The position numbers were made by a program, and so were the translations under genes. Below are positions 1 to 64,000 of a stretch of DNA of 64,000 bases, one piece after another. The stretch comes from a virus (Duplodnaviria > Caudoviricetes). The number at the start of each line of letters is the position of its first letter. The first letter of the stretch is position 1. The notes under the pieces are model-generated. The model was not told where the DNA came from. It saw only the letters and a program-made list of their open reading frames with translations, and searched no databases. The stretch lies in the IMG/VR virus record IMGVR_UViG_3300028048_003124; one strand, written 5' to 3'.

Positions 1-14
1 AGGGTAGTGGTTAT

Positions 15-581
15 ATGATTTCTATTGAAAAAATACATACGAGTGTAGATATTTCAGATATTGATATATCAGGTAACAGAAAAGAAAGGTTAAAGTCAGC
101 CCTAGAGGGTACTTTGTTAAGATTGATTTCTCAGATGCCTAAGGTAGATGTTATACAAGACGTACCTAAACATACTTATAAGTTGTGGGAGGTTTCATAT
201 CTTTCAGGTGGGTTATTGTCTATAAAGAAGACAGGAAGTCGTTTTTATGTGTATTTAAGGAAAAATGGTGCAGAAGTTAGTTACTCTAAAAGGTTGTCAT
301 TCCTTGCAAGAGATGCCATAGACTTTGTGCAGTCTGAGGGGGACATTCAAGATTTTATCAGTAGATTGAGAGATATTGCTGTTAAAGAGGAGTCATTGAT
401 TTCAGAAGCTGGTTTAGATTATAATAAGGAAAGTGCTTCAGATTTCTTTAAGGTTAATTTCTTAAACACTGGTAAAACTTTAAAAGAGGTAATATCTTTA
501 ATGAGAAGTAAAGGTTACTCATCTACAAGCACTCTTCAGGCTGTTGTAGATGTACTCAAAGACACAACTTGGGTAGAGTAG
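15..581 (+). CDS. Hypothetical protein, paralog family A (shared C-terminal helical motif)
   Basis: 188 aa ORF. C-terminus GKTLKEVISLMRSKGYS...AVVDVLKDTTWVE matches 899..1522 and 1770..2369. Confidence 0.8.
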   Translation: MISIEKIHTSVDISDIDISGNRKERLKSALEGTLLRLISQMPKVDVIQDVPKHTYKLWEVSYLSGGLLSIKKTGSRFYVYLRKNGAEVSYSKRLSFLARDAIDFVQSEGDIQDFISRLRDIAVKEESLISEAGLDYNKESASDFFKVNFLNTGKTLKEVISLMRSKGYSSTSTLQAVVDVLKDTTWVE

Positions 582-596
582 AGAAGGAGGGTTCTT

Positions 597-899
597 ATGC
601 ATACATTTTATGTTCAATCTCTTAAGATAAATGGCACTAGGTGCTTAACGCCAGATTTGGCTCAGTTAGGTCTTTTGGGAAGTCACAATGGTTGTGGACC
701 TGTTTTAGTTGCAAAGAGAATGCTGGGGTTTATAGGAAAGAATTTTAGGAAAGTATCAAAAAGAGATGTATTTGGGTCGGTAAATTCTGGCTACAAGACA
801 AACCCAGATGAGCAAGAGAAGACATGGGTGTCTTTGGTTGATGAGAATAACAAATGTTTTTATATTGCGTTTGATTTAGTATCTAGGAGGCATATGTAG
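597..899 (+). CDS. Small protein, paralog family B (GPxxAAK / LVDENxK motif)
   Basis: GGAGG RBS. Clear paralog of 2389..2688 (LKINGT, GP..AK, RDVFG, LVDE...AFD). Confidence 0.8.
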   Translation: MHTFYVQSLKINGTRCLTPDLAQLGLLGSHNGCGPVLVAKRMLGFIGKNFRKVSKRDVFGSVNSGYKTNPDEQEKTWVSLVDENNKCFYIAFDLVSRRHM

Positions 900-1522
900 T
901 GGAATCAAAGATAGCTTTTTATAGTAGCGGTGTTTTTTGTGAATGTCTTTCTAATTATTCAAATGGTTCTTCTTGGGGTTTTACATCCGATAAAGAGGGC
1001 TTTAATACTATTTATGAGGCGTTAACAAGTAGTGCAGAAACTTTATTGAAATACCACGGAGTAGAACAGTCCGCTCACAGATTTCCAGTAGATTATGATG
1101 AAGCTATAAAAATAGATTTAGATATAAGAGTTGGAAGGGGTTATGTTTCTTTATATGAGATACAAATAGATGGTAGTACAGAGAATGAGACTTTGCTGCT
1201 CAAGGCATATAAAGATCAAATAGAGGTTTATACGCAGGGTTATGGATCAGAGGATGCTTCTCTCGTAGTTTTAGTGAATATGCTAACAACAAAGGGTATG
1301 TTAATTTCTGATGAGTATACTATTACTAGTGTGGCTAATTCTGGTGCCTTAGGAGATAAGGCTAAATCGGTTGTTATGTACAGAGAGTTTGACAAGTTAT
1401 TCAAGTCTGGTAAGCACTCACTAAATACGGTAGTAGACATCTTCAAGAAAAGAGGGTATTCTGATAAACAGATATATCAGGCTATAATGAATACTCTAGG
1501 TTCTGCTGTTTGGGAGGATTAG
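899..1522 (+). CDS. Hypothetical protein, paralog family A
   Basis: C-terminus KRGYSDKQIYQAIMNTLGSAVWED. Confidence 0.8.
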   Translation: MESKIAFYSSGVFCECLSNYSNGSSWGFTSDKEGFNTIYEALTSSAETLLKYHGVEQSAHRFPVDYDEAIKIDLDIRVGRGYVSLYEIQIDGSTENETLLLKAYKDQIEVYTQGYGSEDASLVVLVNMLTTKGMLISDEYTITSVANSGALGDKAKSVVMYREFDKLFKSGKHSLNTVVDIFKKRGYSDKQIYQAIMNTLGSAVWED

Positions 1523-1567
1523 TCGTAAGTATTTAAATATTGTGGTACAAAGTCAAAGGGGTATATT

Positions 1568-1777
1568 ATGGATAAGTTAAAAGATCTTTATTGTTCTGTT
1601 TTTGATGAAAATGGTGAAATTAAACTTTGTGGCAGAGAGGCTTGTAAAAGGCTAATTGTTGAAATGAAGTGCTATACAAGTGTTGATGTAGGTGATGAAG
1701 ACTCTGGATTTATGAATGTAGATAACATGAAAAAAGAGTATAAAAGGTTAGTGGAAGAGGGTATTAATAATGATTAA
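1568..1777 (+). CDS. Small hypothetical phage protein
   Basis: 69 aa ORF with RBS, overlapping the next gene. Confidence 0.7.
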   Translation: MDKLKDLYCSVFDENGEIKLCGREACKRLIVEMKCYTSVDVGDEDSGFMNVDNMKKEYKRLVEEGINND

Positions 1778-2369
1778 ATGCTATGATGAAAACAGTTTTG
1801 ATTTTTTATTTACTCCTATTAAAGATATGATACCTTTTGGTAGTAAGAGTATGTATAAAGATTTTTACAATTTAGTTACAGGTTTAGCTAAAGGTGTGAA
1901 CAATTATAACGGCTCAACAAAAGATATAGTAGTTGATAAAAAGAGAACAGATAATGATTTCCATGATATAGTGATAAAGGTTGGTTCTTGCAGGTTAGTT
2001 CTTGTAGAAGTACTCTATGATTATGAGATGAATGTGTCTGGAGAATTTTTAATGGCGTCAATTTTCCCAGATAGTATAGAGGTAATTGCAAGAGATGGCG
2101 ATTATCTTTCCCATATACGCTCACTTGGGTATCTCATAGTAGTGTGTATGCGAAATCAGAAAAAGTTGTCCGCTAAGAAGATAGAAACATTGATTAAGAG
2201 TGATAAAAACAGTACCATAACTGCTATGAGCTTGTTTAGTGAATGTTTCATGAAAAACGGTTTAAGCTATGATACTTCAATAAAAAGATTAAAAAGTGCT
2301 GGTTTTTCTGATAAACAGATTTATAGAGCGGTAAGTGATGTATTAGGATCATCAGTGTGGGTAGATTAA
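1770..2369 (+). CDS. Hypothetical protein, paralog family A
   Basis: C-terminus SAGFSDKQIYRAVSDVLGSSVWVD. Confidence 0.8.
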   Translation: MIKCYDENSFDFLFTPIKDMIPFGSKSMYKDFYNLVTGLAKGVNNYNGSTKDIVVDKKRTDNDFHDIVIKVGSCRLVLVEVLYDYEMNVSGEFLMASIFPDSIEVIARDGDYLSHIRSLGYLIVVCMRNQKKLSAKKIETLIKSDKNSTITAMSLFSECFMKNGLSYDTSIKRLKSAGFSDKQIYRAVSDVLGSSVWVD

Positions 2370-2388
2370 AAATAAGGAGGAGAGTTTT

Positions 2389-2688
2389 ATGTCTCATAGG
2401 TTTATAGTATGGGGTTTAAAGGTCAATGGCACTCAGTATAATGGGAGTGCTTTTAATAAAGCAGGGTACATGGCTAAAGGACCTATAACAGCAGCAAAAC
2501 AGATCTTGGGAAACAAGGGCAGAAATTTTCATATTGCTACACAAAGGGATGTATTTGGAAAGTATTGGGCTTCAAACAATCCATCAAGGGTTGTTGCCGC
2601 CGATGTACAACCTGCAATAGAGCAAACATATATTCAGTTGGTAGATGAGACAGGCAAGCATTATTTTGTTGCCTTTGATGCGATATAA
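2389..2688 (+). CDS. Small protein, paralog family B
   Basis: AGGAGG RBS. AKGPITAAK and LVDETGKHYFVAFD motifs. Confidence 0.8.
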   Translation: MSHRFIVWGLKVNGTQYNGSAFNKAGYMAKGPITAAKQILGNKGRNFHIATQRDVFGKYWASNNPSRVVAADVQPAIEQTYIQLVDETGKHYFVAFDAI

Positions 2689-2703
2689 GGAGTATGATTA
2701 TTT

Positions 2704-3420
2704 ATGAAAATGTACCATGAGTTAGCGCAAGTAAAAGAAGGTAATAAGAGAGTTGGTTGGCTTGTTTCTTCTTACTCTGATTTAAAGAATGCGATGTTTT
2801 ACCCTTTAGAGTATTTACCCGAAGATACTTTTATAAGCTGTGTAGATAGGGGATTAGTACAGTATTTTACTATTAAGAATGGTAATTTGGCTATTGAGTA
2901 CACAGATGAAGAGCTACTAGAGTTTAAAAAGGTAGGAATTAAGAAAGTGCCTACCACTGATTTAAGGGAATACTTAAGTATGGATGTGAGTCTACAGCAT
3001 AAACCTTTGTTTGAAGCTTTTAATGGTGGTAAACCTTATGTATATGGTATATCTGCAAGGAAGTTGTACGGCAGAATATTCTGCCAAGTATGGGTATTTT
3101 GTGAAGCTCCCTCCGTTGTTTCGATTAGGCTTTTTCATCAAAATCTACTTACCAAGGCAGATAACAGTATTCTAGCGATAGCAACGACGATGGGTACTGT
3201 AAAGACAGGTGTAAATTGTGTATATGGTATGCCCTCGATAAGTTTAATGGAGCTTTGGAAAAGGTATGATATGGCAAACATTTCTATGAAATCAGCAAAA
3301 ACTGCATTACGGACGGCTAAGAAGTTTGCTGAGGGTGATGCCAAAAAGACTAAAAGGGTAAATAAACTGTATTCTGGAGAGGAATTAGAAGAAATAATTA
3401 GACGTGTAGAGACTATATAA
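2704..3420 (+). CDS. Hypothetical protein
   Basis: 238 aa ORF with RBS, in operon. Confidence 0.7.
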   Translation: MKMYHELAQVKEGNKRVGWLVSSYSDLKNAMFYPLEYLPEDTFISCVDRGLVQYFTIKNGNLAIEYTDEELLEFKKVGIKKVPTTDLREYLSMDVSLQHKPLFEAFNGGKPYVYGISARKLYGRIFCQVWVFCEAPSVVSIRLFHQNLLTKADNSILAIATTMGTVKTGVNCVYGMPSISLMELWKRYDMANISMKSAKTALRTAKKFAEGDAKKTKRVNKLYSGEELEEIIRRVETI

Positions 3421-3441
3421 GTTTTAAAAAGGTGGTATATT

Positions 3442-4149
3442 ATGTTTGATCTTTCTTTGTCTGTTGTTGGTAATGCAAAGCGCATGCCGACGGTAATGGT
3501 ACTTAGCGTTGTTTTGTTTTCAACAAACATAGATGCTAAAGAGAGCATAAAGATTTTGTCAGAGAGGTATAATTCTCTATTAACTTCTGTTAAAGGTATT
3601 ATCGGTGAGTGTGGTAATATCAAGAAAGGGGTTATTTCTACTTCTGCTAGATATAAGAACGTAGAGAAAAAGAATAGCAATGGAACAAAAGTAAGTACTA
3701 GCGAGTTCTCCCATTATTACTCTACGCAAAGTATGGTAATATCTGATATGGATATAAACATTGATACATTGATTCTGTTGATGAACGAAGCCTATTCAAG
3801 CGAAGGGGTAAGTTCTTGTGACTTTTCTTTTTCTTTAAAAGAAGACGAGATGTATGCTTTAAGAGAAGAAGCTATAAGAAAAGCATTTGAGGAAGCCACG
3901 CATAAGGCAGAGCTGTTCAGTATAATGAATAAAAGTGCTGGAAAGTTTAAACTTAAAGACGTAAACATGAATTCCTCGGTATCATCGAGAAACGCTAAGA
4001 TGAAGGCAGGGATTGACAGCTCCGTTTTTGATAATTTAGATTTTGGGGCAGTTGAGAATACTGGTCTTGTATTGTTAAGAGATAATATTGATGTAAAAGA
4101 AGTAAGTGTTTCTCAAACTATTTCTTTTACTTTTGAGATAGGTGAGTAG
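3442..4149 (+). CDS. SIMPL (DUF541)-domain protein
   Basis: N-terminal LSVVGNAK..P, then FSFSL...LREEAIRKAFEEATHKAE and C-terminal VSVSQTISFTFEI, the typical SIMPL pattern. No signal peptide. Confidence 0.7.
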   Translation: MFDLSLSVVGNAKRMPTVMVLSVVLFSTNIDAKESIKILSERYNSLLTSVKGIIGECGNIKKGVISTSARYKNVEKKNSNGTKVSTSEFSHYYSTQSMVISDMDINIDTLILLMNEAYSSEGVSSCDFSFSLKEDEMYALREEAIRKAFEEATHKAELFSIMNKSAGKFKLKDVNMNSSVSSRNAKMKAGIDSSVFDNLDFGAVENTGLVLLRDNIDVKEVSVSQTISFTFEIGE

Positions 4150-4151
4150 GG

Positions 4152-4667
4152 ATGTTACAATATCGTGGGAAGGCTGCTACTGACAAACCATTTATCGCAA
4201 CAGATACGATAAGCGTTAGTACAAAAGAAGTTGAAGATATTTGTAAAGACCTAATACTTGCTTTAAGAAAAGTCAATATTCGCAGTATTTCCGATCTTGT
4301 ACTATCATCCGTAGAAGGAAAAGGGTACATCTCTTTAGATATAGCAAATAATAGTAAGGATTTAAACATTCATATCTATTTTAAAGATGCAGATTGTAGT
4401 ATCATAAACATCTCTGCTGACAATGGTAATTATAAAGAGTTTATACAAAAATCTGGTAATGAAGACTTATCTAAAGCTATTGAGAATACCTTAAAGAAAA
4501 TAACGAAATACTTTGGTAACATTGTACATAGCATACGACTGTCAAGCAAAACAAGATCGGGTATCTATATATCATCCGAAAGATTTTGGAACAGTAAATT
4601 ACGAATATTAAGATTACATGATGTGTGCAACAAGGAGTACATAAACGTACTAATAAAAAGTATATAG
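4152..4667 (+). CDS. Hypothetical protein
   Basis: 171 aa ORF in operon. Confidence 0.7.
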   Translation: MLQYRGKAATDKPFIATDTISVSTKEVEDICKDLILALRKVNIRSISDLVLSSVEGKGYISLDIANNSKDLNIHIYFKDADCSIINISADNGNYKEFIQKSGNEDLSKAIENTLKKITKYFGNIVHSIRLSSKTRSGIYISSERFWNSKLRILRLHDVCNKEYINVLIKSI

Positions 4668-4681
4668 GAGGTGCATTGGTA

Positions 4682-4858
4682 ATGGCTAGATCTCGTTCTA
4701 TAAATTTAAAGACTTATGTTGTTGTGTGCAGACATAAGATTAATAAAAATGATATAAAGAGTGTACCTGTTTATGCTCCATCCAAACAATGGATTCGGGC
4801 TAATTGGTACTCCCTTATAGGTAGATCAGACTATACAATTATAAGTATAAACGGGTAA
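4682..4858 (+). CDS. Small basic hypothetical protein
   Basis: GGAGG RBS precedes ATG at 4682, in frame with track ORF 4625..4858. Confidence 0.6.
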   Translation: MARSRSINLKTYVVVCRHKINKNDIKSVPVYAPSKQWIRANWYSLIGRSDYTIISING

Positions 4859-4866
4859 TTACATTA

Positions 4867-4905
4867 AGGCTAGGCTTATATAATGTAAGTCTAGCCTAAT
4901 TTTTT
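4867..4905 (+). terminator. Rho-independent terminator
   Basis: aggctaggctta...taagtctagcct stem followed by a T run. Confidence 0.7.
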
Positions 4906-4915
4906 ACAGAGTTTA

Positions 4916-4944
4916 TTGCTAAAATATACAATGTATGGTAAAAT
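4916..4944 (+). promoter_or_regulatory. sigmaA-like promoter
   Basis: TTGCTA-17bp-TAAAAT with extended TG. Confidence 0.7.
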
Positions 4945-4978
4945 TATTACATAAAAATAAAAAGGGGTTTAATGTGCT

Positions 4979-5353
4979 ATGAGTAATATGGTCGTTTCTT
5001 TGTACCTTGGTTTGACTTGGCAGGATGTGTTAAGGTATAGAGATATTATGCTCAACAAGTCTGATAAAGAAATAAAGGAAGGAAATTGTTTCACAAGAGC
5101 AGTAAACGCAGATACATATTCTGTTGAGTTATCTCTGGTAGATAGGGTAACAGATAATAGTGGGTTGGTTAGCCCAGTAGTTACAATCTCTGTACGTACA
5201 GGGGGTGTAGAGGTAGCAAAGGATATGTTCACTGGTACTGGTTTGAAGTTTGATGCTCATACCGAGGATTCAATTTGTCGGCTTTTTGTGTTACAACAAG
5301 GTTCAGATGTTACCTATCACGTAAATGTTAACATCGTAGATGATACAATGTAA
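4979..5353 (+). CDS. Hypothetical protein
   Basis: 124 aa ORF directly after the promoter. Confidence 0.65.
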   Translation: MSNMVVSLYLGLTWQDVLRYRDIMLNKSDKEIKEGNCFTRAVNADTYSVELSLVDRVTDNSGLVSPVVTISVRTGGVEVAKDMFTGTGLKFDAHTEDSICRLFVLQQGSDVTYHVNVNIVDDTM

Positions 5354-5368
5354 GGAGTAATACATAGC

Positions 5369-5548
5369 ATGAGAAGTACTAAAAAACTAAACAGAACTCA
5401 GAGAAATCTTTTATCTAAGTGTGGCTATACTGGTGATCTGAGCGGTATTCAGTATCTTAAAGAAGATAAGGACTATTTGTACTTTTTTGTTCTGGAGGAC
5501 AATACTGTTTTGAAGTATAATAAGTCTTTAAGAGAAATAGAACCTTAA
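5369..5548 (+). CDS. Small hypothetical protein (59 aa, not in ORF track)
   Basis: AAGGAG RBS. MRSTKKLNRTQRNLLSKCG...REIEP* fills the gap in the operon. Confidence 0.65.
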   Translation: MRSTKKLNRTQRNLLSKCGYTGDLSGIQYLKEDKDYLYFFVLEDNTVLKYNKSLREIEP

Positions 5549-5560
5549 GGGTATATCGGT

Positions 5561-5992
5561 ATGAATTACAATAAAAAATTAAAAGAGTTTACTGTATTTA
5601 ACGTTATTGATTTGATACGTTTTAGGGATCATTTACAGAAGATGCGTGGTATCTCTGTAGATGATTTCTTTTTGAATTTTATGAAGAAAGGTGTCTCATA
5701 TTTAACTATCCTAGAGAAGGGTAATGGTTCATATGATTACTTTATCTCTGAGAGTATAAGAGAAGCTTTTTTGAAAAATAGAAGTAATGATGTAGAGATA
5801 CACATGTCTAAGTCTTTTAGCAATGGAAAAATGTTGAGTAATGTTGAAAAATCGGAGACTACTGGTAAGTATAATTCATACATCATTCCTTTATCAAAAG
5901 AAGATTATGATAGAGAAGGTATTACTACTTATGGTTTGGAGTGTGTTGCGATTTCGTTGCTTATTAAGATATTAGGTGGTGTAAATAAGTGA
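5561..5992 (+). CDS. Hypothetical protein, paralog of 5989..6444
   Basis: NGKMLSNVEKS..GKYNSYIIPL vs NGDMLKCLEHS..YKYCSYILSL. Confidence 0.7.
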   Translation: MNYNKKLKEFTVFNVIDLIRFRDHLQKMRGISVDDFFLNFMKKGVSYLTILEKGNGSYDYFISESIREAFLKNRSNDVEIHMSKSFSNGKMLSNVEKSETTGKYNSYIIPLSKEDYDREGITTYGLECVAISLLIKILGGVNK

Positions 5993-6444
5993 GATTTGCA
6001 TCAGACAGGTCTAATAGTATTTTACGCGAGGACTTCTACCTAAATAACGTAAAAACGAACAAGGGCACATTATTAAATAATACATCAGATTATGCTATCA
6101 CCAATTATATTGCGCCATCTAATAACTATATAGTTTATACGCCTGATGTTGCTATATTTCATGGGTGTGAGTATATTGTTGTTCACAGCATAAACTCTTT
6201 ATGCGCTAGATATTATAATACTAATGTGTATATTGAGGATGGCTTTATAAACGGGGATATGCTAAAGTGCTTAGAGCACTCAAGTGTATATCCTTACAAA
6301 TATTGTTCGTATATTTTAAGTTTAGGTGATATAGAGTACAAAAACTTTCTCTTTAATGAAAAGCGAGGGTATAAAGAAGTTGTAAGTTGGTTATCCGAAA
6401 AAGTTATTCAGGCTATAGATTATAAGGCTTCAAAAGGTTTCTAA
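5989..6444 (+). CDS. Hypothetical protein, paralog of 5561..5992
   Basis: Shared C-terminal motif, see 5561..5992. Confidence 0.7.
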   Translation: MRFASDRSNSILREDFYLNNVKTNKGTLLNNTSDYAITNYIAPSNNYIVYTPDVAIFHGCEYIVVHSINSLCARYYNTNVYIEDGFINGDMLKCLEHSSVYPYKYCSYILSLGDIEYKNFLFNEKRGYKEVVSWLSEKVIQAIDYKASKGF

Positions 6445-6466
6445 TTGCCAAGTATGGAGGGCGTTT

Positions 6467-7780
6467 ATGTCAGACAAATTAACTCTAAGAATTGAGGGTA
6501 TGCTAAGTTTTATAGATATGAATGGCGAATCTGGTTTTGATGATTCAAAGGTAGAGGAGCTAGAGTCTATTATCCTTGAGTGCAACTCTAATATGTCAGG
6601 AACTGCTACAAATGCAGTTGCAGATAGTATCTATGACACTCTTTATGATATGTTAAAGATGGTAGCTCCTGAAAGCAAGGTATTAAGCGAGATTTGGGAA
6701 GATGATGGGGAGATTTCTGAGTATACTGATTTACTCATAAAGAATCCTATGATGTCTATTGAGACAGCGAAATCATATTCATGCAAGGCTTTATCTAATT
6801 TCATAGCCAGAATGCCCGAAGAAACGGGGTACTTTGCTTCTTATAAGATCAATGGTCACGGTATCAGGGTAGTATATAAAAATGGAGAGCTTGTGTCTGC
6901 AACAAGTAGAGCTAGAAGTTCAGCAGGAAGAGACCTAACGCATCATATGAGGGTTTTGTTAGGCGATAGGAATGATAGTTTAGCTGAGTATGATCTTGTT
7001 GAGTTGAGAGGTGAACTATGCTTACCTGTTAATAAGTTAGATGATGCTAGAAGTTTCAATGCAGGTTTGAAGTCTGCATTTTCTGCTGTATCTTCTCTGA
7101 TAAGACCGTCAGCGACTGATGAGGAAATTTCTTTGTTGGATTTCCTTTGCTATGGTTTTATCATGGATGGTGTGTCTTTTGATACAAGAGAAGATGAGTT
7201 TCAACAGATTGAGTCTGTTGGTTTTACTACTCCGCAGTATCTACTCATTGAGTCTACTAACAAAGATGAGTTACTAGCGGTCATCAAGGACGTTGTTACT
7301 GCTTTTGAAGAGCAGTATGAAGAGTTTGGCTACTTCTGCGATGGTGTTGTATTTGAGTGCAACGACAGGGGCTTGTTTGCAGAGCTAGGTACAGAAGGAA
7401 ACCATAATAATGGTAACATTGCTCTTAAAGTAGGAGTTTGGGAGCAAGTAAGCTACAGTGGGTATGTCCAGAAGATACTGTGGACTAGGGGTAAGACTAA
7501 ACTTTCACCTGTTGCTATTGTTGCAGATAATGCCGATATGATGATAGAGGACGATAGTGGTGAAATCGTAAACTGGGATGATTTAGGAGTTTTAACAGCT
7601 CAGGGTAATAAGGTCAGAAGAGTACCTTTGTATGAGCCAAAGAATATTCTTATTCTTGATGCGTATCCAGGTGAGGTTATATACTTTAGATACGGCGGAG
7701 AAGCTGGAGTTGTGCCTTGTTTCCCAGATGGAAGGCTTCTAAAAGAAGATGCAGCTTTAGACATCTTGTTGGGTGAATAA
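6467..7780 (+). CDS. ligA: NAD+-dependent DNA ligase-like protein (adenylation + OB domains only)
   Basis: Domain Ia DSIYDTL, motif I YKING, ELRGE, LDFLCYG, CDGVVF, IALK, OB-fold LWTRGKTKLSPVA. No Zn finger, HhH or BRCT. Confidence 0.8.
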   Translation: MSDKLTLRIEGMLSFIDMNGESGFDDSKVEELESIILECNSNMSGTATNAVADSIYDTLYDMLKMVAPESKVLSEIWEDDGEISEYTDLLIKNPMMSIETAKSYSCKALSNFIARMPEETGYFASYKINGHGIRVVYKNGELVSATSRARSSAGRDLTHHMRVLLGDRNDSLAEYDLVELRGELCLPVNKLDDARSFNAGLKSAFSAVSSLIRPSATDEEISLLDFLCYGFIMDGVSFDTREDEFQQIESVGFTTPQYLLIESTNKDELLAVIKDVVTAFEEQYEEFGYFCDGVVFECNDRGLFAELGTEGNHNNGNIALKVGVWEQVSYSGYVQKILWTRGKTKLSPVAIVADNADMMIEDDSGEIVNWDDLGVLTAQGNKVRRVPLYEPKNILILDAYPGEVIYFRYGGEAGVVPCFPDGRLLKEDAALDILLGE

Positions 7781-7790
7781 CTAATAAAGA

Positions 7791-8534
7791 TTGGCGGTTG
7801 TAATTATGTATAGAGAGGTAAGTGAGATACCAAACACTATTGCTAAGAATACTTTTCTTGTCTTAGAGAGGATAATTAAGTCTAATGGAGTTAGTGGAAA
7901 TTTTAAGGGACCTTTTACCTTTGGTATAAATGATAACAAGGATTTTGTAATGAATCTCTCATATACAAAAGAGGTGAAAAAGTTTTCAACACCGCTATCT
8001 TTTGAAAGAGTGGAGTATCTGTTATACAGTGATGTAAGGGAGATTGTATACGAATGCGGTTTAGATGTAGAGAAGTCTTTCTCTGATGGAAAGATTAGAG
8101 ATAACTTATGGGAGTGTATAAGCTATATAAGAAAAAACTCCCCTCAAGGAAGGGTACATGGATATGTAGTTTTCGGAGAGGTAAGTTCTACAGTAAAACC
8201 GACGAGCATAATCCTAAGATCTGGATACTTCCTTAACGCTGAGAATGTTAGTAATAACGGCAATAGCCTGTGGTTATATTTAAGAGAGATTGGTGATAAA
8301 AAGATTGAGAAGATCTCTTACTATCCTGATACTGGAGAATTACTTGTACACGGTAGGGGTAGATGTGCTTCTGTAGAGTTTTATAGAAAAGGAATTTATG
8401 CCTACAAAAAACTAAAGAAGCTGTTTCTAAACGATTTCTGCTGTTTAGGGTATAGAATGGTTGTGTTTAACCGAAAAAACAATAAGTTTTCTACGCTAGA
8501 TGTACCCAGAAAGAGGGGTAAGTCTGCGGTATAA
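7791..8534 (+). CDS. Hypothetical protein
   Basis: ~245 aa ORF; start may be ATG 7806. Confidence 0.65.
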   Translation: MAVVIMYREVSEIPNTIAKNTFLVLERIIKSNGVSGNFKGPFTFGINDNKDFVMNLSYTKEVKKFSTPLSFERVEYLLYSDVREIVYECGLDVEKSFSDGKIRDNLWECISYIRKNSPQGRVHGYVVFGEVSSTVKPTSIILRSGYFLNAENVSNNGNSLWLYLREIGDKKIEKISYYPDTGELLVHGRGRCASVEFYRKGIYAYKKLKKLFLNDFCCLGYRMVVFNRKNNKFSTLDVPRKRGKSAV

Positions 8535-8592
8535 TGCTTTAACTCTTACTTTTAGTAGAGTTGCATTTAAAAATGTAAGAAAACAGGTAATT

Positions 8593-8627
8593 TAAGACAG
8601 TCTTTGTATGAGGCTGTCTTATTGTTT
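8593..8627 (+). terminator. Hairpin / probable terminator
   Basis: taagacagtct-ttgtatg-aggctgtctta inverted repeat followed by a T-rich tract. Confidence 0.5.
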
Positions 8628-8720
8628 AGTCTTATTTTTCTAGAGTTACTCTGTAGTTTTTGGAAGTGGTTTGTTTTGGGCAAGACAAAAGTAACCTTAA
8701 AAAGTAAAGAAGAGATTGCT

Positions 8721-9338
8721 ATGCAAGAGTACCAAGACTTATATGATGAGGAAGGTAATTTTATAGAGTCCGAGTACGACAAGCTAACATCAGATACCAA
8801 ATGTACAAAGAAGAGTACTAATTTCATAGTAGAGTTGCTAAAAATGTCTTTAATAATTATTTTACTGTGTGGTATATTTTTCTCTTTATTTGTAAATGCT
8901 GAGATACCAAGTGAGTCAATGGAACCAACAATAAACGTAGGAGATAGGATACTAGGTTTTCGTTGGTTTAAAGATATAACTCGTGGGGATATAGTAATAT
9001 TTCATTCTCCTGATAATGGAAAACTTTTTATCAAAAGGGTAATAGGCTTGCCAGGAGATCATATTTCAATAGATAGAGGTTTTGTAAAAATAAACGGTGA
9101 GGTTATAGATGAACCGTGGTTGCCTGTAGATGTTGTTGGTCAGACTTTTTATGACGGTGATAAAGATATAGGTGAGGTTCCAAACAATTGTTATTTCGTA
9201 CTAGGGGATAACAGGACAAACTCACATGATAGTCGATACTTTAGTACAACATGGGTTGAGAGGAAAGCTATTGTTGCTAAGGCTGTTTGTAGGTATTTTC
9301 CTTTTAATAAGATGTGTACTTTTACTAAGGAGGGTTAA
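8721..9338 (+). CDS. lepB: Signal peptidase I (S26)
   Basis: TM helix, then IPSESMEPTINVGDR (catalytic Ser), FIKRVIGLPGD (catalytic Lys) and YFVLGDNRTNSHDSR. Start moved to ATG 8721. Confidence 0.92.
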   Translation: MQEYQDLYDEEGNFIESEYDKLTSDTKCTKKSTNFIVELLKMSLIIILLCGIFFSLFVNAEIPSESMEPTINVGDRILGFRWFKDITRGDIVIFHSPDNGKLFIKRVIGLPGDHISIDRGFVKINGEVIDEPWLPVDVVGQTFYDGDKDIGEVPNNCYFVLGDNRTNSHDSRYFSTTWVERKAIVAKAVCRYFPFNKMCTFTKEG

Positions 9339-9341
9339 TAT

Positions 9342-9770
9342 ATGAATTATAAGGTGAGTGTATACGCAGGAAGACCAGAGGGCAAGAGATGTTATTTATT
9401 AGAAGTAGATGGTAGGCGTGTGTCAGAGAAGGTAAGTACTTTCAAGGGTGACAATATAAAAGAAAATGCCTTAGAGTGTGTACTTCAGGGGTTGACAGCT
9501 TGTAAGCCTTTGGTAACTCATCATGATTATGTTGTTGTAGAGGTTCAGAACAGGCATTTAAATGATTGGCTAAATGATTTCAGCCAATCAACAGGGTATG
9601 AAAACTATGATAACATATTAGACAAGATCTTTGAGGTTTTAGATAACCTTGATTGCAGATACAAGTTTGTATTTGTAAAGAACTCGTATGTAAAAAAGTT
9701 TTTACATACTGCTAAGTTGTCTGAGGTAAAGGTTAGTAGTGTAGACAGTTTAATGAGTGAGTTTAAGTAA
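9342..9770 (+). CDS. RNase H-like fold protein, probably catalytically degenerate
   Basis: Pattern ENALECVLQGL / VVVEVQNRHLNDWL / YKFVFV resembles RNase HI topology; the first acidic motif is missing. Confidence 0.4.
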   Translation: MNYKVSVYAGRPEGKRCYLLEVDGRRVSEKVSTFKGDNIKENALECVLQGLTACKPLVTHHDYVVVEVQNRHLNDWLNDFSQSTGYENYDNILDKIFEVLDNLDCRYKFVFVKNSYVKKFLHTAKLSEVKVSSVDSLMSEFK

Positions 9771-9796
9771 CTAATTTATTTGGAGGTTGTAGTAGC

Positions 9797-11374
9797 ATGA
9801 AGAATACTATTGATGCTATAAAGTATGGTTTAGAGACCTTGGATGTAAGTCCAAAGGAGCTTTTTAAGCTAATAGAATCCTCGAAGGATTACGAGGGTAG
9901 TGACTATAAAAGGTGGCTATCCAGAGAAATAATTGCCCTTGCAGAGAATGATGGAATAGGTTATTCTCAGCTACTTGCAAAGTGGTTTAACTTGATACAG
10001 AATATCATTGACGAGTATGCCGATGGCTCTGTAAAAGAGTTCTTTGCAAACTACATAAAGAATTTATGTTTAGGCGATGTCTACACGGTTGGTATTGAAT
10101 CTGGTGAAGATGGTAGCAACATTTTTGGCAAAAGCGCCGATGAAGAAGATTGGGTATCTAAGGTTGATATGCCTTATAACTATGATTTCTTAGATACCTT
10201 GAGTGAGGATATGTCTACCTCTATAAAAGATGATAATCCTATTACGATTATCTATCGTGGAAATCCTAAAGCTTCTTTTAAAAAGAACTGTGATTTGGTA
10301 GTAGATTCAAAGATTTCGGGTATTCCTGTAAGAAACTATGATGCTTTGTTTCTCTATAGAATGTGTACCATAGTCAGAGCTCTTGGGGATGGTTGTGCTA
10401 ATCTTAGATTTATTTTTATCACAGATACTAAATTTCTTTATTCTAAAGATAATGAAGAAATTATCAAGTACTTACTAACATTCTTTAAATATGATGAGAC
10501 TTCTTGTGTTGTAAACACAAAAGACCTATATGAGGGTTCTTTCACTTCTGAAGATTATGCAGTTTGTATGTTCTCAGTAAGGGGAGAGAGTGACTCATAT
10601 CAGGATGGTATTGTGCTTAAAACCATGGAGATGGTTGATGGAGAATACTCTCAGTCCAAAAAGGCTAAGCGTTATTCTGTTGGTAAGGATATGTTGGAAG
10701 CTCTGTACGAAAAGTACAATGAGGCGGACTATACAGATAATGTACCCCTGCTGAATAGATCAATGGATAGCGTTGTAAGGGCTACCAAGGGTATCAAAAC
10801 AGCTCTTGGGTATATGTGTAAAGGTAATACAGATAGAAGTGTATTTTTATCTTGCTATCCTGTAGAGAATACTAGGTATATTGCAATAACAAAAGATAAT
10901 CTTTATGAGTTAATTGCCTATTATGGAGTAACTCAGTCGATGGATAATGCAGGAATGTTCTTGGGTATCAATGAGATTATAGATGGTCACCCAGATTACA
11001 TGAATTTAGTTTGTAATTGCATACCGATCTTCCTCTTTGATGTGAACAGTAAGTTTTGTAGCATAGGCTCGGTTGTATTGCCAAATGGTAAATCTGCTGT
11101 ACTGCAAAACAGGTTTGATGTTGTTTCATCTAAGGTGGTAACAAAGCTATTAGATGTAGGCTCAGTATATTTTAGTTATGAGGCTAAAGAGTTAATACAG
11201 GTTTGTAAAGGCTTGTTAGACTATTTTAAGGAGAACTTCGGAGAGGACTTAACTGGTCGTACTTTTGAGGAGATTCGTAAGGAAGCTTCTAATGAGAACC
11301 TAAATAGGGCTTATCTAAATGCTCTTTCCAGTTGTAAAGAGTTTGTAAGCTCTGCATATAGACAAATGTCATAA
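9797..11374 (+). CDS. Large hypothetical protein, possibly a degenerate adenine methyltransferase-like fold
   Basis: YDFLD...NPITIIYRGNPK...NYDALFLYRM resembles an MTase DFL / NPPY / LYAQFLYR layout. Confidence 0.4.
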   Translation: MKNTIDAIKYGLETLDVSPKELFKLIESSKDYEGSDYKRWLSREIIALAENDGIGYSQLLAKWFNLIQNIIDEYADGSVKEFFANYIKNLCLGDVYTVGIESGEDGSNIFGKSADEEDWVSKVDMPYNYDFLDTLSEDMSTSIKDDNPITIIYRGNPKASFKKNCDLVVDSKISGIPVRNYDALFLYRMCTIVRALGDGCANLRFIFITDTKFLYSKDNEEIIKYLLTFFKYDETSCVVNTKDLYEGSFTSEDYAVCMFSVRGESDSYQDGIVLKTMEMVDGEYSQSKKAKRYSVGKDMLEALYEKYNEADYTDNVPLLNRSMDSVVRATKGIKTALGYMCKGNTDRSVFLSCYPVENTRYIAITKDNLYELIAYYGVTQSMDNAGMFLGINEIIDGHPDYMNLVCNCIPIFLFDVNSKFCSIGSVVLPNGKSAVLQNRFDVVSSKVVTKLLDVGSVYFSYEAKELIQVCKGLLDYFKENFGEDLTGRTFEEIRKEASNENLNRAYLNALSSCKEFVSSAYRQMS

Positions 11375-11384
11375 GGAGGTATCT

Positions 11385-11564
11385 GTGGTGAAATACTCTT
11401 ACGGTAGAAAAAGAATGAGAGACAATCATTACAAAGATGAAGATTTCTGCGATTACACAGGAGATTTGTGTAAGAAGGTAGAACAGTGTGGTAGCGGTAG
11501 TAATGATGGAGACTGTGTAGGTTGCCCATGTTTTGAAGCTTATGCAATAGGGGATGATTTTTAA
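11385..11564 (+). CDS. Small Cys-rich protein (59 aa, not in ORF track)
   Basis: AGGAGG RBS, GTG start, ..FCDYTGDLC..C....DCVGCPC..DDF*, TAATG overlap with next gene. Confidence 0.65.
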   Translation: MVKYSYGRKRMRDNHYKDEDFCDYTGDLCKKVEQCGSGSNDGDCVGCPCFEAYAIGDDF

Positions 11565-12532
11565 TGGGTTCTCTAGTAGAGTTAAAAGACCCATCAAAGC
11601 AGGTACATTTGCTATTAGCTTCTTCTAACTTGGCTGAAATATATGTATATGATACTCTTAAAAGTAGATGCAATGCTACGTTAGAGAGTATTATGGATGT
11701 AAACTCTACATCTTCTTTCAAGGCTATGTTAGAGTTAGTAAACATACAGCCAAATCTTGCTGACAAGTGGCTATTCGTAATAGATTATAAGAAGGTTAGA
11801 AGTTTAATAAAGAAAACGATGGGTATCTTTCAATCTGATACATCGGTATTCTTGTTAAAGGTAAATACTTATAAGGATTTTAAAGAGGTAAAAGAGCTTG
11901 ATATAGATTTAAATGATCTTTATCTGGAGACTATAAGAAAACAGGAAGTCCAAAACCTGTTAAGGGGCTATAAGATATCTCCAAAAGTTGTTGACTTTGT
12001 AGCTTCTTCTTATTACAGAGATCCTGAAAAGGTGTTTGCTCTCAGAAAAGAGCTTGATAACGGAGCAGATGTAAATTCGCCAAAAGATGTAACGGCTTTG
12101 TGTGGTGAGAGTCTGGGAAGTGTTCAGAAGTTTGCCATGCAGTTATTAACTGATAAACCGAAAACTGAGATGTTTTTGAAGCGAAGTTATAAGAAACGTG
12201 TAAACGTTCTTTGTGATTTATGTGATACTTTTGGTAGTTCTACCGCTTATAATTATATAAAGGCTGCTGTCAAAGATATTCTCTATATAAAAATGTTGTA
12301 CATGGAGGGTACTATCTATAACCGTATAAGAGAGCTACCTGATTGCTTTGATGAGAAAAAATTATCGAAATATAATCATAGCTTAAGGGATATAGAGTTT
12401 GAGTTACAGTATGTAAAAATACTCCACTTGTATAATCTAATGAGTTCGACAGGAAGATGGAGAAATAGTCAGGATGGGGTATTGTTCTTGTATCAGTATT
12501 ATTTAGAGTTGATACACGTTTGGAATGATTAG
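11564..12532 (+). CDS. Putative clamp-loader delta (HolA)-like subunit
   Basis: 322 aa. NIQPNLADKWLFVID and YKISPKVVDFV...ELDN pattern typical of inactive AAA+ delta subunits; replication context. Confidence 0.5.
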   Translation: MGSLVELKDPSKQVHLLLASSNLAEIYVYDTLKSRCNATLESIMDVNSTSSFKAMLELVNIQPNLADKWLFVIDYKKVRSLIKKTMGIFQSDTSVFLLKVNTYKDFKEVKELDIDLNDLYLETIRKQEVQNLLRGYKISPKVVDFVASSYYRDPEKVFALRKELDNGADVNSPKDVTALCGESLGSVQKFAMQLLTDKPKTEMFLKRSYKKRVNVLCDLCDTFGSSTAYNYIKAAVKDILYIKMLYMEGTIYNRIRELPDCFDEKKLSKYNHSLRDIEFELQYVKILHLYNLMSSTGRWRNSQDGVLFLYQYYLELIHVWND

Positions 12533-12543
12533 GAGGTTGTATT

Positions 12544-13200
12544 GTGGAAATATTAGCCAGTTGTTCTTTAGAAGATAGTTTAAAGTATGACGGAAGCAAA
12601 CTAGTAATAGACCGTGAAGATGGTGGAAAGCCTGATAAGGTTGTACTAAATATAGTAGTGAGTGACGGTAACGTTGATACACTAAATAATATTAATTCAA
12701 ATGTTAAGTGTGTAACATTTGATACAGATGTTGCAGACTTTTCTGGGGTTGATTTATCTGAAGTTAAGGCAGACATCTTTCAAGAGTATTCTTTGGATGA
12801 TGAAATACACGAAGTAGATGGGGTAACTCCTTTAATAAGAGTACCAGATGGATACTCTAATATGAGAGCTCTTTGGGATGTGTGTAGGCGGCACCCAACA
12901 GCAAGGGTAATTGGGGGTAACTTACTGCAAGTTAGGGGTGTAAACATAGGAAGGTATGCAGCTGGAAAAGATAAAGGCTCTCCTGTGTATAACGGTATAT
13001 ATGATCAGTTCTTAGAAGTACCTCTAATAGAAATCGGAAATCTTCATGAGGTAGTTAAAAAGGCTAGAAAGAAGTTAGAGGGGGTTTCTACAGAAAAGAG
13101 ATCTAAAACTCCTAAAGAGAAGAAACAGGTTGCAAAAAAGAAAGATGTGTCTAAATCTTTTAGTTCGCTTTTTTCTGACATAGAGGAGGAAGATTTCTAA
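12544..13200 (+). CDS. Hypothetical protein with basic then acidic C-terminal tail
   Basis: 218 aa, ends FSSLFSDIEEEDF. Confidence 0.7.
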   Translation: MEILASCSLEDSLKYDGSKLVIDREDGGKPDKVVLNIVVSDGNVDTLNNINSNVKCVTFDTDVADFSGVDLSEVKADIFQEYSLDDEIHEVDGVTPLIRVPDGYSNMRALWDVCRRHPTARVIGGNLLQVRGVNIGRYAAGKDKGSPVYNGIYDQFLEVPLIEIGNLHEVVKKARKKLEGVSTEKRSKTPKEKKQVAKKKDVSKSFSSLFSDIEEEDF

Positions 13201-13616
13201 TGAGAGTATTTTTGTTTATAGGTTTAGCTGTACTGTTGGCTATAATTGTACTTATTCTTTTACTAAAAGTAATTAAGGGCTTGGTATTAAAGATTGTTGT
13301 AGTAATTGTGGCTGTAATGTTATTCTTTGGCGGTGGTCAGGTTATAAACTTGAATACCTTGTCCCCAAGCGTCGAATCAAAGATATCCGAGGTAACTGAT
13401 AGGGTTGGTAGCAGCTCTATAAAAACCGAAGGAAACAGGGTATTTGTAAAGCTTGATAATGAGTGGTACGATGTATCAAAACTATCTTTAGTTGATAAGA
13501 CTTCTGATAGTATCAAGTTAAGGTATGAAGGAAAAGAAATTTATATAGGTAAATCTGGTGCCTCTAATACTATTAAAGTTCTTGAAGATTTAGGTTTTCT
13601 TGGAAAGGAAAAATAA
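13200..13616 (+). CDS. Membrane protein (two N-terminal hydrophobic segments)
   Basis: Hydrophobic residues ~2-43. Confidence 0.75.
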   Translation: MRVFLFIGLAVLLAIIVLILLLKVIKGLVLKIVVVIVAVMLFFGGGQVINLNTLSPSVESKISEVTDRVGSSSIKTEGNRVFVKLDNEWYDVSKLSLVDKTSDSIKLRYEGKEIYIGKSGASNTIKVLEDLGFLGKEK

Positions 13617-13627
13617 TATAGAGCTTG

Positions 13628-13656
13628 TTGCATTTTACCACTTTTTATGGTAAAAT
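13628..13656 (+). promoter_or_regulatory. sigmaA-like promoter
   Basis: TTGCAT-17bp-TAAAAT with extended TG. Confidence 0.7.
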
Positions 13657-13689
13657 ATAATAAATAAAAAATTTATTAGGGGGCTTTCC

Positions 13690-14298
13690 GTGAATTACTT
13701 TAAATATCAAAACTCGAAACCGATGTCTAAGGTGTGGGCGTTATTCAGAGACTTAGGCGATGTACCGCATGATAAGTTAGCAAATCTTTACTCGACAAGT
13801 GATTATTCTCATACGCTTGAGATTGTCAGATCCGCATTAAACGGCTCTATCTCCTTAACGAAAGAGGATATAGATGATTTTAATCTAAAGGCTTATGAAA
13901 TTGCTTGTTCTACTAACGACAAGAACAACAGGCGAAAGATGGCATCCAAGTCATTAAACATTGTTGATGTTGATAGCTCAGAGGACGACATCAGAGTAGG
14001 TTATGGTGAGGTATCTTCAAGAACTTTGGCTTCTATCGAAGATTCATTTGAAGAGGTAATGAGCTCTAAAAACTTTGAAGAAAATATAAGAGAGTTGTAC
14101 GGAATTAGGTCTAAGTACATCATAGAAAAAGGTGTAGACGTGGTAAGTGTCTTAGCCAGCTCACTAAAGGGTATTCCCGAAGCAATTCAGGAGTTGAAAT
14201 CCCTGATGCTGGATACCGTTTTAAAGGATCTTATAACTTCCTTGTGTGAGGATAGCAGGGACGGTGAGCTTTTGAGAAGGCTGGAAACCGTAAACTAA
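13690..14298 (+). CDS. Hypothetical protein
   Basis: 202 aa, first gene after the promoter. Confidence 0.7.
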   Translation: MNYFKYQNSKPMSKVWALFRDLGDVPHDKLANLYSTSDYSHTLEIVRSALNGSISLTKEDIDDFNLKAYEIACSTNDKNNRRKMASKSLNIVDVDSSEDDIRVGYGEVSSRTLASIEDSFEEVMSSKNFEENIRELYGIRSKYIIEKGVDVVSVLASSLKGIPEAIQELKSLMLDTVLKDLITSLCEDSRDGELLRRLETVN

Positions 14299-14317
14299 AA
14301 TAAAAAAATAAAGCAGG

Positions 14318-15349
14318 TTGCATATGAGATATTATAAGTATGTACGAATGCAAGATCAGGTGTTCGTATTTAGGGTACATAAGGCTGTTCAGGCTTGTAA
14401 AGCAATGGCGATACTAAAGTATAGATCCCGTTGGGAGGATGCTTTAGATGACGCCTACTTTCACATAATTAAGAACTTTGATGATAGTAAAGGTTCTTTA
14501 GAGCATTATGCTATGAGTATTGTAAGCACTATCTACTTGAATAAGTATTCTAAGGAGGTAGGCTCTGAGACGGTACTCGAAATAGAGTCTGAGAGAAAAG
14601 CGATGGAAAGTGTACGAGTTAGTAACCCATATGACGATTTGTTAGACGCTTTAGAGGAAGAGGGTACTGACTACGATGAAGAGATTCATCAATGTATAAA
14701 GTATCTTCTTCCTCTTTTTATTAAGGACTATGAAATGTTTAGGAGTAAAGATAGTTCTGATAGAAAAATGAAGTACAGCGGATTGTTCGATATGTTCTCT
14801 TTTAAGGTCATAAGTTCCGCTGTTAAGATATTAGCAGATGACTATTATGATGATGCCAAGTATATAAATACATTATCTAAAAACTGCCATGTGAAAAACT
14901 TCAAAGAGGATAGGTATAAAAGTAGCTTAGATAAAACTTTATCCTACATCAGCAGAATTGATGACATTGTACGTTGCAAGGCAATAGGGGTAAAAAGGAA
15001 AAAGTATGCTTACCTCATAGATATTGTGGATGTACTATCTAAGATATTCAGTATGTTTTATGATAAGGAAGGCGTAGCCCAGAGAGAGATAGATGGTGTA
15101 CCTATATATTGCTCATTGTCAGGTCAGATACTTTTATCTAAAGATGAGTTATTTGAGACTTTGGAGAGGGAGATAGTAGGTACTCTGTTAGCTTTGAGGA
15201 CTAACTTAAAGGTACTTAACTATGAGAGAGGAAAAGAACTGGTTGTAACGTCAACTAGGGTATACGAACCAGAGGTTATAATTCAGATGTTCCAAGCAGG
15301 AGTTCACATACCGATGAAAAAGTTGATGATAGGAAGGGTAATAAGGTAA
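14318..15349 (+). CDS. Sigma70 region-2-like protein (putative phage sigma factor)
   Basis: WEDALDDAYFHIIKNFDDSKGSLEHYAMSIVSTIYLNKYSKE resembles sigma region 2; C-terminus not recognisable as region 4. Confidence 0.5.
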   Translation: MHMRYYKYVRMQDQVFVFRVHKAVQACKAMAILKYRSRWEDALDDAYFHIIKNFDDSKGSLEHYAMSIVSTIYLNKYSKEVGSETVLEIESERKAMESVRVSNPYDDLLDALEEEGTDYDEEIHQCIKYLLPLFIKDYEMFRSKDSSDRKMKYSGLFDMFSFKVISSAVKILADDYYDDAKYINTLSKNCHVKNFKEDRYKSSLDKTLSYISRIDDIVRCKAIGVKRKKYAYLIDIVDVLSKIFSMFYDKEGVAQREIDGVPIYCSLSGQILLSKDELFETLEREIVGTLLALRTNLKVLNYERGKELVVTSTRVYEPEVIIQMFQAGVHIPMKKLMIGRVIR

Positions 15350-18300
15350 TGTTATCGGGAACTTATAACTATAAAGGTCATATATATGGAGTAGAGGCTT
15401 ACGATTTTGGTGACAATATCGTAGCCTTTTTATGTCCAAATACTTCTAAGGACAGGCAATATCTTGATAAGGGTATTCATACTGAAGATTTAGATCTTCC
15501 TGCTCAGTGGGAAAAGTTGTATGTTAAGGTAGGAATTGGTGCTATTTACGCTAGTTGTTACGTCTATGAAGATACTGATGACACTGGTAATAAGATAAAA
15601 TATAAAAATGAGCTAAACCACGAAGTACTAACAAAGTTTGGCTCTATTTTAAGGGGTATGAAAGACTCATGCAACAATAACAAGGTAACGGATGACTTGT
15701 TTGAGACTTTTAACCCTACAAAAATAATCAGATATAAGTTTCCATACGGTATTATGGATCTTGAAATAAGAGTTATAAGACACGTTGAGTATAGGACAGA
15801 GGATGTATTCCTAAACTTAGATGAGGATTATTCCTATGAGACTAAAATCTTCCAGAGCACAAATGTAAACCATAAGTATGCTCTGGATTTATCTGAGTTT
15901 GTTCATAAAAAAGAAGATACAGACTGGGATTTTACTGGTGATGAGGATACCGTTTTCAGTCTTGCAGATATTATTAAGGCTAACCCAGATAAGAGCTATA
16001 AATGGCTTTGGGCAAGAAAGTATTACATTGTAAATGATTTAGAGCAGGCAAAACAGGTCTGTAAGAAGATATGGGACCACAAGGGTATAGTCGCTTTTGA
16101 TACTGAGACCACAGGTCTTGCAGTTAACATCACAAGTAGACAGGGTATTGGCGATAGGCTTGTAGGAATGGTATTTAGTATCAAACCAGGAGTGGCATGG
16201 TATTTTCCGATTAGGCACAAGCTTTTTAAGAACCTGTGTACCGATGCTGACGAAGATGCAATAATTAACAAGTACTTCAAACCTATTTTAGAGGAGAAGG
16301 AGATCCTGTGTCATAATGGTTCTTTCGATTGGAAGGTAATGTACAATTATGGTATCTTCTTGAATTTGGTACAAGATACTATGATACTGTTTAAGATGAC
16401 TATGTGGAATGATCATAGAGATATGAGTCTTGGTCTTAAAAATCTTACGCATACTTTCTTAAATAGGGATAGCTTTGAACTATCAGACTTTGTAAAGGGT
16501 AAGTTTGGAAGCAACAATATTAAGTTCTGGGACTTAGACGAAGAAAGTACAAAGTACTATGCTTGTCCAGATACAGATAATCTAATAGAGTTGTACCAGT
16601 GGTGCTTAGATAACAATCTTTTAAGCAAGTATGGTGCAAAAAAGGTATATCAGATAGAGGTAAACTTTTCTATAGTAATAGCTTATCAAGAGTACTATGG
16701 TCATTGTGTAGATATGTCTAAGATTGGTGCCTTAGTAGAAGACATTAAGAAGACCAAGGAAGATGAGTACCGTGCTATGGTAGCTTTAACTGGTCATGAT
16801 TTTAATCCAAGAAGTAATAAAGAGTTACCCCAGATTATGTACACTGAGCTAGGATACCCGATACTAGGGTATACAAACACGGGTAACCCCTCTTGTGGTA
16901 AAAAGGTAAGGGCTAAGCTGATGGGTGAATATGATGAAAAAGGAGAACCGAAATATCCTTTTGTACATCATTTACATAGATACCTTGAGTCGTGTACTCT
17001 GGAGTCTAACTTTACAAAAAATATCAGTAAGTTTGCAACAGAAGATGGTTTGATGTTCTCTGAGGTACAGCAGTTTTTGGAGACTGGTCGAGTAAGTGTA
17101 TCAAATCCCAACTACCAATCATACAGTGATGTGGTAAAGAAGTACATTGTACCTAGAAACGGCTTCTTTGCTTTGGATGCTGACTATTCTTCTGTTGAAG
17201 CCCGAATAATGGTAAGCATGGCAGGATGTATGGATATGGTCGAGAGAATGAAGGACCCTGACATGGATTATCATACTTTAAAGGCTTCTCAGATGTTTGG
17301 GATTCCTTATGAGTTAGTATCTCACAAACAGAGAAAGATGTCTAAAGGTGTAAACTTTGGTATTCTGTATGGACTTGGTGATCCTAACCTTGGAGCTACT
17401 CTGTATGGTGAAAAGACTCCTGAAAACACTAGGAAGGCGAAAAAGCAAAAAGAGTTGTATTTTAAAGGTATGGAGGAACTGAGAAGCTTTATAGACATTA
17501 GTAAAGCGCAGGGTACATCTCAGCACTTTTCTACAACTCATTTTGGTAGAAGGCGTTATTTTGATCCAAGAAAGGTAAGAACAGACACCATAGAACGCCA
17601 ATCTTGTAATGCTCGAATCCAGGGTACTGCGGCAGACATTTACAAGATTGCTATGGTAAGACTGCTACATCAAGTCAGGAAACTGGATTGGATGGGTAAG
17701 GTTCTTATTTCCGCTTTTGTACATGATGAGTGTTTTCTTGAGGTAAGCAAGTCGTTAGATCCAATTGTTGTACTAAGTGTATTGAGAAAGTGCATGATGC
17801 TTGATAATGATGGATGGTGTCCGTTGTTCATAGGCTGTGGTTTTGGAAGAAACTGGTATGAAGCAAAGAACACAGAGATACCTATTCAAGTGCAAGAGAG
17901 TCTTATTAACAGTTATGGGACTGATGGTTTATCTTGGTGGAATGGTAATACTGCTGAGCTTTGTGATTTCGTAGTAAACGAGATCAATCTCTATGGAAAG
18001 AACAGGGTATTAAATTACTTAAAAGATGAGAACAATAAAGGTAAGGTTTTAAACCCAGCTGTAAACAGTCTTGCTCACGATGTTATAGGAGCGATTAAGT
18101 CTGGTGCTAAAATTGAAGGTTGTGTAGATACTAATATAGAGGAAAAGGAAGATGTAATAGAAAATCTTTTCGAGTTTGGAAAGGCTTTTGGTTGCATTGA
18201 TCTTGTTGAGAAAGCAAACATTTCTAAGCCCAGTCATTCTGAGACTGTTGTAGAGACTTCTGAATACGAAGAAACTGATGAGGTTGAAGAATCCTCTTGG

Positions 18301-18570
18301 AAAGATACTATGATGATGTATATAAATACTATAGGTGTTTATTACAGGCATGGTTCTTTAGATGAGGAAGAGCAAGATGGTATTTACTTCAGATATAAAG
18401 ATACAGAAAAGCCCTTAGTGACATTTTTGTATTCTTATGTTAAGAAGCACACTGGAGATGTACCTATGTTTGCAGTAAAACCTGACGGTACCATATACAA
18501 TGCTAATATGTTGGTGGATAAGCGTGTTTATCCTGAGTTAATAAAAATATATGCAAAACTGAGTAAATAG
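15349..18570 (+). CDS. polA: Family A DNA polymerase with 3'-5' exonuclease and N-/C-terminal extensions
   Basis: Exo motifs FDTETTG, HNGSFD, YACPDTD. Pol motifs A (DADYSSVEAR), B (RKMSKGVNFGILYG), C (VHDE). Confidence 0.95.
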   Translation: MLSGTYNYKGHIYGVEAYDFGDNIVAFLCPNTSKDRQYLDKGIHTEDLDLPAQWEKLYVKVGIGAIYASCYVYEDTDDTGNKIKYKNELNHEVLTKFGSILRGMKDSCNNNKVTDDLFETFNPTKIIRYKFPYGIMDLEIRVIRHVEYRTEDVFLNLDEDYSYETKIFQSTNVNHKYALDLSEFVHKKEDTDWDFTGDEDTVFSLADIIKANPDKSYKWLWARKYYIVNDLEQAKQVCKKIWDHKGIVAFDTETTGLAVNITSRQGIGDRLVGMVFSIKPGVAWYFPIRHKLFKNLCTDADEDAIINKYFKPILEEKEILCHNGSFDWKVMYNYGIFLNLVQDTMILFKMTMWNDHRDMSLGLKNLTHTFLNRDSFELSDFVKGKFGSNNIKFWDLDEESTKYYACPDTDNLIELYQWCLDNNLLSKYGAKKVYQIEVNFSIVIAYQEYYGHCVDMSKIGALVEDIKKTKEDEYRAMVALTGHDFNPRSNKELPQIMYTELGYPILGYTNTGNPSCGKKVRAKLMGEYDEKGEPKYPFVHHLHRYLESCTLESNFTKNISKFATEDGLMFSEVQQFLETGRVSVSNPNYQSYSDVVKKYIVPRNGFFALDADYSSVEARIMVSMAGCMDMVERMKDPDMDYHTLKASQMFGIPYELVSHKQRKMSKGVNFGILYGLGDPNLGATLYGEKTPENTRKAKKQKELYFKGMEELRSFIDISKAQGTSQHFSTTHFGRRRYFDPRKVRTDTIERQSCNARIQGTAADIYKIAMVRLLHQVRKLDWMGKVLISAFVHDECFLEVSKSLDPIVVLSVLRKCMMLDNDGWCPLFIGCGFGRNWYEAKNTEIPIQVQESLINSYGTDGLSWWNGNTAELCDFVVNEINLYGKNRVLNYLKDENNKGKVLNPAVNSLAHDVIGAIKSGAKIEGCVDTNIEEKEDVIENLFEFGKAFGCIDLVEKANISKPSHSETVVETSEYEETDEVEESSWKDTMMMYINTIGVYYRHGSLDEEEQDGIYFRYKDTEKPLVTFLYSYVKKHTGDVPMFAVKPDGTIYNANMLVDKRVYPELIKIYAKLSK

Positions 18571-18581
18571 GCGGTGAGGTT

Positions 18582-18971
18582 GTGTCTAATGTAAACTTTA
18601 ACGAAAAGATCTATGACGGGTATGATGAGGAAGAGTCTGTTAAAGATATAAAAGGTATTACAGACAAGGTAACAGATTATACTTTTACCGATATTTCTTT
18701 TCCTTGTGTTATATTTAAAAGCGGTTTGCGTTTGGAGAAACATAAGGTAAAGGTAATAAGTAATATGGTAAAGTCAACAACTGGTAGTTTGGGAAAGGAC
18801 ATAACTTTGTACTTTTCTAAAGGAGACAAGCAGTTATACAAGATGGGTATGTTAAGTGGTATTCAGATTAGTTCTTTAATAGAGATTGTTGGTCTTGATA
18901 ACTTAGATGCCTTTTATGACGAGAATACTAGATTAGCTGGAAGTCTGATATACACTTTATGCACCATTTAA
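18582..18971 (+). CDS. Hypothetical protein, possibly DnaE C-terminal-domain-like
   Basis: 129 aa. KDITLYFSKG...LIEIVGLDNL loosely resembles the polymerase's own C-terminal extension. Confidence 0.55.
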   Translation: MSNVNFNEKIYDGYDEEESVKDIKGITDKVTDYTFTDISFPCVIFKSGLRLEKHKVKVISNMVKSTTGSLGKDITLYFSKGDKQLYKMGMLSGIQISSLIEIVGLDNLDAFYDENTRLAGSLIYTLCTI

Positions 18972-19254
18972 TTTTATTTTAGCAAGTTTAAGAATTTTTA
19001 ATTAATTCTAAGACTTTAAATCTTGCCGAATTTGAGCTCATTTTTGTATATAAAATACACTGCGATTACGTTCCGATTTTTCCAGATTTTAGGGCTAATT
19101 TTTTGAATGAGTTCTTCTTCGTCCTGTAATTTTTAAAAGTGTTATTTTAGCAAAAATGTATATTAACGTAATAAGAAGATTATATAATACAGTATGCTTT
19201 CAAGAGATCTCTTATTGATTTCTTATAAGTATATAAATAAGTATTGTAATCATA

Positions 19255-19283
19255 TTGACTTTATGTGAGATTTTTGTTAAAAT
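19255..19283 (+). promoter_or_regulatory. sigmaA-like promoter
   Basis: TTGACT-17bp-TAAAAT with extended TG. Confidence 0.7.
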
Positions 19284-19302
19284 ATAGTTAGGTAGAAATG
19301 TT

Positions 19303-20292
19303 ATGGCTATAAGAACAGACATTATAAAAAAGAAAATAGAAAAGAGTGATGGTATGGATATTTTAAAGAGGGATTCTTTGTTAAAACTCAATGAAGGCAT
19401 CATCGTAAAAGGGTATGCGCTGATAACTGGGTATCAGCTCAACCCTCAAAAGAATGGTGGTTTCTATATATCGGGCAATATGCAGGCAGTAGGTCAGGTA
19501 CCTTTTAAAGTATGGTCAGACACGAAACAGGGTAGTCCTTTTATGGAGATGTCCTCTAATTTAGAGGCTTTTAAGGGTGTAATCTGTTATGTCGAGGGAA
19601 AGGTAGATAGGTACAGCGGTACAACTTCTCTTGTTTTGATTGATATAAGAGCTGTAGATGCTGATAATCTTGGTTTGCTTGTATCAGACTTCTTGGAAGA
19701 TGTATATGACATCAATACTTACTGGCAAGCTTTGGTTGGTGTTATAAAGAAAAATTGCGATGAGGATGTACTTGATATGTTCAACAAGATAGTAGATCCC
19801 ATCAGAGAGAAATTTATTACTGAGTTTGCAGCAATCTGGCACCATGATAATTGTAAGTCTGGGCTACTTGCTCATTCTGCAAAGGTAGCGAGAATAGCTA
19901 CTCTTTTGAAGATGTACCCTAATATTATGAAGAGGATTTCCCCCAATATTTTGTATGTGTCTTGTGCATTACATGATATTGGTAAGGTATATGAGTATGC
20001 AACTGGTGCTATCTCATCTGAAGGAACTATGATCTCCCACCATACATTTGGTGTAATCACCTGTGTAAGGAATGAGGAATTGATAACAAGAGTATTAGGA
20101 AGAGATGGTTATCTTACCTTGTTGTCAGTTATTGAGCAACATCATGGTGAGTACGGCGAGAGACCTAGGACTGTAGCCGCTTATGTGGTACATCTTATTG
20201 ACTCGTTGGAAGCCAAGTTAGCGACTGTCGAATCTTTAGTCAAAGATAGTAATGGCGCTCAAATTCAGTACGAGGGTTATAAGCTATCTTAA
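19303..20292 (+). CDS. yhaM: OB-fold + HD-domain nuclease (YhaM/Cbf1-like)
   Basis: N-terminal OB-like region. AAIWHHD..SGLLAHS, LHDIGK, QHHGE, HLIDSLEAK. Confidence 0.85.
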   Translation: MAIRTDIIKKKIEKSDGMDILKRDSLLKLNEGIIVKGYALITGYQLNPQKNGGFYISGNMQAVGQVPFKVWSDTKQGSPFMEMSSNLEAFKGVICYVEGKVDRYSGTTSLVLIDIRAVDADNLGLLVSDFLEDVYDINTYWQALVGVIKKNCDEDVLDMFNKIVDPIREKFITEFAAIWHHDNCKSGLLAHSAKVARIATLLKMYPNIMKRISPNILYVSCALHDIGKVYEYATGAISSEGTMISHHTFGVITCVRNEELITRVLGRDGYLTLLSVIEQHHGEYGERPRTVAAYVVHLIDSLEAKLATVESLVKDSNGAQIQYEGYKLS

Positions 20293-20318
20293 AGTAATTG
20301 AAAGAGGTGTAAACATCA

Positions 20319-23300
20319 ATGTCAGATGCAAATGTACTTGGTGCTTTAGACAAACAGAGCGGTGGCTATAAAAGACCAAGCTTGAATAACATCTTGATAT
20401 ATGGTAGAGTGCGTTGCATAATAAACAGACCAGCTTTAGTTGGAGATTCGATTATTGATGGTGATGGTTTTTATGCTATACTAGATGCTTATGCCTTTAA
20501 GTGCTTAGGTGAGGATTATTTCAGAGATAGTTATTCGTATGATGTTAATAGTATCTACTTTACAAAAGGTAGTATTTTAATATACATTTCAGACCCAACA
20601 TTAGTTGGTAAAGATGTGAAAGTCTATGGTAAGTCTAAGTCTTTTGGTGCAACGATTAGAAGGCAGGCTTCTAGTAATCCCGAAGAGGGTATTTCTGCGT
20701 TTATGTTTGGAGCTCCTCAAAAGTCTTGGAGGGGTAGGACAGTATATCAAATTGTACCTAATACAGTTATTAGGTTGAACGTAAAAGACCCAGACGCAAG
20801 GGGTACTGATTTAGAAGACTTTATAGTGTCTGTATTTGCTATGCAGGGTGGTGAGATACCGTACCCTAAGACATTAGATAGCATTATACCTTATACTGGT
20901 GCAAATATTTACACTGAGATAAGTGTTGACGACATAAAAAGAGCTTCTAAAGGCAAAACAAAAGAGAAAGAGAGAAAGAGCTCTCCATATATCTTTTCTA
21001 CTGGAGATGTTGACGTATCTAAAATAGATATGAAGTTAACTTTCCATTTACAGGGGCAGGAGAGATCTCAGTTTTATGAACCTTTTAAAGAGGATATACA
21101 GTTAAACGCAAAAGCAAGAAAAGATTTTGCTAAAGAAGCTATTTTTGAACTAAGTGAACGAATGAGTTCATACGAGGGTAGCGATTTTTACTGGTTAAAA
21201 GACTCTTTTATAAAAAACATTGTTGATCACCCAGAGAAGAGACTTGGTATAACAAGAACATTGTGCAAACAATACATTCTTGATTTTGTTGATAACTGTT
21301 ATACGGGTGTTTCATTATCCGAAGAGAAGCAGGGTACGAGATATTCAGACGGTCAACTGAGAATGATCAAAGATGGTATAGATAAACTCAAGAAGGGTAT
21401 TCTCTCAGATGCTTCATTATTGTATGGAGACTCAGGAGAGGACGGTATAGACGATATACCTATGCTTTCTGATGATTTTGCTTTTGTGCTGAATGTTATT
21501 TCAGTTTGTTCTGGCATACCTTTTTCCACTATCAGTGGAAACTACTTATACAGTGGTAGAATGGCTGGAATTAACAGAAATTTGTATTTATACTCTTTAT
21601 TAAGATGTCCTTATATTTTAGGAATGATAGGTGTAGGGTTATCTGTAAGTGATTGTGATGTTCTTTACTATTCCTTTGGAAAGGTATTTGGAGCATCAGA
21701 AGACGAAGATTTAAATACTAAATACAGGTCTTATATGATTATGCTAGATACGCTTAGTAATTGTATGGTTGGCGTCTATAAGAAGTATAACAGAGCAGGT
21801 CAGGTAAATACCTTTGTAAAGAGGAAGGACTATGCAAGAGCTGATAAGTGTTATTCTAATAAGGCATTAGGTTTTCTAAGCAGGTATGACTTTGTATCTA
21901 AGCCTGAAAATAAGGCTCTGCTTGAAATGCTATTAGGTAATAAGGTAGAGATCAAGGGTACTGATCTAAACTATATCTTAGATAATAAGTGGTACAGCAA
22001 TGACTTATTTGATGAGCTTGTATCAGCAGGTATCGTAAATACTCTTGACGACTATTGCGCTTTAGAAAGGGTAATTGAGCAAGAGTTTCTAATCTACGAA
22101 ACATTTGAAAGAATGGGTAAGTTGCCTACAGGAATAGTAGATTATACAATAAATGAGGTAATTGATGACTTTGAGAAGGATAGAGGTTTTAAGCTAGAAA
22201 GCCTACAGCGAGAGGGTATTAAACTCTGTAAGTATAGAGCAGGAGTTCTGAGTGGTTGTGCTGGAAGTGGCAAGACGACAACCAGTGATTGTATGACAGA
22301 GGTTTTAAAGACTTTAGGTGATAAGAAGATTATTTATTGCGCACCTACTGGAAAAGCAAGTAGACGTTTAGCTGAGGTCGTACATGGTACTGTAAAGACT
22401 ATACACTCTCAGTTTAATGTAAATATTGGAGGTTCATCATATCTACAGGGTGCTTATAAAAGAAAAGAAGATACACCTGGAGATGGTTCAATATACATTC
22501 TAGATGAGATGGCTATGTGTAGCACTGATTTAATGTACAATATAGCTAAAAATATTACCGAGAAGGATATAATTTACTTCTTAGGTGATGTAAAACAGTT
22601 ACCGCCTATAGGGGGAGGTTGTCCTTTTAAGACTCTAATGACAATATTGCCCTGTGTAGAGCTTGGTGTTAGTAAAAGAGCTGCCGAGGGTAGTCTTGTG
22701 AACTATAATACATCTCTGATAAATTTCATGTCTGATGACGTGGTAGCAGATTTGAAATATGATGGAAAAACATTTATAGATAAGAGTTGCCACGATGTAG
22801 ACATCGCCAATACTGTTAAGTCTGTATTTATCTCTTTCATGGATGGTACTTTAAATGGTATTAAGTATGATGAGGACGATATTCAGGTGATAACAGGGTA
22901 TCAGAAGAAAGAAAAGTTTTCTTCGACATATAGGTTAAATGCGCCAATTCAGGAGTTCCTTAGGAAGAATGATAAGGTCTTATACTACAGAGAGACTAGG
23001 GAACAAGGTGAAAGAAATATTCCTTATTATAAGAACGAAAGAGTTATCTATGTAAATAAAAACAGCTACGATATATGTAGGTATGTACTAGATGATAAGG
23101 GAGTGTTTCACCAAGTACCCACTTTTGGTTGTGTAAACGGAGAAATGGGTAAGTTGGTAGGTATTGTTAATTCTGAACATGCAAACATTGAGGAGTTTGT
23201 TAAAGAGAACACAGTAGCAGGAGAAGGTTTTTATTCAAATGTTTCTGATGAGGACTTAGAAGCAATTGTTGACAGATTTGAATCTCGCCAAGATAGTATG

Positions 23301-23723
23301 CGTGTGGACTCCAGCTTATCTCACAAAGATCATTATTTCTTGCTTATGCAGGTATATGATAGTGACTTAAGACGTGATGTCATCTGCCTGCTTAGGGGTA
23401 GAGCTCATGTTGCTATTACTGGTGAAGTATGTTTATCTGGTACAGATTTAGATAATTTAGCTTTAGCCTATGCTTTAACTTGTCATAAAATGCAAGGTAG
23501 CCAGAGCAAGGTTGTTATTGCTGTATTTGAATCTACTGGAAACCCTGATTTTATAAACAGAAATATGATAAACACCATCATAACTAGAAGTCAGGGTGTT
23601 GTATGTTGTGTAGGATCTGTATCTGGGCAAGACTCAATGCTAAACAGAGGTAGAAGAAAGGTCAGTAAAACTGATAGTAGGGATGTTTTATCTGTATTAT
23701 CGGGTACTGATGATTGGTTATAA
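20319..23723 (+). CDS. recD: RecD/RecD2-like SF1B helicase with long N-terminal region
   Basis: GCAGSGKTT, APTGKASRRL, ILDEMAM, GDVKQLPPIG, AYALTCHKMQGSQ, TIITRS. Confidence 0.9.
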   Translation: MSDANVLGALDKQSGGYKRPSLNNILIYGRVRCIINRPALVGDSIIDGDGFYAILDAYAFKCLGEDYFRDSYSYDVNSIYFTKGSILIYISDPTLVGKDVKVYGKSKSFGATIRRQASSNPEEGISAFMFGAPQKSWRGRTVYQIVPNTVIRLNVKDPDARGTDLEDFIVSVFAMQGGEIPYPKTLDSIIPYTGANIYTEISVDDIKRASKGKTKEKERKSSPYIFSTGDVDVSKIDMKLTFHLQGQERSQFYEPFKEDIQLNAKARKDFAKEAIFELSERMSSYEGSDFYWLKDSFIKNIVDHPEKRLGITRTLCKQYILDFVDNCYTGVSLSEEKQGTRYSDGQLRMIKDGIDKLKKGILSDASLLYGDSGEDGIDDIPMLSDDFAFVLNVISVCSGIPFSTISGNYLYSGRMAGINRNLYLYSLLRCPYILGMIGVGLSVSDCDVLYYSFGKVFGASEDEDLNTKYRSYMIMLDTLSNCMVGVYKKYNRAGQVNTFVKRKDYARADKCYSNKALGFLSRYDFVSKPENKALLEMLLGNKVEIKGTDLNYILDNKWYSNDLFDELVSAGIVNTLDDYCALERVIEQEFLIYETFERMGKLPTGIVDYTINEVIDDFEKDRGFKLESLQREGIKLCKYRAGVLSGCAGSGKTTTSDCMTEVLKTLGDKKIIYCAPTGKASRRLAEVVHGTVKTIHSQFNVNIGGSSYLQGAYKRKEDTPGDGSIYILDEMAMCSTDLMYNIAKNITEKDIIYFLGDVKQLPPIGGGCPFKTLMTILPCVELGVSKRAAEGSLVNYNTSLINFMSDDVVADLKYDGKTFIDKSCHDVDIANTVKSVFISFMDGTLNGIKYDEDDIQVITGYQKKEKFSSTYRLNAPIQEFLRKNDKVLYYRETREQGERNIPYYKNERVIYVNKNSYDICRYVLDDKGVFHQVPTFGCVNGEMGKLVGIVNSEHANIEEFVKENTVAGEGFYSNVSDEDLEAIVDRFESRQDSMRVDSSLSHKDHYFLLMQVYDSDLRRDVICLLRGRAHVAITGEVCLSGTDLDNLALAYALTCHKMQGSQSKVVIAVFESTGNPDFINRNMINTIITRSQGVVCCVGSVSGQDSMLNRGRRKVSKTDSRDVLSVLSGTDDWL

Positions 23724-23732
23724 GGTGTTATT

Positions 23733-23978
23733 ATGCTCTCTAGGAAACAAAGAATAGCGAAAAGAAAGGCTAGAATAGCCAAATGGGATGCCTACTGGAA
23801 TGACCCTTATAAAGTTGAATCTATGTCCAACAGTGAGGTATTAGAGAAAAAGAGGGGTTTATTGATACGAGGCATTGTTAGAATAATACTTGGTTTGCTT
23901 ATAATAGCTTTGGTTGTAATTGGATTAGCAATGTTTTGGAATGACATTTTTTATAATCCAAATGGGTGGTTTTTCTAA
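23733..23978 (+). CDS. Small membrane protein
   Basis: Basic N-terminus, one TM helix. Confidence 0.65.
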   Translation: MLSRKQRIAKRKARIAKWDAYWNDPYKVESMSNSEVLEKKRGLLIRGIVRIILGLLIIALVVIGLAMFWNDIFYNPNGWFF

Positions 23979-24739
23979 TGAGTTTATTGTCAAGAGAAGA
24001 ATATCGTGATTATTGTAAGAGGTTTGATATTGTTTGGAAGTACTTGTCCTCTTGTAGTTATGAAGTTAACTCAGTGGTTGAGAAGATATGCGAGTTAAGG
24101 GGTTATAGTCTTGAAGGTAGTATGCCAGAAACTTTAAAAAATATAGGTTTTCTGTATCTTGATAAGGAAGTTTTTGATGAGCAAAAGTTAAAACTGGTTG
24201 ATGCTAAGGGTGACCTAGGGCTGTACTCAACAGAGGGTAAATTCTTATTAACAACCAGATTTATCTTTCCAGTGAAAGATATGTTAGGAAATATTATCGC
24301 CTTGATTGGTTGGTTTCCTGACGAGAAGAAGTATATAACAACTCCCAGCAGGTTATTCAGTAAGCAGGGAATATTTTTCGGGATGGAGCAGCTAAGTGAA
24401 ACTGGAATAGGAAAGAAGTACTTTTTAGTAGAGGGTATTTTTGACTGCATTTCGATTAGGTCTTTAGGTTTTAACTGTGTAGCCTTAATGGGTATTTCTG
24501 CAAACAATAATTCAAAAGTTTTATATACATTATTTAGTAGGTTGGTAGCGATACCTGATAATGATAAACAAGGAAGAAAAGTCATAGAGAATGATTTATG
24601 GGGTATACCAACGAATGCCAGTTATTTACGTTGGAAAAACAACGTAAAGGATATAGATGATATGATAAAATTTTATGACATGTCAAATACTCTATCAGAT
24701 GCTTTAAAAGAAAAAGATAGGGTTTTGGTTATTGACTAG
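23978..24739 (+). CDS. dnaG: DnaG-type primase (TOPRIM core, no Zn-binding domain)
   Basis: RFIFPVKD.LGNIIALIG, FLVEGIFD, PDNDKQG, KDIDD. TAATG coupling to upstream gene. Confidence 0.88.
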   Translation: MSLLSREEYRDYCKRFDIVWKYLSSCSYEVNSVVEKICELRGYSLEGSMPETLKNIGFLYLDKEVFDEQKLKLVDAKGDLGLYSTEGKFLLTTRFIFPVKDMLGNIIALIGWFPDEKKYITTPSRLFSKQGIFFGMEQLSETGIGKKYFLVEGIFDCISIRSLGFNCVALMGISANNNSKVLYTLFSRLVAIPDNDKQGRKVIENDLWGIPTNASYLRWKNNVKDIDDMIKFYDMSNTLSDALKEKDRVLVID

Positions 24740-24744
24740 GAGGA

Positions 24745-25080
24745 ATGTTGATGAGAGGTAATATTGTCACTGAACTAAGAAATTTCGTGGAGACTGCTTA
24801 CGCTGAAGGTCTTAATGAGATTTTCAGTTTCTCTATAATTGATGGAAAGGATGGTGTTGAGGTAGAGGTAGCTGACTTCAATCTTGACTTTGCTAAACTA
24901 CCAGACACATACGCAAATGCCTACAGAGTAGCGGATACTTGTATGCAGCTCGCGAAGAGCAGATACTCTGATTGCAAAAGTATTAATGCTCTAATTTGCG
25001 ATGAGGTAAAAGAGGAAGTAGTATACATGAAACCCCTATTAAGGGTATTTAATCTAAATGTACCGTTGAAAGAAGGTTGA
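24745..25080 (+). CDS. Hypothetical protein
   Basis: AGGAGG RBS, 111 aa. Confidence 0.7.
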   Translation: MLMRGNIVTELRNFVETAYAEGLNEIFSFSIIDGKDGVEVEVADFNLDFAKLPDTYANAYRVADTCMQLAKSRYSDCKSINALICDEVKEEVVYMKPLLRVFNLNVPLKEG

Positions 25081-25610
25081 TTATGGCTATTAAGGGAGAC
25101 GCAATTCTAATAGATGTGCCAGCAAAAGCGGCAACGTATGTTATGAGGCAAGCATTAGATTTGAGTAATCGGATTACGCCTTTATTCACAGATGCATTGC
25201 TCAGGGGAGAGATCTTTCCAGATGTAGGAAATGAAGGCTTCATTAGGGTAAATATACTTGCTTGTAATGAGGAAGGTTCTTTCAAATTACATAGGTTTAG
25301 TATCGATGCCAACAACAGAAGGGTATATACTACAAAACCTACAAAAAACGCTTATGTTGATGCTGCTTCTGGGGTGAAGTTGATGAGAGCTGTATTTGCT
25401 TTCATTGATAGCATAGATGGCAAACTTCCTGCTATAAGTACTGTAAGGTTTGATCTAGGTGTTAGACGATATTTGTCTGCGAAGTACACAGCAGCGACAA
25501 GGGAAGATAATGCGTATGATTTACATATCTGTGCATACTCAAACCAGATAAAGGATGATTATGACTTTTCATCTGCGCAGAAGCTTGCAGGTGTTTTAGC
25601 GATATTCTAA
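25077..25610 (+). CDS. Hypothetical protein
   Basis: 177 aa ORF in operon. Confidence 0.7.
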   Translation: MIMAIKGDAILIDVPAKAATYVMRQALDLSNRITPLFTDALLRGEIFPDVGNEGFIRVNILACNEEGSFKLHRFSIDANNRRVYTTKPTKNAYVDAASGVKLMRAVFAFIDSIDGKLPAISTVRFDLGVRRYLSAKYTAATREDNAYDLHICAYSNQIKDDYDFSSAQKLAGVLAIF

Positions 25611-25626
25611 GAGAAGGTGATAACTA

Positions 25627-25857
25627 ATGAATGATTTCATGGCGTATTGGGCAGAAAACTACCAATTGGGTATTGGTTTACTCTTTGGTATTGTTTTTCT
25701 GATATACATTACTGTTTCGGTATTAGCGATACGCTCCAAATGGAAGAGAACTGGCGATATTTCTGTATTAGGGATGTTGCCTTTGGTAAATATTGCATTG
25801 TTCTTTACAGGAAAGAAAAAGGTAAAAGAGGAAGCTATTGCCGATGATATGTTCTAA
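25627..25857 (+). CDS. Small membrane protein
   Basis: Two hydrophobic segments, 76 aa. Confidence 0.65.
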   Translation: MNDFMAYWAENYQLGIGLLFGIVFLIYITVSVLAIRSKWKRTGDISVLGMLPLVNIALFFTGKKKVKEEAIADDMF

Positions 25858-25871
25858 TTAGGGGTGATATT

Positions 25872-26168
25872 ATGAAAATTTGTAATAACTGCAATGTTGA
25901 AATAGATAGCGGTTGCGGTAAATGCCCTTACTGTAATGGCACATCCTTTACGAACATAGTGGGGTATGGTATAGCAGATAGAGTTAATGCAGATAAGGAT
26001 AGGAAAAAGAAAATGATAATCGGTGTTATCATTTGTGTTATATTGTTCTTATTAATTATAGCATACGCTGTAATTAGAGTTACTTATTTTGATCCGTATT
26101 CTGCATATTATAGAGGAGACATTACTTTTCCGAGTAGTGACGGAAGACCAGTGGGGTATTTTTTATAA
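25872..26168 (+). CDS. Zinc-ribbon + TM protein
   Basis: CNNC...CPYC followed by a TM helix. Confidence 0.7.
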   Translation: MKICNNCNVEIDSGCGKCPYCNGTSFTNIVGYGIADRVNADKDRKKKMIIGVIICVILFLLIIAYAVIRVTYFDPYSAYYRGDITFPSSDGRPVGYFL

Positions 26169-26335
26169 AACCTAGCAGCTTAATGATTTTAATTACAGAA
26201 TATAGTTTATAGTATGTATTTTCAAGGGCGGAGTATATCTTCGATATTGTGGAGTAGTATTGAGGAGCTACAAGACCTTTGTGAATATAAATCAGGTAAA
26301 AACCTAAAAACTAAATTGTAAAGGAGAAAACTTAA

Positions 26336-27415
26336 ATGCCTATTAGAAGACCTGAACCTATTAAGTTAACTGGCGCAGCTGCAAAGTCTGTGCAAAGCCA
26401 GCTTGGTGTACAGAATACATCAAGAGTTGCTCCGAAGAGCACTGATCCGAACTTCCCTGTTTTTGAGGTACCTCTGAATAAGAGAGTGCTTATCTATGTT
26501 CCCAACCATGTGGTTGATGACGAGAACGGAGAACCCACTCTTCGTATGGACAAGCCTCTTATCCATGCTGTACAGGATGGTAAGCGTTTCCTTTATTTCC
26601 GTTGCGTAAACGGTCTCGAAGTAAAGGACGATGACGGTAATATCCTTTATGACGGCAACTGTCCTCTGTGTGAGGGTACAAGCATTCCTTGGGATCTCGC
26701 AAATCTCAAGATTAAGCAGAAGTGTGCTTCTCTCGGTCTGGATCCTGAGGATAAGACAAACGATTCCGTAAAGTCTGTTCGTTCTGCTGAGTTCTCTGGA
26801 CGTGTTCTTAAGGAGTCCAACCGCTATTACACGTTCCCGATCGTTGTCATTGAGACTGAAAATGATGACGGCAAGACAATCAAGAAGGACGAGAACAATA
26901 AGCCTGTTTTCCATCCGATGTGGTATCACATTTCTGAGTCGCTGTACACCCAGAAGTGGCTCCCCACTCTCGAGGGTCTCGAGGATGAGCCTACCCATCC
27001 AGGTGGTCATTTCTTCGTTCTGAACTTCATCTACGATACAAAGGGTAAGGAACCCAACAAGAGAGATGCAGCTCGTAACGTGAATGTTATCTCCAGAACG
27101 ATTAAGCAGAGCGAGAAGCTGAGAGCTTATCTCGACAACGTAACTGAGGAATGGACTCCTGAGAAGGCGCAGTCCGTTGTACTCACTAACCAGCTGTATT
27201 CGATGGATGAGCTCCAGAATATTGCTGACAAGGTTCTTGAGAGTTCCAAAGATATGATTGCTCTGCTCGAAGCAGCTGAAGCGAGTGGTACTTCGGCGGT
27301 ATCGACTGGTTTCAACCTGACTCCCCCTGAAGAGAACAAGGCTCTTGGAGAGGGTACTGTCGCGATGGATGAAACAGACGAAGATGATAACTTTGGAGAT
27401 ATCGATCTCGGATAA
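26336..27415 (+). CDS. ssb: Single-stranded DNA-binding protein (T4 gp32-like)
   Basis: H..C...CPLC Zn-type motif, RYYTFPIVVI, acidic tail DETDEDDNFGDIDLG, strong RBS, markedly C-rich codon usage. Confidence 0.7.
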   Translation: MPIRRPEPIKLTGAAAKSVQSQLGVQNTSRVAPKSTDPNFPVFEVPLNKRVLIYVPNHVVDDENGEPTLRMDKPLIHAVQDGKRFLYFRCVNGLEVKDDDGNILYDGNCPLCEGTSIPWDLANLKIKQKCASLGLDPEDKTNDSVKSVRSAEFSGRVLKESNRYYTFPIVVIETENDDGKTIKKDENNKPVFHPMWYHISESLYTQKWLPTLEGLEDEPTHPGGHFFVLNFIYDTKGKEPNKRDAARNVNVISRTIKQSEKLRAYLDNVTEEWTPEKAQSVVLTNQLYSMDELQNIADKVLESSKDMIALLEAAEASGTSAVSTGFNLTPPEENKALGEGTVAMDETDEDDNFGDIDLG

Positions 27416-27445
27416 TTACCTTTTAAGTAGGGGTTAGTTTTTATT

Positions 27446-27490
27446 GGCGAGCATTGTGCTTCATAAAGAGTATAATGCTCGCCGTATTTT
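27446..27490 (+). terminator. Strong hairpin terminator after ssb
   Basis: ggcgagcattgtgct...agtataatgctcgcc followed by tatttt. Confidence 0.7.
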
Positions 27491-27512
27491 ATATAATAAG
27501 GTGAGTTGTGCT

Positions 27513-28655
27513 ATGTATAGTAGAATAGTTTCTGTTGAGGTTTTTAACTTCATGGTATATAACCACGCTGTTATTAGTTTCGATGAAGAAAATATTATAA
27601 ACATAAAAGGGTATAATAGCGGAGGTAAATCAACGATGCTTAAGGCTATCGCAGTTTGCCTAACTAATATGTATCCCAAAGCTCAGACGAAGTTCATTCG
27701 TCATGGAGAGAAGTACTTTCGTATTGTTGTAAAGTTTGAAGATGGCGTGAGCATTGTTCGCGATAAATATATAACAGGTCAGTCCCTCTACGAGATTTAT
27801 AAAGATGATAAGTGTGAGTTTACTACAAAAGAGGGCGGAAAACTTACAAAGGTAGATGCAGTACCTGATATTATTAGCAACTATCTTGGTTTGTGTGTAG
27901 TAAGTACTGGATGTCTTAATTATCAGGTACGTCAAGACCCCTTGTGGTTGATTGAAACAACGGGTAGTGAGAACTACAACAGTCTTAATGAAATTCTCAG
28001 AACTGAGGAAATTTCCAGGGCTGGAGCTATGCTAAACAGTGATAAGAACAAGCTAAACTCTGAAATAACTGGTATTGAGGCAAGCCTACAGGAGACAAGA
28101 TTTTCATTAAAAGAAATCAGTGGGTATTCTGCTGAACTGTTACAGGAGTTAGAAAAGAGGGAAGCTTTATGTAAGAGTTTGGTAGCTAAGTACAATAAGG
28201 TAGCCAGTATTTATGATACAGCTTACCAGCTAACTACGATTGAGGATATTCCTGATGTTTCTTTAATTGATGATAGAAGGTATAACAATATACTATCTGT
28301 TTCTAAGACTATTGATGACGTTGATAATACACCGTTCCTACCTGAGATTTCTTTAGTAGATGATAACAGGTTTGTTAAATTATCTGGTATCTTAGAAACA
28401 GTAAAAAATTTATCAGAAGTCAGAAAACCTTGCCCTGTTATAGATGCTGTAGATGTTTCTGCTGATAAGAGGATTGTAGGAATATCTTCTACTCTTGATG
28501 AGTTAAGGTCTGTTATGCATGATATAAAGGCTTTAGATACTGAGGAGAAGTCTGTAAAGGCTAAGTTAACATCTATTGTGGAAAAAGCAAGAGAAAAGGG
28601 TATTAAGTTCGTACAGTGTGATAACTGTGGAACATATATAGAGGTTGGAGTATAA
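27513..28655 (+). CDS. sbcC: SbcC/Rad50 N-terminal half (Walker A, coiled coil, terminal CxxC hook)
   Basis: IVSVEVFNFMVY, GYNSGGKS, Q-loop LNYQVRQDP, coiled coil, ends FVQCDNCG. No Walker B. Confidence 0.85.
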   Translation: MYSRIVSVEVFNFMVYNHAVISFDEENIINIKGYNSGGKSTMLKAIAVCLTNMYPKAQTKFIRHGEKYFRIVVKFEDGVSIVRDKYITGQSLYEIYKDDKCEFTTKEGGKLTKVDAVPDIISNYLGLCVVSTGCLNYQVRQDPLWLIETTGSENYNSLNEILRTEEISRAGAMLNSDKNKLNSEITGIEASLQETRFSLKEISGYSAELLQELEKREALCKSLVAKYNKVASIYDTAYQLTTIEDIPDVSLIDDRRYNNILSVSKTIDDVDNTPFLPEISLVDDNRFVKLSGILETVKNLSEVRKPCPVIDAVDVSADKRIVGISSTLDELRSVMHDIKALDTEEKSVKAKLTSIVEKAREKGIKFVQCDNCGTYIEVGV

Positions 28656-28680
28656 TATTTAAATCTCGAGGTGTTAGTGT

Positions 28681-29715
28681 ATGCCAGAATCATTAAAGGG
28701 TATTAAGTGTCCTTACTGTGGGGGAAGTGTACAAGTAAAAGAGGGCGATATGTTTGCAACTTGTCCTTTCTGTGGCTCTCAGTTTGAGGTAGATGCTAAA
28801 TCTACAGAGCAGAAGGCTTATGAGGCTTTTAAGGGTAGGTATAAAGCTGAAGCTGAATTTAATGAGGCTGAACGGAAAGCGAAGCAGGAATATGAGAAGG
28901 AGCAGTATAAACAATCAGAGCGTAGAGCAAGGAAAAAAAGAGTTAAAGCCAAGGTAGGAGGAGCAATAGGTTGTTTAACGCCTATTCTGATTTTTATCAT
29001 TATTGGCATCGTGGTTGTGAACTTCGGACCTAGTTGGATTGAAAAGATCGATTCAAAACTTGTAAACCCATCTACTTATATTGATGTATCTTTTGAAGGT
29101 CTTAATGGAAAGGGTAAGGTTGTTTACGCACTAAAAGAGGACGCTCCTTTTGAGATGTCTGATATTTCAACAAGTTGTTATAGGGACGGTGAGTTGGAAA
29201 ATGGTGAAAAGGTACAGGTACATTTTTCTCCTGTTGATAGCAACTCTCTTATTAAGAGTGTAGAAAAGTCCTATACTGTTTCTGGGTTAAAGGGTGCTGA
29301 GAAGAATTTGGACGATTTTACAGATAGCACATATGCTTCTATTGAAAGCAGTAGTAAAGCTCTATTAAAAGATGCTCTTGATGTTAATGAGAAGTCTTTC
29401 AATGGTATGTCAAGAGAAGCAGTATATTTAAGATATGATCCAGATACTGATACAAATGTTTTATATGATGTCTATAAGTTACATATAATTGGGGAGACCA
29501 GAGATCTCGGTACTTACATTGTTGGTGTTTGGTATGAAGATGCGACAATAAAATCAAATGGCGAATTGTCTTATAGTAGGAGCAGACAGTTTGGTGATTA
29601 TCATAGCTATACTTTCTCTAATGCTATATGGTGTTACAATTCAATAGATGAGTTTATATCCAACATGAAAAACAATAAGATAGATAGTCCAATATACTCC
29701 GAGAAGAGTTTTTAA
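28681..29715 (+). CDS. Zinc-ribbon, single-TM membrane protein with extracellular domain
   Basis: CPYC..CPFC, coiled segment, TM helix, beta-rich C-terminal region. Confidence 0.75.
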   Translation: MPESLKGIKCPYCGGSVQVKEGDMFATCPFCGSQFEVDAKSTEQKAYEAFKGRYKAEAEFNEAERKAKQEYEKEQYKQSERRARKKRVKAKVGGAIGCLTPILIFIIIGIVVVNFGPSWIEKIDSKLVNPSTYIDVSFEGLNGKGKVVYALKEDAPFEMSDISTSCYRDGELENGEKVQVHFSPVDSNSLIKSVEKSYTVSGLKGAEKNLDDFTDSTYASIESSSKALLKDALDVNEKSFNGMSREAVYLRYDPDTDTNVLYDVYKLHIIGETRDLGTYIVGVWYEDATIKSNGELSYSRSRQFGDYHSYTFSNAIWCYNSIDEFISNMKNNKIDSPIYSEKSF

Positions 29716-29723
29716 GATAAAAT

Positions 29724-29912
29724 ATGATACAAGATTCCGCTAAGGTATTAAGGTTAAGGAACGAGATTGGTATGTCTCAAAAAGACCTAGCAAACAGGTT
29801 AGGGGTACAAGAAGATATAATCAAAAGTTGGGAGAGGGGGTGGAGAACCCCTCCCCAACATATGTTAAATAAAATAAGGAGGTTGCGTATAGGGTGTCTA
29901 ACGAACAGATAA
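29724..29912 (+). CDS. XRE/Cro-like HTH regulator
   Basis: LRNEIGMSQKDLANRLGV...IKSWERGWRTP. Confidence 0.85.
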   Translation: MIQDSAKVLRLRNEIGMSQKDLANRLGVQEDIIKSWERGWRTPPQHMLNKIRRLRIGCLTNR

Positions 29913-30439
29913 GGATATATGACTTGGATGGTATTTTATACAGGCAGTATTGCGAAAAAGGTCTAGACGGTGTATTCTCTTTAATAAAGAGTGTAGGAAG
30001 TTCTCACAAAGATGTTTTTTATTTTGTAGATGATAAAGAGTATTATCGTACCTTGTTTGAAGAGAATCTATGCGTAGTAGCTTTAGATAAGGGTAAGGTG
30101 GTAGCTTCGTGTTGTTGTCTTATCGGTTCTAATATGCCAAAAGACGTAGTAGATGTTATTGGTGAGAGTGACATAGAATCGTCTATGCTATTAAAATCCT
30201 ATCAAGTACAAGAAGATTACCGTGGCAAAGGTATTGGTAAAAATATCATTAAGGTATTGCTACGAGAGGTAAGAATTAGTGGCTATAAGATAAAAAATGT
30301 TTACGCAACCGTTCATCCAGATAACATCCCCTGCCAGAGGGTATTAAAGGCTTGTGGTTTTGAAAGGATTGCCTACTCGGAAGATTTGTATGTAGGAGAA
30401 CCGAGGGATATTTTAAAACTCAGTATTGATGAGGTATAA
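29894..30439 (+). CDS. GNAT acetyltransferase
   Basis: VQEDYRGKGIG and ATVHPDNIPCQRVLKACGF. Confidence 0.85.
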   Translation: MSNEQIRIYDLDGILYRQYCEKGLDGVFSLIKSVGSSHKDVFYFVDDKEYYRTLFEENLCVVALDKGKVVASCCCLIGSNMPKDVVDVIGESDIESSMLLKSYQVQEDYRGKGIGKNIIKVLLREVRISGYKIKNVYATVHPDNIPCQRVLKACGFERIAYSEDLYVGEPRDILKLSIDEV

Positions 30440-30929
30440 ACTTATGAGTAAGAAGAAGGTTTTGCTTGTCGTTGACTTGCAAAAACAGTTTGCAGATGGA
30501 AACGATAATGTTAGCTGTGAAAATATTGCAAACTACATAAAAGATAATGAGAAGGATTATGATTACGTTATTGTGACTATATTCTCTCAAGAGATTTATG
30601 GTTATAAAAATGATCTTTTTTCTGATAAGCTACACTGGGATGAGTGTGCTTCTTGTGGTGTAGATGATCTGCTAATAAATACTAACAAGAAATTAGTGCT
30701 ACTGAAAAACTCTTACGGAATAACATTAAAGGGTATTTTAGAGCGTGAAGATATAACTGTAGATCTTGTTGGTTGTAACGCAGATGCCAGCATATTAGCT
30801 ATATGTTTTAGGCTATGGGATAACCAATACGACTTCAGGGTATTATCAGATTACATATATTCAAAGAATACAGATAAGGGTGCATTGGTATCTTTGTTGA
30901 AGAGAAATTTCGGAGATTGTGTGGTTTAA
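30426..30929 (+). CDS. Isochorismatase / cysteine-hydrolase family protein
   Basis: LLVVDLQKQF, LLKNSYG, VGCNADASI (nucleophile position appears to be Ser). Confidence 0.75.
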   Translation: MMRYKLMSKKKVLLVVDLQKQFADGNDNVSCENIANYIKDNEKDYDYVIVTIFSQEIYGYKNDLFSDKLHWDECASCGVDDLLINTNKKLVLLKNSYGITLKGILEREDITVDLVGCNADASILAICFRLWDNQYDFRVLSDYIYSKNTDKGALVSLLKRNFGDCVV

Positions 30930-31449
30930 CATGGATAGGTATATGCTTAGAAGTGCTACAAAAGATGATATAAAAAGTATCTATAGATTGATACAGCTTG
31001 TTGGTGAAGCCGCTGATAGTGAGATGTTCAGCTACAGTAAGAGCTACTCTTATTATGAAAAGATTATAGCTGAGAATCCTGTAGTTGTAGCTGTTCTAAA
31101 TGATGAGATTGTTGGCGCATTTCTATCTTACATACAAGATGATGATCCTTTAGGTGTTTATAAAGAGCTGGGTATCAAAAACCCAGTAGGTGTAGCTTCT
31201 TTAGAAGAGTGTGTGGTTGATGAAAAACATAGAGGTCATAAGCTGGAGCAACGTATGGGTGTACGCTTAATTGATCATATAAAAGCTATGAGTAAGTATT
31301 ACTATTATAACATACATAGGGTATATGTTACAGTACATCCTAAAAATACGCCAAGTGTAAGATCTCTAGATAATATAGGTTTTAAGCTAGCAAAAAAGAC
31401 TAAGCTATATGGTGAAAAGACACGGTATATACTGGTTATGAATATATAA
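30919..31449 (+). CDS. GNAT acetyltransferase, paralog of 29894..30439
   Basis: VDEKHRGHKLE and VTVHPKNTPSVRSLDNIGF. Confidence 0.85.
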   Translation: MWFNMDRYMLRSATKDDIKSIYRLIQLVGEAADSEMFSYSKSYSYYEKIIAENPVVVAVLNDEIVGAFLSYIQDDDPLGVYKELGIKNPVGVASLEECVVDEKHRGHKLEQRMGVRLIDHIKAMSKYYYYNIHRVYVTVHPKNTPSVRSLDNIGFKLAKKTKLYGEKTRYILVMNI

Positions 31450-31554
31450 ATACTGTTATTGAAAAGTAATGTTTTCTTGAAGATTTTTTGAGATACGTTA
31501 TTTTGTAGTATCTGTTATTTATGTTTAATAGGTTAGGAAGGTGAAGATATATTT

Positions 31555-32607
31555 ATGAGCCGTATTGAAAGCTATGACATTCATGGTGGCAAAATCCTTT
31601 TGTTTGGAGATTTGCATATCAGTAGCTCATTTGTAGGGCAGCATAAGAATTATGTATATGAATGTTATAAGGCTATGGACCTTATTAAAGAAAAGGTAGC
31701 TAAAGAGAATGCAAGTGCTGTTATTTTCTTAGGTGATTTATTTGGTGTATCTGAGAAGAACATTAGAGACAGACAGTTTTTGATGCGTACACACAATTTT
31801 TTCAAGTTGTTGAATCAGTCTACCAACGGTAACGTGTTTAGCGTAAAAGGTAACCACGATATGGGTGATTTCACTGATTTTGATTACTTCGAGGGTACTG
31901 GTTTAATTAAAAACCCTCAGTACATAAACTATTATGGTAGAAAACCAGGAAGTAAAGTCGATGACGGTCTTGAGGTACGTTTTCATCTCGTTAATTATGG
32001 TGACGAACACAAGGCTTTAAAGTTAGCAGGAGATGCGACAACTGCTACTAATATTGTACTTGGTCACTCCGATTATTATATTGAGGGTGCCACTAACTGG
32101 TATTCAGCTGGAAGTGATGTTGAGCTAAGTCAGTTAACAAATTTCAACGGGGTAGCACTAGTTTTTAGTGGTCATATCCATACTCCATCAGATGAGATGC
32201 TATTTACTACTATAAAGAATGGAGATAGCATCGGCTTATTTTATTTAGGTTGTCCAACAAGAACTATGGAAAGATATGATGATTGTTGGTACACAAGGTT
32301 TGAATATTGTGAAGCCGATGACGGTACTTGGTCTACTTCTTATGACTGCTTATTGATGGGTTTAGATCCTGCAGATGAGGTTTTCTACCCAGTAGAGAAG
32401 TTTGTATCAAATGAGGAAGATTCTCCTGAAGCAGATAGGAAAGCAGAATCAGATAAGTTGACAGATATCGTCAAAGAGATTATGGATAGTCGGATTATGA
32501 CTGGCGATCTGAACAGACAGATCGACATGGTACCAGGGGTATCTTCAAAGGTAAAAAAGATTGCTAAAGACTATGTAGAGAAAGCTACAAAGTCTATAAG
32601 TAAATAA
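31555..32607 (+). CDS. sbcD: SbcD/Mre11 metallophosphoesterase nuclease
   Basis: GDLH, LGDLF, GNHD, LGH, SGHIH. Confidence 0.9.
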   Translation: MSRIESYDIHGGKILLFGDLHISSSFVGQHKNYVYECYKAMDLIKEKVAKENASAVIFLGDLFGVSEKNIRDRQFLMRTHNFFKLLNQSTNGNVFSVKGNHDMGDFTDFDYFEGTGLIKNPQYINYYGRKPGSKVDDGLEVRFHLVNYGDEHKALKLAGDATTATNIVLGHSDYYIEGATNWYSAGSDVELSQLTNFNGVALVFSGHIHTPSDEMLFTTIKNGDSIGLFYLGCPTRTMERYDDCWYTRFEYCEADDGTWSTSYDCLLMGLDPADEVFYPVEKFVSNEEDSPEADRKAESDKLTDIVKEIMDSRIMTGDLNRQIDMVPGVSSKVKKIAKDYVEKATKSISK

Positions 32608-32625
32608 TTAGAGAGGATAGATAAT

Positions 32626-33201
32626 ATGAATACTTCACAGGTAAAGGAACTCAATGAGAGAATTGAGAACATTAGAACTCAGCGTACAAAAGCTGATACA
32701 AAAAGAGAGATGCTTCTTTCTACTTTAAAGAAGCAGCTCGAAGAGTATGAAAAACTCTATGGGGTAAGACTTGGAGGAAAGTCTTTCAAGTCGATAGTAT
32801 CGGCTGTTGGAGCGGAGAAAGAAAAGGTAGAAAACAGCATCAGAGAAGAGTATGAACTCAAGCTAAAGGTGGTTGAGGCTATTGAATCTGGTGATATTGA
32901 TATGGCAAACAGTCTGCTTGGTATTACCAGCAATACCGATGACGAAGAAGATGCCGAAGAAGAGGTAATCGAAGAAACATCTTCCAATAACGATACTGAT
33001 CTACTCCCTGAGGATGATGATCTAGACGATGATTGGAACTTAGAGGTTGAAGATGAGCCTGAGAAACCTATCTCCCCGAATGTAAGCGTGGCTTCTACTG
33101 TAGATGATATGGTGGATGAGCTTGATGGGGTTACTGTTGAGGATGATGACGACGATTTTGGTTTTGGGGATATTCTCGCAGGCTCTAAGTTCGATATCTG
33201 A
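32626..33201 (+). CDS. Coiled-coil protein with long acidic tail
   Basis: N-terminal heptad-rich ~95 aa, D/E-rich C-terminal half. Confidence 0.75.
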   Translation: MNTSQVKELNERIENIRTQRTKADTKREMLLSTLKKQLEEYEKLYGVRLGGKSFKSIVSAVGAEKEKVENSIREEYELKLKVVEAIESGDIDMANSLLGITSNTDDEEDAEEEVIEETSSNNDTDLLPEDDDLDDDWNLEVEDEPEKPISPNVSVASTVDDMVDELDGVTVEDDDDDFGFGDILAGSKFDI

Positions 33202-33209
33202 TGTAGGAG

Positions 33210-34373
33210 TTGATTGATATGAAGAAAATTACTTTAAGCTTTGAAGAGCTAAATAAGGTTTTAGGTTATATATACACAATCCTGTCAGATAAGTCTGTTG
33301 AGGATAAAAGTAAGAATGTAATCTTCCTTGTAAGAGATGATGTAGTAACCTTAGTAGGGTACAATCAGGTTACCTTTAGTAGAACTACATTAGAGGAGGC
33401 TTCTGTAGAAGATATCCCCGAAGATGGTTGGGAATTTCAGGTCAAGTCCAGTGAGCTTTCTAAGATTATGTCTGCTTACTCCAATCTTTTTAAAACAAAG
33501 GTAGAAAAGGTAGACTTTGAGGAAAATGGTGTTCGTACAAGAATTACTGTTCATGAGGTTCCTGTTGATAGTGAGAAAGACGCCAGATTAGCACAGGATA
33601 GTATCTTCGACGTTGAGAATGCTCCTATCATGAATAAAATTCTCAACGACATTAAGACTGAGTTTCCTGCTGAGAATAACTCAGTTGTTTGTACTGATTT
33701 ACTTTTATACATCAGCTCTTTGATGCCCTTGATGTCCAATGATAGTGCTAACTCTACTGCAAGTAAGCTAAACTTTGCTGAAGATTATGTGTTTACTATG
33801 AGTTCGAGTGCGAGTGCTTTCTTCCAAAACAGGTTAAATGACGAATTCAAGGGTATTACGCTTGGGTATTCAAGTGTGAGTTTCCTAAAAAAGATGTGCG
33901 AGGGTACTGATTACATTGCTGTAGCACGAAATAAGAATTACCTTTGCATCGAGTCTGGAAATACCCAGGCGTTCATGAGATACAAGCCTATTAAGATTAA
34001 CTATAAGGCGTATATTCAGAGAAGAAGTAAAGAGAAGGGTATCGTTGTAGACAGATTGTATATGAAGGACGTTTTAAGACGTATGAGCGGTATTGCCGTA
34101 GATGGCAAGATGTCTGTAGAGAGTAACGATGCTCTTGTTGTAACGAATGAAGTATTCCAGCAAGAGGTACCGCTTGAAAATTGTAAGGATGGTACAGTTG
34201 GTATACACTTCAAGATTTCTATTCCGATTTTAACATCGCTTATACTCGGAAGTGATGAGGTCTTTGCGAGTAATTTGTTTATTTACTTTGTAGAGACTAC
34301 CAGAAGTTATATCCTTTATATTCAGGATAAAACTGGAGCTTGGTTTGCAAGTACACAGGCAGCTAAGTCCTAA
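33210..34373 (+). CDS. dnaN: DNA sliding clamp, DnaN (beta)-like
   Basis: 387 aa, three-domain length. MKKITLSFEELNKVL..NVIFLVRDDVVTLVGYN and IVVDRLYMKDVLRRM match the beta-clamp pattern. Confidence 0.7.
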   Translation: MIDMKKITLSFEELNKVLGYIYTILSDKSVEDKSKNVIFLVRDDVVTLVGYNQVTFSRTTLEEASVEDIPEDGWEFQVKSSELSKIMSAYSNLFKTKVEKVDFEENGVRTRITVHEVPVDSEKDARLAQDSIFDVENAPIMNKILNDIKTEFPAENNSVVCTDLLLYISSLMPLMSNDSANSTASKLNFAEDYVFTMSSSASAFFQNRLNDEFKGITLGYSSVSFLKKMCEGTDYIAVARNKNYLCIESGNTQAFMRYKPIKINYKAYIQRRSKEKGIVVDRLYMKDVLRRMSGIAVDGKMSVESNDALVVTNEVFQQEVPLENCKDGTVGIHFKISIPILTSLILGSDEVFASNLFIYFVETTRSYILYIQDKTGAWFASTQAAKS

Positions 34374-34385
34374 TAGGAGGTTTAT

Positions 34386-35162
34386 ATGGTAAGCACTAAA
34401 CCTATAGAAGATATAATTTCAGAGGGTTTTTATGCCACAAATATTGGCATGATTCAAAGAGCTCTGATAGAAAGAAACAAGTTGGAGAGTAGGGAGGCTA
34501 CTTTATCAAAAGAACTTGTTGACTCTCAGACTCTTTATGTAAATATGTTAGATGCTCAGAAGCTTTTGAGTGCAGTATCTGATGAGAATACCAACAAAAC
34601 TCTAGATTTCATCACAGGAATGGTAAATAAGGTGTTATCTGAGATGTTTGTAACTGATACACCTCATATTAACCTATCCAAGAGGCTATATGCTGGTAGT
34701 AAGCCCCACATCAATGTAGAGCTAATTGATGGTAGTGGAAATTCATTAGACATGGCTCTACAGAGTGGAGCGGGTATCTCTCAGGTTGTAAGCTTTATGT
34801 ATGCTATTTGTCTAATCGAGATCAGAAAGGGTAGACGTTTACTTATTCTTGATGAAAGATTGAATGGTTTGCATAAAGAGGCAAAACGTATCCTAAGTGA
34901 GGTAATACGTATTTTTGCTAAGGGTGGTTTCCAGTTTATCTTCGTTGAGTATGGTTTGAATGATGTTGGTAAAATCTACAATGTTGAAAAACGTGGAGAC
35001 GAATCGAGAATCGTAAGCCTTGAAGATGGTCAAACCTACACAGACGAAACTATCTTCCTCGGAGACGTTGACCTTTCTGTGTTAGAGGAAGGCAAAGATG
35101 ACAACGCTGAGGAAGTAAGCAGTGATGTTGACGATATCGATTTAGGTGACTTTTCTCTATGA
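34386..35162 (+). CDS. sbcC: SbcC/Rad50 C-terminal half (signature + Walker B)
   Basis: Coiled coil, then LQSGAG, LLILDERLNGLH, FQFIFVEY and acidic tail. No Walker A. Confidence 0.85.
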   Translation: MVSTKPIEDIISEGFYATNIGMIQRALIERNKLESREATLSKELVDSQTLYVNMLDAQKLLSAVSDENTNKTLDFITGMVNKVLSEMFVTDTPHINLSKRLYAGSKPHINVELIDGSGNSLDMALQSGAGISQVVSFMYAICLIEIRKGRRLLILDERLNGLHKEAKRILSEVIRIFAKGGFQFIFVEYGLNDVGKIYNVEKRGDESRIVSLEDGQTYTDETIFLGDVDLSVLEEGKDDNAEEVSSDVDDIDLGDFSL

Positions 35163-35200
35163 TTTATTGCTAACAACTCATATTATATATCTTCAGAAAG

Positions 35201-35236
35201 ATGACATCAGCTTTTCAAAAGTTGGTGTCATTTTTC
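35201..35236 (+). terminator. Rho-independent terminator ending the replication operon
   Basis: atgacatcagctttt-c-aaaagttggtgtcat followed by a T run. Confidence 0.75.
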
Positions 35237-35265
35237 TTAATTATACAATATTTGTATAGATTATC

Positions 35266-35294
35266 TTGCAAAAACAGTAGACATATGGTATAAT
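35266..35294 (+). promoter_or_regulatory. sigmaA-like promoter
   Basis: TTGCAA-17bp-TATAAT with extended TG. Confidence 0.8.
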
Positions 35295-35312
35295 ATACTA
35301 AAGAATTATTAG

Positions 35313-36080
35313 GTGGTATCTTTTATGAACAAGAGTAGCTTATCACTAATCAAGAGGGTAATTTACGCTGTAAATAAGTACGCGAAGAACTACTATCTAA
35401 CGGGTAAGGCTGTCTTGTTGCTTAACGATGAAAAATCTACAGAGTTATTAAGACATCATACATTAGAATATGTTTGTATAAGAGAACACTTTGCAGGTAT
35501 TAACCTGAAAAACGCTGTAAATGAAGAATTTTTCGGAAATGTTAGTGTTGTCTTGGTCAAAGAGTCAGATAACGTAAAACATTACCAGATAAAACGCAAA
35601 GAAGAGTGTGTCAACATCTTTGTAACTTTCTATGATAGCGAGAAAGATGTCATCTCCTCATATAACTTTGATGATATATGGAGGTATGTAGACGTCGGGG
35701 ATAAACTGATAGATTTACTATCTTATGCGGATAATCAAGATATACTTTCTCTTTTCCAGAAAGGTTGGCACAATGTAAGACCTTATAGTTCAGAAGAGAA
35801 CTATTGGGTATGCTGTATGTGCGATGCTTTTATCTTTGCTGAGAGTTATTTCAGATTTCTAGAACACAAGGGTATAGATGACTTATACTGTTTATTGACG
35901 CTATATAGTTATGTGCCAATAGGTTTAAAGTTTGATAGCAAGGGTAACTCTTTAGATTGTGCAATACGCAGAATGGGTGAGGAAGAGTTAATAAACCTAA
36001 TACATAGAAAAGCCCACCCAGATGATATAGAATACATGGTAAAGTTATTAGAGAAGACATTCTTCAACAAATTTGTGTAA
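35313..36080 (+). CDS. Degenerate AbiEii-like nucleotidyltransferase-fold protein (1 of 3)
   Basis: YYLTGKAVLLL...HTLEY at the position of the AbiEii LxGGTAL...SxDxD motif. Confidence 0.45.
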   Translation: MVSFMNKSSLSLIKRVIYAVNKYAKNYYLTGKAVLLLNDEKSTELLRHHTLEYVCIREHFAGINLKNAVNEEFFGNVSVVLVKESDNVKHYQIKRKEECVNIFVTFYDSEKDVISSYNFDDIWRYVDVGDKLIDLLSYADNQDILSLFQKGWHNVRPYSSEENYWVCCMCDAFIFAESYFRFLEHKGIDDLYCLLTLYSYVPIGLKFDSKGNSLDCAIRRMGEEELINLIHRKAHPDDIEYMVKLLEKTFFNKFV

Positions 36081-36750
36081 GGTGATTGCAATGAAAAACT
36101 ATTTAGATATTAAGGAAATGCTCGTTAAATTGATGGATACAGACAGTAGGTACTACTACCTAAATGGTAACAGTGCTTTGTATTTTGCCTATCGATCAAT
36201 ACAAGAACCAGATGGTATCGAGTACTTGGCTCGTGTTGAAGATGGTGACCAGCCCATCTATGAGAAAAATGATTTAGAGGCAACATTGTCTAGATTGAAG
36301 CGTCGATTTGACAATATGTCTTACAAGATTTATACAAAAAACAAGAATGAGGCTCTCTATCTTGTAGAGGTAGACGGGGTATTTGCTTTTTCCGCAGAGG
36401 TAAAATTCTGCCTATCAGATAAGGACATTTACCGAAAGACTGATTATGTCAATTCTTTTAGAACTGTAAAAGTAACCTCTTTATACGACAAAGCTCTTAA
36501 GGACTGTGAAGAGAAGTATAAGGCTGGTACTTTGTCTTATGCAAACCTATACAGGGTATGTTTTATACTATGTTCTTTTGAAGACATGTTAGGAAAGTTG
36601 CAAATACGAAGATCTAAAAAGCTGTTAAATTCAATAGGTGAGCAGGGTATGAGAGATTGCATTTTTAATGATAAAACAGAAACTGCAGCTAAGAAAGAGA
36701 TACTCGACTCATACGTTAACATATTGGTTTCTAGATATAATTTAAAATAA
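36073..36750 (+). CDS. Degenerate AbiEii-like nucleotidyltransferase-fold protein (2 of 3)
   Basis: YYLNGNSALYFAY...DGIEY. Confidence 0.55.
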   Translation: MCKVIAMKNYLDIKEMLVKLMDTDSRYYYLNGNSALYFAYRSIQEPDGIEYLARVEDGDQPIYEKNDLEATLSRLKRRFDNMSYKIYTKNKNEALYLVEVDGVFAFSAEVKFCLSDKDIYRKTDYVNSFRTVKVTSLYDKALKDCEEKYKAGTLSYANLYRVCFILCSFEDMLGKLQIRRSKKLLNSIGEQGMRDCIFNDKTETAAKKEILDSYVNILVSRYNLK

Positions 36751-36764
36751 AGGAGAGAAGAACC

Positions 36765-37414
36765 GTGGCTAACGATTACAATAATAAATATGCAAAGTAT
36801 AAGGCAATGTCAGAGATTTTACATATCATTACTCAAAGTTATGATAGATACTTTTTAATTGGTAACTCTGCTGTCTTTTATGCCTATGGTGGTAAGAAAG
36901 AGGTGTATGATACCTTAGAGTACGATGCCTACTATGATGATGAGAGCTTAGAAAACACTTTCAAAGCGTACATCAAGGACTATCTGGGTTGTGATCTACG
37001 AGTAGTAAGGAGAACTGAAAGCAAGGGTATTTATCACGTTTTCAGAGATGGTATCAGACTCTGCAAGATCGTAGTAAATTACTACAACTGTCTACCCGAA
37101 GTGGGTATGGGAGCCTACTATGGGTACATCAGAACTGTAAACGGAAGCAAGGTAATCAACTCTTTGATGAACAGCTGGAAGGTAAAGAAAGATGTTTTAA
37201 CACTGTATAATCTTTACTATATGTTTAGTGTTCATTCCTATACGATAAACACCCATTACTTTAAAAAGGTGCGCAATATGCTTAAAAGTACGGTCTTTCT
37301 CGTATCGAGAATTTGTTAAGAACAGATAGTACAACAAGGTTAACAGAAGATAAATATACAGAGGTGCTTACATTCTGTAAAAATGCTGTAAGCGGTTCAA
37401 TAGTAGGAAAGTAG
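36765..37414 (+). pseudogene. Degenerate AbiEii-like protein (3 of 3), apparently frameshifted at ~37285
   Basis: YFLIGNSAVFYAYGG..DTLEY. In-frame stop at 37319, but the -1 frame continues YGLSRIENLL...GK* to 37414. Confidence 0.55.
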
Positions 37415-37425
37415 GGTATTTATAA

Positions 37426-38580
37426 ATGAGTCAAAGAAAACTCAGGGGTTATTTTGGTGATACTGTTGTATCGTACCAAATTATAGATAAAGGTCATTTA
37501 ATAATGCACGGTGTTGATAGCATTGACGGCTTAAAAACTATCTTGTTAAAACTCAGTAACAAGTACAATGAGAGTTTGAAAAGCTACATAGAAAACAATG
37601 TAGTATTGCTAGGCTGTACGGATGGTAGTGATGAGAACTACACAAGATTACTAAACCTACAGGGCGTTTCTGTAAAAGAGAAGACTAGAGTAGTCTTATC
37701 AAGTGGTAGGTACTTAGAAATGCTTATCAAAGAGGGTAGTATAGCAGTTGGCGATACGTTCAAGAGGGTAATTTCTGATAGAAATAAATACAGTAACGAC
37801 ATCCTATCAAGCGTATATGATACTTCTTTCGACACTGAAGCTTGGGTATGTGGATGCTTTGCTTGCTGTGGGACGTATGGTAATTCCTTTGTAACAATAT
37901 CTTTTACAAATGATATGTTAGATGTCATGTATAGAATGAAGGATTTCTTTACAGAATTAGGATATGAAACAGTGGTAAGACATCAAAAAAGAGGTAACCT
38001 AAGAGGAGATTACTGGGATTTCAGGGTGTTAAAGCCCTACAATGTAGTTAATGCTTTCAATAGCTTTTTCAGCGGAAGTCTTATACCTGATAGAAGAATA
38101 CCTAGTAAAGTGTATTCATGGTCTAGAGGTAGGATACTGAGTTTCCTAGCAGGTATCGTGGATATGCGTGGATCAATAACGCAAAGAGTACATGGTGACA
38201 GGGTAGAGCTTGTAGGTATCAATAAGGTACTAAATTGGCAGATTGCCGACTTGTTTAGAAAAATAGGGTACAATGTAAACGTGTACTACAGGGATAATTC
38301 TAAACAGAAAGGTAGAAAAACTCAAAGTGGATATGAGAGTACCTTAAAAGATGGTAACTCAGTATACTTTATCCATACCCCTGAGCTTTCTCATTTCTGC
38401 CAGAGCTCAAAGAAACAATGTCAGAAGCAATCTCCTGACAGAAGTTTTGACAGGATTGCAAAGGATGAGAGCAAGGTAAGGAAGGTACAAAGCGTAGAAC
38501 TCAAGGATGCAGAGGTAGCCTACCTGTTAGATACCGAGTGTGGTCATTTTACGGCAAATATGGTAGAAGTTCAAACATAA
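37426..38580 (+). CDS. Free-standing degenerate intein (Hint) with LAGLIDADG domain
   Basis: Block A-like YFGDTVV, LAGLIDADG-like AWVCGCFACCG and SFLAGIVDMRGSI, block F/G-like AYLLDTECGHFTANMVEVQT*. Confidence 0.75.
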   Translation: MSQRKLRGYFGDTVVSYQIIDKGHLIMHGVDSIDGLKTILLKLSNKYNESLKSYIENNVVLLGCTDGSDENYTRLLNLQGVSVKEKTRVVLSSGRYLEMLIKEGSIAVGDTFKRVISDRNKYSNDILSSVYDTSFDTEAWVCGCFACCGTYGNSFVTISFTNDMLDVMYRMKDFFTELGYETVVRHQKRGNLRGDYWDFRVLKPYNVVNAFNSFFSGSLIPDRRIPSKVYSWSRGRILSFLAGIVDMRGSITQRVHGDRVELVGINKVLNWQIADLFRKIGYNVNVYYRDNSKQKGRKTQSGYESTLKDGNSVYFIHTPELSHFCQSSKKQCQKQSPDRSFDRIAKDESKVRKVQSVELKDAEVAYLLDTECGHFTANMVEVQT

Positions 38581-38651
38581 CGATAACCATAAGGCTGTTA
38601 AAAGGGAGATAGTCAGGGTAATTAAGATAAGGTTGCCAGTATGGTTAAGGA

Positions 38652-39506
38652 GTGAACATTTTGTATAGTAAGCACGTAGTAAGTAAGAATATAACAAAGA
38701 AGGGTATTACCTTAAACAATAGTGTTATATCTTTAGAGATGGACGGATTTAACAGAAAAGATAGAGATGTTTTTATCTCAGTACATAATCTTTTATTTAA
38801 TAAGAAGCTGTCTTTTAACACGCCAGCAATAAGTATAGAGTATAGTTTAACAGATGATAAAAGTACTTCAAATGAAAAAGACTTTATCTGTGGAGATACC
38901 AAAGTAGATAAAGGAGAGTACAGAAAGCTGTCCATACTAAGAGATGATGTAACGGTAGGAAACGTACTCCAGGGTATTGGAAAATACAAGGGTTATTATA
39001 ACCTTGTATTATCTGGTGACTATGATAGTCTTGGTCTTGTGGTCAGAGATGCTAAATATGGCGTACAGATCGATAGCTTTGGTGAGGTATTAAAAGCATC
39101 GGTTTTCTCGGAAGATACAAATACTGTCGGAGAGACAGTAGGAGATACGGTGTCAAATACTGTAGGTAAGGTTGCTGAGATTATATTTTTACCGTTCGGA
39201 ACAAAAGAAGTGGGTAAGTACTCAGCTTATGCTTTATACTATAATAACGATTATGTATCTTGTAAGACGATGTATCTACTGGTAGCTTTATTTGAGTTAT
39301 TACTGGCAGATAATAAACTTTATGCAAGGAAAGATTACAACAAGTGCATAAACTATGATTTTGTCGTAGCCCATTACGGATCTGAAGAGAAGTATAATCT
39401 GATTAACTGGGTAGCAACGGTGCGATCAGAAATACTTTCCAAAAGATATGAATGTGCCAGTAACTTTAAGAAACTGCTGATGAGGTTAAAGATTATAAAT
39501 AGATAA
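38652..39506 (+). CDS. Hypothetical protein, distant paralog of 39590..40402
   Basis: Shared YY......MY[LI]L and Y.F[VI]..HY motifs. Confidence 0.7.
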   Translation: MNILYSKHVVSKNITKKGITLNNSVISLEMDGFNRKDRDVFISVHNLLFNKKLSFNTPAISIEYSLTDDKSTSNEKDFICGDTKVDKGEYRKLSILRDDVTVGNVLQGIGKYKGYYNLVLSGDYDSLGLVVRDAKYGVQIDSFGEVLKASVFSEDTNTVGETVGDTVSNTVGKVAEIIFLPFGTKEVGKYSAYALYYNNDYVSCKTMYLLVALFELLLADNKLYARKDYNKCINYDFVVAHYGSEEKYNLINWVATVRSEILSKRYECASNFKKLLMRLKIINR

Positions 39507-39513
39507 TTATTTT

Positions 39514-39548
39514 AACGCCTATCTGTTTAGGAATGGTGGGCGTTTTTC
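39514..39548 (+). terminator. Probable terminator
   Basis: aacgcctatc...ggtgggcgtt followed by a T run. Confidence 0.55.
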
Positions 39549-39589
39549 TATGATTAAAATAAATTTACTTAGGTTATTTTAAACTATGA

Positions 39590-40402
39590 TTGGAGAGTTG
39601 TCAAATGACTGTTATGGGTACTGGTAAATACGTTATAGAGAAAACAATAAGAAGTACTGATGATATAAAAAAGGTTACTCTTAGGTTAATGAGGTCAGGA
39701 TCTGAGTGCAGTAATCTTACTGTAACTGTAAAAGGAGAACGCTTGGTGTTCTCATGCGTTCCTTTATTCACTCCTTTATTTGGTGCTGATAAGAGCAATG
39801 ATCCGCTCATTCTTGGTACTTTTTTCAAGAACCCTAAGAGGGTGTATTTCGATGAAATCCGTCAAAATTGGGGCGGAATAGTCGGGATGGATTACTACGA
39901 AGGAAAAAGCGTAGAAGAGTGGGTATATGTAAAAAGCGATAAGTCCTTTTTTGGCAGAGTCCTAAGAGGTACAAATGAGGATTGTGGTAAGTATAGTTTA
40001 CAGATATCTAATAGAAAGTTCCTATACGCTCAATTCTTTAAGAACAGACATGTTTCTGATTGCATTCTTGTAGATGGAAATTATCAAAGATGTGCAGAAA
40101 TGTGGGGAGTAACTGATAGTGGTAGAAGGACAACATACAATGAATGGGTTGTGTACTATCCTATTGGTGGCATCTATGGGGTTACAGATATGATGTATAT
40201 CTTAGCCTTTAAAGAGGGTATGAATTTACTTAAAAAGATGTATGCATCTTCTTATATGCCAAAGGGTATTAAGGTAAGAGAGGAGTATACAACTATTGAT
40301 GATTACGCTTTTATTAAAAATCATTATGATATGAGTGATATTGATAAATTGCAGACCATACTAAAAAGTATGCTTAAATCTTACAGGGATAGCATGAGAT
40401 AA
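39590..40402 (+). CDS. Hypothetical protein
   Basis: ~265 aa ORF; start probably ATG 39605. Confidence 0.7.
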   Translation: MESCQMTVMGTGKYVIEKTIRSTDDIKKVTLRLMRSGSECSNLTVTVKGERLVFSCVPLFTPLFGADKSNDPLILGTFFKNPKRVYFDEIRQNWGGIVGMDYYEGKSVEEWVYVKSDKSFFGRVLRGTNEDCGKYSLQISNRKFLYAQFFKNRHVSDCILVDGNYQRCAEMWGVTDSGRRTTYNEWVVYYPIGGIYGVTDMMYILAFKEGMNLLKKMYASSYMPKGIKVREEYTTIDDYAFIKNHYDMSDIDKLQTILKSMLKSYRDSMR

Positions 40403-40416
40403 GGAGGTAGAATACT

Positions 40417-40887
40417 ATGAATGTGATGGAGTCAGAGCGCAGGTTGGTTAAGAGCCTACGGAAGCTTGATAGTGCTTTGGTATCTTGCAGTAATAGAGGT
40501 AGTGATACCTATTTTGTAAATGCGTTTATATCTGAGAGTGTTGAACATTCAGGCGATGAGGTAGCTTGTAGGTTCTTACTAAAGGTAGGAGGAAGCAACC
40601 AATGGGTATACACTGGGTATAAGTTGGTTGGTAACAAGTTTATCTTAAACTCAATAAGTGGTTTACAGGCACTAAAAAGTGCTTTTGAAGATGTTGTCAA
40701 TGAAGCCATAAATTATGTAGATGATCTTGGGAAGAGTATAGACTTTATTGAGTTTACTCTGGTAGGGAAAGATGATTTAGTTGGTAGAGGAATAAAGATT
40801 ATACACAAGGGTATTTCCGAAAACCAGCTATCTTTCTTTATTTCGTATGGGGATGTGAAAAACAGAAACAGGGCGAGAGACTTTTAA
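40417..40887 (+). CDS. Hypothetical protein
   Basis: AGGAGG RBS, 156 aa. Confidence 0.7.
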   Translation: MNVMESERRLVKSLRKLDSALVSCSNRGSDTYFVNAFISESVEHSGDEVACRFLLKVGGSNQWVYTGYKLVGNKFILNSISGLQALKSAFEDVVNEAINYVDDLGKSIDFIEFTLVGKDDLVGRGIKIIHKGISENQLSFFISYGDVKNRNRARDF

Positions 40888-40905
40888 GAAAGGTAAGGAA
40901 GGTAT

Positions 40906-41496
40906 ATGGATACAGTTTTAAGGTTATTAAATGAGTTTAGTCCTATGCTAAACTCATTTATTAATGATATTGAAAAAGAGCTAGTAATTCCAACAAATAG
41001 AAAGATATTTAGCATATCTGATATTGTTGTGGATGCAAAAAATAACGGTGATATTTTTATCGAGTTATATTTCAGAAGTAATGTAAAACCATATTCTGTA
41101 CAGTTAAATGCTGTGAGATTGGTGTACAAAGGTTTTGGTACTGAGAAGCCTTATATAGACGCTGGAAATATACAAGTAAAGGGTATGCTAAGCTCTGCTG
41201 ACATGGTCAACAAAATGCGTTATCTTGTAAGAGAGCGTAAAATTAGCGCAAATGGGTTAGCACAAAACTACCTAAATTATATGGGAGTTTACTTAGAAGA
41301 GTTAGGAATTCTTGCCAAAAGCATGGAGTTTGTTAACTTGTTGGTAGATATTCTTGAAAAGGTTGGAGTTTATGATATTTGCAAGTTATGGATTTCTCGA
41401 GTTAGCGGCGAAGAGAAACATATAGTTGGGTATCAAAACAAATCAATACCTTTTAAAGAGGGTATCAAGAATGCAATCGTGCTAGAAGTAAGATAA
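40906..41496 (+). CDS. Hypothetical protein
   Basis: 196 aa with RBS. Confidence 0.7.
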   Translation: MDTVLRLLNEFSPMLNSFINDIEKELVIPTNRKIFSISDIVVDAKNNGDIFIELYFRSNVKPYSVQLNAVRLVYKGFGTEKPYIDAGNIQVKGMLSSADMVNKMRYLVRERKISANGLAQNYLNYMGVYLEELGILAKSMEFVNLLVDILEKVGVYDICKLWISRVSGEEKHIVGYQNKSIPFKEGIKNAIVLEVR

Positions 41497-41511
41497 TTCG
41501 GGGGATAGGCT

Positions 41512-42696
41512 ATGAGAGTATATCATCTATACCAATCACGTTATACATCTTCTTTGAAAAATTCATCGGGTATTGATGTGTTAAGCAAGGCAGATGTGGT
41601 AGATTGTTTAGGGGAGAAAGCATATAGTGTATTTTCAGAAATGTTAGATATAAACCATGTTGTATCTATTGGCTACAATAGTGTCATATCGACACCAATA
41701 AAAGGTGAGGGTATCACTCTAAATTGGCTAGGAAAAAGAGTTGGTGGTAATACTTTATACATAGACATGGTTAAAGATGGTTTTGAAAAAGAACTATGTA
41801 ACGATATTGAGGGCAGGCTTCTATTTTTCAGAGATGTAGATATGCTTAGTAGTATTCACGGTTTTTACTATCGTTCAGAAGCAATCAATGGTATACTTAG
41901 TGATGCAGTTGTTGGTCTAAATGGTATACCAGCTAGCAGAGGTTATAACGGCAAGATAGCCACAAAAGTGTTAAGGTCTTTATATAGAAAAGCTCCAGAT
42001 GTTGAAAACATAAGGTATTGTAGCATATATGATATGCGTCCATTAGGAACTAAAGGTAAGTGTGTTTTCTTCATGGCTTTAAGACCTGCTAGTGGTGGTC
42101 TTGAGTTTGCAATCATTGCATTTTGTGATGAGAATGAAATGAGTTGGTTTGAGCATGATGATGCCTATGTACTTGCAGTTAGAAAAGAGTATGAGAAATC
42201 TAACTATGAATGTAGTAGATGGCACGGTGGTGGCTCAGTAGGTAAGGTTAAAGATGGTATAAACCTAGACGATAAGAAGAATAGTTATATCATACAGAAA
42301 TTTGATGGTATGCCTACAAAATACTGTATAAGAATTGTTGAGGATTCTTATTGGGTAAGCCTAAGGGTTCAAGGTCAAACAGATTTTAGAATACAAAAAG
42401 CGGTAATATATGATATATGCAATAAACTTGGTGGTAAGTTATCAGAAGATATTGCATACTTTTTGTCAAAGTATGGCTCAAGAGACAATGAAGTGGATTT
42501 TTGTATTTTAGAAGATGAGTACAAGAAAGATGTACAGGCTCAAAAAGCTATAGACTTCCTATTGGGTATGCAGAACAGTCTTTTCTTCATCATGGTCAGA
42601 GAAGAGATAAGATGTGGTGAAAAAGTGAGGATTTATAGCCTTAACATGGCTGATACTTTCTTATATCCAGGTAGGAATACTGGTTCTGTGTTATAA
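41512..42696 (+). CDS. Hypothetical protein
   Basis: 394 aa with RBS. Confidence 0.7.
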   Translation: MRVYHLYQSRYTSSLKNSSGIDVLSKADVVDCLGEKAYSVFSEMLDINHVVSIGYNSVISTPIKGEGITLNWLGKRVGGNTLYIDMVKDGFEKELCNDIEGRLLFFRDVDMLSSIHGFYYRSEAINGILSDAVVGLNGIPASRGYNGKIATKVLRSLYRKAPDVENIRYCSIYDMRPLGTKGKCVFFMALRPASGGLEFAIIAFCDENEMSWFEHDDAYVLAVRKEYEKSNYECSRWHGGGSVGKVKDGINLDDKKNSYIIQKFDGMPTKYCIRIVEDSYWVSLRVQGQTDFRIQKAVIYDICNKLGGKLSEDIAYFLSKYGSRDNEVDFCILEDEYKKDVQAQKAIDFLLGMQNSLFFIMVREEIRCGEKVRIYSLNMADTFLYPGRNTGSVL

Positions 42697-42802
42697 TTAA
42701 ATACATCATCTAATGTTGATGCTTGCACGAACATTAGAAGTCTTGCAACCTCTGTATAGAGTACATTATTTTAAGTGTATTATTATACGGAGGTTTTTTA
42801 TT

Positions 42803-43615
42803 ATGTTAATAACAGAAGAAAATTTTGATAGGCTTTGTATCATATCCAACAATGGAGAGAAGTGGGTAATAACTAAATGGTATGGTGACGGGAGATTTAA
42901 GATAGAGCAAGGAGCAGCAACAGAAGAGAGAAAAGTGATAGATAATGTAGATGAGAAGGAGTTAGAGGTACTATTTAGAGGTAGTAGGATAGTTGAGATA
43001 GAGGGGAATGAAGAAAAAGGGAATAAGTTTATAAATAGAATAGGAGAGAGAAGTAGAAACTCGGAAGGTTTCCTAATGGAAATAACTGGGTATAGAAACG
43101 CAAATGATGTAGATGTGTTGTTTGTAGGATGTGATTTTGAGATTACTGGTACAAGATACAGTGGTTTTAAAGATGGGACACTATCCAACCCAATTTATAA
43201 GGTGGTGAGATGGACTTTAAGCCTGTTAATAGAGATGATACTAAATGAGAAGAAGGTCTGGGAAAACATTAAGGAATTAAAAGCCTATCGAGGAGAAATA
43301 GTGGCTGATTACTCTAAGAGCGATGAATATGCTGTAGACATAGATAAGATGGCAAGATTAACGAGATTGTTAGAAGAGTTTAACAGTGGTGAGGAAGGTG
43401 GTGATTGGTGTAAAATTTACCTGACTGATTTATGTGAACCAGACCTCTTGGGTATAATCAGAGATATAGAAACATATCTAAAGAAAGTCTATGGGTATTT
43501 CCATCTTGGAAGCGAAGCTGTAGTTGGTAAAGAGTTAGAAGATATAATAGAACAGACAAAGTTAAGCCTACGCAAGAAGGCTAGAAATGTAAAGAATGTC
43601 AAGGTTTATGACTAA
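42803..43615 (+). CDS. Protein carrying one copy of the ~55 aa RxGE repeat
   Basis: GGAGG RBS before ATG 42803. NRIGERSRNSEGFLMEITGYRNANDVDVLF...YSGFKDG. Confidence 0.75.
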   Translation: MLITEENFDRLCIISNNGEKWVITKWYGDGRFKIEQGAATEERKVIDNVDEKELEVLFRGSRIVEIEGNEEKGNKFINRIGERSRNSEGFLMEITGYRNANDVDVLFVGCDFEITGTRYSGFKDGTLSNPIYKVVRWTLSLLIEMILNEKKVWENIKELKAYRGEIVADYSKSDEYAVDIDKMARLTRLLEEFNSGEEGGDWCKIYLTDLCEPDLLGIIRDIETYLKKVYGYFHLGSEAVVGKELEDIIEQTKLSLRKKARNVKNVKVYD

Positions 43616-43635
43616 TACAAAGGAGGATAGTAATA

Positions 43636-43803
43636 ATGAAAGGTGTATTTAACTGCCCAGAGTATGCATACCATAGAAATTATGTTGTAGCAAGTGTGGT
43701 AAACCATGAACTATGGTTTTATGGAGCATGGGACGATAGGCAGTCTGCATATCAGGCAGCGGCTGAAATAAACGGTGTAGTGTTACCCAATAAAAAACTG
43801 TAG
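43636..43803 (+). CDS. Small phage protein (55 aa, not in ORF track)
   Basis: AGGAGG RBS. MKGVFNCPEYAY..YVVA..ELWFYGAWD..AYQAAAEING. Confidence 0.7.
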   Translation: MKGVFNCPEYAYHRNYVVASVVNHELWFYGAWDDRQSAYQAAAEINGVVLPNKKL

Positions 43804-43824
43804 TATAGTAGAGGGTTGTATAAA

Positions 43825-43926
43825 ATGAGTATGTTTACAGATGTCAAAGATAAAAACTTAACTGTAGCAGAGTTGAGAGATCATGAATCATTACCAAATA
43901 CATATATTATTCTACTAATAATGTAA
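43825..43926 (+). pseudogene. Truncated family C gene
   Basis: LTVAELRDHESLPNTYII matches the family C N-terminal motif; stops after 33 aa. Confidence 0.45.
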
Positions 43927-44095
43927 TAACGATGTACTTTCGAAAAGGAAGTAAGAAAAAGGACTGGTCTAATGGTAAGTATCTCGGCTCCGAAGGGTCT
44001 AAGATAGGGGTAACTGGTCTTTTGTGGAAGTTTGGTGCAATGTTAAGAGCACGAGTAGGGGTAGATTAATAGGAATTAAATATTGTTTATATGTG

Positions 44096-44150
44096 GCAAG
44101 GTGTTTTAGAGTAAAATGTTATTATTCTAGAATACCTTGCAATTTTTTTT
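44096..44150 (+). terminator. Terminator overlapping the cassette A promoter
   Basis: gcaaggtgttttagagtaa / ttattctagaataccttgc stem (with G-T pairs) followed by T8. Confidence 0.65.
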
Positions 44151-44165
44151 AAAATATGTTAATAT
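44137..44165 (+). promoter_or_regulatory. Promoter of helicase cassette A
   Basis: TTGCAA-17bp-TAATAT. Leader ataagtagtt.aaaa.ttggaggtt is shared with 49173-49232. Confidence 0.7.
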
Positions 44166-44194
44166 ATAAGTAGTTTAAAACTTGGAGGTTATTT

Positions 44195-45856
44195 ATGTCT
44201 TTATTAGTTGATAGAAGGCGTGAGGAGACGTACGCAGAGGCTAAAAATATTGTAATGGAGAAAGGCAAGGTATTAATAATAAGACCGACTGGTTTCGGGA
44301 AGACGGGCATACTCACTCACTTTATAAGAGATTATACAAAGGGCTTGACAAAGAAAGATGGGTGTCAGGTTATGTATATCTTTCCTACTCAGGTAATAAA
44401 AGATGCTGTACTTAAATTTTATTACCAAGAGGAAGGTCACGAGGGTATTCCTAACGTGACATTCGTTTCCTATGCAGGATTGGGTACTATGACAAGAGAA
44501 AAACTAAATAAGTATTTTAAGAATGTGAAGCTCATATTAGCAGATGAAGCCCATCTACTTGCTGGAGATAAGAGAAGTATCGGTATTAAAAAGGTGTTAA
44601 ATTTTCTACCTAATGCTCATTTTGTAGGAGCGACAGCTACTCCAGATAGGCTTGATGGTAGAGACATTCTTGGCGACTATTTTGATTACAATAGGGTGAG
44701 TTACTACACTTTACACGACGCAATACAGGAAGGGGTAATTCAAAAGCCAGTATATGTCTGGGCTTCGTACACGCAAGCAGATAAAGATACAGAATTAAGC
44801 AAGGAATACTACGAAGGGTATAAACATCTTAATGTAGAAGAGCGTAAAGAGCTTGATAATTTACTAAGAAGTAAAGTAATTGAGATTTCAAGATTGCAAA
44901 GGTTGGACGTAATAATTAAAGATGTGCTTGAAAAGTACGCCAGAAATACAACGTATATAAGAGGTATATTGTTCTTCACTAGCTTCTCAGATCTACACGA
45001 TAAAGGGGATGAAGTGGTAAGTTGGTTTAAGAAGGCATACCCAAATTATAGGGTTAATGTAACAATAGTTTCATCTGAGAAAAAAGAGTACAGGGATAAT
45101 GCAAAGAAAGTAACATTTATGAAGAGACGTAAAAATGTTATAGATTTGATATTTTCTGTAAATATGATGAACTTAGGGTATCATGTACCAGATTTAACAT
45201 TTGTTGGAATGCTCAGGGGTACTGTAAGTGATATTATATATGCTCAACAGTTAGGAAGAGTATTAAACTCTGGAACAACTGTGTCAGGTATTGTTTTTGA
45301 TTTTGTGGATAATCTTTTTAGAAAATCTGCCTTTGATGTACTTCAGAAACTAAAAGATCCAACAATAAAAGCTAAAGAGAGATTAAATGAGCTGTCGGAT
45401 AAGGTAATTGAAGCAGGTGGCAGGGTGCCAAATAATATAAAAGGTTTGTCAGAAGATGAAGAGGATGAAGTAATAGCTCTGTGGCATAGATTTAATGATC
45501 ATATTGGAAAAGGACCGTATGTTTCTGTTAATCAGTTATTACCTCAAGACTTAATAGCCACTGGGTATGAGGCAACATTTAGGGAATTGGTTGCAAAGAC
45601 TGTTGGAGAACCTTTACAGCACAGGTGCCACTGGGCATGGGCAAGATGGGTAGATGCAGGTGGTAAAACTGGTGATGGTACAATAGATTACTTTTTCGGC
45701 AATGCTTTTCCGCAAAATATGCCACCGTTAGGACCTTATTGTTGGATATATGATGTTAAGATCGAGGATGTGCTAAAGGCAATATATGATCCAGATAGAG
45801 ATATACATAAAGAGGTTGAGGAGTATATTAAGGTGTGTAATGCAAATAAGAAGTAG
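44195..45856 (+). CDS. SF2 DExH helicase (ResIII/Irc3-like), cassette A
   Basis: PTGFGKT, DEAH, GATATPDRLDG, VNMMNLGYHV, QQLGR. Unrecognised C-terminal domain AFPQNMPPLGPYC. Confidence 0.9.
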   Translation: MSLLVDRRREETYAEAKNIVMEKGKVLIIRPTGFGKTGILTHFIRDYTKGLTKKDGCQVMYIFPTQVIKDAVLKFYYQEEGHEGIPNVTFVSYAGLGTMTREKLNKYFKNVKLILADEAHLLAGDKRSIGIKKVLNFLPNAHFVGATATPDRLDGRDILGDYFDYNRVSYYTLHDAIQEGVIQKPVYVWASYTQADKDTELSKEYYEGYKHLNVEERKELDNLLRSKVIEISRLQRLDVIIKDVLEKYARNTTYIRGILFFTSFSDLHDKGDEVVSWFKKAYPNYRVNVTIVSSEKKEYRDNAKKVTFMKRRKNVIDLIFSVNMMNLGYHVPDLTFVGMLRGTVSDIIYAQQLGRVLNSGTTVSGIVFDFVDNLFRKSAFDVLQKLKDPTIKAKERLNELSDKVIEAGGRVPNNIKGLSEDEEDEVIALWHRFNDHIGKGPYVSVNQLLPQDLIATGYEATFRELVAKTVGEPLQHRCHWAWARWVDAGGKTGDGTIDYFFGNAFPQNMPPLGPYCWIYDVKIEDVLKAIYDPDRDIHKEVEEYIKVCNANKK

Positions 45857-45865
45857 GAGGCTTAA

Positions 45866-46933
45866 ATGTCTACATTAAAAAATAGAGTAGGTGAACGTCG
45901 CCAGATGAGTAATGGCGAGTGGGCAACTATAACTTGCTACAATGGTTGTAAGGATTGTACAGTGGTTTTTGATGATGGTACTGTAAGAGAGCATATGTCG
46001 TATGATAGCTTTAAAAATGGTGTAATCTCGAAAAATGGGAAGTCAGGTAATTTTATCGACAGAACTGGTGAGAGAAAGCAGATGAGTAACGGGGAGTGGG
46101 TAACTGTTATTCGTTATGGTGGATGGGGGGATTGTGATTTTCGGTTTGACAATGGTGTTGTGAAACATGGTAAAAAGTATAGGGGTTTTTCAGATGGTAC
46201 TCTGTCAAGTCTTTCTAGGGAGGGGCAAACAAGTCAAGAGTGTAAGGAAAAATACATAGGAACAAAATGGAAGCAGAAGTGTGGTAAGACGGCAGAGATT
46301 ATAGATTATTTTGATTGGAATAATTGTACAGTAAGGTTTGATGATGGAACATTAAAAACAGGTGTTAAGGTAGGAAGACTAAAAGAAGGAAAAGTAGGGT
46401 ATGGAAGTAAACGTAAATTAAGAACTAGTGATATGTTGATGGGTTCCTCGAAGAGAATGAATTGTGGACTGACTGCTCAGATAGTGGGATTCACTAAATC
46501 TAAGAGCGGGGTAAAGAAATGCGTGTTACAGTTCGAGAATGGAGAGAGGACATCTGTTACTATGCCTAGCTATGATGCTGGAACTGTGCTTCCACCAAGT
46601 ATGAAGCCGTCATCTAAAGTAGGGAAAGTTTTTGTAGCAGATAACGGGTTTAAGGTAAGGGTGGTGTCTTGGGCAGGTAATGGTAAGTATCTATTTGAAT
46701 TCCAAGATGGTAAGAGAAATACAGGAGAGCTAAAGTGTAATTTAGCTCATGTAGCCCGTCCAATAGAGGTTGGAACTTATAGATACACTTTATACAATTA
46801 CAGGTATAATAAGTATTATGCGTATGATTTGGGTGATAAGAGGTATTTTAAATGTGAAGATAAAAACGGTGTTCGAGATGTACTAACTCTTGAAGAGATG
46901 ATGGTTAAGTCAGGGATAAAGTTGCTATTTTAA
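45866..46933 (+). CDS. Tandem-repeat protein (5 RxGE repeats + conserved C-terminal domain)
   Basis: Repeats such as RVGERRQMSNGEWATITCY....DCTVVFDDG....YDSFKNG; ends SGIKLLF. Confidence 0.85.
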   Translation: MSTLKNRVGERRQMSNGEWATITCYNGCKDCTVVFDDGTVREHMSYDSFKNGVISKNGKSGNFIDRTGERKQMSNGEWVTVIRYGGWGDCDFRFDNGVVKHGKKYRGFSDGTLSSLSREGQTSQECKEKYIGTKWKQKCGKTAEIIDYFDWNNCTVRFDDGTLKTGVKVGRLKEGKVGYGSKRKLRTSDMLMGSSKRMNCGLTAQIVGFTKSKSGVKKCVLQFENGERTSVTMPSYDAGTVLPPSMKPSSKVGKVFVADNGFKVRVVSWAGNGKYLFEFQDGKRNTGELKCNLAHVARPIEVGTYRYTLYNYRYNKYYAYDLGDKRYFKCEDKNGVRDVLTLEEMMVKSGIKLLF

Positions 46934-46941
46934 AAGTAGGG

Positions 46942-47004
46942 GTGAGTGATATAATGACTCTACAAGAAATGGTAGTAGTTTCAGGCAGAAAGTTGGTGTT
47001 TTGA
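46942..47004 (+). pseudogene. Orphan copy of the repeat-protein C-terminal tail (20 codons)
   Basis: VSDIMTLQEMVVVSGRKLVF*, with TGA overlapping the ATG of the next gene. Confidence 0.7.
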
Positions 47005-47681
47005 TGCCAAAGTTTGTAAATAGGACGGGCGAGACAAGATTGATGAATTGTGGACTGCGGGCTGAGATAGTAGAATATAGGTCATCATCTGATATAGATA
47101 TAGTATTTGAAACAGGAGAGAGGGTAAATAGCAGGAATTATAGTGCCTTTAAAGATGGGCACATTCTTCCAAAAACAGGACCAAACAAACACCGTTTAGG
47201 GGAAAAAAGGATGATGAGCTGTGGCTTAAGTGCGGAGATTATAAGGTATGGCGGTTGTTTTGATATTGATGTACGTTTTGAGAATGGGGTTGTTGTAGAA
47301 AATATTAGGTACAGTAAGTTTAAAACGGGAGATGTAGGTCACTCAATAGTGGTTGTTAACGGTAGGTTAGGTGAAATAAGAATGATGTATAATGGCTTAA
47401 GGGCAAAGATAGTTAAGTATAATACATCAAAAAATTATACTATTCGTTTCGAAGATGGTATTGAGGTTGTTTGTTCTGATTACAGGAATTTTTTAACAGG
47501 AAAGTGTAGGCACCCGCATTTCTCAACTGGCAATGTTTCAAGAAACTTCTACGGATATAAAGTGCGAAGGTGTTATGTATTAAGGGATAAGGTGTACTAT
47601 TTTTGTGAAAAGGGTGGGACAAGAGATATAATGACCCTACAAGAAATAGTAAAATCTATGGGTAGAGAATTGGTGTTTTAG
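47004..47681 (+). CDS. Tandem-repeat protein (3 repeats + C-terminal domain)
   Basis: RTGETRLMNCGLRAEIVEY....DIDIVFETG type x3; ends MGRELVF. Confidence 0.85.
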   Translation: MPKFVNRTGETRLMNCGLRAEIVEYRSSSDIDIVFETGERVNSRNYSAFKDGHILPKTGPNKHRLGEKRMMSCGLSAEIIRYGGCFDIDVRFENGVVVENIRYSKFKTGDVGHSIVVVNGRLGEIRMMYNGLRAKIVKYNTSKNYTIRFEDGIEVVCSDYRNFLTGKCRHPHFSTGNVSRNFYGYKVRRCYVLRDKVYYFCEKGGTRDIMTLQEIVKSMGRELVF

Positions 47682-48878
47682 ATGAGAAATAAATTTGATA
47701 GATTGGGAGAAACTAAAGTAATGCTTTGTGGTCTAAAAGCCACAATTATTCGCTATGGGGGTTATAATGATGTAGATATTCGTTTTGAGGATAACTCTAT
47801 AGTAAAAAACATTTACTATAAGCGTTTTTCAAATGGAACGGCAAAACCATTAAGATTAAGACATAAAAAGCCAGTAAATGATAGGACTGGTGAGGAAAAA
47901 GTGATGTCGTGTGGGTTAAAGGCTAAGATAATTGCTTACAGGAACTGTTGTGATATGGATGTGATATTTGAAGACGGTCAAATCAGAAAAGGAGTAAAGT
48001 ATAGTTCTTTTAGACATGGTTACATAGCTCCAGAGATTGACCCTAGGGTAGTGGTGGAGCAACAAAGTAGACTTGGTATGGAGCGTAAAATGAATTGTGG
48101 TTTGGTTGCGAAAATCATAGCCTACAGAAGTTCTGCTGATATAGATGTACAGTTTCCAGATGGAAGTATAAATAAGAATAAGCTATATTCCAGTTTTCTT
48201 AAAGGGGAGATAGCTCCCAAAAAGTGTAATCGTGTCGGAGAAAAGAGAATAATGAATTGTGGGTTAGAAGGTGAGATAATTCGTTATGGTACAGCTGAGG
48301 ATATAGATGTACGTTTTCCAAATGGCAGTGTAGCTAAAGGAAAAACATATGGTTCCTTTTCAAAAGGTAGTATAAAACCCCCAATAAACCCATATGTGGG
48401 TGAGAGACGTATGATGAATTGTGGTCTGGAGTGTGAGATAGTTCGTTATGTGGGTTGTAGAAATATAGACGTTAGATTTTCAAACGGTGTTGTAGTAAAC
48501 AGTAATCTTGCAAAGTTTAAGAATGGTAAGATAACGCCAGATTATGCAGAAATAACACATAGAGAGGGTTTAATCGTACAAACAAACTGCGGTTTAAGGG
48601 TAAAAATCGTAAGGTACAGTAGTAGTGCAGACATAGATATCTGTTTTGAGGATGGTGCAGTTATAAACAATACTAGATATGATGGAATATCCAAGGGTTC
48701 TGTGCTACATCCGAGCATGCTTGGAGGTTTATATTCAAGAGATTTCCATGGGTATAAGATTAAGTTTGCATATAAGTTAGGGGATTTAGTTTACTATTTC
48801 TGTGAAAAAAGTGGAGAAAGAAGTATAATGACCCTACAAGAGATGGTAATAGCTTCAGGTGGAAAACTTGTCTTTTAG
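47682..48878 (+). CDS. Tandem-repeat protein (6 repeats + C-terminal domain)
   Basis: RxGE..MNCGL...I.RY....DIDVRF.DG type x6; ends SGGKLVF. Confidence 0.85.
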   Translation: MRNKFDRLGETKVMLCGLKATIIRYGGYNDVDIRFEDNSIVKNIYYKRFSNGTAKPLRLRHKKPVNDRTGEEKVMSCGLKAKIIAYRNCCDMDVIFEDGQIRKGVKYSSFRHGYIAPEIDPRVVVEQQSRLGMERKMNCGLVAKIIAYRSSADIDVQFPDGSINKNKLYSSFLKGEIAPKKCNRVGEKRIMNCGLEGEIIRYGTAEDIDVRFPNGSVAKGKTYGSFSKGSIKPPINPYVGERRMMNCGLECEIVRYVGCRNIDVRFSNGVVVNSNLAKFKNGKITPDYAEITHREGLIVQTNCGLRVKIVRYSSSADIDICFEDGAVINNTRYDGISKGSVLHPSMLGGLYSRDFHGYKIKFAYKLGDLVYYFCEKSGERSIMTLQEMVIASGGKLVF

Positions 48879-48942
48879 AGTGGGTTTAAAAGATGAGAAA
48901 GTGCCGAATGTAAGAGTATCTGCAATAATTACCAATGATGGT

Positions 48943-48977
48943 CTTGCACTTCTTGTCCATATATGGTAAGATATATT
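48943..48977 (+). repeat. 35-bp exact direct repeat, copy 1; a sigmaA-like promoter
   Basis: cttgcacttcttgtccatatatggtaagatatatt, identical to 53930..53964. TTGCAC-17-TAAGAT. Confidence 0.85.
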
Positions 48978-49086
48978 TGGAAGTAAGGCTGTAGTTGGTG
49001 ATGAGTTAAAGGAGTTAGTAGAGAGTGCAAAGGAAGGTTTGAGAAAGAAGGCTAGAAACATAAAGAATATCAAGGTGTATTGTTAA
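48976..49086 (+). pseudogene. 3' remnant of a paralog of 42803..43615
   Basis: FGSKAVVGDELKELVESAKEGLRKKARNIKNIKVYC* vs LGSEAVVGKELEDIIEQTKLSLRKKARNVKNVKVYD* (43505..43615). Confidence 0.8.
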
Positions 49087-49172
49087 TATGAGCATACCTG
49101 TTTATCATTTTTGATCTCCTCTCTTAATATGTGTAAGGTCTACTTACTTAAAAAAATTTATTTCAGAATGCC

Positions 49173-49201
49173 TTGCAAAAATGAAAGAATTTTGCTAATA
49201 T
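49173..49201 (+). promoter_or_regulatory. Promoter of helicase cassette B
   Basis: TTGCAA-17bp-TAATAT, homologous to 44137..44165. Confidence 0.7.
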
Positions 49202-49232
49202 ATAAGTAGTTAAAAAGTTGGAGGTTTTAATT

Positions 49233-49976
49233 ATGTCTACAGGGTTGCAAAGAGATGTATACATGGAGATATCAGAGACTGGCATGAAAGAAGCTATAGC
49301 TCTGTTTGAGTCTTTTGTAAAAAGAAACCCAGAGATGGTAAAATCTGATCTTAAGTCTTGTGAACAACCAGAGAAGTCTTTTACTGTTGTATTAACAGAT
49401 TGGTTTAAGTTAAAGGTATTAATAAAAGGTAAAGAGTATACCGTAACTGAGTATAAAGATAACGATAAGACTTTTGCGCTATCTTTTATTCCAAAGGTAG
49501 ATAGAATCGGTGATTTGTTAATTAAGATGTCCTCTTTGTCTGTATATGGAGAGAAAGAAGAGGGGTACTTAAGACACAATGTACCTGCCTTTAAGTTTTG
49601 GCTTGAGAGAGCGGCGAAGTTAGCAGTATCTGCAAGTATGCTAATAAGATATCAAAAGATACAATATGTAGAAAGAAAAAGGCAGAATTTTGCAACGGGT
49701 AATGTTGTAGACTTAACTAAACCGAGTAAAGATATAGTGATAGATTTGGAAAAGGCTATAAGGACTAAGCCAGTAAGTACTGGTAAGGGTGGCGAGCATA
49801 GTTATTGCTACTCCAGAAGTGCTTGTGATTGCTACCTTAAAAAGTATAAAAAGTGGTACAAGCGAGGTGTATCAATAGTACATCCTGAAAAACCTACGAG
49901 GGCGCAGGGAAGTAAAACTGTTAAAGGTTTGGATAAAGCTGAGTTATTAAAAGGGAAAGGTATAGCTTATGGATAG
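49233..49976 (+). CDS. Hypothetical protein with basic C-terminus, first gene of cassette B
   Basis: GGAGG RBS before ATG 49233; overlaps helicase B start. Confidence 0.75.
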   Translation: MSTGLQRDVYMEISETGMKEAIALFESFVKRNPEMVKSDLKSCEQPEKSFTVVLTDWFKLKVLIKGKEYTVTEYKDNDKTFALSFIPKVDRIGDLLIKMSSLSVYGEKEEGYLRHNVPAFKFWLERAAKLAVSASMLIRYQKIQYVERKRQNFATGNVVDLTKPSKDIVIDLEKAIRTKPVSTGKGGEHSYCYSRSACDCYLKKYKKWYKRGVSIVHPEKPTRAQGSKTVKGLDKAELLKGKGIAYG

Positions 49977-51786
49977 TAATATGCTTATAGCAAGAAGAAG
50001 GGAAGAGTGCTATCAGGATGCAGTAAACCTGTTAATGGAGTATGACGAATGTTTAATACCAAGGGGTACTGGTTTTGGAAAGACTGGTATATTGATGAGG
50101 ATAGCTCATGATTATTTGAAAGGGTATAAAAGAGGTATATTAAACCAAAAAGTTTTATACCTATATCCGCATACCTCTGTGTTAGAACAGGCTGAGAATT
50201 TTTGGGGTATATTTAAGTATAATAAAGACAAATTTAAGGGCATACGTTGTATGTCCTATACTGCTTTTTTATACATGAGTAGGGAGAGAATGGAGAAGGA
50301 GTTTAAAAGAGTTAACTTAATTCTCTGCGATGAGTGTCATTTCCTACCAGCTAAACAGATTTCAAAGGCTTTTGAAATGTTGAGAGATGTTAGACAGGAT
50401 GCAAAGGTTGTAGGTGCAACAGCTACTGTACTTCGTATGGATGGTAAAGATCTTGTTGAAAGATTTTTCAAAGGTCATGTAGTGAGGGAGTACACGTTGT
50501 CCGACATGATTGCAGAAGGGGTAGTAAAGAAGCCGTTTTATTTGTACTGTACTTTTGACAACGAAGATTCTATAAATAAGGCTGTAAGAAGGCTTCAAGA
50601 TGAGGTAAAAGGTTTGTCCTTTAAAGAAACTGAAAAAGTAAAAAAACATATAAGGAGTGAATATGCAAGAGCCTCAGCAATGGTGGGAGTAAAGAGGGTA
50701 TTTTCAGATGTACTCCACAACCATGCTCCCAACCAGAGGATAATAACTGGTATTTTCTTTTTTAAGACAATAAAACATATTTATGATAGAAGAAAAGAAA
50801 TTGAAGAGATGGTTAGAGCAGCATATCCGAATCATAAATTAAATATAGTGATACTGCATAGTCAATTAAAAGAGAAAGAAAAGATTGAGGCTTTAGAAGC
50901 TGTCAGTTGTTTTGGAGAAGAGGAAGATGTTTGTAACATCGTATTAAATGTAGATATGTTAAGCCACGGGGTACATATATCAGGATTGACTTTTGTTGCT
51001 ATGTACAGGGAAACATCTTCTGGTTTAATATATGGTCAGCAGTTTGGAAGAGCTATAGACTCTGGCAGTAGTGTACCGTCTATTATATTTGATATGGTAG
51101 ACAATTTACATAGACCAAGTATCTACAAGTCTGATGATAGAAAACAGATATCTGAAGAGGATCTTGCTCTTTGGGAGAGGTTGAATGAGAAGCTTATTAA
51201 TAAGGGTATTTATGATTTAAGCGATATTGAAAGTGTATTAACAGCCGAAGAGGTTTCAGAATATAAAAGGTTATCCAACCTAATAAATACTCCAATAATT
51301 ATTGACAAAGGTGGTACCAGAGGAGGAGATAAAAGTAGTTGTGATCCTTGGTATTACAATGTAAATACTATCTCCGAGAAAGATGTAAATGTGTTAACAA
51401 GCTCTGCAAGTGTAAGAGAGATAATGGAAAAGGTAGACGGATATAGTTTAAGAGCACAGGCAAAGAGAGCTCACCTCATGTGGATCAAGCATTTTAAAGA
51501 ATTAAATCAAGAAGATTATAACAGGTTTATACGGTTGCAAGATAATAATAAGGTGAGGTATATATTAGATAAAGCTTTCCCAGATAAAGGGGTACCACCT
51601 TTCTTAAGGTACTGTGCTTGTAGCAGCATCACGCTTGAAAGAGCACTATATTGTCTATACAACTATACAATGACTAAAAAAGACATACAGGAGTATATAA
51701 ACAGAGCAAAAAACTTAGAGAATTCCTTTATGTTATGTAATGGAGTTGAAGTCGCCAGTCGGGGGTGGATTGGACGTGCGCAGTGA
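49969..51786 (+). CDS. SF2 DExH helicase (ResIII/Irc3-like), cassette B
   Basis: GTGFGKT, DECH, GATATVLRMDG, VDMLSHGVHI, QQFGR. C-terminal AFPDKGVPPFLRYC shared with helicase A. Confidence 0.9.
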   Translation: MDSNMLIARRREECYQDAVNLLMEYDECLIPRGTGFGKTGILMRIAHDYLKGYKRGILNQKVLYLYPHTSVLEQAENFWGIFKYNKDKFKGIRCMSYTAFLYMSRERMEKEFKRVNLILCDECHFLPAKQISKAFEMLRDVRQDAKVVGATATVLRMDGKDLVERFFKGHVVREYTLSDMIAEGVVKKPFYLYCTFDNEDSINKAVRRLQDEVKGLSFKETEKVKKHIRSEYARASAMVGVKRVFSDVLHNHAPNQRIITGIFFFKTIKHIYDRRKEIEEMVRAAYPNHKLNIVILHSQLKEKEKIEALEAVSCFGEEEDVCNIVLNVDMLSHGVHISGLTFVAMYRETSSGLIYGQQFGRAIDSGSSVPSIIFDMVDNLHRPSIYKSDDRKQISEEDLALWERLNEKLINKGIYDLSDIESVLTAEEVSEYKRLSNLINTPIIIDKGGTRGGDKSSCDPWYYNVNTISEKDVNVLTSSASVREIMEKVDGYSLRAQAKRAHLMWIKHFKELNQEDYNRFIRLQDNNKVRYILDKAFPDKGVPPFLRYCACSSITLERALYCLYNYTMTKKDIQEYINRAKNLENSFMLCNGVEVASRGWIGRAQ

Positions 51787-52654
51787 CTTTAAAGATAGAG
51801 TTGGTGAGCGCCGACAAATGAGAAATGGCGAGTTTGCTACAATAATTAGATATGGCAGTAGTCTTGATATTGATGTTCAGTTCGATAGTGGTTATATTTC
51901 AAGAAATAAGCAGTATAGCTCATTCTCTGTAGGTAGCATAAGGAATGTAGAGAGTGGTAAATCGGCTAAAGGTGCAAAAGCTAGATCCTCCTATGTTGGA
52001 AAGGTTGTAACAAATAAGGAAGGCGAAAAAGTAAAATGCATCGAGTACAGAGGGTATTATGATATAGATGTTGAGTTCGAGGATGGCTTGGTATTAGAAA
52101 GTAAATCGGCAAGAAGTTTCTTAAGTGGTTATATAATACGCCCTTATGAAGGACGTGTAAAGAAAAACAAAAATGGTCTAAACACAATAATAAAAGAGTA
52201 TCGTTCCCCTACAGATATTGACGTAATTTTTGATGATGGAGAAGTAGTAGAGGGTGTTAGTTTTTGTAGATGGAATGCAGGTAAAATTCTCCATCCAAAG
52301 TGGAGGGAAAACAGGCTACTTGATACCGTAAAATGTGAAATATATTCTAACATTCAGGGTTTTAGGTATAAGATAGTCGAGACAAAAAACTCAATAGATG
52401 TAAAGGTGCTTTTTGAGGACGGAGAGGAAGCAGATGCAAGATTAAGTAATGCCAAAAGAGGTAGAGTTGGATACCCAGGGTTTAGTAATGGTTTATGTAA
52501 AATGTTGTATGAAAGGTTTAAGGATGTACACAAGGTGTATGAAATCAAAGGGAAGGGTGTATTTATTGAATACACTGATACTCAAGATGGTGCTACAAAG
52601 ATAGGTAAAATTCAAGAGCTAATGGATATGATAGGTATAAAGAGGTTATTCTGA
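51740..52654 (+). CDS. Tandem-repeat protein (4 repeats + C-terminal domain)
   Basis: RVGERRQMRNGEFATIIRYGSSLDIDVQFDSG...; ends IGIKRLF; start may be GTG 51776. Confidence 0.85.
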   Translation: MELKSPVGGGLDVRSDFKDRVGERRQMRNGEFATIIRYGSSLDIDVQFDSGYISRNKQYSSFSVGSIRNVESGKSAKGAKARSSYVGKVVTNKEGEKVKCIEYRGYYDIDVEFEDGLVLESKSARSFLSGYIIRPYEGRVKKNKNGLNTIIKEYRSPTDIDVIFDDGEVVEGVSFCRWNAGKILHPKWRENRLLDTVKCEIYSNIQGFRYKIVETKNSIDVKVLFEDGEEADARLSNAKRGRVGYPGFSNGLCKMLYERFKDVHKVYEIKGKGVFIEYTDTQDGATKIGKIQELMDMIGIKRLF

Positions 52655-53901
52655 TGAAAAAGATATATGTAAACGGGGTAAAAGGCATTACAGTTTACGG
52701 AATCGGCATGGTGATAGTAGATGATAGTAATAGTAGATCTCTTACAGTCAAGCTAGAGACTAATGAAATTATCTATAATGTCACAGTAAATAGCTTTAGA
52801 GAAGGTTTAGTTCATAGCTCATTTGAGGATATAGGGAAGTTCAAAAAAGGGACAGAGTGGAGAGTTCTAAATGGTATTGGTCGCATAGTTGGTAAGAGAA
52901 AATATAAGTGTGATATTGAAGGTATAAACGGGGAAGGATATGCTTTCGATGTTTATCCTTGGGCTTTAGAGAATGGTAATGCTACATTAAGTTGGAATAT
53001 AGTTGGTACCGAGAGGGCTAACGGCGATGGTAGGATAGTGAAGATACTTGAGGTTGTAGATAGTGAAAATATCAGGGTACAGCTTGAAAAAGACGGAATA
53101 AAAGATATTGTGGTATGTCCAATAAAAGATTTTATAAATAAAAGTATTGGTGTATATGATAAAAGGAAGGAAAAGTTCTTAAATAGCTTAAAAGGTAAGA
53201 GGGTACTCCAACCTAATAGCGGTATGTTTGCAGAAGTAAAAAATGTTTACAGAGAGAATGGTATCATAATTTGTGATATATTGTTTGATGACGGAAAAAT
53301 TGTAGACGGTGTAACGTATGCTAACTTTTGCGCAGGTAGTGTAAAACACCCTGAAAAGAGATTGCATATAGACAAGATAGTGGAAAAGAAAGAAAAAGAG
53401 GTTGTAATAAATAAGGATGGTAGGAAATCAAGGTTAAAACGTTGGAGAGGTAATCAACGTGTAGACGTAGTTTTTATAAATGAAGATGGAACAGAGGATA
53501 TTATTGTAGAAGATGTAAATTACAGATCTTTTAAGGCTGGTAATGTAAAACACCCAGATGATGAAACAATAGTCGGTGAAATAGTTGTCAATACAGACGG
53601 TTTTAGAATGAAAATGGAGAATGACGACAATACAAAAGAGTGTAATATACTTTTTGAGGATGGTAGAGAAGTTACAAATAGCAAGTCAAATTTCCTAAAC
53701 GGGAGTGTTGGTCACCCACTATTTAAAGGCACGAAGAGAAGATCTTGCAAAGCCTATGGAGATGTTTTAGATGTACATAGAGAGTTTAAAACCTCTCAAG
53801 GAGTTTGCTACTGGTCATGGGTAAGATATGGAGAATATACTAGGGAGTTAGGAACAGTAGAGAACTTAATGACAGCAGCGGGTATTAAGCCAGTATTTTA
53901 A
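52654..53901 (+). CDS. Tandem-repeat protein (~6 diverged repeats + C-terminal domain)
   Basis: CDILFDDG..YANFCAGSVKHP, VDVVF..YRSFKAGNVKHP, CNILFEDG..NFLNGSVGHP; ends AGIKPVF. Confidence 0.8.
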   Translation: MKKIYVNGVKGITVYGIGMVIVDDSNSRSLTVKLETNEIIYNVTVNSFREGLVHSSFEDIGKFKKGTEWRVLNGIGRIVGKRKYKCDIEGINGEGYAFDVYPWALENGNATLSWNIVGTERANGDGRIVKILEVVDSENIRVQLEKDGIKDIVVCPIKDFINKSIGVYDKRKEKFLNSLKGKRVLQPNSGMFAEVKNVYRENGIIICDILFDDGKIVDGVTYANFCAGSVKHPEKRLHIDKIVEKKEKEVVINKDGRKSRLKRWRGNQRVDVVFINEDGTEDIIVEDVNYRSFKAGNVKHPDDETIVGEIVVNTDGFRMKMENDDNTKECNILFEDGREVTNSKSNFLNGSVGHPLFKGTKRRSCKAYGDVLDVHREFKTSQGVCYWSWVRYGEYTRELGTVENLMTAAGIKPVF

Positions 53902-53929
53902 AGTAAAGTTAACAATTCTCACTGAAGAG

Positions 53930-53964
53930 CTTGCACTTCTTGTCCATATATGGTAAGATATATT
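53930..53964 (+). repeat. 35-bp exact direct repeat, copy 2; a sigmaA-like promoter
   Basis: Identical to 48943..48977. Confidence 0.85.
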
Positions 53965-53988
53965 CATACTTATATAGGGGTGACTAGT

Positions 53989-54219
53989 ATGGCTATGTGT
54001 ACTGTAAGGGAAGAGCGAGAGGATGCTAACTATGAGATGGCAGCTCATGTATTTAAAGATAACAACTTGATTGCTATCTTTAGGGGTGGCTGTATGGATG
54101 ACTCTTGTATAGTAACGATACAAGATGGGTATACATACGCTGGAATAATGAGCTCAGAGGTTCGAGACTCTTACATGACAATTCAAAGTGGTAGAGTTGT
54201 TCAGGTGTTGACTATTTAA
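53989..54219 (+). CDS. Small hypothetical protein
   Basis: GGGGTG RBS before ATG 53989. Confidence 0.6.
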   Translation: MAMCTVREEREDANYEMAAHVFKDNNLIAIFRGGCMDDSCIVTIQDGYTYAGIMSSEVRDSYMTIQSGRVVQVLTI

Positions 54220-54241
54220 GTAGGTAAAGGGGTAAAGCACT

Positions 54242-54469
54242 ATGACTGTGAAAGAGTTAAGACAGAAAGAAGGCAATCCTTATACTGAGATTTATGATAG
54301 TGTTGGGTTATTGATGACTCACTCTAGATTAAATATGGTTGCATATACTCGCAATTGTGCAGAAAAGAAAACAGTTGATTCTATGGTAGTCAAGAGCCAC
54401 CATTACGGTGTAACGAGATCGGTAACAGACAACGTGACCGTAGAGTGTTGTTTATACATATATGTATAA
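54242..54469 (+). CDS. Small protein, family C
   Basis: MTVKELRQKEGNPYTEIYD. Confidence 0.7.
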   Translation: MTVKELRQKEGNPYTEIYDSVGLLMTHSRLNMVAYTRNCAEKKTVDSMVVKSHHYGVTRSVTDNVTVECCLYIYV

Positions 54470-54493
54470 CTATAAGGATAGGAGGAATGGGGT

Positions 54494-54697
54494 ATGGATT
54501 ATCCGTACTCGATTAGAGAGCTAAGAAGGGTAAACGGTTACCCATATACGGTAATTTACAATCATAATACTGGTGAGATAGTTGATGAGGCTTTCAAGGG
54601 TCTGGAAGCAGGATATTTAGTACCTGCTTGGGATTTTGAACCGCCTTTTTATGAGGTACTTACTCTAAGGGAAGACTTACTAGAGGTTCAGATATGA
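54494..54697 (+). CDS. Small protein, family C
   Basis: SIRELRRVNGYPYTVIYN. Confidence 0.7.
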   Translation: MDYPYSIRELRRVNGYPYTVIYNHNTGEIVDEAFKGLEAGYLVPAWDFEPPFYEVLTLREDLLEVQI

Positions 54698-55044
54698 TTA
54701 GCAGTACTGCATCTTTTAATAACGATAATAAAAAGGTTTTTCGTAAGAAGATTGTTGTATATAGGCTGATAGAGGTAGTATGTTTTATTCTATCTGTTGT
54801 CAGCTTATTTATAATGTGCAAGGTACTATTAGAGGGTTTATATGTTGTTGCACTGTTGGTACTTTGTGTGTCTATAGTGATGGCTTATTTCTCAACAGAG
54901 GTTCACAGTAAGTTACGCAATCTTATACCAGAGAATAAAGAAGTGACTACAGACGAAGAAGTTGGAGATTGCAATAAAGAAATCACGGTAGAAGACACTA
55001 TAGAAGAGGCAGAAGAGATCAGCGATGAGAATAAGACAGTATAG
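54694..55044 (+). CDS. Two-TM membrane protein with acidic tail
   Basis: Two hydrophobic helices. Confidence 0.7.
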   Translation: MISSTASFNNDNKKVFRKKIVVYRLIEVVCFILSVVSLFIMCKVLLEGLYVVALLVLCVSIVMAYFSTEVHSKLRNLIPENKEVTTDEEVGDCNKEITVEDTIEEAEEISDENKTV

Positions 55045-55243
55045 AAGAAACCTTGGCAATCCAAGGGTAGTTGTATACAGTGCTGATGGTTGTAAACAAG
55101 CTGACATACCAAGGGGTACAAGCATTGGAGTAAAGGAGTATCAAGATAGATATTGGCTATGGTCAACAGCTATCGAGATGTGTGATTACTCTATGGTACT
55201 TGATGAGAGTGATGGTCACTTGATATTAAAGATAAAATTATAA
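55025..55243 (+). CDS. Small protein, family C
   Basis: MRIRQYRRNLGNPRVVVYS. Confidence 0.65.
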   Translation: MRIRQYRRNLGNPRVVVYSADGCKQADIPRGTSIGVKEYQDRYWLWSTAIEMCDYSMVLDESDGHLILKIKL

Positions 55244-55261
55244 CGGGTTAAGGTATTAAAA

Positions 55262-55591
55262 ATGGATGTAAAACAACTTAGAAGAAGTTATAAATATCCA
55301 AGGACTTTTATAACTCCTAGGTTATGTATGGGTATTGAAAGTATTGAGGTAAAACGCTTTGTAAGAGATACAGACTTTGATGCCTATACAGTAGGTACGT
55401 ATAGGTATAACATAAACGGGCAGTTTTTGGAAATCTACATAGATGACAACGTGCCTGTTAATACTGATGATAGTGAAAACGGAAAAGGTATTACAGGCGA
55501 GGGCAAGTATAGAGGTAGAAATACTATAAACACAAATGGAATATTCGACGGTGGTTTAAAAGATATTATAAAAGAGACTAGAGGTGTATAG
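55262..55591 (+). CDS. Small protein, family C
   Basis: MDVKQLRRSYKYPRTFI. Confidence 0.65.
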   Translation: MDVKQLRRSYKYPRTFITPRLCMGIESIEVKRFVRDTDFDAYTVGTYRYNINGQFLEIYIDDNVPVNTDDSENGKGITGEGKYRGRNTINTNGIFDGGLKDIIKETRGV

Positions 55592-56202
55592 CGTGATAGG
55601 ACCGAAAAACTACAAAATCTACTTTCTAAAGGGTATCTATGAGGGGCAAAAACTTGTCCGATCTGGTGGTTCTTTTTACTTGAGTAGAGGTCAAACACCG
55701 TTAATAAGAAGGTTGCTCTTAGGTGCGGAGGGTGTTAGAGAGGCAACAAAGACTGAGTGTCAACAGTATGGCAATTATGTGGTACTTAGTGATGAAAACG
55801 GCAAAAAATCATTACATGCAGTATTACAAAGGGTATACAGATGTAGATAACCCTTGCAACAAAGAGTTTCGTATTATTCAGGCAATAAACCCATGGACGA
55901 GAAATCATGTTCTTCGATTGCCTTTGGTAGTACATGCTAAAGATAAAGATACAGCAGTAAAGACATTTCTTTGTATGCATTCTGATAAGCCTTATACTTC
56001 TTTTTATAGCAGGGGAAGCGCATCGGAGATGTCAGACTTCGAGGAGAGAAGAAAAAACAATTTTTATTGTGGATCTACAGGAACAGAAGGGTATTTGGTA
56101 CTTCATTGTGGGAATAATGAGCCTCTAGAGGTATGGATCTGGCGTAGTGAGACTGCCAAGATTGCGCTAGAGAGGATGAAAAACGTAGGGGTGTTTGTGT
56201 GA
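55584..56202 (+). pseudogene. Two-domain family B gene frameshifted at an A6 run (55803-55808)
   Basis: Removing one A joins VVLSDENGK to NHYMQYY...VVHAKDKDTAVK, restoring the family B motif and the architecture of 56478..57041. Confidence 0.55.
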
Positions 56203-56477
56203 CCGACGCTAAGAGAAAAGATTATTTCACTTTGGAGAAGGTAGTTCTCCATGGGAAAAGTGTAGATCATGAGAAGGTTGGAAGTAAAATCCAGGCAGAT
56301 AGCCCTATTGCGGCAGTAAAGAAGTGTCTTGATAAAAGATCAAGAAGGGTAAGTTCATCATCTGTTGTTAATGCCTTTGGAGGTATGGGTTTAGTACATA
56401 GTTTTGTAGTCTTATCCAAAGTACTAAACATAGGCGAAGATTGTGAGAATAGAGAATACTACCTAGAATTGGTATAA
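56199..56477 (+). CDS. Small protein, family B
   Basis: YFTLEKVVLHG...ADSPIAAVKK. Confidence 0.65.
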   Translation: MTDAKRKDYFTLEKVVLHGKSVDHEKVGSKIQADSPIAAVKKCLDKRSRRVSSSSVVNAFGGMGLVHSFVVLSKVLNIGEDCENREYYLELV

Positions 56478-57041
56478 GTGGGTGAAGAAAGATTGAGTAA
56501 ATATTTTGTGTTATCTTATTTTTACAGAGGAGTTTGTGTACGAGGGTACATAAACGGTTTTTACAAAAGTAATGGACCTGTCGAATTTGCAAGAGAGTTT
56601 TGTCCAGGTCTGAAGGGGTATACCCTAGTCGACTCCGTGGAGATGGTGAGTAACGGTAGTTTTCTAGAGATAGTCGATGAGTGGGGTAAAGAGTATGTCA
56701 TTCAGTTAAGCTTGGAGAAAGAAGAGGGTACAGATGAAGTTTTAACTAAAGTTAAACACTTGTATGCAGTGTCCAGTCATAAAATAAATGGTTTTGAGCA
56801 GATTTTAAAGCCTGTACTCGTTTATGCAAATACAGCTGAAGAAGCGGTACTGGTGTATTCTGAGCTGTCTGCTGATGATGTTGAGGTTGTAAAGACAGAT
56901 CATACAAATAATAGTGGATGCTTTTTAGCGGTTAAGCAGATGTTTGATTTTCTACCTCATAGTGTAACGAGAAGACAGTTAAATAAAAAGGCTTTGGCTG
57001 GTAAGGAATATTATCAGTTGTATATTAAAAGAAAGAGATAA
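56478..57041 (+). CDS. Two-domain family B protein
   Basis: SNGPVEFAR..FLEIVDEWGKEY, plus second unit HKING..VYANTAEEAV. Confidence 0.7.
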   Translation: MGEERLSKYFVLSYFYRGVCVRGYINGFYKSNGPVEFAREFCPGLKGYTLVDSVEMVSNGSFLEIVDEWGKEYVIQLSLEKEEGTDEVLTKVKHLYAVSSHKINGFEQILKPVLVYANTAEEAVLVYSELSADDVEVVKTDHTNNSGCFLAVKQMFDFLPHSVTRRQLNKKALAGKEYYQLYIKRKR

Positions 57042-57066
57042 AGATAAAGTCAGGGAGTGTAAGTTT

Positions 57067-57333
57067 ATGAGAATTGCCAAAAAGTTTAGATTGTACATAT
57101 ACTGTAAAAAGGGAGTTATTATTCCTTGTAGAGATATGAGGGGAGAAATGTTGTTCGTGTACGCTTACGGACCGATAAGTGCAAGCAAGGTACTTGTAAG
57201 TGAGAGTGGTTATAAAAAGAGTTCAGCTGGCAGGGTATATTTAAACAAAATAGAAAGGGTAATTAAGCCAGGGGTTAGTTTCGTTGAGTTACTGGATGAA
57301 AATGATAATTCTCATATAGTAGAATTTCAATAA
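57067..57333 (+). CDS. Small protein, family B
   Basis: AYGPISASK..FVELLDEND; close paralog of 57405..57698. Confidence 0.75.
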   Translation: MRIAKKFRLYIYCKKGVIIPCRDMRGEMLFVYAYGPISASKVLVSESGYKKSSAGRVYLNKIERVIKPGVSFVELLDENDNSHIVEFQ

Positions 57334-57404
57334 GTAAGGAAGAATGACAAGGTTTTGTTTGGGTTAGAATATAGCAAGGTAGATTGGTCATCTAGAAGGA
57401 GGGC

Positions 57405-57698
57405 GTGATTATGCCAAAAGGGTACAATACAAGACGATTTTGTTTACACATTTACTGCAAGAATGGGGTTATCATAGGTTATCAAGAAACAAACGGTAAT
57501 CCGTATTCATTAACTGTTGGTTTGTTCGCAAGAGGACCTCTAAGTGCAGCAAAGGCAATGGTAAGCGAGAAGGGTTTCAGATTAAGCTCTCCAAGCAGGG
57601 TATACACAAACAAGGTACTTAGGTTAATAAGACCTGGAGCAAACTTCATAGAAATGTTTGATAGTGCTGGCAAGACCTATATTGTAGAGTTTGACTAA
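57405..57698 (+). CDS. Small protein, family B
   Basis: ARGPLSAAK..FIEMFDSAGKTYIVEFD. Confidence 0.75.
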   Translation: MIMPKGYNTRRFCLHIYCKNGVIIGYQETNGNPYSLTVGLFARGPLSAAKAMVSEKGFRLSSPSRVYTNKVLRLIRPGANFIEMFDSAGKTYIVEFD

Positions 57699-57730
57699 AA
57701 AGTAAAGATGGTAAGGAAGAGGGTAGCATT

Positions 57731-58873
57731 TTGTCGAAGTGTATGTCTAACTGTGAAAACTGTCGGTGGCGTGATGCTAAGGAATTGGTAAAGAAGGTTA
57801 TAATAGAAGGTTATAGTGATACAGATGCGAAATTAGAGTTTCACAAGATGGTAGACACTTACTTTAACAACGACAGGAAAGAGGTAAATGAGTTTATAAA
57901 AGCCTGTTTACCCTCTGAGACTTACAGTAGTGTTATACCGAACCTAAGTATTCTTTACCCTGCTGATATTTTATGGTATATCTTGTCATCAACAGGTATG
58001 AACAGGGTAATTTTATTATCAAAACTAGGGTACAGCCCTAAATACATATCAAAGTGGTGTGCTTGCAGTAGTAATAAATTTAATGATGATGACCTTATAA
58101 AAGATTTCTACCTTATGAATAAGGAAAGAGATTCTTCTGTGAAGGTTGCTAAGGATATTATGAGTTTTATTCCTGCGCGTATTCAGGATAACTATATCAA
58201 TCAGAGAGAGGTTTTAAATAGGCAGTGTTCTTTAGAGGCTGTTTGTATTTTTAACTTAAGTAATGATTCGGTAATAACGACTTTTGATATGTTTTCAGCG
58301 AGGTCTATAGAGATAGAGAGTGTTTTTGTAAATAGACTAAGTTGGATAGTGGGTAATGGCAAAAAGTTAGTTTTTAAGGATGCCAATGGTGTTGAACATA
58401 CAGCAGAGTTTACGGGAGATGGTCTGTTTTATTCTTTTGTGGTGTCATCCTTATTAACAAGATATGGGTTGACAGATATGTATAACGAATGTTATTACTC
58501 GAATGACTGGAAAAAATATAATTGGGATGATACTGTAGAAAAGCGTTCAGATGGTGCTATAATTATCTTTCCCAAGGGGTTAAGAAGTAAAGATAGAGAA
58601 GCCTTAAGTAGATATGTCAATGCAGCAATAGATGATATGAAATCCAGAGGTATGCCAGTTAATGGAGTTCTTTTTGATATATCTAACGGGAGTATTTATG
58701 ATCTACCCTTAGAAGAGGCGAAAAATTATCTAGACCATCTCAAAAAAGTTAATAATGCAAATTATGAAGAGTATGCTGATTTGCGTTCTCTTTTAGAAGA
58801 TTTATCAGAAGAAGAGTGGGATGAGGTAAGAAAGAATGCAAAAGATGCTATGCTAGGTTTTGGCGATGAGTAA
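57731..58873 (+). CDS. Hypothetical protein with N-terminal Cys cluster
   Basis: 380 aa; CMSNCENC. Confidence 0.7.
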   Translation: MSKCMSNCENCRWRDAKELVKKVIIEGYSDTDAKLEFHKMVDTYFNNDRKEVNEFIKACLPSETYSSVIPNLSILYPADILWYILSSTGMNRVILLSKLGYSPKYISKWCACSSNKFNDDDLIKDFYLMNKERDSSVKVAKDIMSFIPARIQDNYINQREVLNRQCSLEAVCIFNLSNDSVITTFDMFSARSIEIESVFVNRLSWIVGNGKKLVFKDANGVEHTAEFTGDGLFYSFVVSSLLTRYGLTDMYNECYYSNDWKKYNWDDTVEKRSDGAIIIFPKGLRSKDREALSRYVNAAIDDMKSRGMPVNGVLFDISNGSIYDLPLEEAKNYLDHLKKVNNANYEEYADLRSLLEDLSEEEWDEVRKNAKDAMLGFGDE

Positions 58874-58910
58874 AGAGTATTGAGAACTTTAAATAAAATA
58901 AAAGAAGTCC

Positions 58911-58939
58911 TTGCAAAAAGAAGAGAATTGTGTTACAAT
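58911..58939 (+). promoter_or_regulatory. sigmaA-like promoter
   Basis: TTGCAA-17bp-TACAAT with extended TG. Confidence 0.7.
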
Positions 58940-58968
58940 TAACCTACAAAAGCAAGGAGGTTGTTACA

Positions 58969-59625
58969 ATGAAAAATAATAGTGGGTTTGTAAATAACGA
59001 AAAAGTATCTCCGAAATCAGATGGTATTAAGGTTAAGGGGTATGAGGCATTAGTCAATAGGATTGGTGAGGAGAGGGTTGCCAACAACGGTCTTATGATG
59101 AAGATCGTAGGGTATCGAAACGCAAATGATATTGACGTCCTTTTCGAGGATGGTACACTTGTTGTAGGTAAGTCTTATGCATCTTTCCTTAAGGGCAGTA
59201 TTGCTAAGAAGAAAACTGAGCTTGAGTGTATTTCAGACTCCTTAACTGAGTTATACGATACATTCTGTGATGATGGCGCGAAGATACGTGAGATTATCAT
59301 AACCTTTGTTGAAGACCATGAGTTTCAAATCATTTCAGACAAGGGTATTTTTTATATAAACAACAATAATCATTTGGTCGATAAGATCATTCATGACGCT
59401 TCTTTTGCGTTAAAGAGATACCCTCACAAAAGTGCTGTACTCAATAAATTGTACAGACGTGTTATGAGATATATCAACTATCGTAAAATCAATGTATCTA
59501 AAGTTACATTCGAGATTGACAACGAGAGATTTACCTCGTCGGGTGTTACTATAACCTCTGAGAGTGTTAACTATGTTGAGGGTTTTATACATTTTTCTTT
59601 TTCGACGAATCTGTCTAAAGCTTAG
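58969..59625 (+). CDS. Protein carrying one RxGE repeat
   Basis: AGGAGG RBS. NRIGEERVANNGLMMKIVGYRNANDIDVLFEDG...YASFLKG. Confidence 0.8.
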   Translation: MKNNSGFVNNEKVSPKSDGIKVKGYEALVNRIGEERVANNGLMMKIVGYRNANDIDVLFEDGTLVVGKSYASFLKGSIAKKKTELECISDSLTELYDTFCDDGAKIREIIITFVEDHEFQIISDKGIFYINNNNHLVDKIIHDASFALKRYPHKSAVLNKLYRRVMRYINYRKINVSKVTFEIDNERFTSSGVTITSESVNYVEGFIHFSFSTNLSKA

Positions 59626-59652
59626 TAATACCAATATTTTCTCTTTATAGGG

Positions 59653-60495
59653 GTGATTTTGGTGGTATATTTCCTCAACGAGGGTAGGTTCATACCTAAG
59701 GATGATAAGGATGTTGTTATTTACGCTGTGTTGCTTAATGCCCAGAGACTTGATGCTGAAAGGGTAGTGGGCAAGACATTCATGACTACAAACAAGTTTT
59801 TAGCTTATAACTCAACACAGGGTGTAAAAGGCTCTGTAAGTAGGAAATGTAGCACCTTGTATGCAGCTAAGAAGATGTGTGATAAGCCAATACTTTTCTA
59901 TAAGACAGCCAAAGGCAATAATACCATAAAATCTGATAGCTTGCCTTTTTCTTATACAGATCATTACAGTTATGCCTATATTGATGGCTCTTTTAACGAC
60001 AGGTCAGAGGTATATGGTTGGGGAGGTTTTTTAGATAAGAACGGCATACGTCACATATTAAAGGGTAGTAGAAAAGATGACTATTCTAGATATGGTAGCG
60101 TAGCAGGAGAACTTTTTGGTGTCATCGATACTTTGAAGAAAGCCAGAGAGATTGGAGTAAGTGGTCTTATAATTTACTATGACTTTGATTGTATATATCG
60201 GTACTTGCTTGGAAGTCATGGTAGTAAAAATGATATCGCTATGTTGTATAAAGATACGGTAAAAGAAGCAATAAGTGATGGTTTGGATTTGATACTCGTC
60301 AAATTATCAAGCCATTCGGGTATTGCTGGAAATGATATAGCTGATCGCTTAGCGAGAGAAGCCGTTGGTCTAAGATCAGTAGGATGTTTACCATCAGGTT
60401 TCTTTAAGCCTAAGTGTAGATACCGTTGTTTTCCTGTAGAGTTTGCAGGAAAACGTATAACTGCTGATACTTTTATAAGTAGTGAGGTAGATTAA
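59653..60495 (+). CDS. rnhA: Ribonuclease HI with N-terminal extension
   Basis: YIDGSF, AGELFG, IYYD, SHSGIAGNDIADRLA (DEDD tetrad). Confidence 0.85.
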   Translation: MILVVYFLNEGRFIPKDDKDVVIYAVLLNAQRLDAERVVGKTFMTTNKFLAYNSTQGVKGSVSRKCSTLYAAKKMCDKPILFYKTAKGNNTIKSDSLPFSYTDHYSYAYIDGSFNDRSEVYGWGGFLDKNGIRHILKGSRKDDYSRYGSVAGELFGVIDTLKKAREIGVSGLIIYYDFDCIYRYLLGSHGSKNDIAMLYKDTVKEAISDGLDLILVKLSSHSGIAGNDIADRLAREAVGLRSVGCLPSGFFKPKCRYRCFPVEFAGKRITADTFISSEVD

Positions 60496-60496
60496 A

Positions 60497-60685
60497 ATGC
60501 TTGTCATAAAGTTAAGAGAAGCACATGGCTACCCAGAAACGTATGTATATGATTGTTTTGGCAATTTATTGTACTGTGTAGATGGTAGTTGTAATGTTAT
60601 ATCAGGTGATCCTAAATACGATGAGTATGAGTGGGTTGACTATAGTTACAATTCTACTATGGATACCTTGATTGTAATAGTTTAA
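60497..60685 (+). CDS. Small protein, family C
   Basis: KLREAHGYPETYVYD. Confidence 0.65.
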   Translation: MLVIKLREAHGYPETYVYDCFGNLLYCVDGSCNVISGDPKYDEYEWVDYSYNSTMDTLIVIV

Positions 60686-60705
60686 GTACAGTTTGGAGGT
60701 GTAGT

Positions 60706-60924
60706 ATGTTTAAGGTAAGTTTCTTTGTAAAAGAGATGGTTGTTAATGGTGTTAAGAAGTACACTGACCAGGTAGTAAAGGCTTATTCTATCGAAGAGGC
60801 TATTAAAGCCCTGATAGAAGATGCGTACAACTATAGAAGAGTTTATGGTGGTGTGGCTGATTTATCCAACTGGGTAATTTTCAGAGGCAACACAGGCAAC
60901 AGGATTTATACATTTGATACATAA
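60706..60924 (+). CDS. Small protein, family B-like
   Basis: FFVKEMVVNGV...VKAYSIEEAIK. Confidence 0.6.
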   Translation: MFKVSFFVKEMVVNGVKKYTDQVVKAYSIEEAIKALIEDAYNYRRVYGGVADLSNWVIFRGNTGNRIYTFDT

Positions 60925-61004
60925 GTTTCTACCAACCATTTAATGGTTGTTAGATATAAGTCCGCACTTTGTTGTTTTCATGTGGACTAAAATTCCTTTC
61001 TTTT

Positions 61005-61047
61005 AGGGCAGTCGCTGTAGTTTCGAGCTATGGCGACTGTTCTTTTT
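61005..61047 (+). terminator. Strong Rho-independent terminator
   Basis: agggcagtcgctgtag-tttcga-gctatggcgactgttct followed by a T run. Confidence 0.8.
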
Positions 61048-61717
61048 AATTGGTGAAAACTGGTGGTATGTGGATACGGTATAAGTTTAGTAAAGATTAG
61101 TGTTTATTTAGGTGTTGTAGATTGATCGGAATTTTCGTAGAATACAAAAACTGGCAAGAGATGTGTGGTCGTTAGTTATGCTAATACCATAAGAGTTTAT
61201 GATAGAAATTTCCTAAAAATTAGGAGTAATTTTCGGTTGAGTCGTTGGTGGGGCAGTGCTTTCTAAGATGGTCGATTTTCAACATTATAAAAGAAGTGTA
61301 TTTTAAGATTACAGTAGTGAGTTTTAAAGAGGTTGAGTAGAAGAGGGTATTCAAAACGTACTCTTAGATTGTTATATTTTGATATTTAAATTTAGATACT
61401 AGAAGAATTTTATTAGAATTTATAAGGATAAAACCCTTTATTGATATACAATTTTAGATTCTATAAGTTTATTTTAGTCTGAGTATGTGTATTTGTTGAA
61501 TATGTTTGTACTTTTTTAGTTCTATGAAGTATAAAATTAGAAAAAAGAAAGAATTTATTAGAGTTTAGAAATATTTTATTAGAAACTATAATGAGAATTG
61601 TTTGATACACTGATGGTATATTTATGTGTAAGTTGTATCGGGTGCATTGCTTTAAGTAAAATAATTATTTTTAGTGGTTTTCCAAGAAATATTTTTATGA
61701 GAGGAGAAGTTTGTAGT

Positions 61718-62971
61718 ATGAGTTATTTGTACGACAGTTTAAGAGATGCTCTTGGTGGTAAGAACTTTACTAGTGGCAAATACATATCAAATTGGTCGCC
61801 AAACGAAGTAAGGGGTATTGTCTTGATGAGAGATTTTATTCTTATTGCGGACTATATCAAATCGCCAAAAATTGTTAAGTTAGATTACAATGATGTAGCT
61901 TTCGACCTACAGAACAGAAATAGACGTGGAAATCTAAACAATTTATTAAGCAGTAGGCAGCTTTCCTGTTTGGAGGAGATTTACGTTGACGAAGGTATGA
62001 GATCGTATAGAGATGTCATAGATTTAGCAGCATACGTAAATAGCCTTGTAAGTAGCAGCAGTAGGCTAAGGTACTATGGGTATGTAAGTGGCTTCAGAGC
62101 AGATATGATTAGAGACTTATATCAAAAGGCTTTAATGAATGGCTCTATGGACTTCACACTAGCAGAGACTTTGGGTAATTTCCAATTCGCTACAACAAAT
62201 AATACAGAGTGGTACAGCAAGTATAATCTAAGACCCCAATTTTACGGGGTAGACGTAGACGGTGGTAGATTAAGCACATACTTTAAAAAGTGTGAGAGTG
62301 TTATTGGGGCAATAGAGAGGGAAAAGAGTGGCAAGATTGAAGAGCTAAACGAGTTGATAAGGATTAAAGAAGCTTTCCTGTTTGATTACAACAGTGTTGA
62401 GAGCCTCAGGTACCTGTTCTTATTTGGTAAGTTTTTGGGAAATACTGATATGGTTGGCAGACGTATAGGCAAGAATTTACTTGAAAGTCTGAGAAAGTGT
62501 ACCAGTGTTGATGGTTTAACTTATCCTAAACTTGCAGATGCTCTTAGAAAAGGTAATGTACCAAGTGACGGAAGGGTACAGTACCTCTTTAATCAGTATA
62601 AAGAGTTAGGTCTGTATGATAAGGCAGATAGCAAAAAAGAATTCAAGTTGGAGGAGACAGACAAATTAGGAAACAAACACGAGGTAAAGGGTATATACAG
62701 GCTTGGTGAAAGGCTTGATACGTTGTTAGCAGGTATGTTTAGGGCTAACAGTAACTGGAAATTGTTTTATCTAATGTCTTGTAAGCGTTGTAACAGCTTA
62801 CCTGCGGGAAAATTATCATATGAGTTAGAGAAAGATGGAGTTCTTTTCTGTGGTGTTAACGGTAGTGTGTCGAATGGAGATGGTGTACAAGAGTTAGTAA
62901 AATTCTTGTACGATTTGTCTGGATATTCAGAAGAAGGTTTCAAACGGGTATGTACCAGAGAAAGAAAGTGA
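61718..62971 (+). CDS. Hypothetical protein
   Basis: AGGAG RBS before ATG 61718, in frame with track ORF 61598..62971. Confidence 0.75.
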   Translation: MSYLYDSLRDALGGKNFTSGKYISNWSPNEVRGIVLMRDFILIADYIKSPKIVKLDYNDVAFDLQNRNRRGNLNNLLSSRQLSCLEEIYVDEGMRSYRDVIDLAAYVNSLVSSSSRLRYYGYVSGFRADMIRDLYQKALMNGSMDFTLAETLGNFQFATTNNTEWYSKYNLRPQFYGVDVDGGRLSTYFKKCESVIGAIEREKSGKIEELNELIRIKEAFLFDYNSVESLRYLFLFGKFLGNTDMVGRRIGKNLLESLRKCTSVDGLTYPKLADALRKGNVPSDGRVQYLFNQYKELGLYDKADSKKEFKLEETDKLGNKHEVKGIYRLGERLDTLLAGMFRANSNWKLFYLMSCKRCNSLPAGKLSYELEKDGVLFCGVNGSVSNGDGVQELVKFLYDLSGYSEEGFKRVCTRERK

Positions 62972-62984
62972 GGTTATTTTAAGA

Positions 62985-64000
62985 ATGGATACTAATTTAA
63001 AGGCTAACATAAGTTCAGAGTATGGTAAGCTGAGTAATTGGGAGAAATCAAGGGTAGTAAAATACCTCAGATTGCTTGGTAAGAACAACTTTGATGTAAT
63101 AACTTACTGTCAGATTGATGGCGTAGATTTGAATGGTCTAGAACACGCTTTTCAGGGAGAGGGTTCAGATGGCGAGTTAGGGTATCTACACTTACTGGTA
63201 GATGCTATAACACTATCTAAAGAGAAGAACAAAGGTCTGCCTGTCAGTATGTGCCTAAGTGATGATATTGAGGTAGCTGAGGTGCTTGGGCATAAAGGCT
63301 CAGAGTGTGTAGGTATCGATGGTGCGATAGGTGCGTGGAATATAGAGGTAGGAAAGGGTACTAAGGAAAAGTATGACGGCGCTGATGATAGTTGGGAAGA
63401 TCAGAAGAAAGAGGATGAAGAGCGCAAGAAGAGGGAAGAAGAGGATAGAAAGAGAAGAGAGGCTGAGGATAAGGCTAAGGATGAGGAGCGGAAAAAGGAA
63501 GAGGAAAAATCCAAGCACCGTGATGAGTATGACAATCTAAGAGAAGAGATACGCAAGATTTTCAATCTTTCAATAACTCAGAACGTAGAGGGTATTCTGG
63601 AAAGGTATAGACTTCTGTTAGAGTCTGGCTATGACCTAGAAAGACCTTATGGTATTGTAAGCTCATTGGGTGTTATTTACTTAGATAGTGATAACGTGTT
63701 GAAGGTTAGAGAAGATTATGAACATGATATTGATATCAACTCATCTTTAAACATGTATAACTATTTTGAGGGTAAGTTAAATTTCGAAGAGTCTGATTCT
63801 CGTTCTGCAAAGATGATAGGTGCAGATATACTCGAGGGTTACAGAATGCATAAGACTATTTACTTCCCTAATAAGCTGTTAGAGTATGCTTATGGTAGAG
63901 CAAGTAGTAGAGAGGAAAGTAAAAATTACTCTTACGCAAAGAGAAATGGTGAAGGCATAAGTACCAAATGGGGTAAGATGCGTGACATGATAAGGGAGGA
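62985..64000 (+). CDS. Partial CDS running off the window; charged coiled-coil segment
   Basis: GAGG RBS, ATG 62985, MDTNLKANIS...KKEDEERKKREEEDRKRRE...; apparently open to the window end (absent from ORF track). Confidence 0.7.
   Translation, partial: MDTNLKANISSEYGKLSNWEKSRVVKYLRLLGKNNFDVITYCQIDGVDLNGLEHAFQGEGSDGELGYLHLLVDAITLSKEKNKGLPVSMCLSDDIEVAEVLGHKGSECVGIDGAIGAWNIEVGKGTKEKYDGADDSWEDQKKEDEERKKREEEDRKRREAEDKAKDEERKKEEEKSKHRDEYDNLREEIRKIFNLSITQNVEGILERYRLLLESGYDLERPYGIVSSLGVIYLDSDNVLKVREDYEHDIDINSSLNMYNYFEGKLNFEESDSRSAKMIGADILEGYRMHKTIYFPNKLLEYAYGRASSREESKNYSYAKRNGEGISTKWGKMRDMIRE

Follow-up and report, generated by a model that had tools for sequence, protein, structure and literature searches.

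A phage-like contig of 229 kb contains, at 44.1-53.9 kb, two tightly packed gene cassettes, each of which combines an SF2 helicase with intact motifs and, downstream of it, three (cassette A) or two (cassette B) proteins built from tandem repeats. This module is probably a motor that is steered to chosen DNA sites, because dozens of further sequences from phages and mobile elements show the same pairing of helicase and repeat array. The more specific reading, in which each cassette is a two-component machine comprising a nuclease-free SF2 ATPase motor and one to four interchangeable address proteins, is in our judgement about evenly balanced between right and wrong. No published description of a module of helicase and arrays was found in the literature.

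The window analysed here comprises 64,000 nucleotides of the contig, and its relevant features are collected in Table 1. An earlier note, made from the sequence alone, had described two cassettes in which a helicase is tightly coupled to three or two repeat proteins, and the gene calls agree with this: all cassette genes are on the + strand, and neighbours either overlap or are 0-10 nt apart. The 247-aa gene that opens cassette B is not conserved in related modules. A six-frame translation of the window, compared with a hidden Markov model (HMM) of the repeat unit, yielded only two single units besides the partner proteins, both in solo-unit genes outside the cassettes.

Table 1. Positions of genes and sequence elements in and around the two cassettes
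Feature	Position	Strand	Remarks
Solo-unit protein	42713-43615	+	One unit (unit HMM); acidic, no tail; outside module
Terminator-like hairpin and T-run	44096-44140	+	19-pair stem, T8 tail; closes upstream operon
Leader A	44122-44200	+	TTGCAA-N17-TAATAT (promoter-like), GGAGG (ribosome-binding site) and start of helA; leader B is homologous
helA, SF2 DExH helicase (ResIII/DEAD)	44195-45856	+	553 aa; helical C-terminal third, no nuclease domain
A1, partner protein	45866-46933	+	355 aa; 4-5 units (unit HMM) and tail ending GIKLLF
Orphan second copy of tail-coding 3' end	46933-47004	+	Between A1 and A2; stop overlaps A2 start (TGATG)
A2, partner protein	47001/47004-47681	+	226 aa; 3 units (unit HMM) and tail; model pLDDT 92.9
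A3, partner protein	47682-48878	+	398 aa; 6 units (unit HMM) and tail
Promoter-like 54-nt element, copy 1	48924-48977	+	TTGCAC-N17-TAAGAT
Decayed copy of 3' end of gene 42713-43615	48977-49088	+	73% to 43506-43617
Leader B	49158-49238	+	Homologous to leader A
First gene of cassette B	49233-49976	+	247 aa, basic; no family; 3' end overlaps helB start
helB, SF2 helicase, paralogue of helA	49969-51786	+	605 aa; 31% identity to helA
B1, partner protein	51740-52654	+	304 aa; 3-4 units (unit HMM) and tail ending GIKRLF
B2, partner protein	52654-53901	+	415 aa; 4-5 detectable units (unit HMM) and degenerate N-terminal ones; tail ending GIKPVF
Promoter-like 54-nt element, copy 2	53911-53964	+	Serves next operon
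Second solo-unit protein	58930-59625	+	One unit (unit HMM), no tail

The two leaders, in which promoter-like hexamers were assigned by direct reading of the sequence, are 77% identical over 81 nt, with a match of 87% over 39 nt. Their homology had been noted before, although the B copy precedes the 247-aa gene and not helB. The two copies of the 54-nt promoter-like element are 87% identical, against no copies expected by chance, and because one is located after each cassette, this element would serve cassette B and the next operon, but not cassette A.

The cassette helicases are SF2 helicases or translocases (ResIII/DEAD, DExH) with two RecA-like domains. Pfam gives matches to ResIII, DEAD and Helicase_C, and Foldseek, with a probability of 1.0, to RadD, LlaBIII, SauUSI and XPB. 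Among solved structures, the nearest are those of dsDNA translocases and repair helicases, namely SauUSI (7clg, 4e-23), HsdR (3h1t, 2e-15), XPB and RadD. Across 25 relatives there is no variation in Walker A, DExH, motif III or motif VI (residues G33-G35-K36-T37, D117-E118-H120, T149 and Q351-Q352-G354-R355), and no nuclease family was found in the helicases with Pfam, NCBIfam or PADLOC, as the initial description of intact-motif DExH helicases without a recognisable nuclease had it. In PADLOC v2 (library of 2023) the helicases have only weak, motor-level matches and the partners none; the match to mREase_IV (E=5e-13) is confined to profile positions ~300-590. The motor of helA begins at residue ~10, and the C-terminal third is all-helical in the model and matches no family. 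Helicase-associated (HA) repeats, described earlier as frequent on such helicases, were not found: Pfam gives no HA family for helA or helB at E<=0.1. The identity between helA and helB extends over the full length and includes the C-terminal motif that the earlier note had quoted. This C-terminal domain is indeed common to both paralogues, but it is also present in a sister clade without adjacent arrays, and is therefore not a mark specific to the partnership.

The partners are built from a repeat unit of ~52 aa, of which there are about 21-25 over the five proteins. Further degenerate units at the N-terminus of B2 are visible by eye, and the copy numbers originally counted (5, 3, 6, 4 and ~6) are matched by the unit HMM together with inspection. 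The unit corresponds to no family in Pfam, PHROG or NCBIfam and to no solved structure, and its family amounts to 3353 clusters at 50% identity. Among the best 150 array proteins, 60 contain a nuclease inside the array, 33 consist of arrays only, and seven have an N-terminal TniQ domain, one of these in a dual-tniQ locus. The array-embedded nuclease, with arrays on its flanks, is of the Vsr-like (EDxHD) type, and matches DUF2726, MTES_1575, DUF559 and the catalytic domain of I-Bth0305I (3r3p, E=4e-4). One or two units are also present at the N-terminus of 'HNH endonuclease' proteins of PHROGs 953, 374 and 2081; the unit HMM matches these, which bears out the earlier statement that similar units occur N-terminally in phage HNH endonucleases. 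The repeat has thus proved modular, as had been suggested, and is widely reused in nuclease, TniQ and HNH fusions. As these other contexts are DNA-site-selecting proteins, we infer that the unit may be a modular DNA-reading unit.

All five partners share a C-terminal tail of ~55 aa. In most relatives this tail is a predicted zinc-binding CxCxxC...HxC mini-domain; in the window phage the cysteines are gone and the end reads G-x-K-x-V-F. A tail HMM matches only arrays beside the helicase. Arrays that lack the tail are present in phage records without a helicase of the cassette clade, two of them rated 100% complete, and complete jumbo-phage records likewise contain arrays and no such helicase. 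Within cassettes, identity is usually higher in the tails than in the arrays (82-94% versus 63-75% at locus L076, and 94-96% versus 67-75% at L074).

The linkage between helicase and tail-bearing arrays holds in both directions. Every one of the 11 independent contigs that encode a helicase of this clade (13 cassettes) has tail-bearing array genes directly adjacent to the helicase, upstream or downstream. A search based on the tail found 22 JGI metagenome loci, 15 with the helicase adjacent and seven cut by contig ends; the helicase is thus adjacent in all 15 evaluable loci. Helicase and tail-bearing array are the sole families common to 19 module loci, with no third gene shared, and the duplicated helicases of the window and of the related phage L001 have a separate set of partners for each copy. 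Co-occurrence of repeat and helicase, for which an HMM test had been suggested, therefore applies to the tail-bearing subfamily and not to repeat proteins overall: the family at large is often helicase-free, as the 60 nuclease-containing and 33 array-only proteins among the 150 indicate, and the tail-bearing form is not. Locus L074, where three arrays bear the tail but no helicase lies within 10 kb, counts against the two-component reading. At L076, a non-phage element, a short helicase without the C-terminal third still keeps four partners, so the contact site, if any, would not be the helicase C-terminal domain singled out at first. Judged from these comparisons, the tail of the partners, and not that domain, is the specific mark of the partnership.

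Sequence comparison with L001 shows a helicase that changes far more slowly than its partners: identity to the counterpart there is 95% for helA (an ortholog), 85% for A2 and only 47% for A3, and A1 has no ortholog in that phage. The orphan tail fragment between A1 and A2 resembles the tail of a 343-aa partner in a sister phage, and is therefore interpreted as a gene-replacement scar. The decayed 3'-end copy that follows cassette A shows that the flank was duplicated along with the cassette.

The arrays change fast even where the phage helicases are 95% identical, and the window has both a recombination scar and a duplicated flank. All this could also be expected if the arrays descended from free-standing homing endonuclease genes, as selfish elements without a nuclease whose landing site is now the helicase gene; they would then be adjacent through homing and not through joint action of the proteins. 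The unit is common to two homing-endonuclease families, and array genes number from 1 to 4, upstream or downstream of the helicase. Free-standing homing genes, too, are variable genes beside a conserved DNA-metabolism gene, which counts against the reading that we prefer. Sporadic occurrence is normal for homing genes, however, whereas occupancy is complete here among both the helicase contigs (11/11) and the evaluable tail-found loci (15/15). Helicase and array genes moreover form one operon with translational coupling, the HMM of the array-embedded nuclease has no match in the window, Pfam and PHROGs give no nuclease for A1-A3 or B1-B2, and alignments of the tail contain no conserved catalytic histidine. 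On balance, we regard this origin of the arrays as unlikely.

A different objection arises from the structure of the unit, which is predicted with high confidence to fold as an SH3-like (KOW/Tudor-type) barrel. In the AlphaFold2 model of A2, each unit consists of four strands and a short helix. The VIA structure comparison aligned 43-51 residues with KOW, Tudor and SH3 domains at rmsd 1.7-3 A and Z 4.0-5.4, weak matches that apply at the fold level alone and imply neither homology nor function. The best of them are to the Spt5 KOW, 53BP1 tandem Tudor and UvrD/PcrA C-terminal Tudor domains. Over 1029 aligned units the framework is invariant and about 16 positions are of high entropy, a pattern that, like the basic character of the partners, favours a DNA reader; the most conserved residues, on the other hand, include five acidic ones (E5, D25, D27, E31 and D32). 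An acidic conserved cluster is unusual on a DNA-contact surface, and protein or RNA ligands are commoner in this fold class, both of which count against the arrays as DNA readers. The barrels might instead bind protein or RNA, for example RNA polymerase, as do the KOW domains of Spt5/NusG and the C-terminal Tudor-like domains of UvrD/PcrA; the module would then be a motor that is coupled to transcription or remodels RNPs, and its adaptors would be multivalent. The best structural matches and the acidic cluster favour this explanation, but we consider it distinctly unlikely, since the unit is elsewhere fused to enzymes that select DNA sites (nuclease, TniQ, HNH), the five partner proteins are basic (pI 8.6-9.5), and the structural resemblance is only that of a common small fold (Z about 5).

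The surroundings of the module offer a third interpretation. Module loci are found amid genes for DNA polymerase, RecD/ExoV-like and SbcCD-like proteins, gyrase, UvrD and methylase, and the arrays could be ordinary phage transcription or replication regulators whose proximity to the helicase reflects a shared early DNA-metabolism neighbourhood. This is very unlikely, as the neighbouring genes vary between loci, the helicase-array pair alone is constant, and the tail is confined to that pairing. That the repeat genes are decayed, functionless fragments, as the degenerate units in B2 and A1 and the one orphan tail fragment might suggest, is hardly credible, being contradicted by five ORFs that are all intact and coupled, framework residues conserved over 1029 units, a confident model (pLDDT 92.9) and synteny kept across distant contigs.

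For the preferred reading of a motor steered by address proteins, DNA binding, tail-helicase contact, recruitment and biological purpose can be envisaged as follows. Each address protein would string together 2-8 small barrels of SH3-like fold, in which a fixed framework presents variable surface positions and the barrels jointly read a specific DNA stretch. The tail would be the common handle that couples every address protein to the helicase of its own cassette, and the motor would be brought to the addressed sites or activated at them. Its unwinding or translocation there may clear or open DNA for the recombination and replication enzymes encoded nearby; alternatively, the motor may act on the DNA of a competitor or host. 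New addresses could arise by duplication, by a changed number of units, and by recombination across the conserved end that encodes the tail. We suggest more tentatively, and with some doubt, that the module represents an unrecognised class of sequence-addressed motor, a helicase programmed in trans by diversifying arrays, and that the SH3-like units are a new DNA-recognition scaffold, shared with homing endonucleases and Tn7-type selectors, for which a unit-to-sequence code may exist.

In type I restriction, the HsdR motor is recruited by a separate HsdS specificity subunit. HsdR (3h1t) and the type IV enzyme SauUSI (7clg) have an SF2 motor of the same broad branch as the cassettes, and in both specificity comes from another polypeptide or a separate domain, an arrangement that for the cassettes is proposed only. 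The cassettes differ in having no nuclease, methyltransferase, HsdS-type or SRA-type domain, and the arrays are of unrelated fold. A type I restriction enzyme was rejected because the cassette proteins contain no PD-(D/E)xK nuclease, methyltransferase or HsdS and the motor region alone aligns (3h1t, REase_I); a SauUSI-type enzyme was rejected because neither an N-terminal PLD nuclease nor a C-terminal modified-base domain flanks the motor. TALE and zinc-finger arrays likewise consist of small modules in tandem, variable in number, with variable positions on a fixed framework, but their fold is unrelated, and a unit-to-base code is only conjectured for the cassette arrays.

In the I-Bth0305I-type (EDxHD) and PHROG 953/374/2081 HNH families, the ~52-aa unit is the non-catalytic, presumably DNA-positioning part, although I-Bth0305I itself has NUMOD2 helix-turn-helix motifs and not an SH3-like barrel (PMC3239194; PDB 3r3p). 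The window partners have the tail instead of a nuclease domain, and were rejected as homing endonucleases of either type (EDxHD/Vsr-like or HNH) on the absence of a catalytic domain in searches with the nuclease HMM, Pfam and PHROGs. In Bacillota, TniQ N-domains are fused to unit arrays where TnsD has its DNA-binding region, which a published Tn7-family survey describes as modular and swappable (PMC10293859); a text search of that survey found no mention of the array unit. The window contains neither a TniQ domain (PF06527) nor a transposase, TniQ being present only in other unit-bearing proteins.

If the arrays read DNA, they would constitute a large uncurated DNA-reading family of more than 3000 clusters at 50% identity, whose unit is attached in nature to nucleases, to transposon target selectors and, in trans, to a motor. 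This would provide a new view of site choice by homing endonucleases and Bacillota Tn7-like elements, and possibly an engineering scaffold alongside zinc fingers and TALEs. The helicase module itself is a conserved two-gene unit, and a testable pair, in jumbo-phage genomes that are gene-dense and mostly unannotated, and its combination of a stable motor with fast-changing partners resembles either an arms race or a selfish system that switches sites.

The window lies in a contig of 229,201 bp that we treat as coming from a large uncultured phage. All of its genes are carried on the + strand, its G+C content is ∼35%, and its products include a family-A-type DNA polymerase, a RecD/ExoV-like helicase and SbcCD-like proteins. 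Where relatives of its proteins bear a taxonomic label, this is Uroviricota or Bacillota, and GenBank phages yielded neither a DNA match to the region nor a tblastn match to A3, the last gene of cassette A. An earlier note had described two cassettes, each with a homologous promoter/leader and an intact-motif helicase lacking a recognisable nuclease domain, followed by three (cassette A) or two (cassette B) tightly packed repeat proteins. This layout is borne out by gene calls and by a profile of the ∼52-residue repeat unit (see table). Genes within the cassettes are separated by 0-10 nt or overlap, and a six-frame search of the window with the unit profile found no units beyond the five partner proteins (A1-A3, B1 and B2) and two single-unit proteins.

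Features of the two helicase-array cassettes and their surroundings (window positions)
Feature	Position	Strand	Description
Single-unit proteins (two)	42713-43615 and 58930-59625	+	single unit each; unit profile, six frames
Homologous leaders	44122-44200 vs 49158-49238	+	77% identity
helA	44195-45856	+	SF2 helicase, cassette A
A1	45866-46933	+	4-5 units (unit profile)
A2	47001/47004-47681	+	3 units (unit profile)
A3	47682-48878	+	6 units (unit profile)
Decayed copy	48977-49088	+	last ∼110 nt of gene 42713-43615; 73%; upstream of leader B
Extra gene	49233-49976	+	first of cassette B; 247 aa, pI 9.5
helB	49969-51786	+	SF2 helicase, cassette B
B1	51740-52654	+	3-4 units (unit profile)
B2	52654-53901	+	4-5 units (unit profile)

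Both leaders contain TTGCAA-N17-TAATAT followed by GGAGG, and a second promoter-like element lies 3′ of each cassette, with 29 nt identical between the copies. Upstream of leader B, the 3′ end of the gene preceding cassette A recurs in decayed form, which means that a cassette was copied or moved with its flank attached. The extra gene of cassette B has no Pfam or PHROG family and is not conserved in other loci of this kind; in a language-model atlas it lies close to clusters whose members carry PF26125 (AcrVA2-like) in 28% of cases, with a score of 0.91 that serves as a lead only. Elsewhere in the window, four clustered copies of TTAGA-N3-TAGAAG (≤1 mismatch) occupy a single intergenic region at 61392-61571. 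This local cluster could be a binding-site array and is a candidate target of the repeat proteins; in the window as a whole, the motif is no more frequent than chance predicts (6 copies against 4.6 expected).

The two helicases are 31% identical end to end and retain all ATPase motifs. Their nearest solved sequences are the motor of SauUSI (7clg, 4e-23), the type I subunit HsdR (3h1t), XPB and RadD, in agreement with a Foldseek search using the helicase model (pLDDT 77). The restriction enzymes among these relatives carry nuclease and recognition domains in cis, whereas the cassette motor has neither. Its last ∼165 residues are helical in the model and match no family.

The repeat unit has no family in Pfam, PHROGs or NCBIfam, where we found only scattered sub-threshold matches to DUF5780, T4 Gp30.7, DUF2187 and Tudor models. 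In three array proteins (P0152, P0122 and P0260), borderline Pfam matches align the array with the N-terminal ∼55 residues of T4 Gp30.7 (PF06919) and the C-terminal part of DUF5780 (PF19092), which may be single-unit relatives of the repeat. Among 1.84 billion cluster representatives, the unit profile matched 3353 proteins at E ≤ 1e-3, of which 1060 reached E ≤ 1e-30; a single protein has as many as 13 units. The profile gave no significant match in a sequence search of the PDB. In an AlphaFold2 model of A2, built from 55 aligned relatives (pLDDT 92.9), each unit consists of four strands plus a short helix, and the C-terminal ∼55 residues that the partners share, referred to here as the tail, form a four-stranded sheet with a helix. 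Structure searches returned small SH3-like barrels at the level of fold only (Z 4.0-5.4), including Spt5 KOW, the 53BP1 tandem Tudor, the UvrD/PcrA C-terminal Tudor and the Hpy99I N-terminal domain. An alignment of 1029 units revealed a near-invariant framework (R2, G4, E5, G12, I17-I18, Y20, D25-I-D-V28, F30-E-D-G33, Y41, F44, G47, I49 and P52) and ∼16 highly variable positions. As a DNA pattern, DIDVxFEDG was usable in IMG/VR; in genome contigs, unrelated Chloroflexia genes swamped it, and ∼12 of the 120 loci listed were true.

Helicase and arrays are closely linked. At least 677 of 8000 candidates scored were relatives of the helicase; in IMG/VR, a single-sequence helA query found no related loci and an alignment query was needed. 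All 11 independent contigs examined that have a helicase of the helA clade (the window, L001/2, L003/4, L005, L006, L009, L076, L138, L227, L228 and L229) carry tail-bearing array genes directly beside it, one to four per helicase and either upstream or downstream. Helicase profile E-values in these contigs range from 1e-148 to 1e-249, with a shorter helicase in L076, and the neighbour in L228 has kept its tail although its units are nearly unrecognisable. Helicases of a sister clade (L007, L008, L010 and L011; 29-33% identity) have the C-terminal domain in common with the helA clade but no arrays beside them. In JGI metagenomes, 22 loci matched the tail pattern; the helicase is adjacent in 15, and the remaining 7 end at a contig edge. 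In IMG/VR, a DNA pattern for the zinc-type tail gave chance matches and one known locus only. Across 19 loci of the module, that is, a nuclease-free helicase of this clade with adjoining tail-bearing arrays, the helicase and arrays are the only genes in common. Only L074 clearly departs from this pattern: its three arrays with tails (9073-11813) have no clade helicase within 10 kb; on this 203-kb contig, the arrays adjoin SecY, SecDF, YidC, SecG and topoisomerase genes. Tail-less arrays also occur in phage records without a helA-clade helicase, two of them rated complete. In the earlier note, repeat genes that usually occur without this helicase were to count against the proposed system: this holds for the repeat as such, but the tail-bearing subfamily is almost always found with it.

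Two of the linked contigs have further features. L076 (6121-12536) encodes a 453-aa helicase without the C-terminal third, then four arrays (8, 3, 5 and 7 units) whose tails are almost the same. Other products of L076 are IS200-type transposases, an HNH protein, a 1849-aa NlpC/P60 protein, an EcoRI-type methylase and GmrSD; it resembles a conjugative or integrative element more closely than a phage. On L227, a 167-kb phage-like contig, a 579-aa protein with a Cas12f1-like TNB domain (TnpB-like; 3461-5200) lies 1.8 kb upstream of the module.

In most relatives the tail contains C-x-C-x-x-C...H-x-C, presumably a zinc site. The lineage of the window, L001 and L009 has lost these Cys/His ligands, and its proteins end in G-x-[KE]-x-[VLA]-F. 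A minimal HNH/beta-beta-alpha-Me nuclease was considered as the identity of the tail and rejected on the alignments, as there is no conserved His at the catalytic position and window tails lack the Cys/His ligands altogether. Within one cassette, tails are usually, not always, more alike than arrays, and we read the tail as a putative shared handle to the helicase. Complex predictions for full-length helA with A2, run without controls, scored 0.66, 0.00 and 0.26, with the median below the mark, and weigh neither for nor against an interaction.

Partners turn over rapidly between close relatives. In the sister phage (L001), the helA ortholog is 95% identical, and its partners are proteins of 343 aa (47% to A3) and 235 aa (85% to A2), with no counterpart of A1; its second cassette differs, as the helicase there shares 52% identity with helA and has a single partner. 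Between A1 and A2 of the window lies a 71-nt second copy of a tail-coding 3′ end (46933-47004), which encodes ...IMTLQEMVVVSGRKLVF and whose stop codon overlaps the A2 start. Because this orphan end resembles the tail of the 343-aa partner in the sister phage rather than the tail of A1 itself, it is a recombination scar, the footprint of gene replacement across the conserved tail-coding end. Such variability could be accounted for if the array genes were selfish genes; this is an unlikely explanation, as it leaves the complete occupancy of helicase loci, the operon coupling and the absence of a nuclease unexplained.

The proteins to which the unit is joined elsewhere point to its role. Among the best 150 of the array proteins, 60 contain within the array a ∼155-aa domain matching DUF2726, MTES_1575 and DUF559, and also the catalytic domain of I-Bth0305I, a homing endonuclease (3r3p, E = 4e-4); these nuclease-bearing proteins also match PHROGs named homing, HNH or intron-encoded nuclease. 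The tail is present in 42 of the 150, 33 consist of the array only, and nine have a long N-terminal domain (seven TniQ, one an unrelated SF2 helicase). A helicase-unit fusion, P0260, falls outside the helA clade and provides 'Rosetta' evidence at superfamily level only. One locus from a Bacillota-type genome has a TniQ-array gene directly 3′ of a second tniQ, which is the 'dual tniQ/tnsD' arrangement known for Tn7-like elements, where the C-terminal part is a DNA-binding target selector (PMC10293859). TniQ-array fusions were seen in bacterial MAGs (L191 874-4309 and L202 3975-5768), one directly after a second tniQ, as a dual selector, and the other immediately 3′ of comM-like and dprA genes. 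The 'HNH endonuclease' proteins of PHROGs 953, 374 and 2081 in IMG/VR phages begin with one or two units, which confirms the statement of the earlier note that similar beta-rich units occur N-terminally in phage HNH endonucleases. A protein of PHROG 4538 (L016 4579-6000; unknown function) has one N-terminal unit, several Cys-rich modules, a PD-(D/E)xK-like segment and a C-terminal HTH-like region; it is another homing-endonuclease-like architecture using the unit. Since the fusion partners are all enzymes that need placement on particular DNA sites, and the window arrays are basic (pI 8.6-9.5), we infer that the unit reads DNA. Binding of protein or RNA by the barrels would suit the class of fold and the acidic residues that the unit conserves; it is at odds with these fusion partners, and we regard it as quite improbable. 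That helicase and arrays merely share a neighbourhood is a poor fit and very unlikely, and decay of the repeat genes, also a poor fit, is scarcely credible.

We therefore favour, at about even probability, a module that acts as a sequence-addressed motor: arrays would select DNA sites and be coupled to the helicase by the tail, and the repertoire of addresses would change fast. At its site, the motor might open DNA for the replication and recombination enzymes encoded nearby, remove proteins, or work on foreign DNA. Type I and type IV restriction enzymes have the motor branch in common with the module, homing endonucleases have the reader unit in common, and TniQ fusions elsewhere use the same reader; the defining features of all of these systems, including TniQ/TnsD, are absent from the module. 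It likewise lacks the defining features of the helicases with HA repeats that the earlier note had named. In literature on TniQ repeats, jumbo-phage tandem repeats and modular DNA-binding repeats, we found no description of the unit, the tail or the helicase-array pairing. The module is kin to modular DNA readers tethered to enzymes and to motors with separate specificity subunits, with a real though lesser chance that it deserves the rank of a new class.

Follow-up and report, generated by a model that had tools for sequence, protein, structure and literature searches.

Five paralogous ORFs lie on the + strand at 45866-53901 of a large rumen mobile element, and the question raised by this locus is what the repeated unit that builds them recognises. 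The window, the whole stretch of 64,000 nucleotides analysed here, had been the subject of a preliminary description in which the units were said to combine a fixed scaffold with two hypervariable patches, a design likened to TALE or zinc-finger arrays and suggestive of a recognition code.

Array genes of the two cassettes

Unit copies were located with an HMM built from the unit itself. In array ORFs A-E 23 copies of ~50 aa were found (per-unit E 5e-6 to 1e-24), together with two solo copies elsewhere in the window, a count that revises the initial ~26. Unit-to-unit protein identity was 19-60%. Tandem Repeats Finder reported no repeat on the stretch because the unit copies are too diverged in DNA (60-78% identical); the repeat is genuine but old and is visible at the protein level only.

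The five array ORFs are split into two groups by a helicase gene and an ORF of unknown function, and the genes, units and repeats described in this section are on the + strand. The first cassette opens with the gene for an SF2 helicase of 553 aa, H1 (44195..45856; Pfam DEAD 1e-11, ResIII 2e-10, SWI2_SNF2), which matched PHROG 16 'DNA helicase' at 1e-32. It is followed by array protein A (45866..46933, 355 aa, pI 9.5), with five units at 45884-46036, 46061-46213, 46253-46402, 46433-46594 and 46613-46774 and a Cys-less tail domain at roughly 46751-46930. Array protein B (47001..47681, 226 aa) contains three units at 47022-47171, 47193-47342 and 47364-47513 (unit E 1e-21 to 1e-24) and a tail at 47499-47678. 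Array protein C (47682..48878, 398 aa) contains six units at 47700-47849, 47883-48032, 48069-48218, 48231-48380, 48393-48539 and 48561-48710, also followed by a tail.

The second cassette contains an ORF of 252 aa (49218..49976) upstream of a second SF2 helicase gene, H2 (49969..51786, 605 aa; ResIII 5e-9, Helicase_C 2e-7, DEAD 2e-7). The 252-aa ORF had zero matches in Pfam, PHROG and NCBIfam; it is conserved in one related locus (L034) with a dN/dS of 0.16 and had no homologue in the other loci compared. H1 and H2 are paralogues of 31% identity, and in PADLOC they matched only generic cores of the mREase_IV and REase_I models (E 5e-13 to 1e-6). Array protein D (51740..52654, 304 aa) has four units at 51797-51946, 51992-52144, 52145-52294 and 52319-52477 and a tail at 52472-52651. 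Array protein E (52654..53901, 415 aa) has five more degenerate units (E 5e-6 to 2e-16) at 52651-52821, 52999-53178, 53173-53349, 53389-53553 and 53569-53715 and a tail at 53719-53898. The solo units lie at 43037..43192 (HMM E 2e-16), in ORF 42713-43615 (300 aa), and at 59059..59211 (HMM E 3e-23), in ORF 58930-59625 (231 aa); neither ORF has a tail and the rest of each protein is without a family match.

A 54-nt direct repeat occurs at 48924..48977 and 53911-53964 (copies 87% identical), each copy just past the last array gene of its own cassette. An orphan remnant of an array-gene tail lies at 46932..47002, its DNA being 73% identical to the ends of the B and C genes, which encode their tails. 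The related element L059 has this sequence as the true 3' end of another array gene, one of five units, and there the sequence past the B-like gene runs straight into 53911 onwards. By this comparison the cassette locus turns over fast between related elements.

Scaffold, variable patches and predicted fold

The proposed scaffold was recovered as G3, G11, I16/17, Y19, D24-x-x-V27-x-F29, G32, F43 and G46, and all 15 four-residue strings quoted as following the Tyr, like the quoted YxxF strings, could be read in the units. Per-site entropy was calculated for the window units and for 835 units from ~125 homologues. Maxima fell at the sites claimed to be variable, namely positions 20-23 (2.4-3.7 bits) and 39, 41, 42 and 47 (3.3-3.5 bits), followed by 33 and 36, with scaffold columns below 0.8 bits. 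The design of fixed scaffold and hypervariable patches holds family-wide on this measure. The family-specific signature of the unit is R-x-G-E...D-I-D-V-x-F-E-D-G...Y-x-x-F-x-x-G, and patch residues are G/S/T/K/A/N/E/R/Y with about 5% hydrophobics. Arrays in the family carry 3-13 units on linkers of 3-13 aa that were modelled as disordered, and the array proteins are basic (pI 8.6-9.5 in the window, family median 9.06).

No model in Pfam, NCBIfam or PADLOC covers the unit, and the arrays had no match in PADLOC 2023. Pfam Tudor_3 reached 20.5 bits (cutoff 25.8) and Tudor_2 14.6 bits (cutoff 31.4), and KOW gave no match; faint matches to DUF5780, Pertus-S4-tox, CBM_26, DUF2187 and Tudor_3 were sub-threshold and inconsistent between homologues and were rejected. 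A profile search of the PDB gave E values of 0.01-0.2, the best (0.01) being the tudor domain of KDM4B, and PDB sequence-profile searches with the tail and with the mid-array insert described below returned nothing. The family comprises ~3,500 cluster representatives from gut and rumen Bacillota and jumbo-phage-like contigs, and 378 homologues were found for array C. No relatives were found in the INPHARED phage set by DNA and tblastn searches, or in a contig scan with H1 peptide patterns. A literature search found no paper describing the unit family, which is also absent from the main text of a paper on hypervariable-repeat mining (PMC10392669).

An AF2 model of the unit (pLDDT 87.4) has strands at 5-7, 13-21, 24-29 and 34-38 and a helix at 40-45, for a predicted topology of beta1-4, a short helix and then beta5. 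The model places the unit among the SH3/Tudor/KOW-type small beta-barrels, at the level of fold class only, with patch 1 forming the tip of the hairpin between beta2 and beta3, and patch 2 lying on the short helix after beta4. Array C was modelled (pLDDT 78) as six separate barrels on disordered linkers, with a tail of three strands and a helix. VIA structure matches to KOW, Tudor and SH3 chains had Z 4-5.7 over 42-47 residues in a flat, generic list. This was headed by the KOW domain 5oho (Z 5.3-5.7, rmsd 2.2-2.3, 44-45 residues aligned) and included the UvrD/PcrA C-terminal Tudor (7egt, Z 4.9-5.0; 5dma, Z 4.5) and the Hpy99I N-terminal barrel (3fc3, Z 4.7-4.9). With the single unit as query, no Foldseek match reached an E of 0.001; the full model of array C (398 aa) returned beta-propellers and Spt5 at TM <0.25, which were dismissed as an artefact of the beads-on-a-string model.

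SH3-fold domains bind peptides and proteins too, and the UvrD/PcrA Tudor binds RNAP. The units could be such binders, their patches recognising diverse host or rival-element proteins (e.g. RNA polymerase or defence proteins) and tethering the helicase, TniQ or nuclease. The generic fold matches, which include many peptide- and protein-binding Tudor and SH3 domains and, in UvrD/PcrA, a protein binder attached to a helicase, speak for this and against DNA reading. The n-Src-like hairpin and 3-10-like helix that, to judge from topology, line the canonical SH3 ligand groove are also in its favour, as is the fast turnover of cassettes, which recalls arms-race loci. However, an aromatic cage of loop residues, as in the Tudor readers of methyl-lysine and methyl-arginine, is not apparent from the alignment and the unit model, in which the conserved aromatics Y19, F29, Y40 and F43 alternate, and are spaced, like core residues. 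The basic character of the proteins and the identity of their partners (see below) also count against it, and protein binding is considered unlikely.

Unit reshuffling and genomic partners

Sixty-three unit types were present in at least 3 proteins, 35 of them at more than one array index. Unit types recur with different neighbours and are kept at ≥90% identity among proteins; on these comparisons the units behave as reshufflable modules. The dN/dS calculation suggested earlier was made as pN/pS from close relatives, with one close pair, and gave 0.38 at variable codons vs 0.16 at scaffold codons, which bears out faster change at the patches but not positive selection. When elements of 97.5% identity were compared, 9 of the 19 replacements within units fell on the 10 variable positions (odds ratio 3.6, p=0.008). 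DGR-driven diversification was rejected: direct repeats in 43500-54400 share 60-87% identity and represent either coding units of paralogues or spacers that resemble promoters, and no RT domain lies nearby. A weak RNase H match at 59653-60495 was recorded in the search for RT domains.

With pN/pS at the variable codons below 1, the pattern could reflect weaker constraint alone. The arrays would then be sequence-independent nucleic-acid binders deriving avidity from many barrels through Sso7d- or KOW-type contacts, and the patches their least constrained exposed positions, carrying no code. The 350 distinct patch-1 strings (positions 20-23) among 858 units, with no recurrent small alphabet, and the variable, flexible linkers are in line with such binding; on these two observations and the pN/pS value a simple TALE-like code is not supported. 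Yet the two remaining loops, M8-N-C-G11 and E30-D-G32, are nearly invariant in the 835 units, so exposure alone fails to explain where variation falls, and patch length is constant. The conservation of reshuffled unit types implies that units carry individual value, several different arrays are maintained beside one helicase, and selectors of the TnsD type, like homing nucleases, depend on specific sites. Non-specific binding is judged an improbable account.

DNA-targeting arrays are the reading to which the partners point. Seven of 10 long homologues consist of a TniQ N-terminus and an array, and the C-terminal extensions of TnsD are thought to give target-DNA recognition (PMC10293859). A Holdemanella locus (L006) has the order TnsA-like, 769-aa ORF, AAA_22, TniQ-array, free array. 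This Tn7-like element occupies one and the same site in both Holdemanella genomes compared (L006 and L007), an observation that is uninformative on a code. An insert occurs mid-array in 58 of 139 top representatives, with the array flanking it. In it E-x-D, E-Y-D-G and a K are invariant and an H is nearly so (≥90% of sequences); it matches DUF2726/DUF559 weakly, matches phrog_559 and phrog_3339 (annotated HNH, homing endonuclease), and is regarded as a PD-(D/E)xK-like nuclease. Proteins with one unit only reach 1e-56 to 1e-60 against HNH endonuclease PHROGs, and in one protein (P0260) units are mixed with HTH_23 and HTH_7. Partners are overwhelmingly DNA-site-selecting (TniQ/TnsD position, homing-type nucleases, HTH), and for these a DNA reader, rather than a protein binder, is the expected accessory.

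An array adjoins each of the 12 sampled homologues of the SF2 helicase of the window. Tail-bearing arrays lie next to the helicases of the window's two cassettes, of L002, L022, L035 and L037, and of six of six further H1 homologues, these last being 38-52% identical to H1. A ResIII-array fusion was also found (P0225). Its helicase was considered as a close H1 relative and rejected by BLASTP, so that the fusion counts only as a separate instance of linkage to an SF2 ATPase. The tail is also found without a helicase, in the Tn7-like context of L006, which is a point against docking of tail to helicase. A tail-like domain in the helicase C-terminus, which would have suggested homotypic docking, was rejected (best domain E 0.33).

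The helicase partner in the window would also suit units that read ssDNA or RNA, not duplex, and guide the motor to particular transcripts or unwound stretches. Binding of single strands is common among small barrels (KOW, Sm, some Tudor and PWWP domains), a KOW domain is the top structural match, and the PWWP-ssDNA complex 6kco appears in the match lists. The TniQ/TnsD fusions and the homing or PD-(D/E)xK-type nuclease architectures stand against this, as such selectors and nucleases act on duplex targets, and single-strand reading is held to be very unlikely.

Proposed targeting mechanism and comparison with known systems

Because transposon target selectors, nucleases and helicases carry relatives of the arrays, the unit is probably a new modular DNA-targeting domain. 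The fuller proposal, that the arrays are modular DNA-targeting arrays which recruit the helicase, is put forward tentatively, its chances being somewhat short of even. The five ORFs encode beads-on-a-string arrays of an uncatalogued SH3-fold (Tudor/KOW-like) module, and these arrays would act as sequence-reading DNA-targeting adaptors. Each barrel would show one polar hypervariable surface, to which the tip of the beta2-beta3 hairpin contributes positions 20-23 and the first part of the short helix positions 39, 41, 42 and 47, and which is flanked by the conserved basic residues R18, K38 and K44/K45. Several units on flexible 3-13 aa linkers would jointly specify a DNA site, and the common C-terminal tail would attach each array to the SF2 helicase encoded next to it; a single motor could then be directed to different sites by alternative array proteins, much as specificity subunits serve a type I restriction motor.

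Focused variation, patch placement, DNA-acting partners, helicase linkage, modularity, basic pI and replacement bias favour DNA targeting. Against it, the conserved acidic D24 and D26 directly follow the variable hairpin, where they would be unusual beside phosphates; the varying linker length gives no fixed register on a helix; and the units have an average charge of no more than about +1.

If the arrays read DNA, they would be an undescribed natural targeting scaffold that evolution has coupled to a transposase recruiter, a nuclease and a helicase, with ready-made test systems for specificity rules and possible use as a protein-only genome-engineering module. Even with a protein ligand, a domain family of ~3,500 representatives without a Pfam entry stands, as does the strictly conserved pair of SF2-helicase and array genes in jumbo-phage-like elements. 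Helicase and array make up an uncharacterised two-component system, with exchange of its cassettes between near-identical elements, as expected of conflict or targeting loci.

The predicted topology of the unit is common to SH3-fold barrel families, although no sequence family reaches threshold and the 3-13-unit arrays, the signature and the partner set are particular to this family. Many homologues resemble TnsD/TniQ selectors in placing an array after a TniQ N-terminal domain, where TnsD has its DNA-recognition extension. Unlike these, array proteins A-E lack a TniQ domain, and the genes around them in the window encode helicases and no transposase; described TnsD extensions are HTH-rich, unlike the barrel arrays (PMC10293859). 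Type I R-M systems likewise pair a ResIII-type SF2 motor with several alternative partner genes that have a variable recognition part and a conserved docking part and are swapped by recombination. Here, however, neither HsdS nor HsdM has a homologue, a methylase is lacking and the helicase carries no recognised nuclease domain; for HsdS and methylase, no Pfam, NCBIfam or PADLOC match was found among A-E or their neighbours. The likeness would be one of function only.

C2H2 zinc-finger arrays are also small modules on short linkers, with a conserved scaffold and few variable surface positions, and their modules vary in number and are reshuffled. The present unit is a ~50-aa SH3-type beta-barrel, not a beta-beta-alpha Cys2His2 module, and has no zinc site (C10 is the only conserved Cys and no His is conserved); its linkers vary from 3 to 13 aa whereas zinc fingers have a fixed TGEKP-like linker, and its DNA binding is predicted. 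TALEs of Xanthomonas and Ralstonia share tandem units, localised hypervariation and the rearrangement of repeats between family members. TALE units are 33-35 aa helical hairpins in a rigid superhelix, near-identical save for two residues drawn from a handful of pairs; here the unit is ~50 aa long, consists of four to five beta strands and a short helix, and varies at about 10 positions. On a bolder reading the arrays would join zinc fingers and TALEs as a third natural kind of modular DNA-recognition array, each SH3-fold barrel reading a short word of DNA with its hairpin tip and the start of its helix. Mobile elements of gut Bacillota would employ them to aim Tn7-like transposition, DNA cleavage (array-nuclease-array) and an SF2 motor, and the relation of unit to word would be decodable and re-engineerable; we rate this as a long shot, about one chance in five. 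Of the TALE and zinc-finger logic proposed at the outset, the fold, the small alphabet and the rigid linkage fall away, and what carries over is the scaffold-and-patch design, the reshuffling, the DNA-targeting partners and the basic character of the proteins.

Two helicase-array cassettes

The window has a GC content of 35% with every gene on the + strand, and includes phage-like replication genes for PolA (15349-18570), an NAD-ligase domain (6467-7780) and a UvrD-like helicase (20319-23723). A copy 97.5% identical to the window is carried by a 223.8-kb metagenome scaffold. Five array ORFs, A (45866-46933), B (47001-47681), C (47682-48878), D (51740-52654) and E (52654-53901), are grouped in two cassettes, each headed by an SF2 helicase, H1 (44195-45856) or H2 (49969-51786). 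Both helicases match ResIII, DEAD and Helicase_C and share 31% identity. The start of H2 is overlapped by a 252-aa ORF (49218-49976), which is kept in the 97.5% relative (dN/dS 0.16); it gave no family match, and none of the other helicases examined has a homologue of it alongside.

An HMM built up from the clearest copies of the ~50-aa unit detected 23 units in A-E (E 5e-6 to 1e-24) and one further unit, standing alone, in each of ORFs 42713-43615 and 58930-59625; these two proteins have no tail, and their remaining sequence had no match in Pfam or PHROGs. Tandem Repeats Finder missed the units because their DNA copies are only 60-78% identical. All of A-E end in a common tail of ~50 aa. The tail follows the pattern C-x-C-x2-C...H-x-C in most relatives; in the window lineage the cysteines have been lost and the tail ends in G-x-K-L-V-F.

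C had 378 homologues in a 5.8-billion-protein set, nearly all unnamed and metagenomic, and the unit profile matched 3,510 cluster representatives among 1.84 billion (E ≤0.001). Unit, tail and cassette had no covering match in Pfam, NCBIfam, PADLOC or PDB sequences. ESM Atlas neighbours were 'hypothetical protein' clusters (Uroviricota, Bacillota) and one TniQ cluster, and a literature search found no description of the unit/array family.

Conservation and predicted fold of the unit

Per-position entropy was calculated from 835 units of ~125 homologues. Scaffold positions below 0.8 bits were R1, G3, M8, G11, I16, I17, Y19, D24-I-D-V27, F29, D31-G32, Y40, F43, G46 and I48, with E4, C10 and A14 also well conserved (0.9-1.1 bits). 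Entropy was 2.4-3.7 bits at positions 20-23 (patch 1), 3.3-3.5 bits at 39, 41, 42 and 47 (patch 2) and 2.7-2.9 bits at 33 and 36. The fixed scaffold with two variable patches proposed in the preliminary description is borne out by these values, and all the variable strings that it quoted are present in the units. Residues at the variable positions are G/S/T/K/A/N/E/R/Y, with hydrophobics at ~5%, and are flanked by conserved basic R18, K38, K44 and K45.

In the AlphaFold2 model of C (31 homologues; pLDDT 78, pTM 0.31), the six units form discrete barrels and the linkers between them are disordered. A single-unit model from 137 unit sequences (pLDDT 87.4) contained strands at 5-7, 13-21, 24-29 and 34-38 and a helix at 40-45, thus placing patch 1 at the beta2-beta3 turn and patch 2 at the helix start and the residue after G46. 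Structure searches returned a flat list of SH3-fold barrels, including KOW (5oho, Z 5.3-5.7), the UvrD Tudor domain (7egt, Z ~5), the Hpy99I N-terminal barrel (3fc3, Z 4.7-4.9) and assorted SH3 and Tudor domains; Foldseek aligned the unit with Tudor domains at TM 0.5-0.6 with non-significant E. These matches settle the fold class of the modelled unit as an SH3-fold barrel, rather than its family membership. By SH3 topology, the usual ligand face would include both hairpin and helix.

SH3 and Tudor domains classically recognise proteins or peptides, as does the UvrD/PcrA Tudor domain, and such ligands for the units, while improbable, are the strongest rival to DNA targeting. It is similarly unlikely that the units bind nucleic acid non-specifically with loops drifting neutrally; the remaining two loops (positions 8-11 and 30-32) are near-invariant, so exposure alone is insufficient for the pattern of variation. 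Single-strand recognition is considered very unlikely. A TALE-like one-to-one code is unsupported, as the fold is not that of TALE repeats, the 858 units show 350 different patch strings, the linkers are floppy and acidic D24 and D26 adjoin the hairpin.

Turnover of units, arrays and cassettes

Clustering at 90% identity gave 573 unit types. Among the 63 found in at least three proteins, 35 occupy different array indices and 34 have at least two different successors. Successive units are spaced at 53-64 aa in 92% of cases, and the linkers joining them measure 3-13 aa. When the window is compared with its 97.5% relative, 9/19 in-unit replacements hit the ten variable sites (odds ratio 3.6, p=0.008), but pN/pS is 0.38 at variable positions versus 0.16 in the scaffold; this is evidence of faster change at the variable sites rather than proof of positive selection.

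The related locus L059 retains H1 at 94.6% identity, has a different 5-unit array where the window has A, and lacks C and the entire second cassette. An orphan array-tail coding sequence just past the stop of gene A (46932-47002) is in L059 the true 3' end of the different array gene; gene A has therefore replaced most of that gene, leaving the tail. Two pairs of spacer repeats, each 87% identical, were located: 48924-48977 and 53911-53964, after each cassette, with promoter-like hexamers, and 44152-44190 and 49188-49226, before H1 and ORF 49218, with a GGAGG ribosome-binding site. In L059, the 48924-48977 repeat runs straight into the sequence following the 53911-53964 repeat, and the spacer repeats therefore look like sites where recombination adds or removes cassettes. 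Together with the orphan tail, this comparison indicates exchange of array genes and cassettes, with conserved tails and spacer repeats as the crossover sites.

Partner proteins and proposed effector recruitment

One to three tail-bearing arrays directly adjoin the helicase in loci L002-5, L022, L035 and L037, and likewise beside 6/6 further H1 homologues (38-52% identity) chosen only for long contigs. The helicase-array pair is thus conserved at every helicase locus sampled; the converse fails, many arrays having no such helicase nearby. Tail type tracks gene order in the loci compared: zinc-type-tail arrays lie upstream of the helicase (L063, L064, L037, L022), and arrays with cysteine-less tails ending hydrophobic-Phe lie downstream (window, L035, L059-L062, L002). 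Tail type and gene order may mark two co-evolving helicase/tail subfamilies.

Among ten long homologues were seven with a TniQ N-terminus and array, one with a ResIII ATPase and array, and one with units mixed with HTH_23 and HTH_7. A Tn7-like element of Holdemanella biformis DSM 3989 (NZ_DS996845.1, L006:1-7692) encodes, in order, a TnsA-like protein, a 769-aa ORF, an AAA_22 ATPase, TniQ with 4 units and a free 6-unit array ending in a zinc-type tail. The element is at the identical place in Holdemanella sp. MSK.7.32 (L007). Target-DNA recognition is thought to come from TnsD C-terminal extensions (PMC10293859).

Phage proteins bearing only one unit, at the N-terminus, hit PHROGs annotated as HNH endonuclease (1e-56 to 1e-60). 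One N-terminal unit precedes an HNH-endonuclease-type body in phage/Bacilli proteins (L051:6031-6828, L056:5953-6753, L030:1532-2293; phrog_953, 374, 2081) and a cysteine-rich, Vsr-like body in L058:5980-7401 (phrog_4538, unknown function). PHROG 'HNH endonuclease' profiles already contain the unit, unnamed.

A mid-array insert of 150-190 aa was present in 58/139 top representatives, and units-insert-units is a major family architecture (L001, L010-L013, L016-L021, L023, L036; e.g. L016:6913-7437). E-x-D, E-Y-D-G and K are invariant in the insert and H nearly so (at least 90% of sequences). Matches to Pfam DUF2726 and DUF559, two families of the PD-(D/E)xK clan, were weak; insert-bearing proteins match phrog_559 and phrog_3339, annotated as HNH and homing endonuclease. 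The insert is nuclease-like, a putative PD-(D/E)xK/Vsr-like nuclease with arrays on both flanks.

The most economical explanation, favoured tentatively, is a modular DNA-targeting array recruiting different effectors. In the window the effector would be the SF2 motor, with the variable hairpin and helix as the specificity surface and the tail as a docking module. The array-insert-array proteins would be the natural equivalent of engineered fusions between an array and a nuclease.
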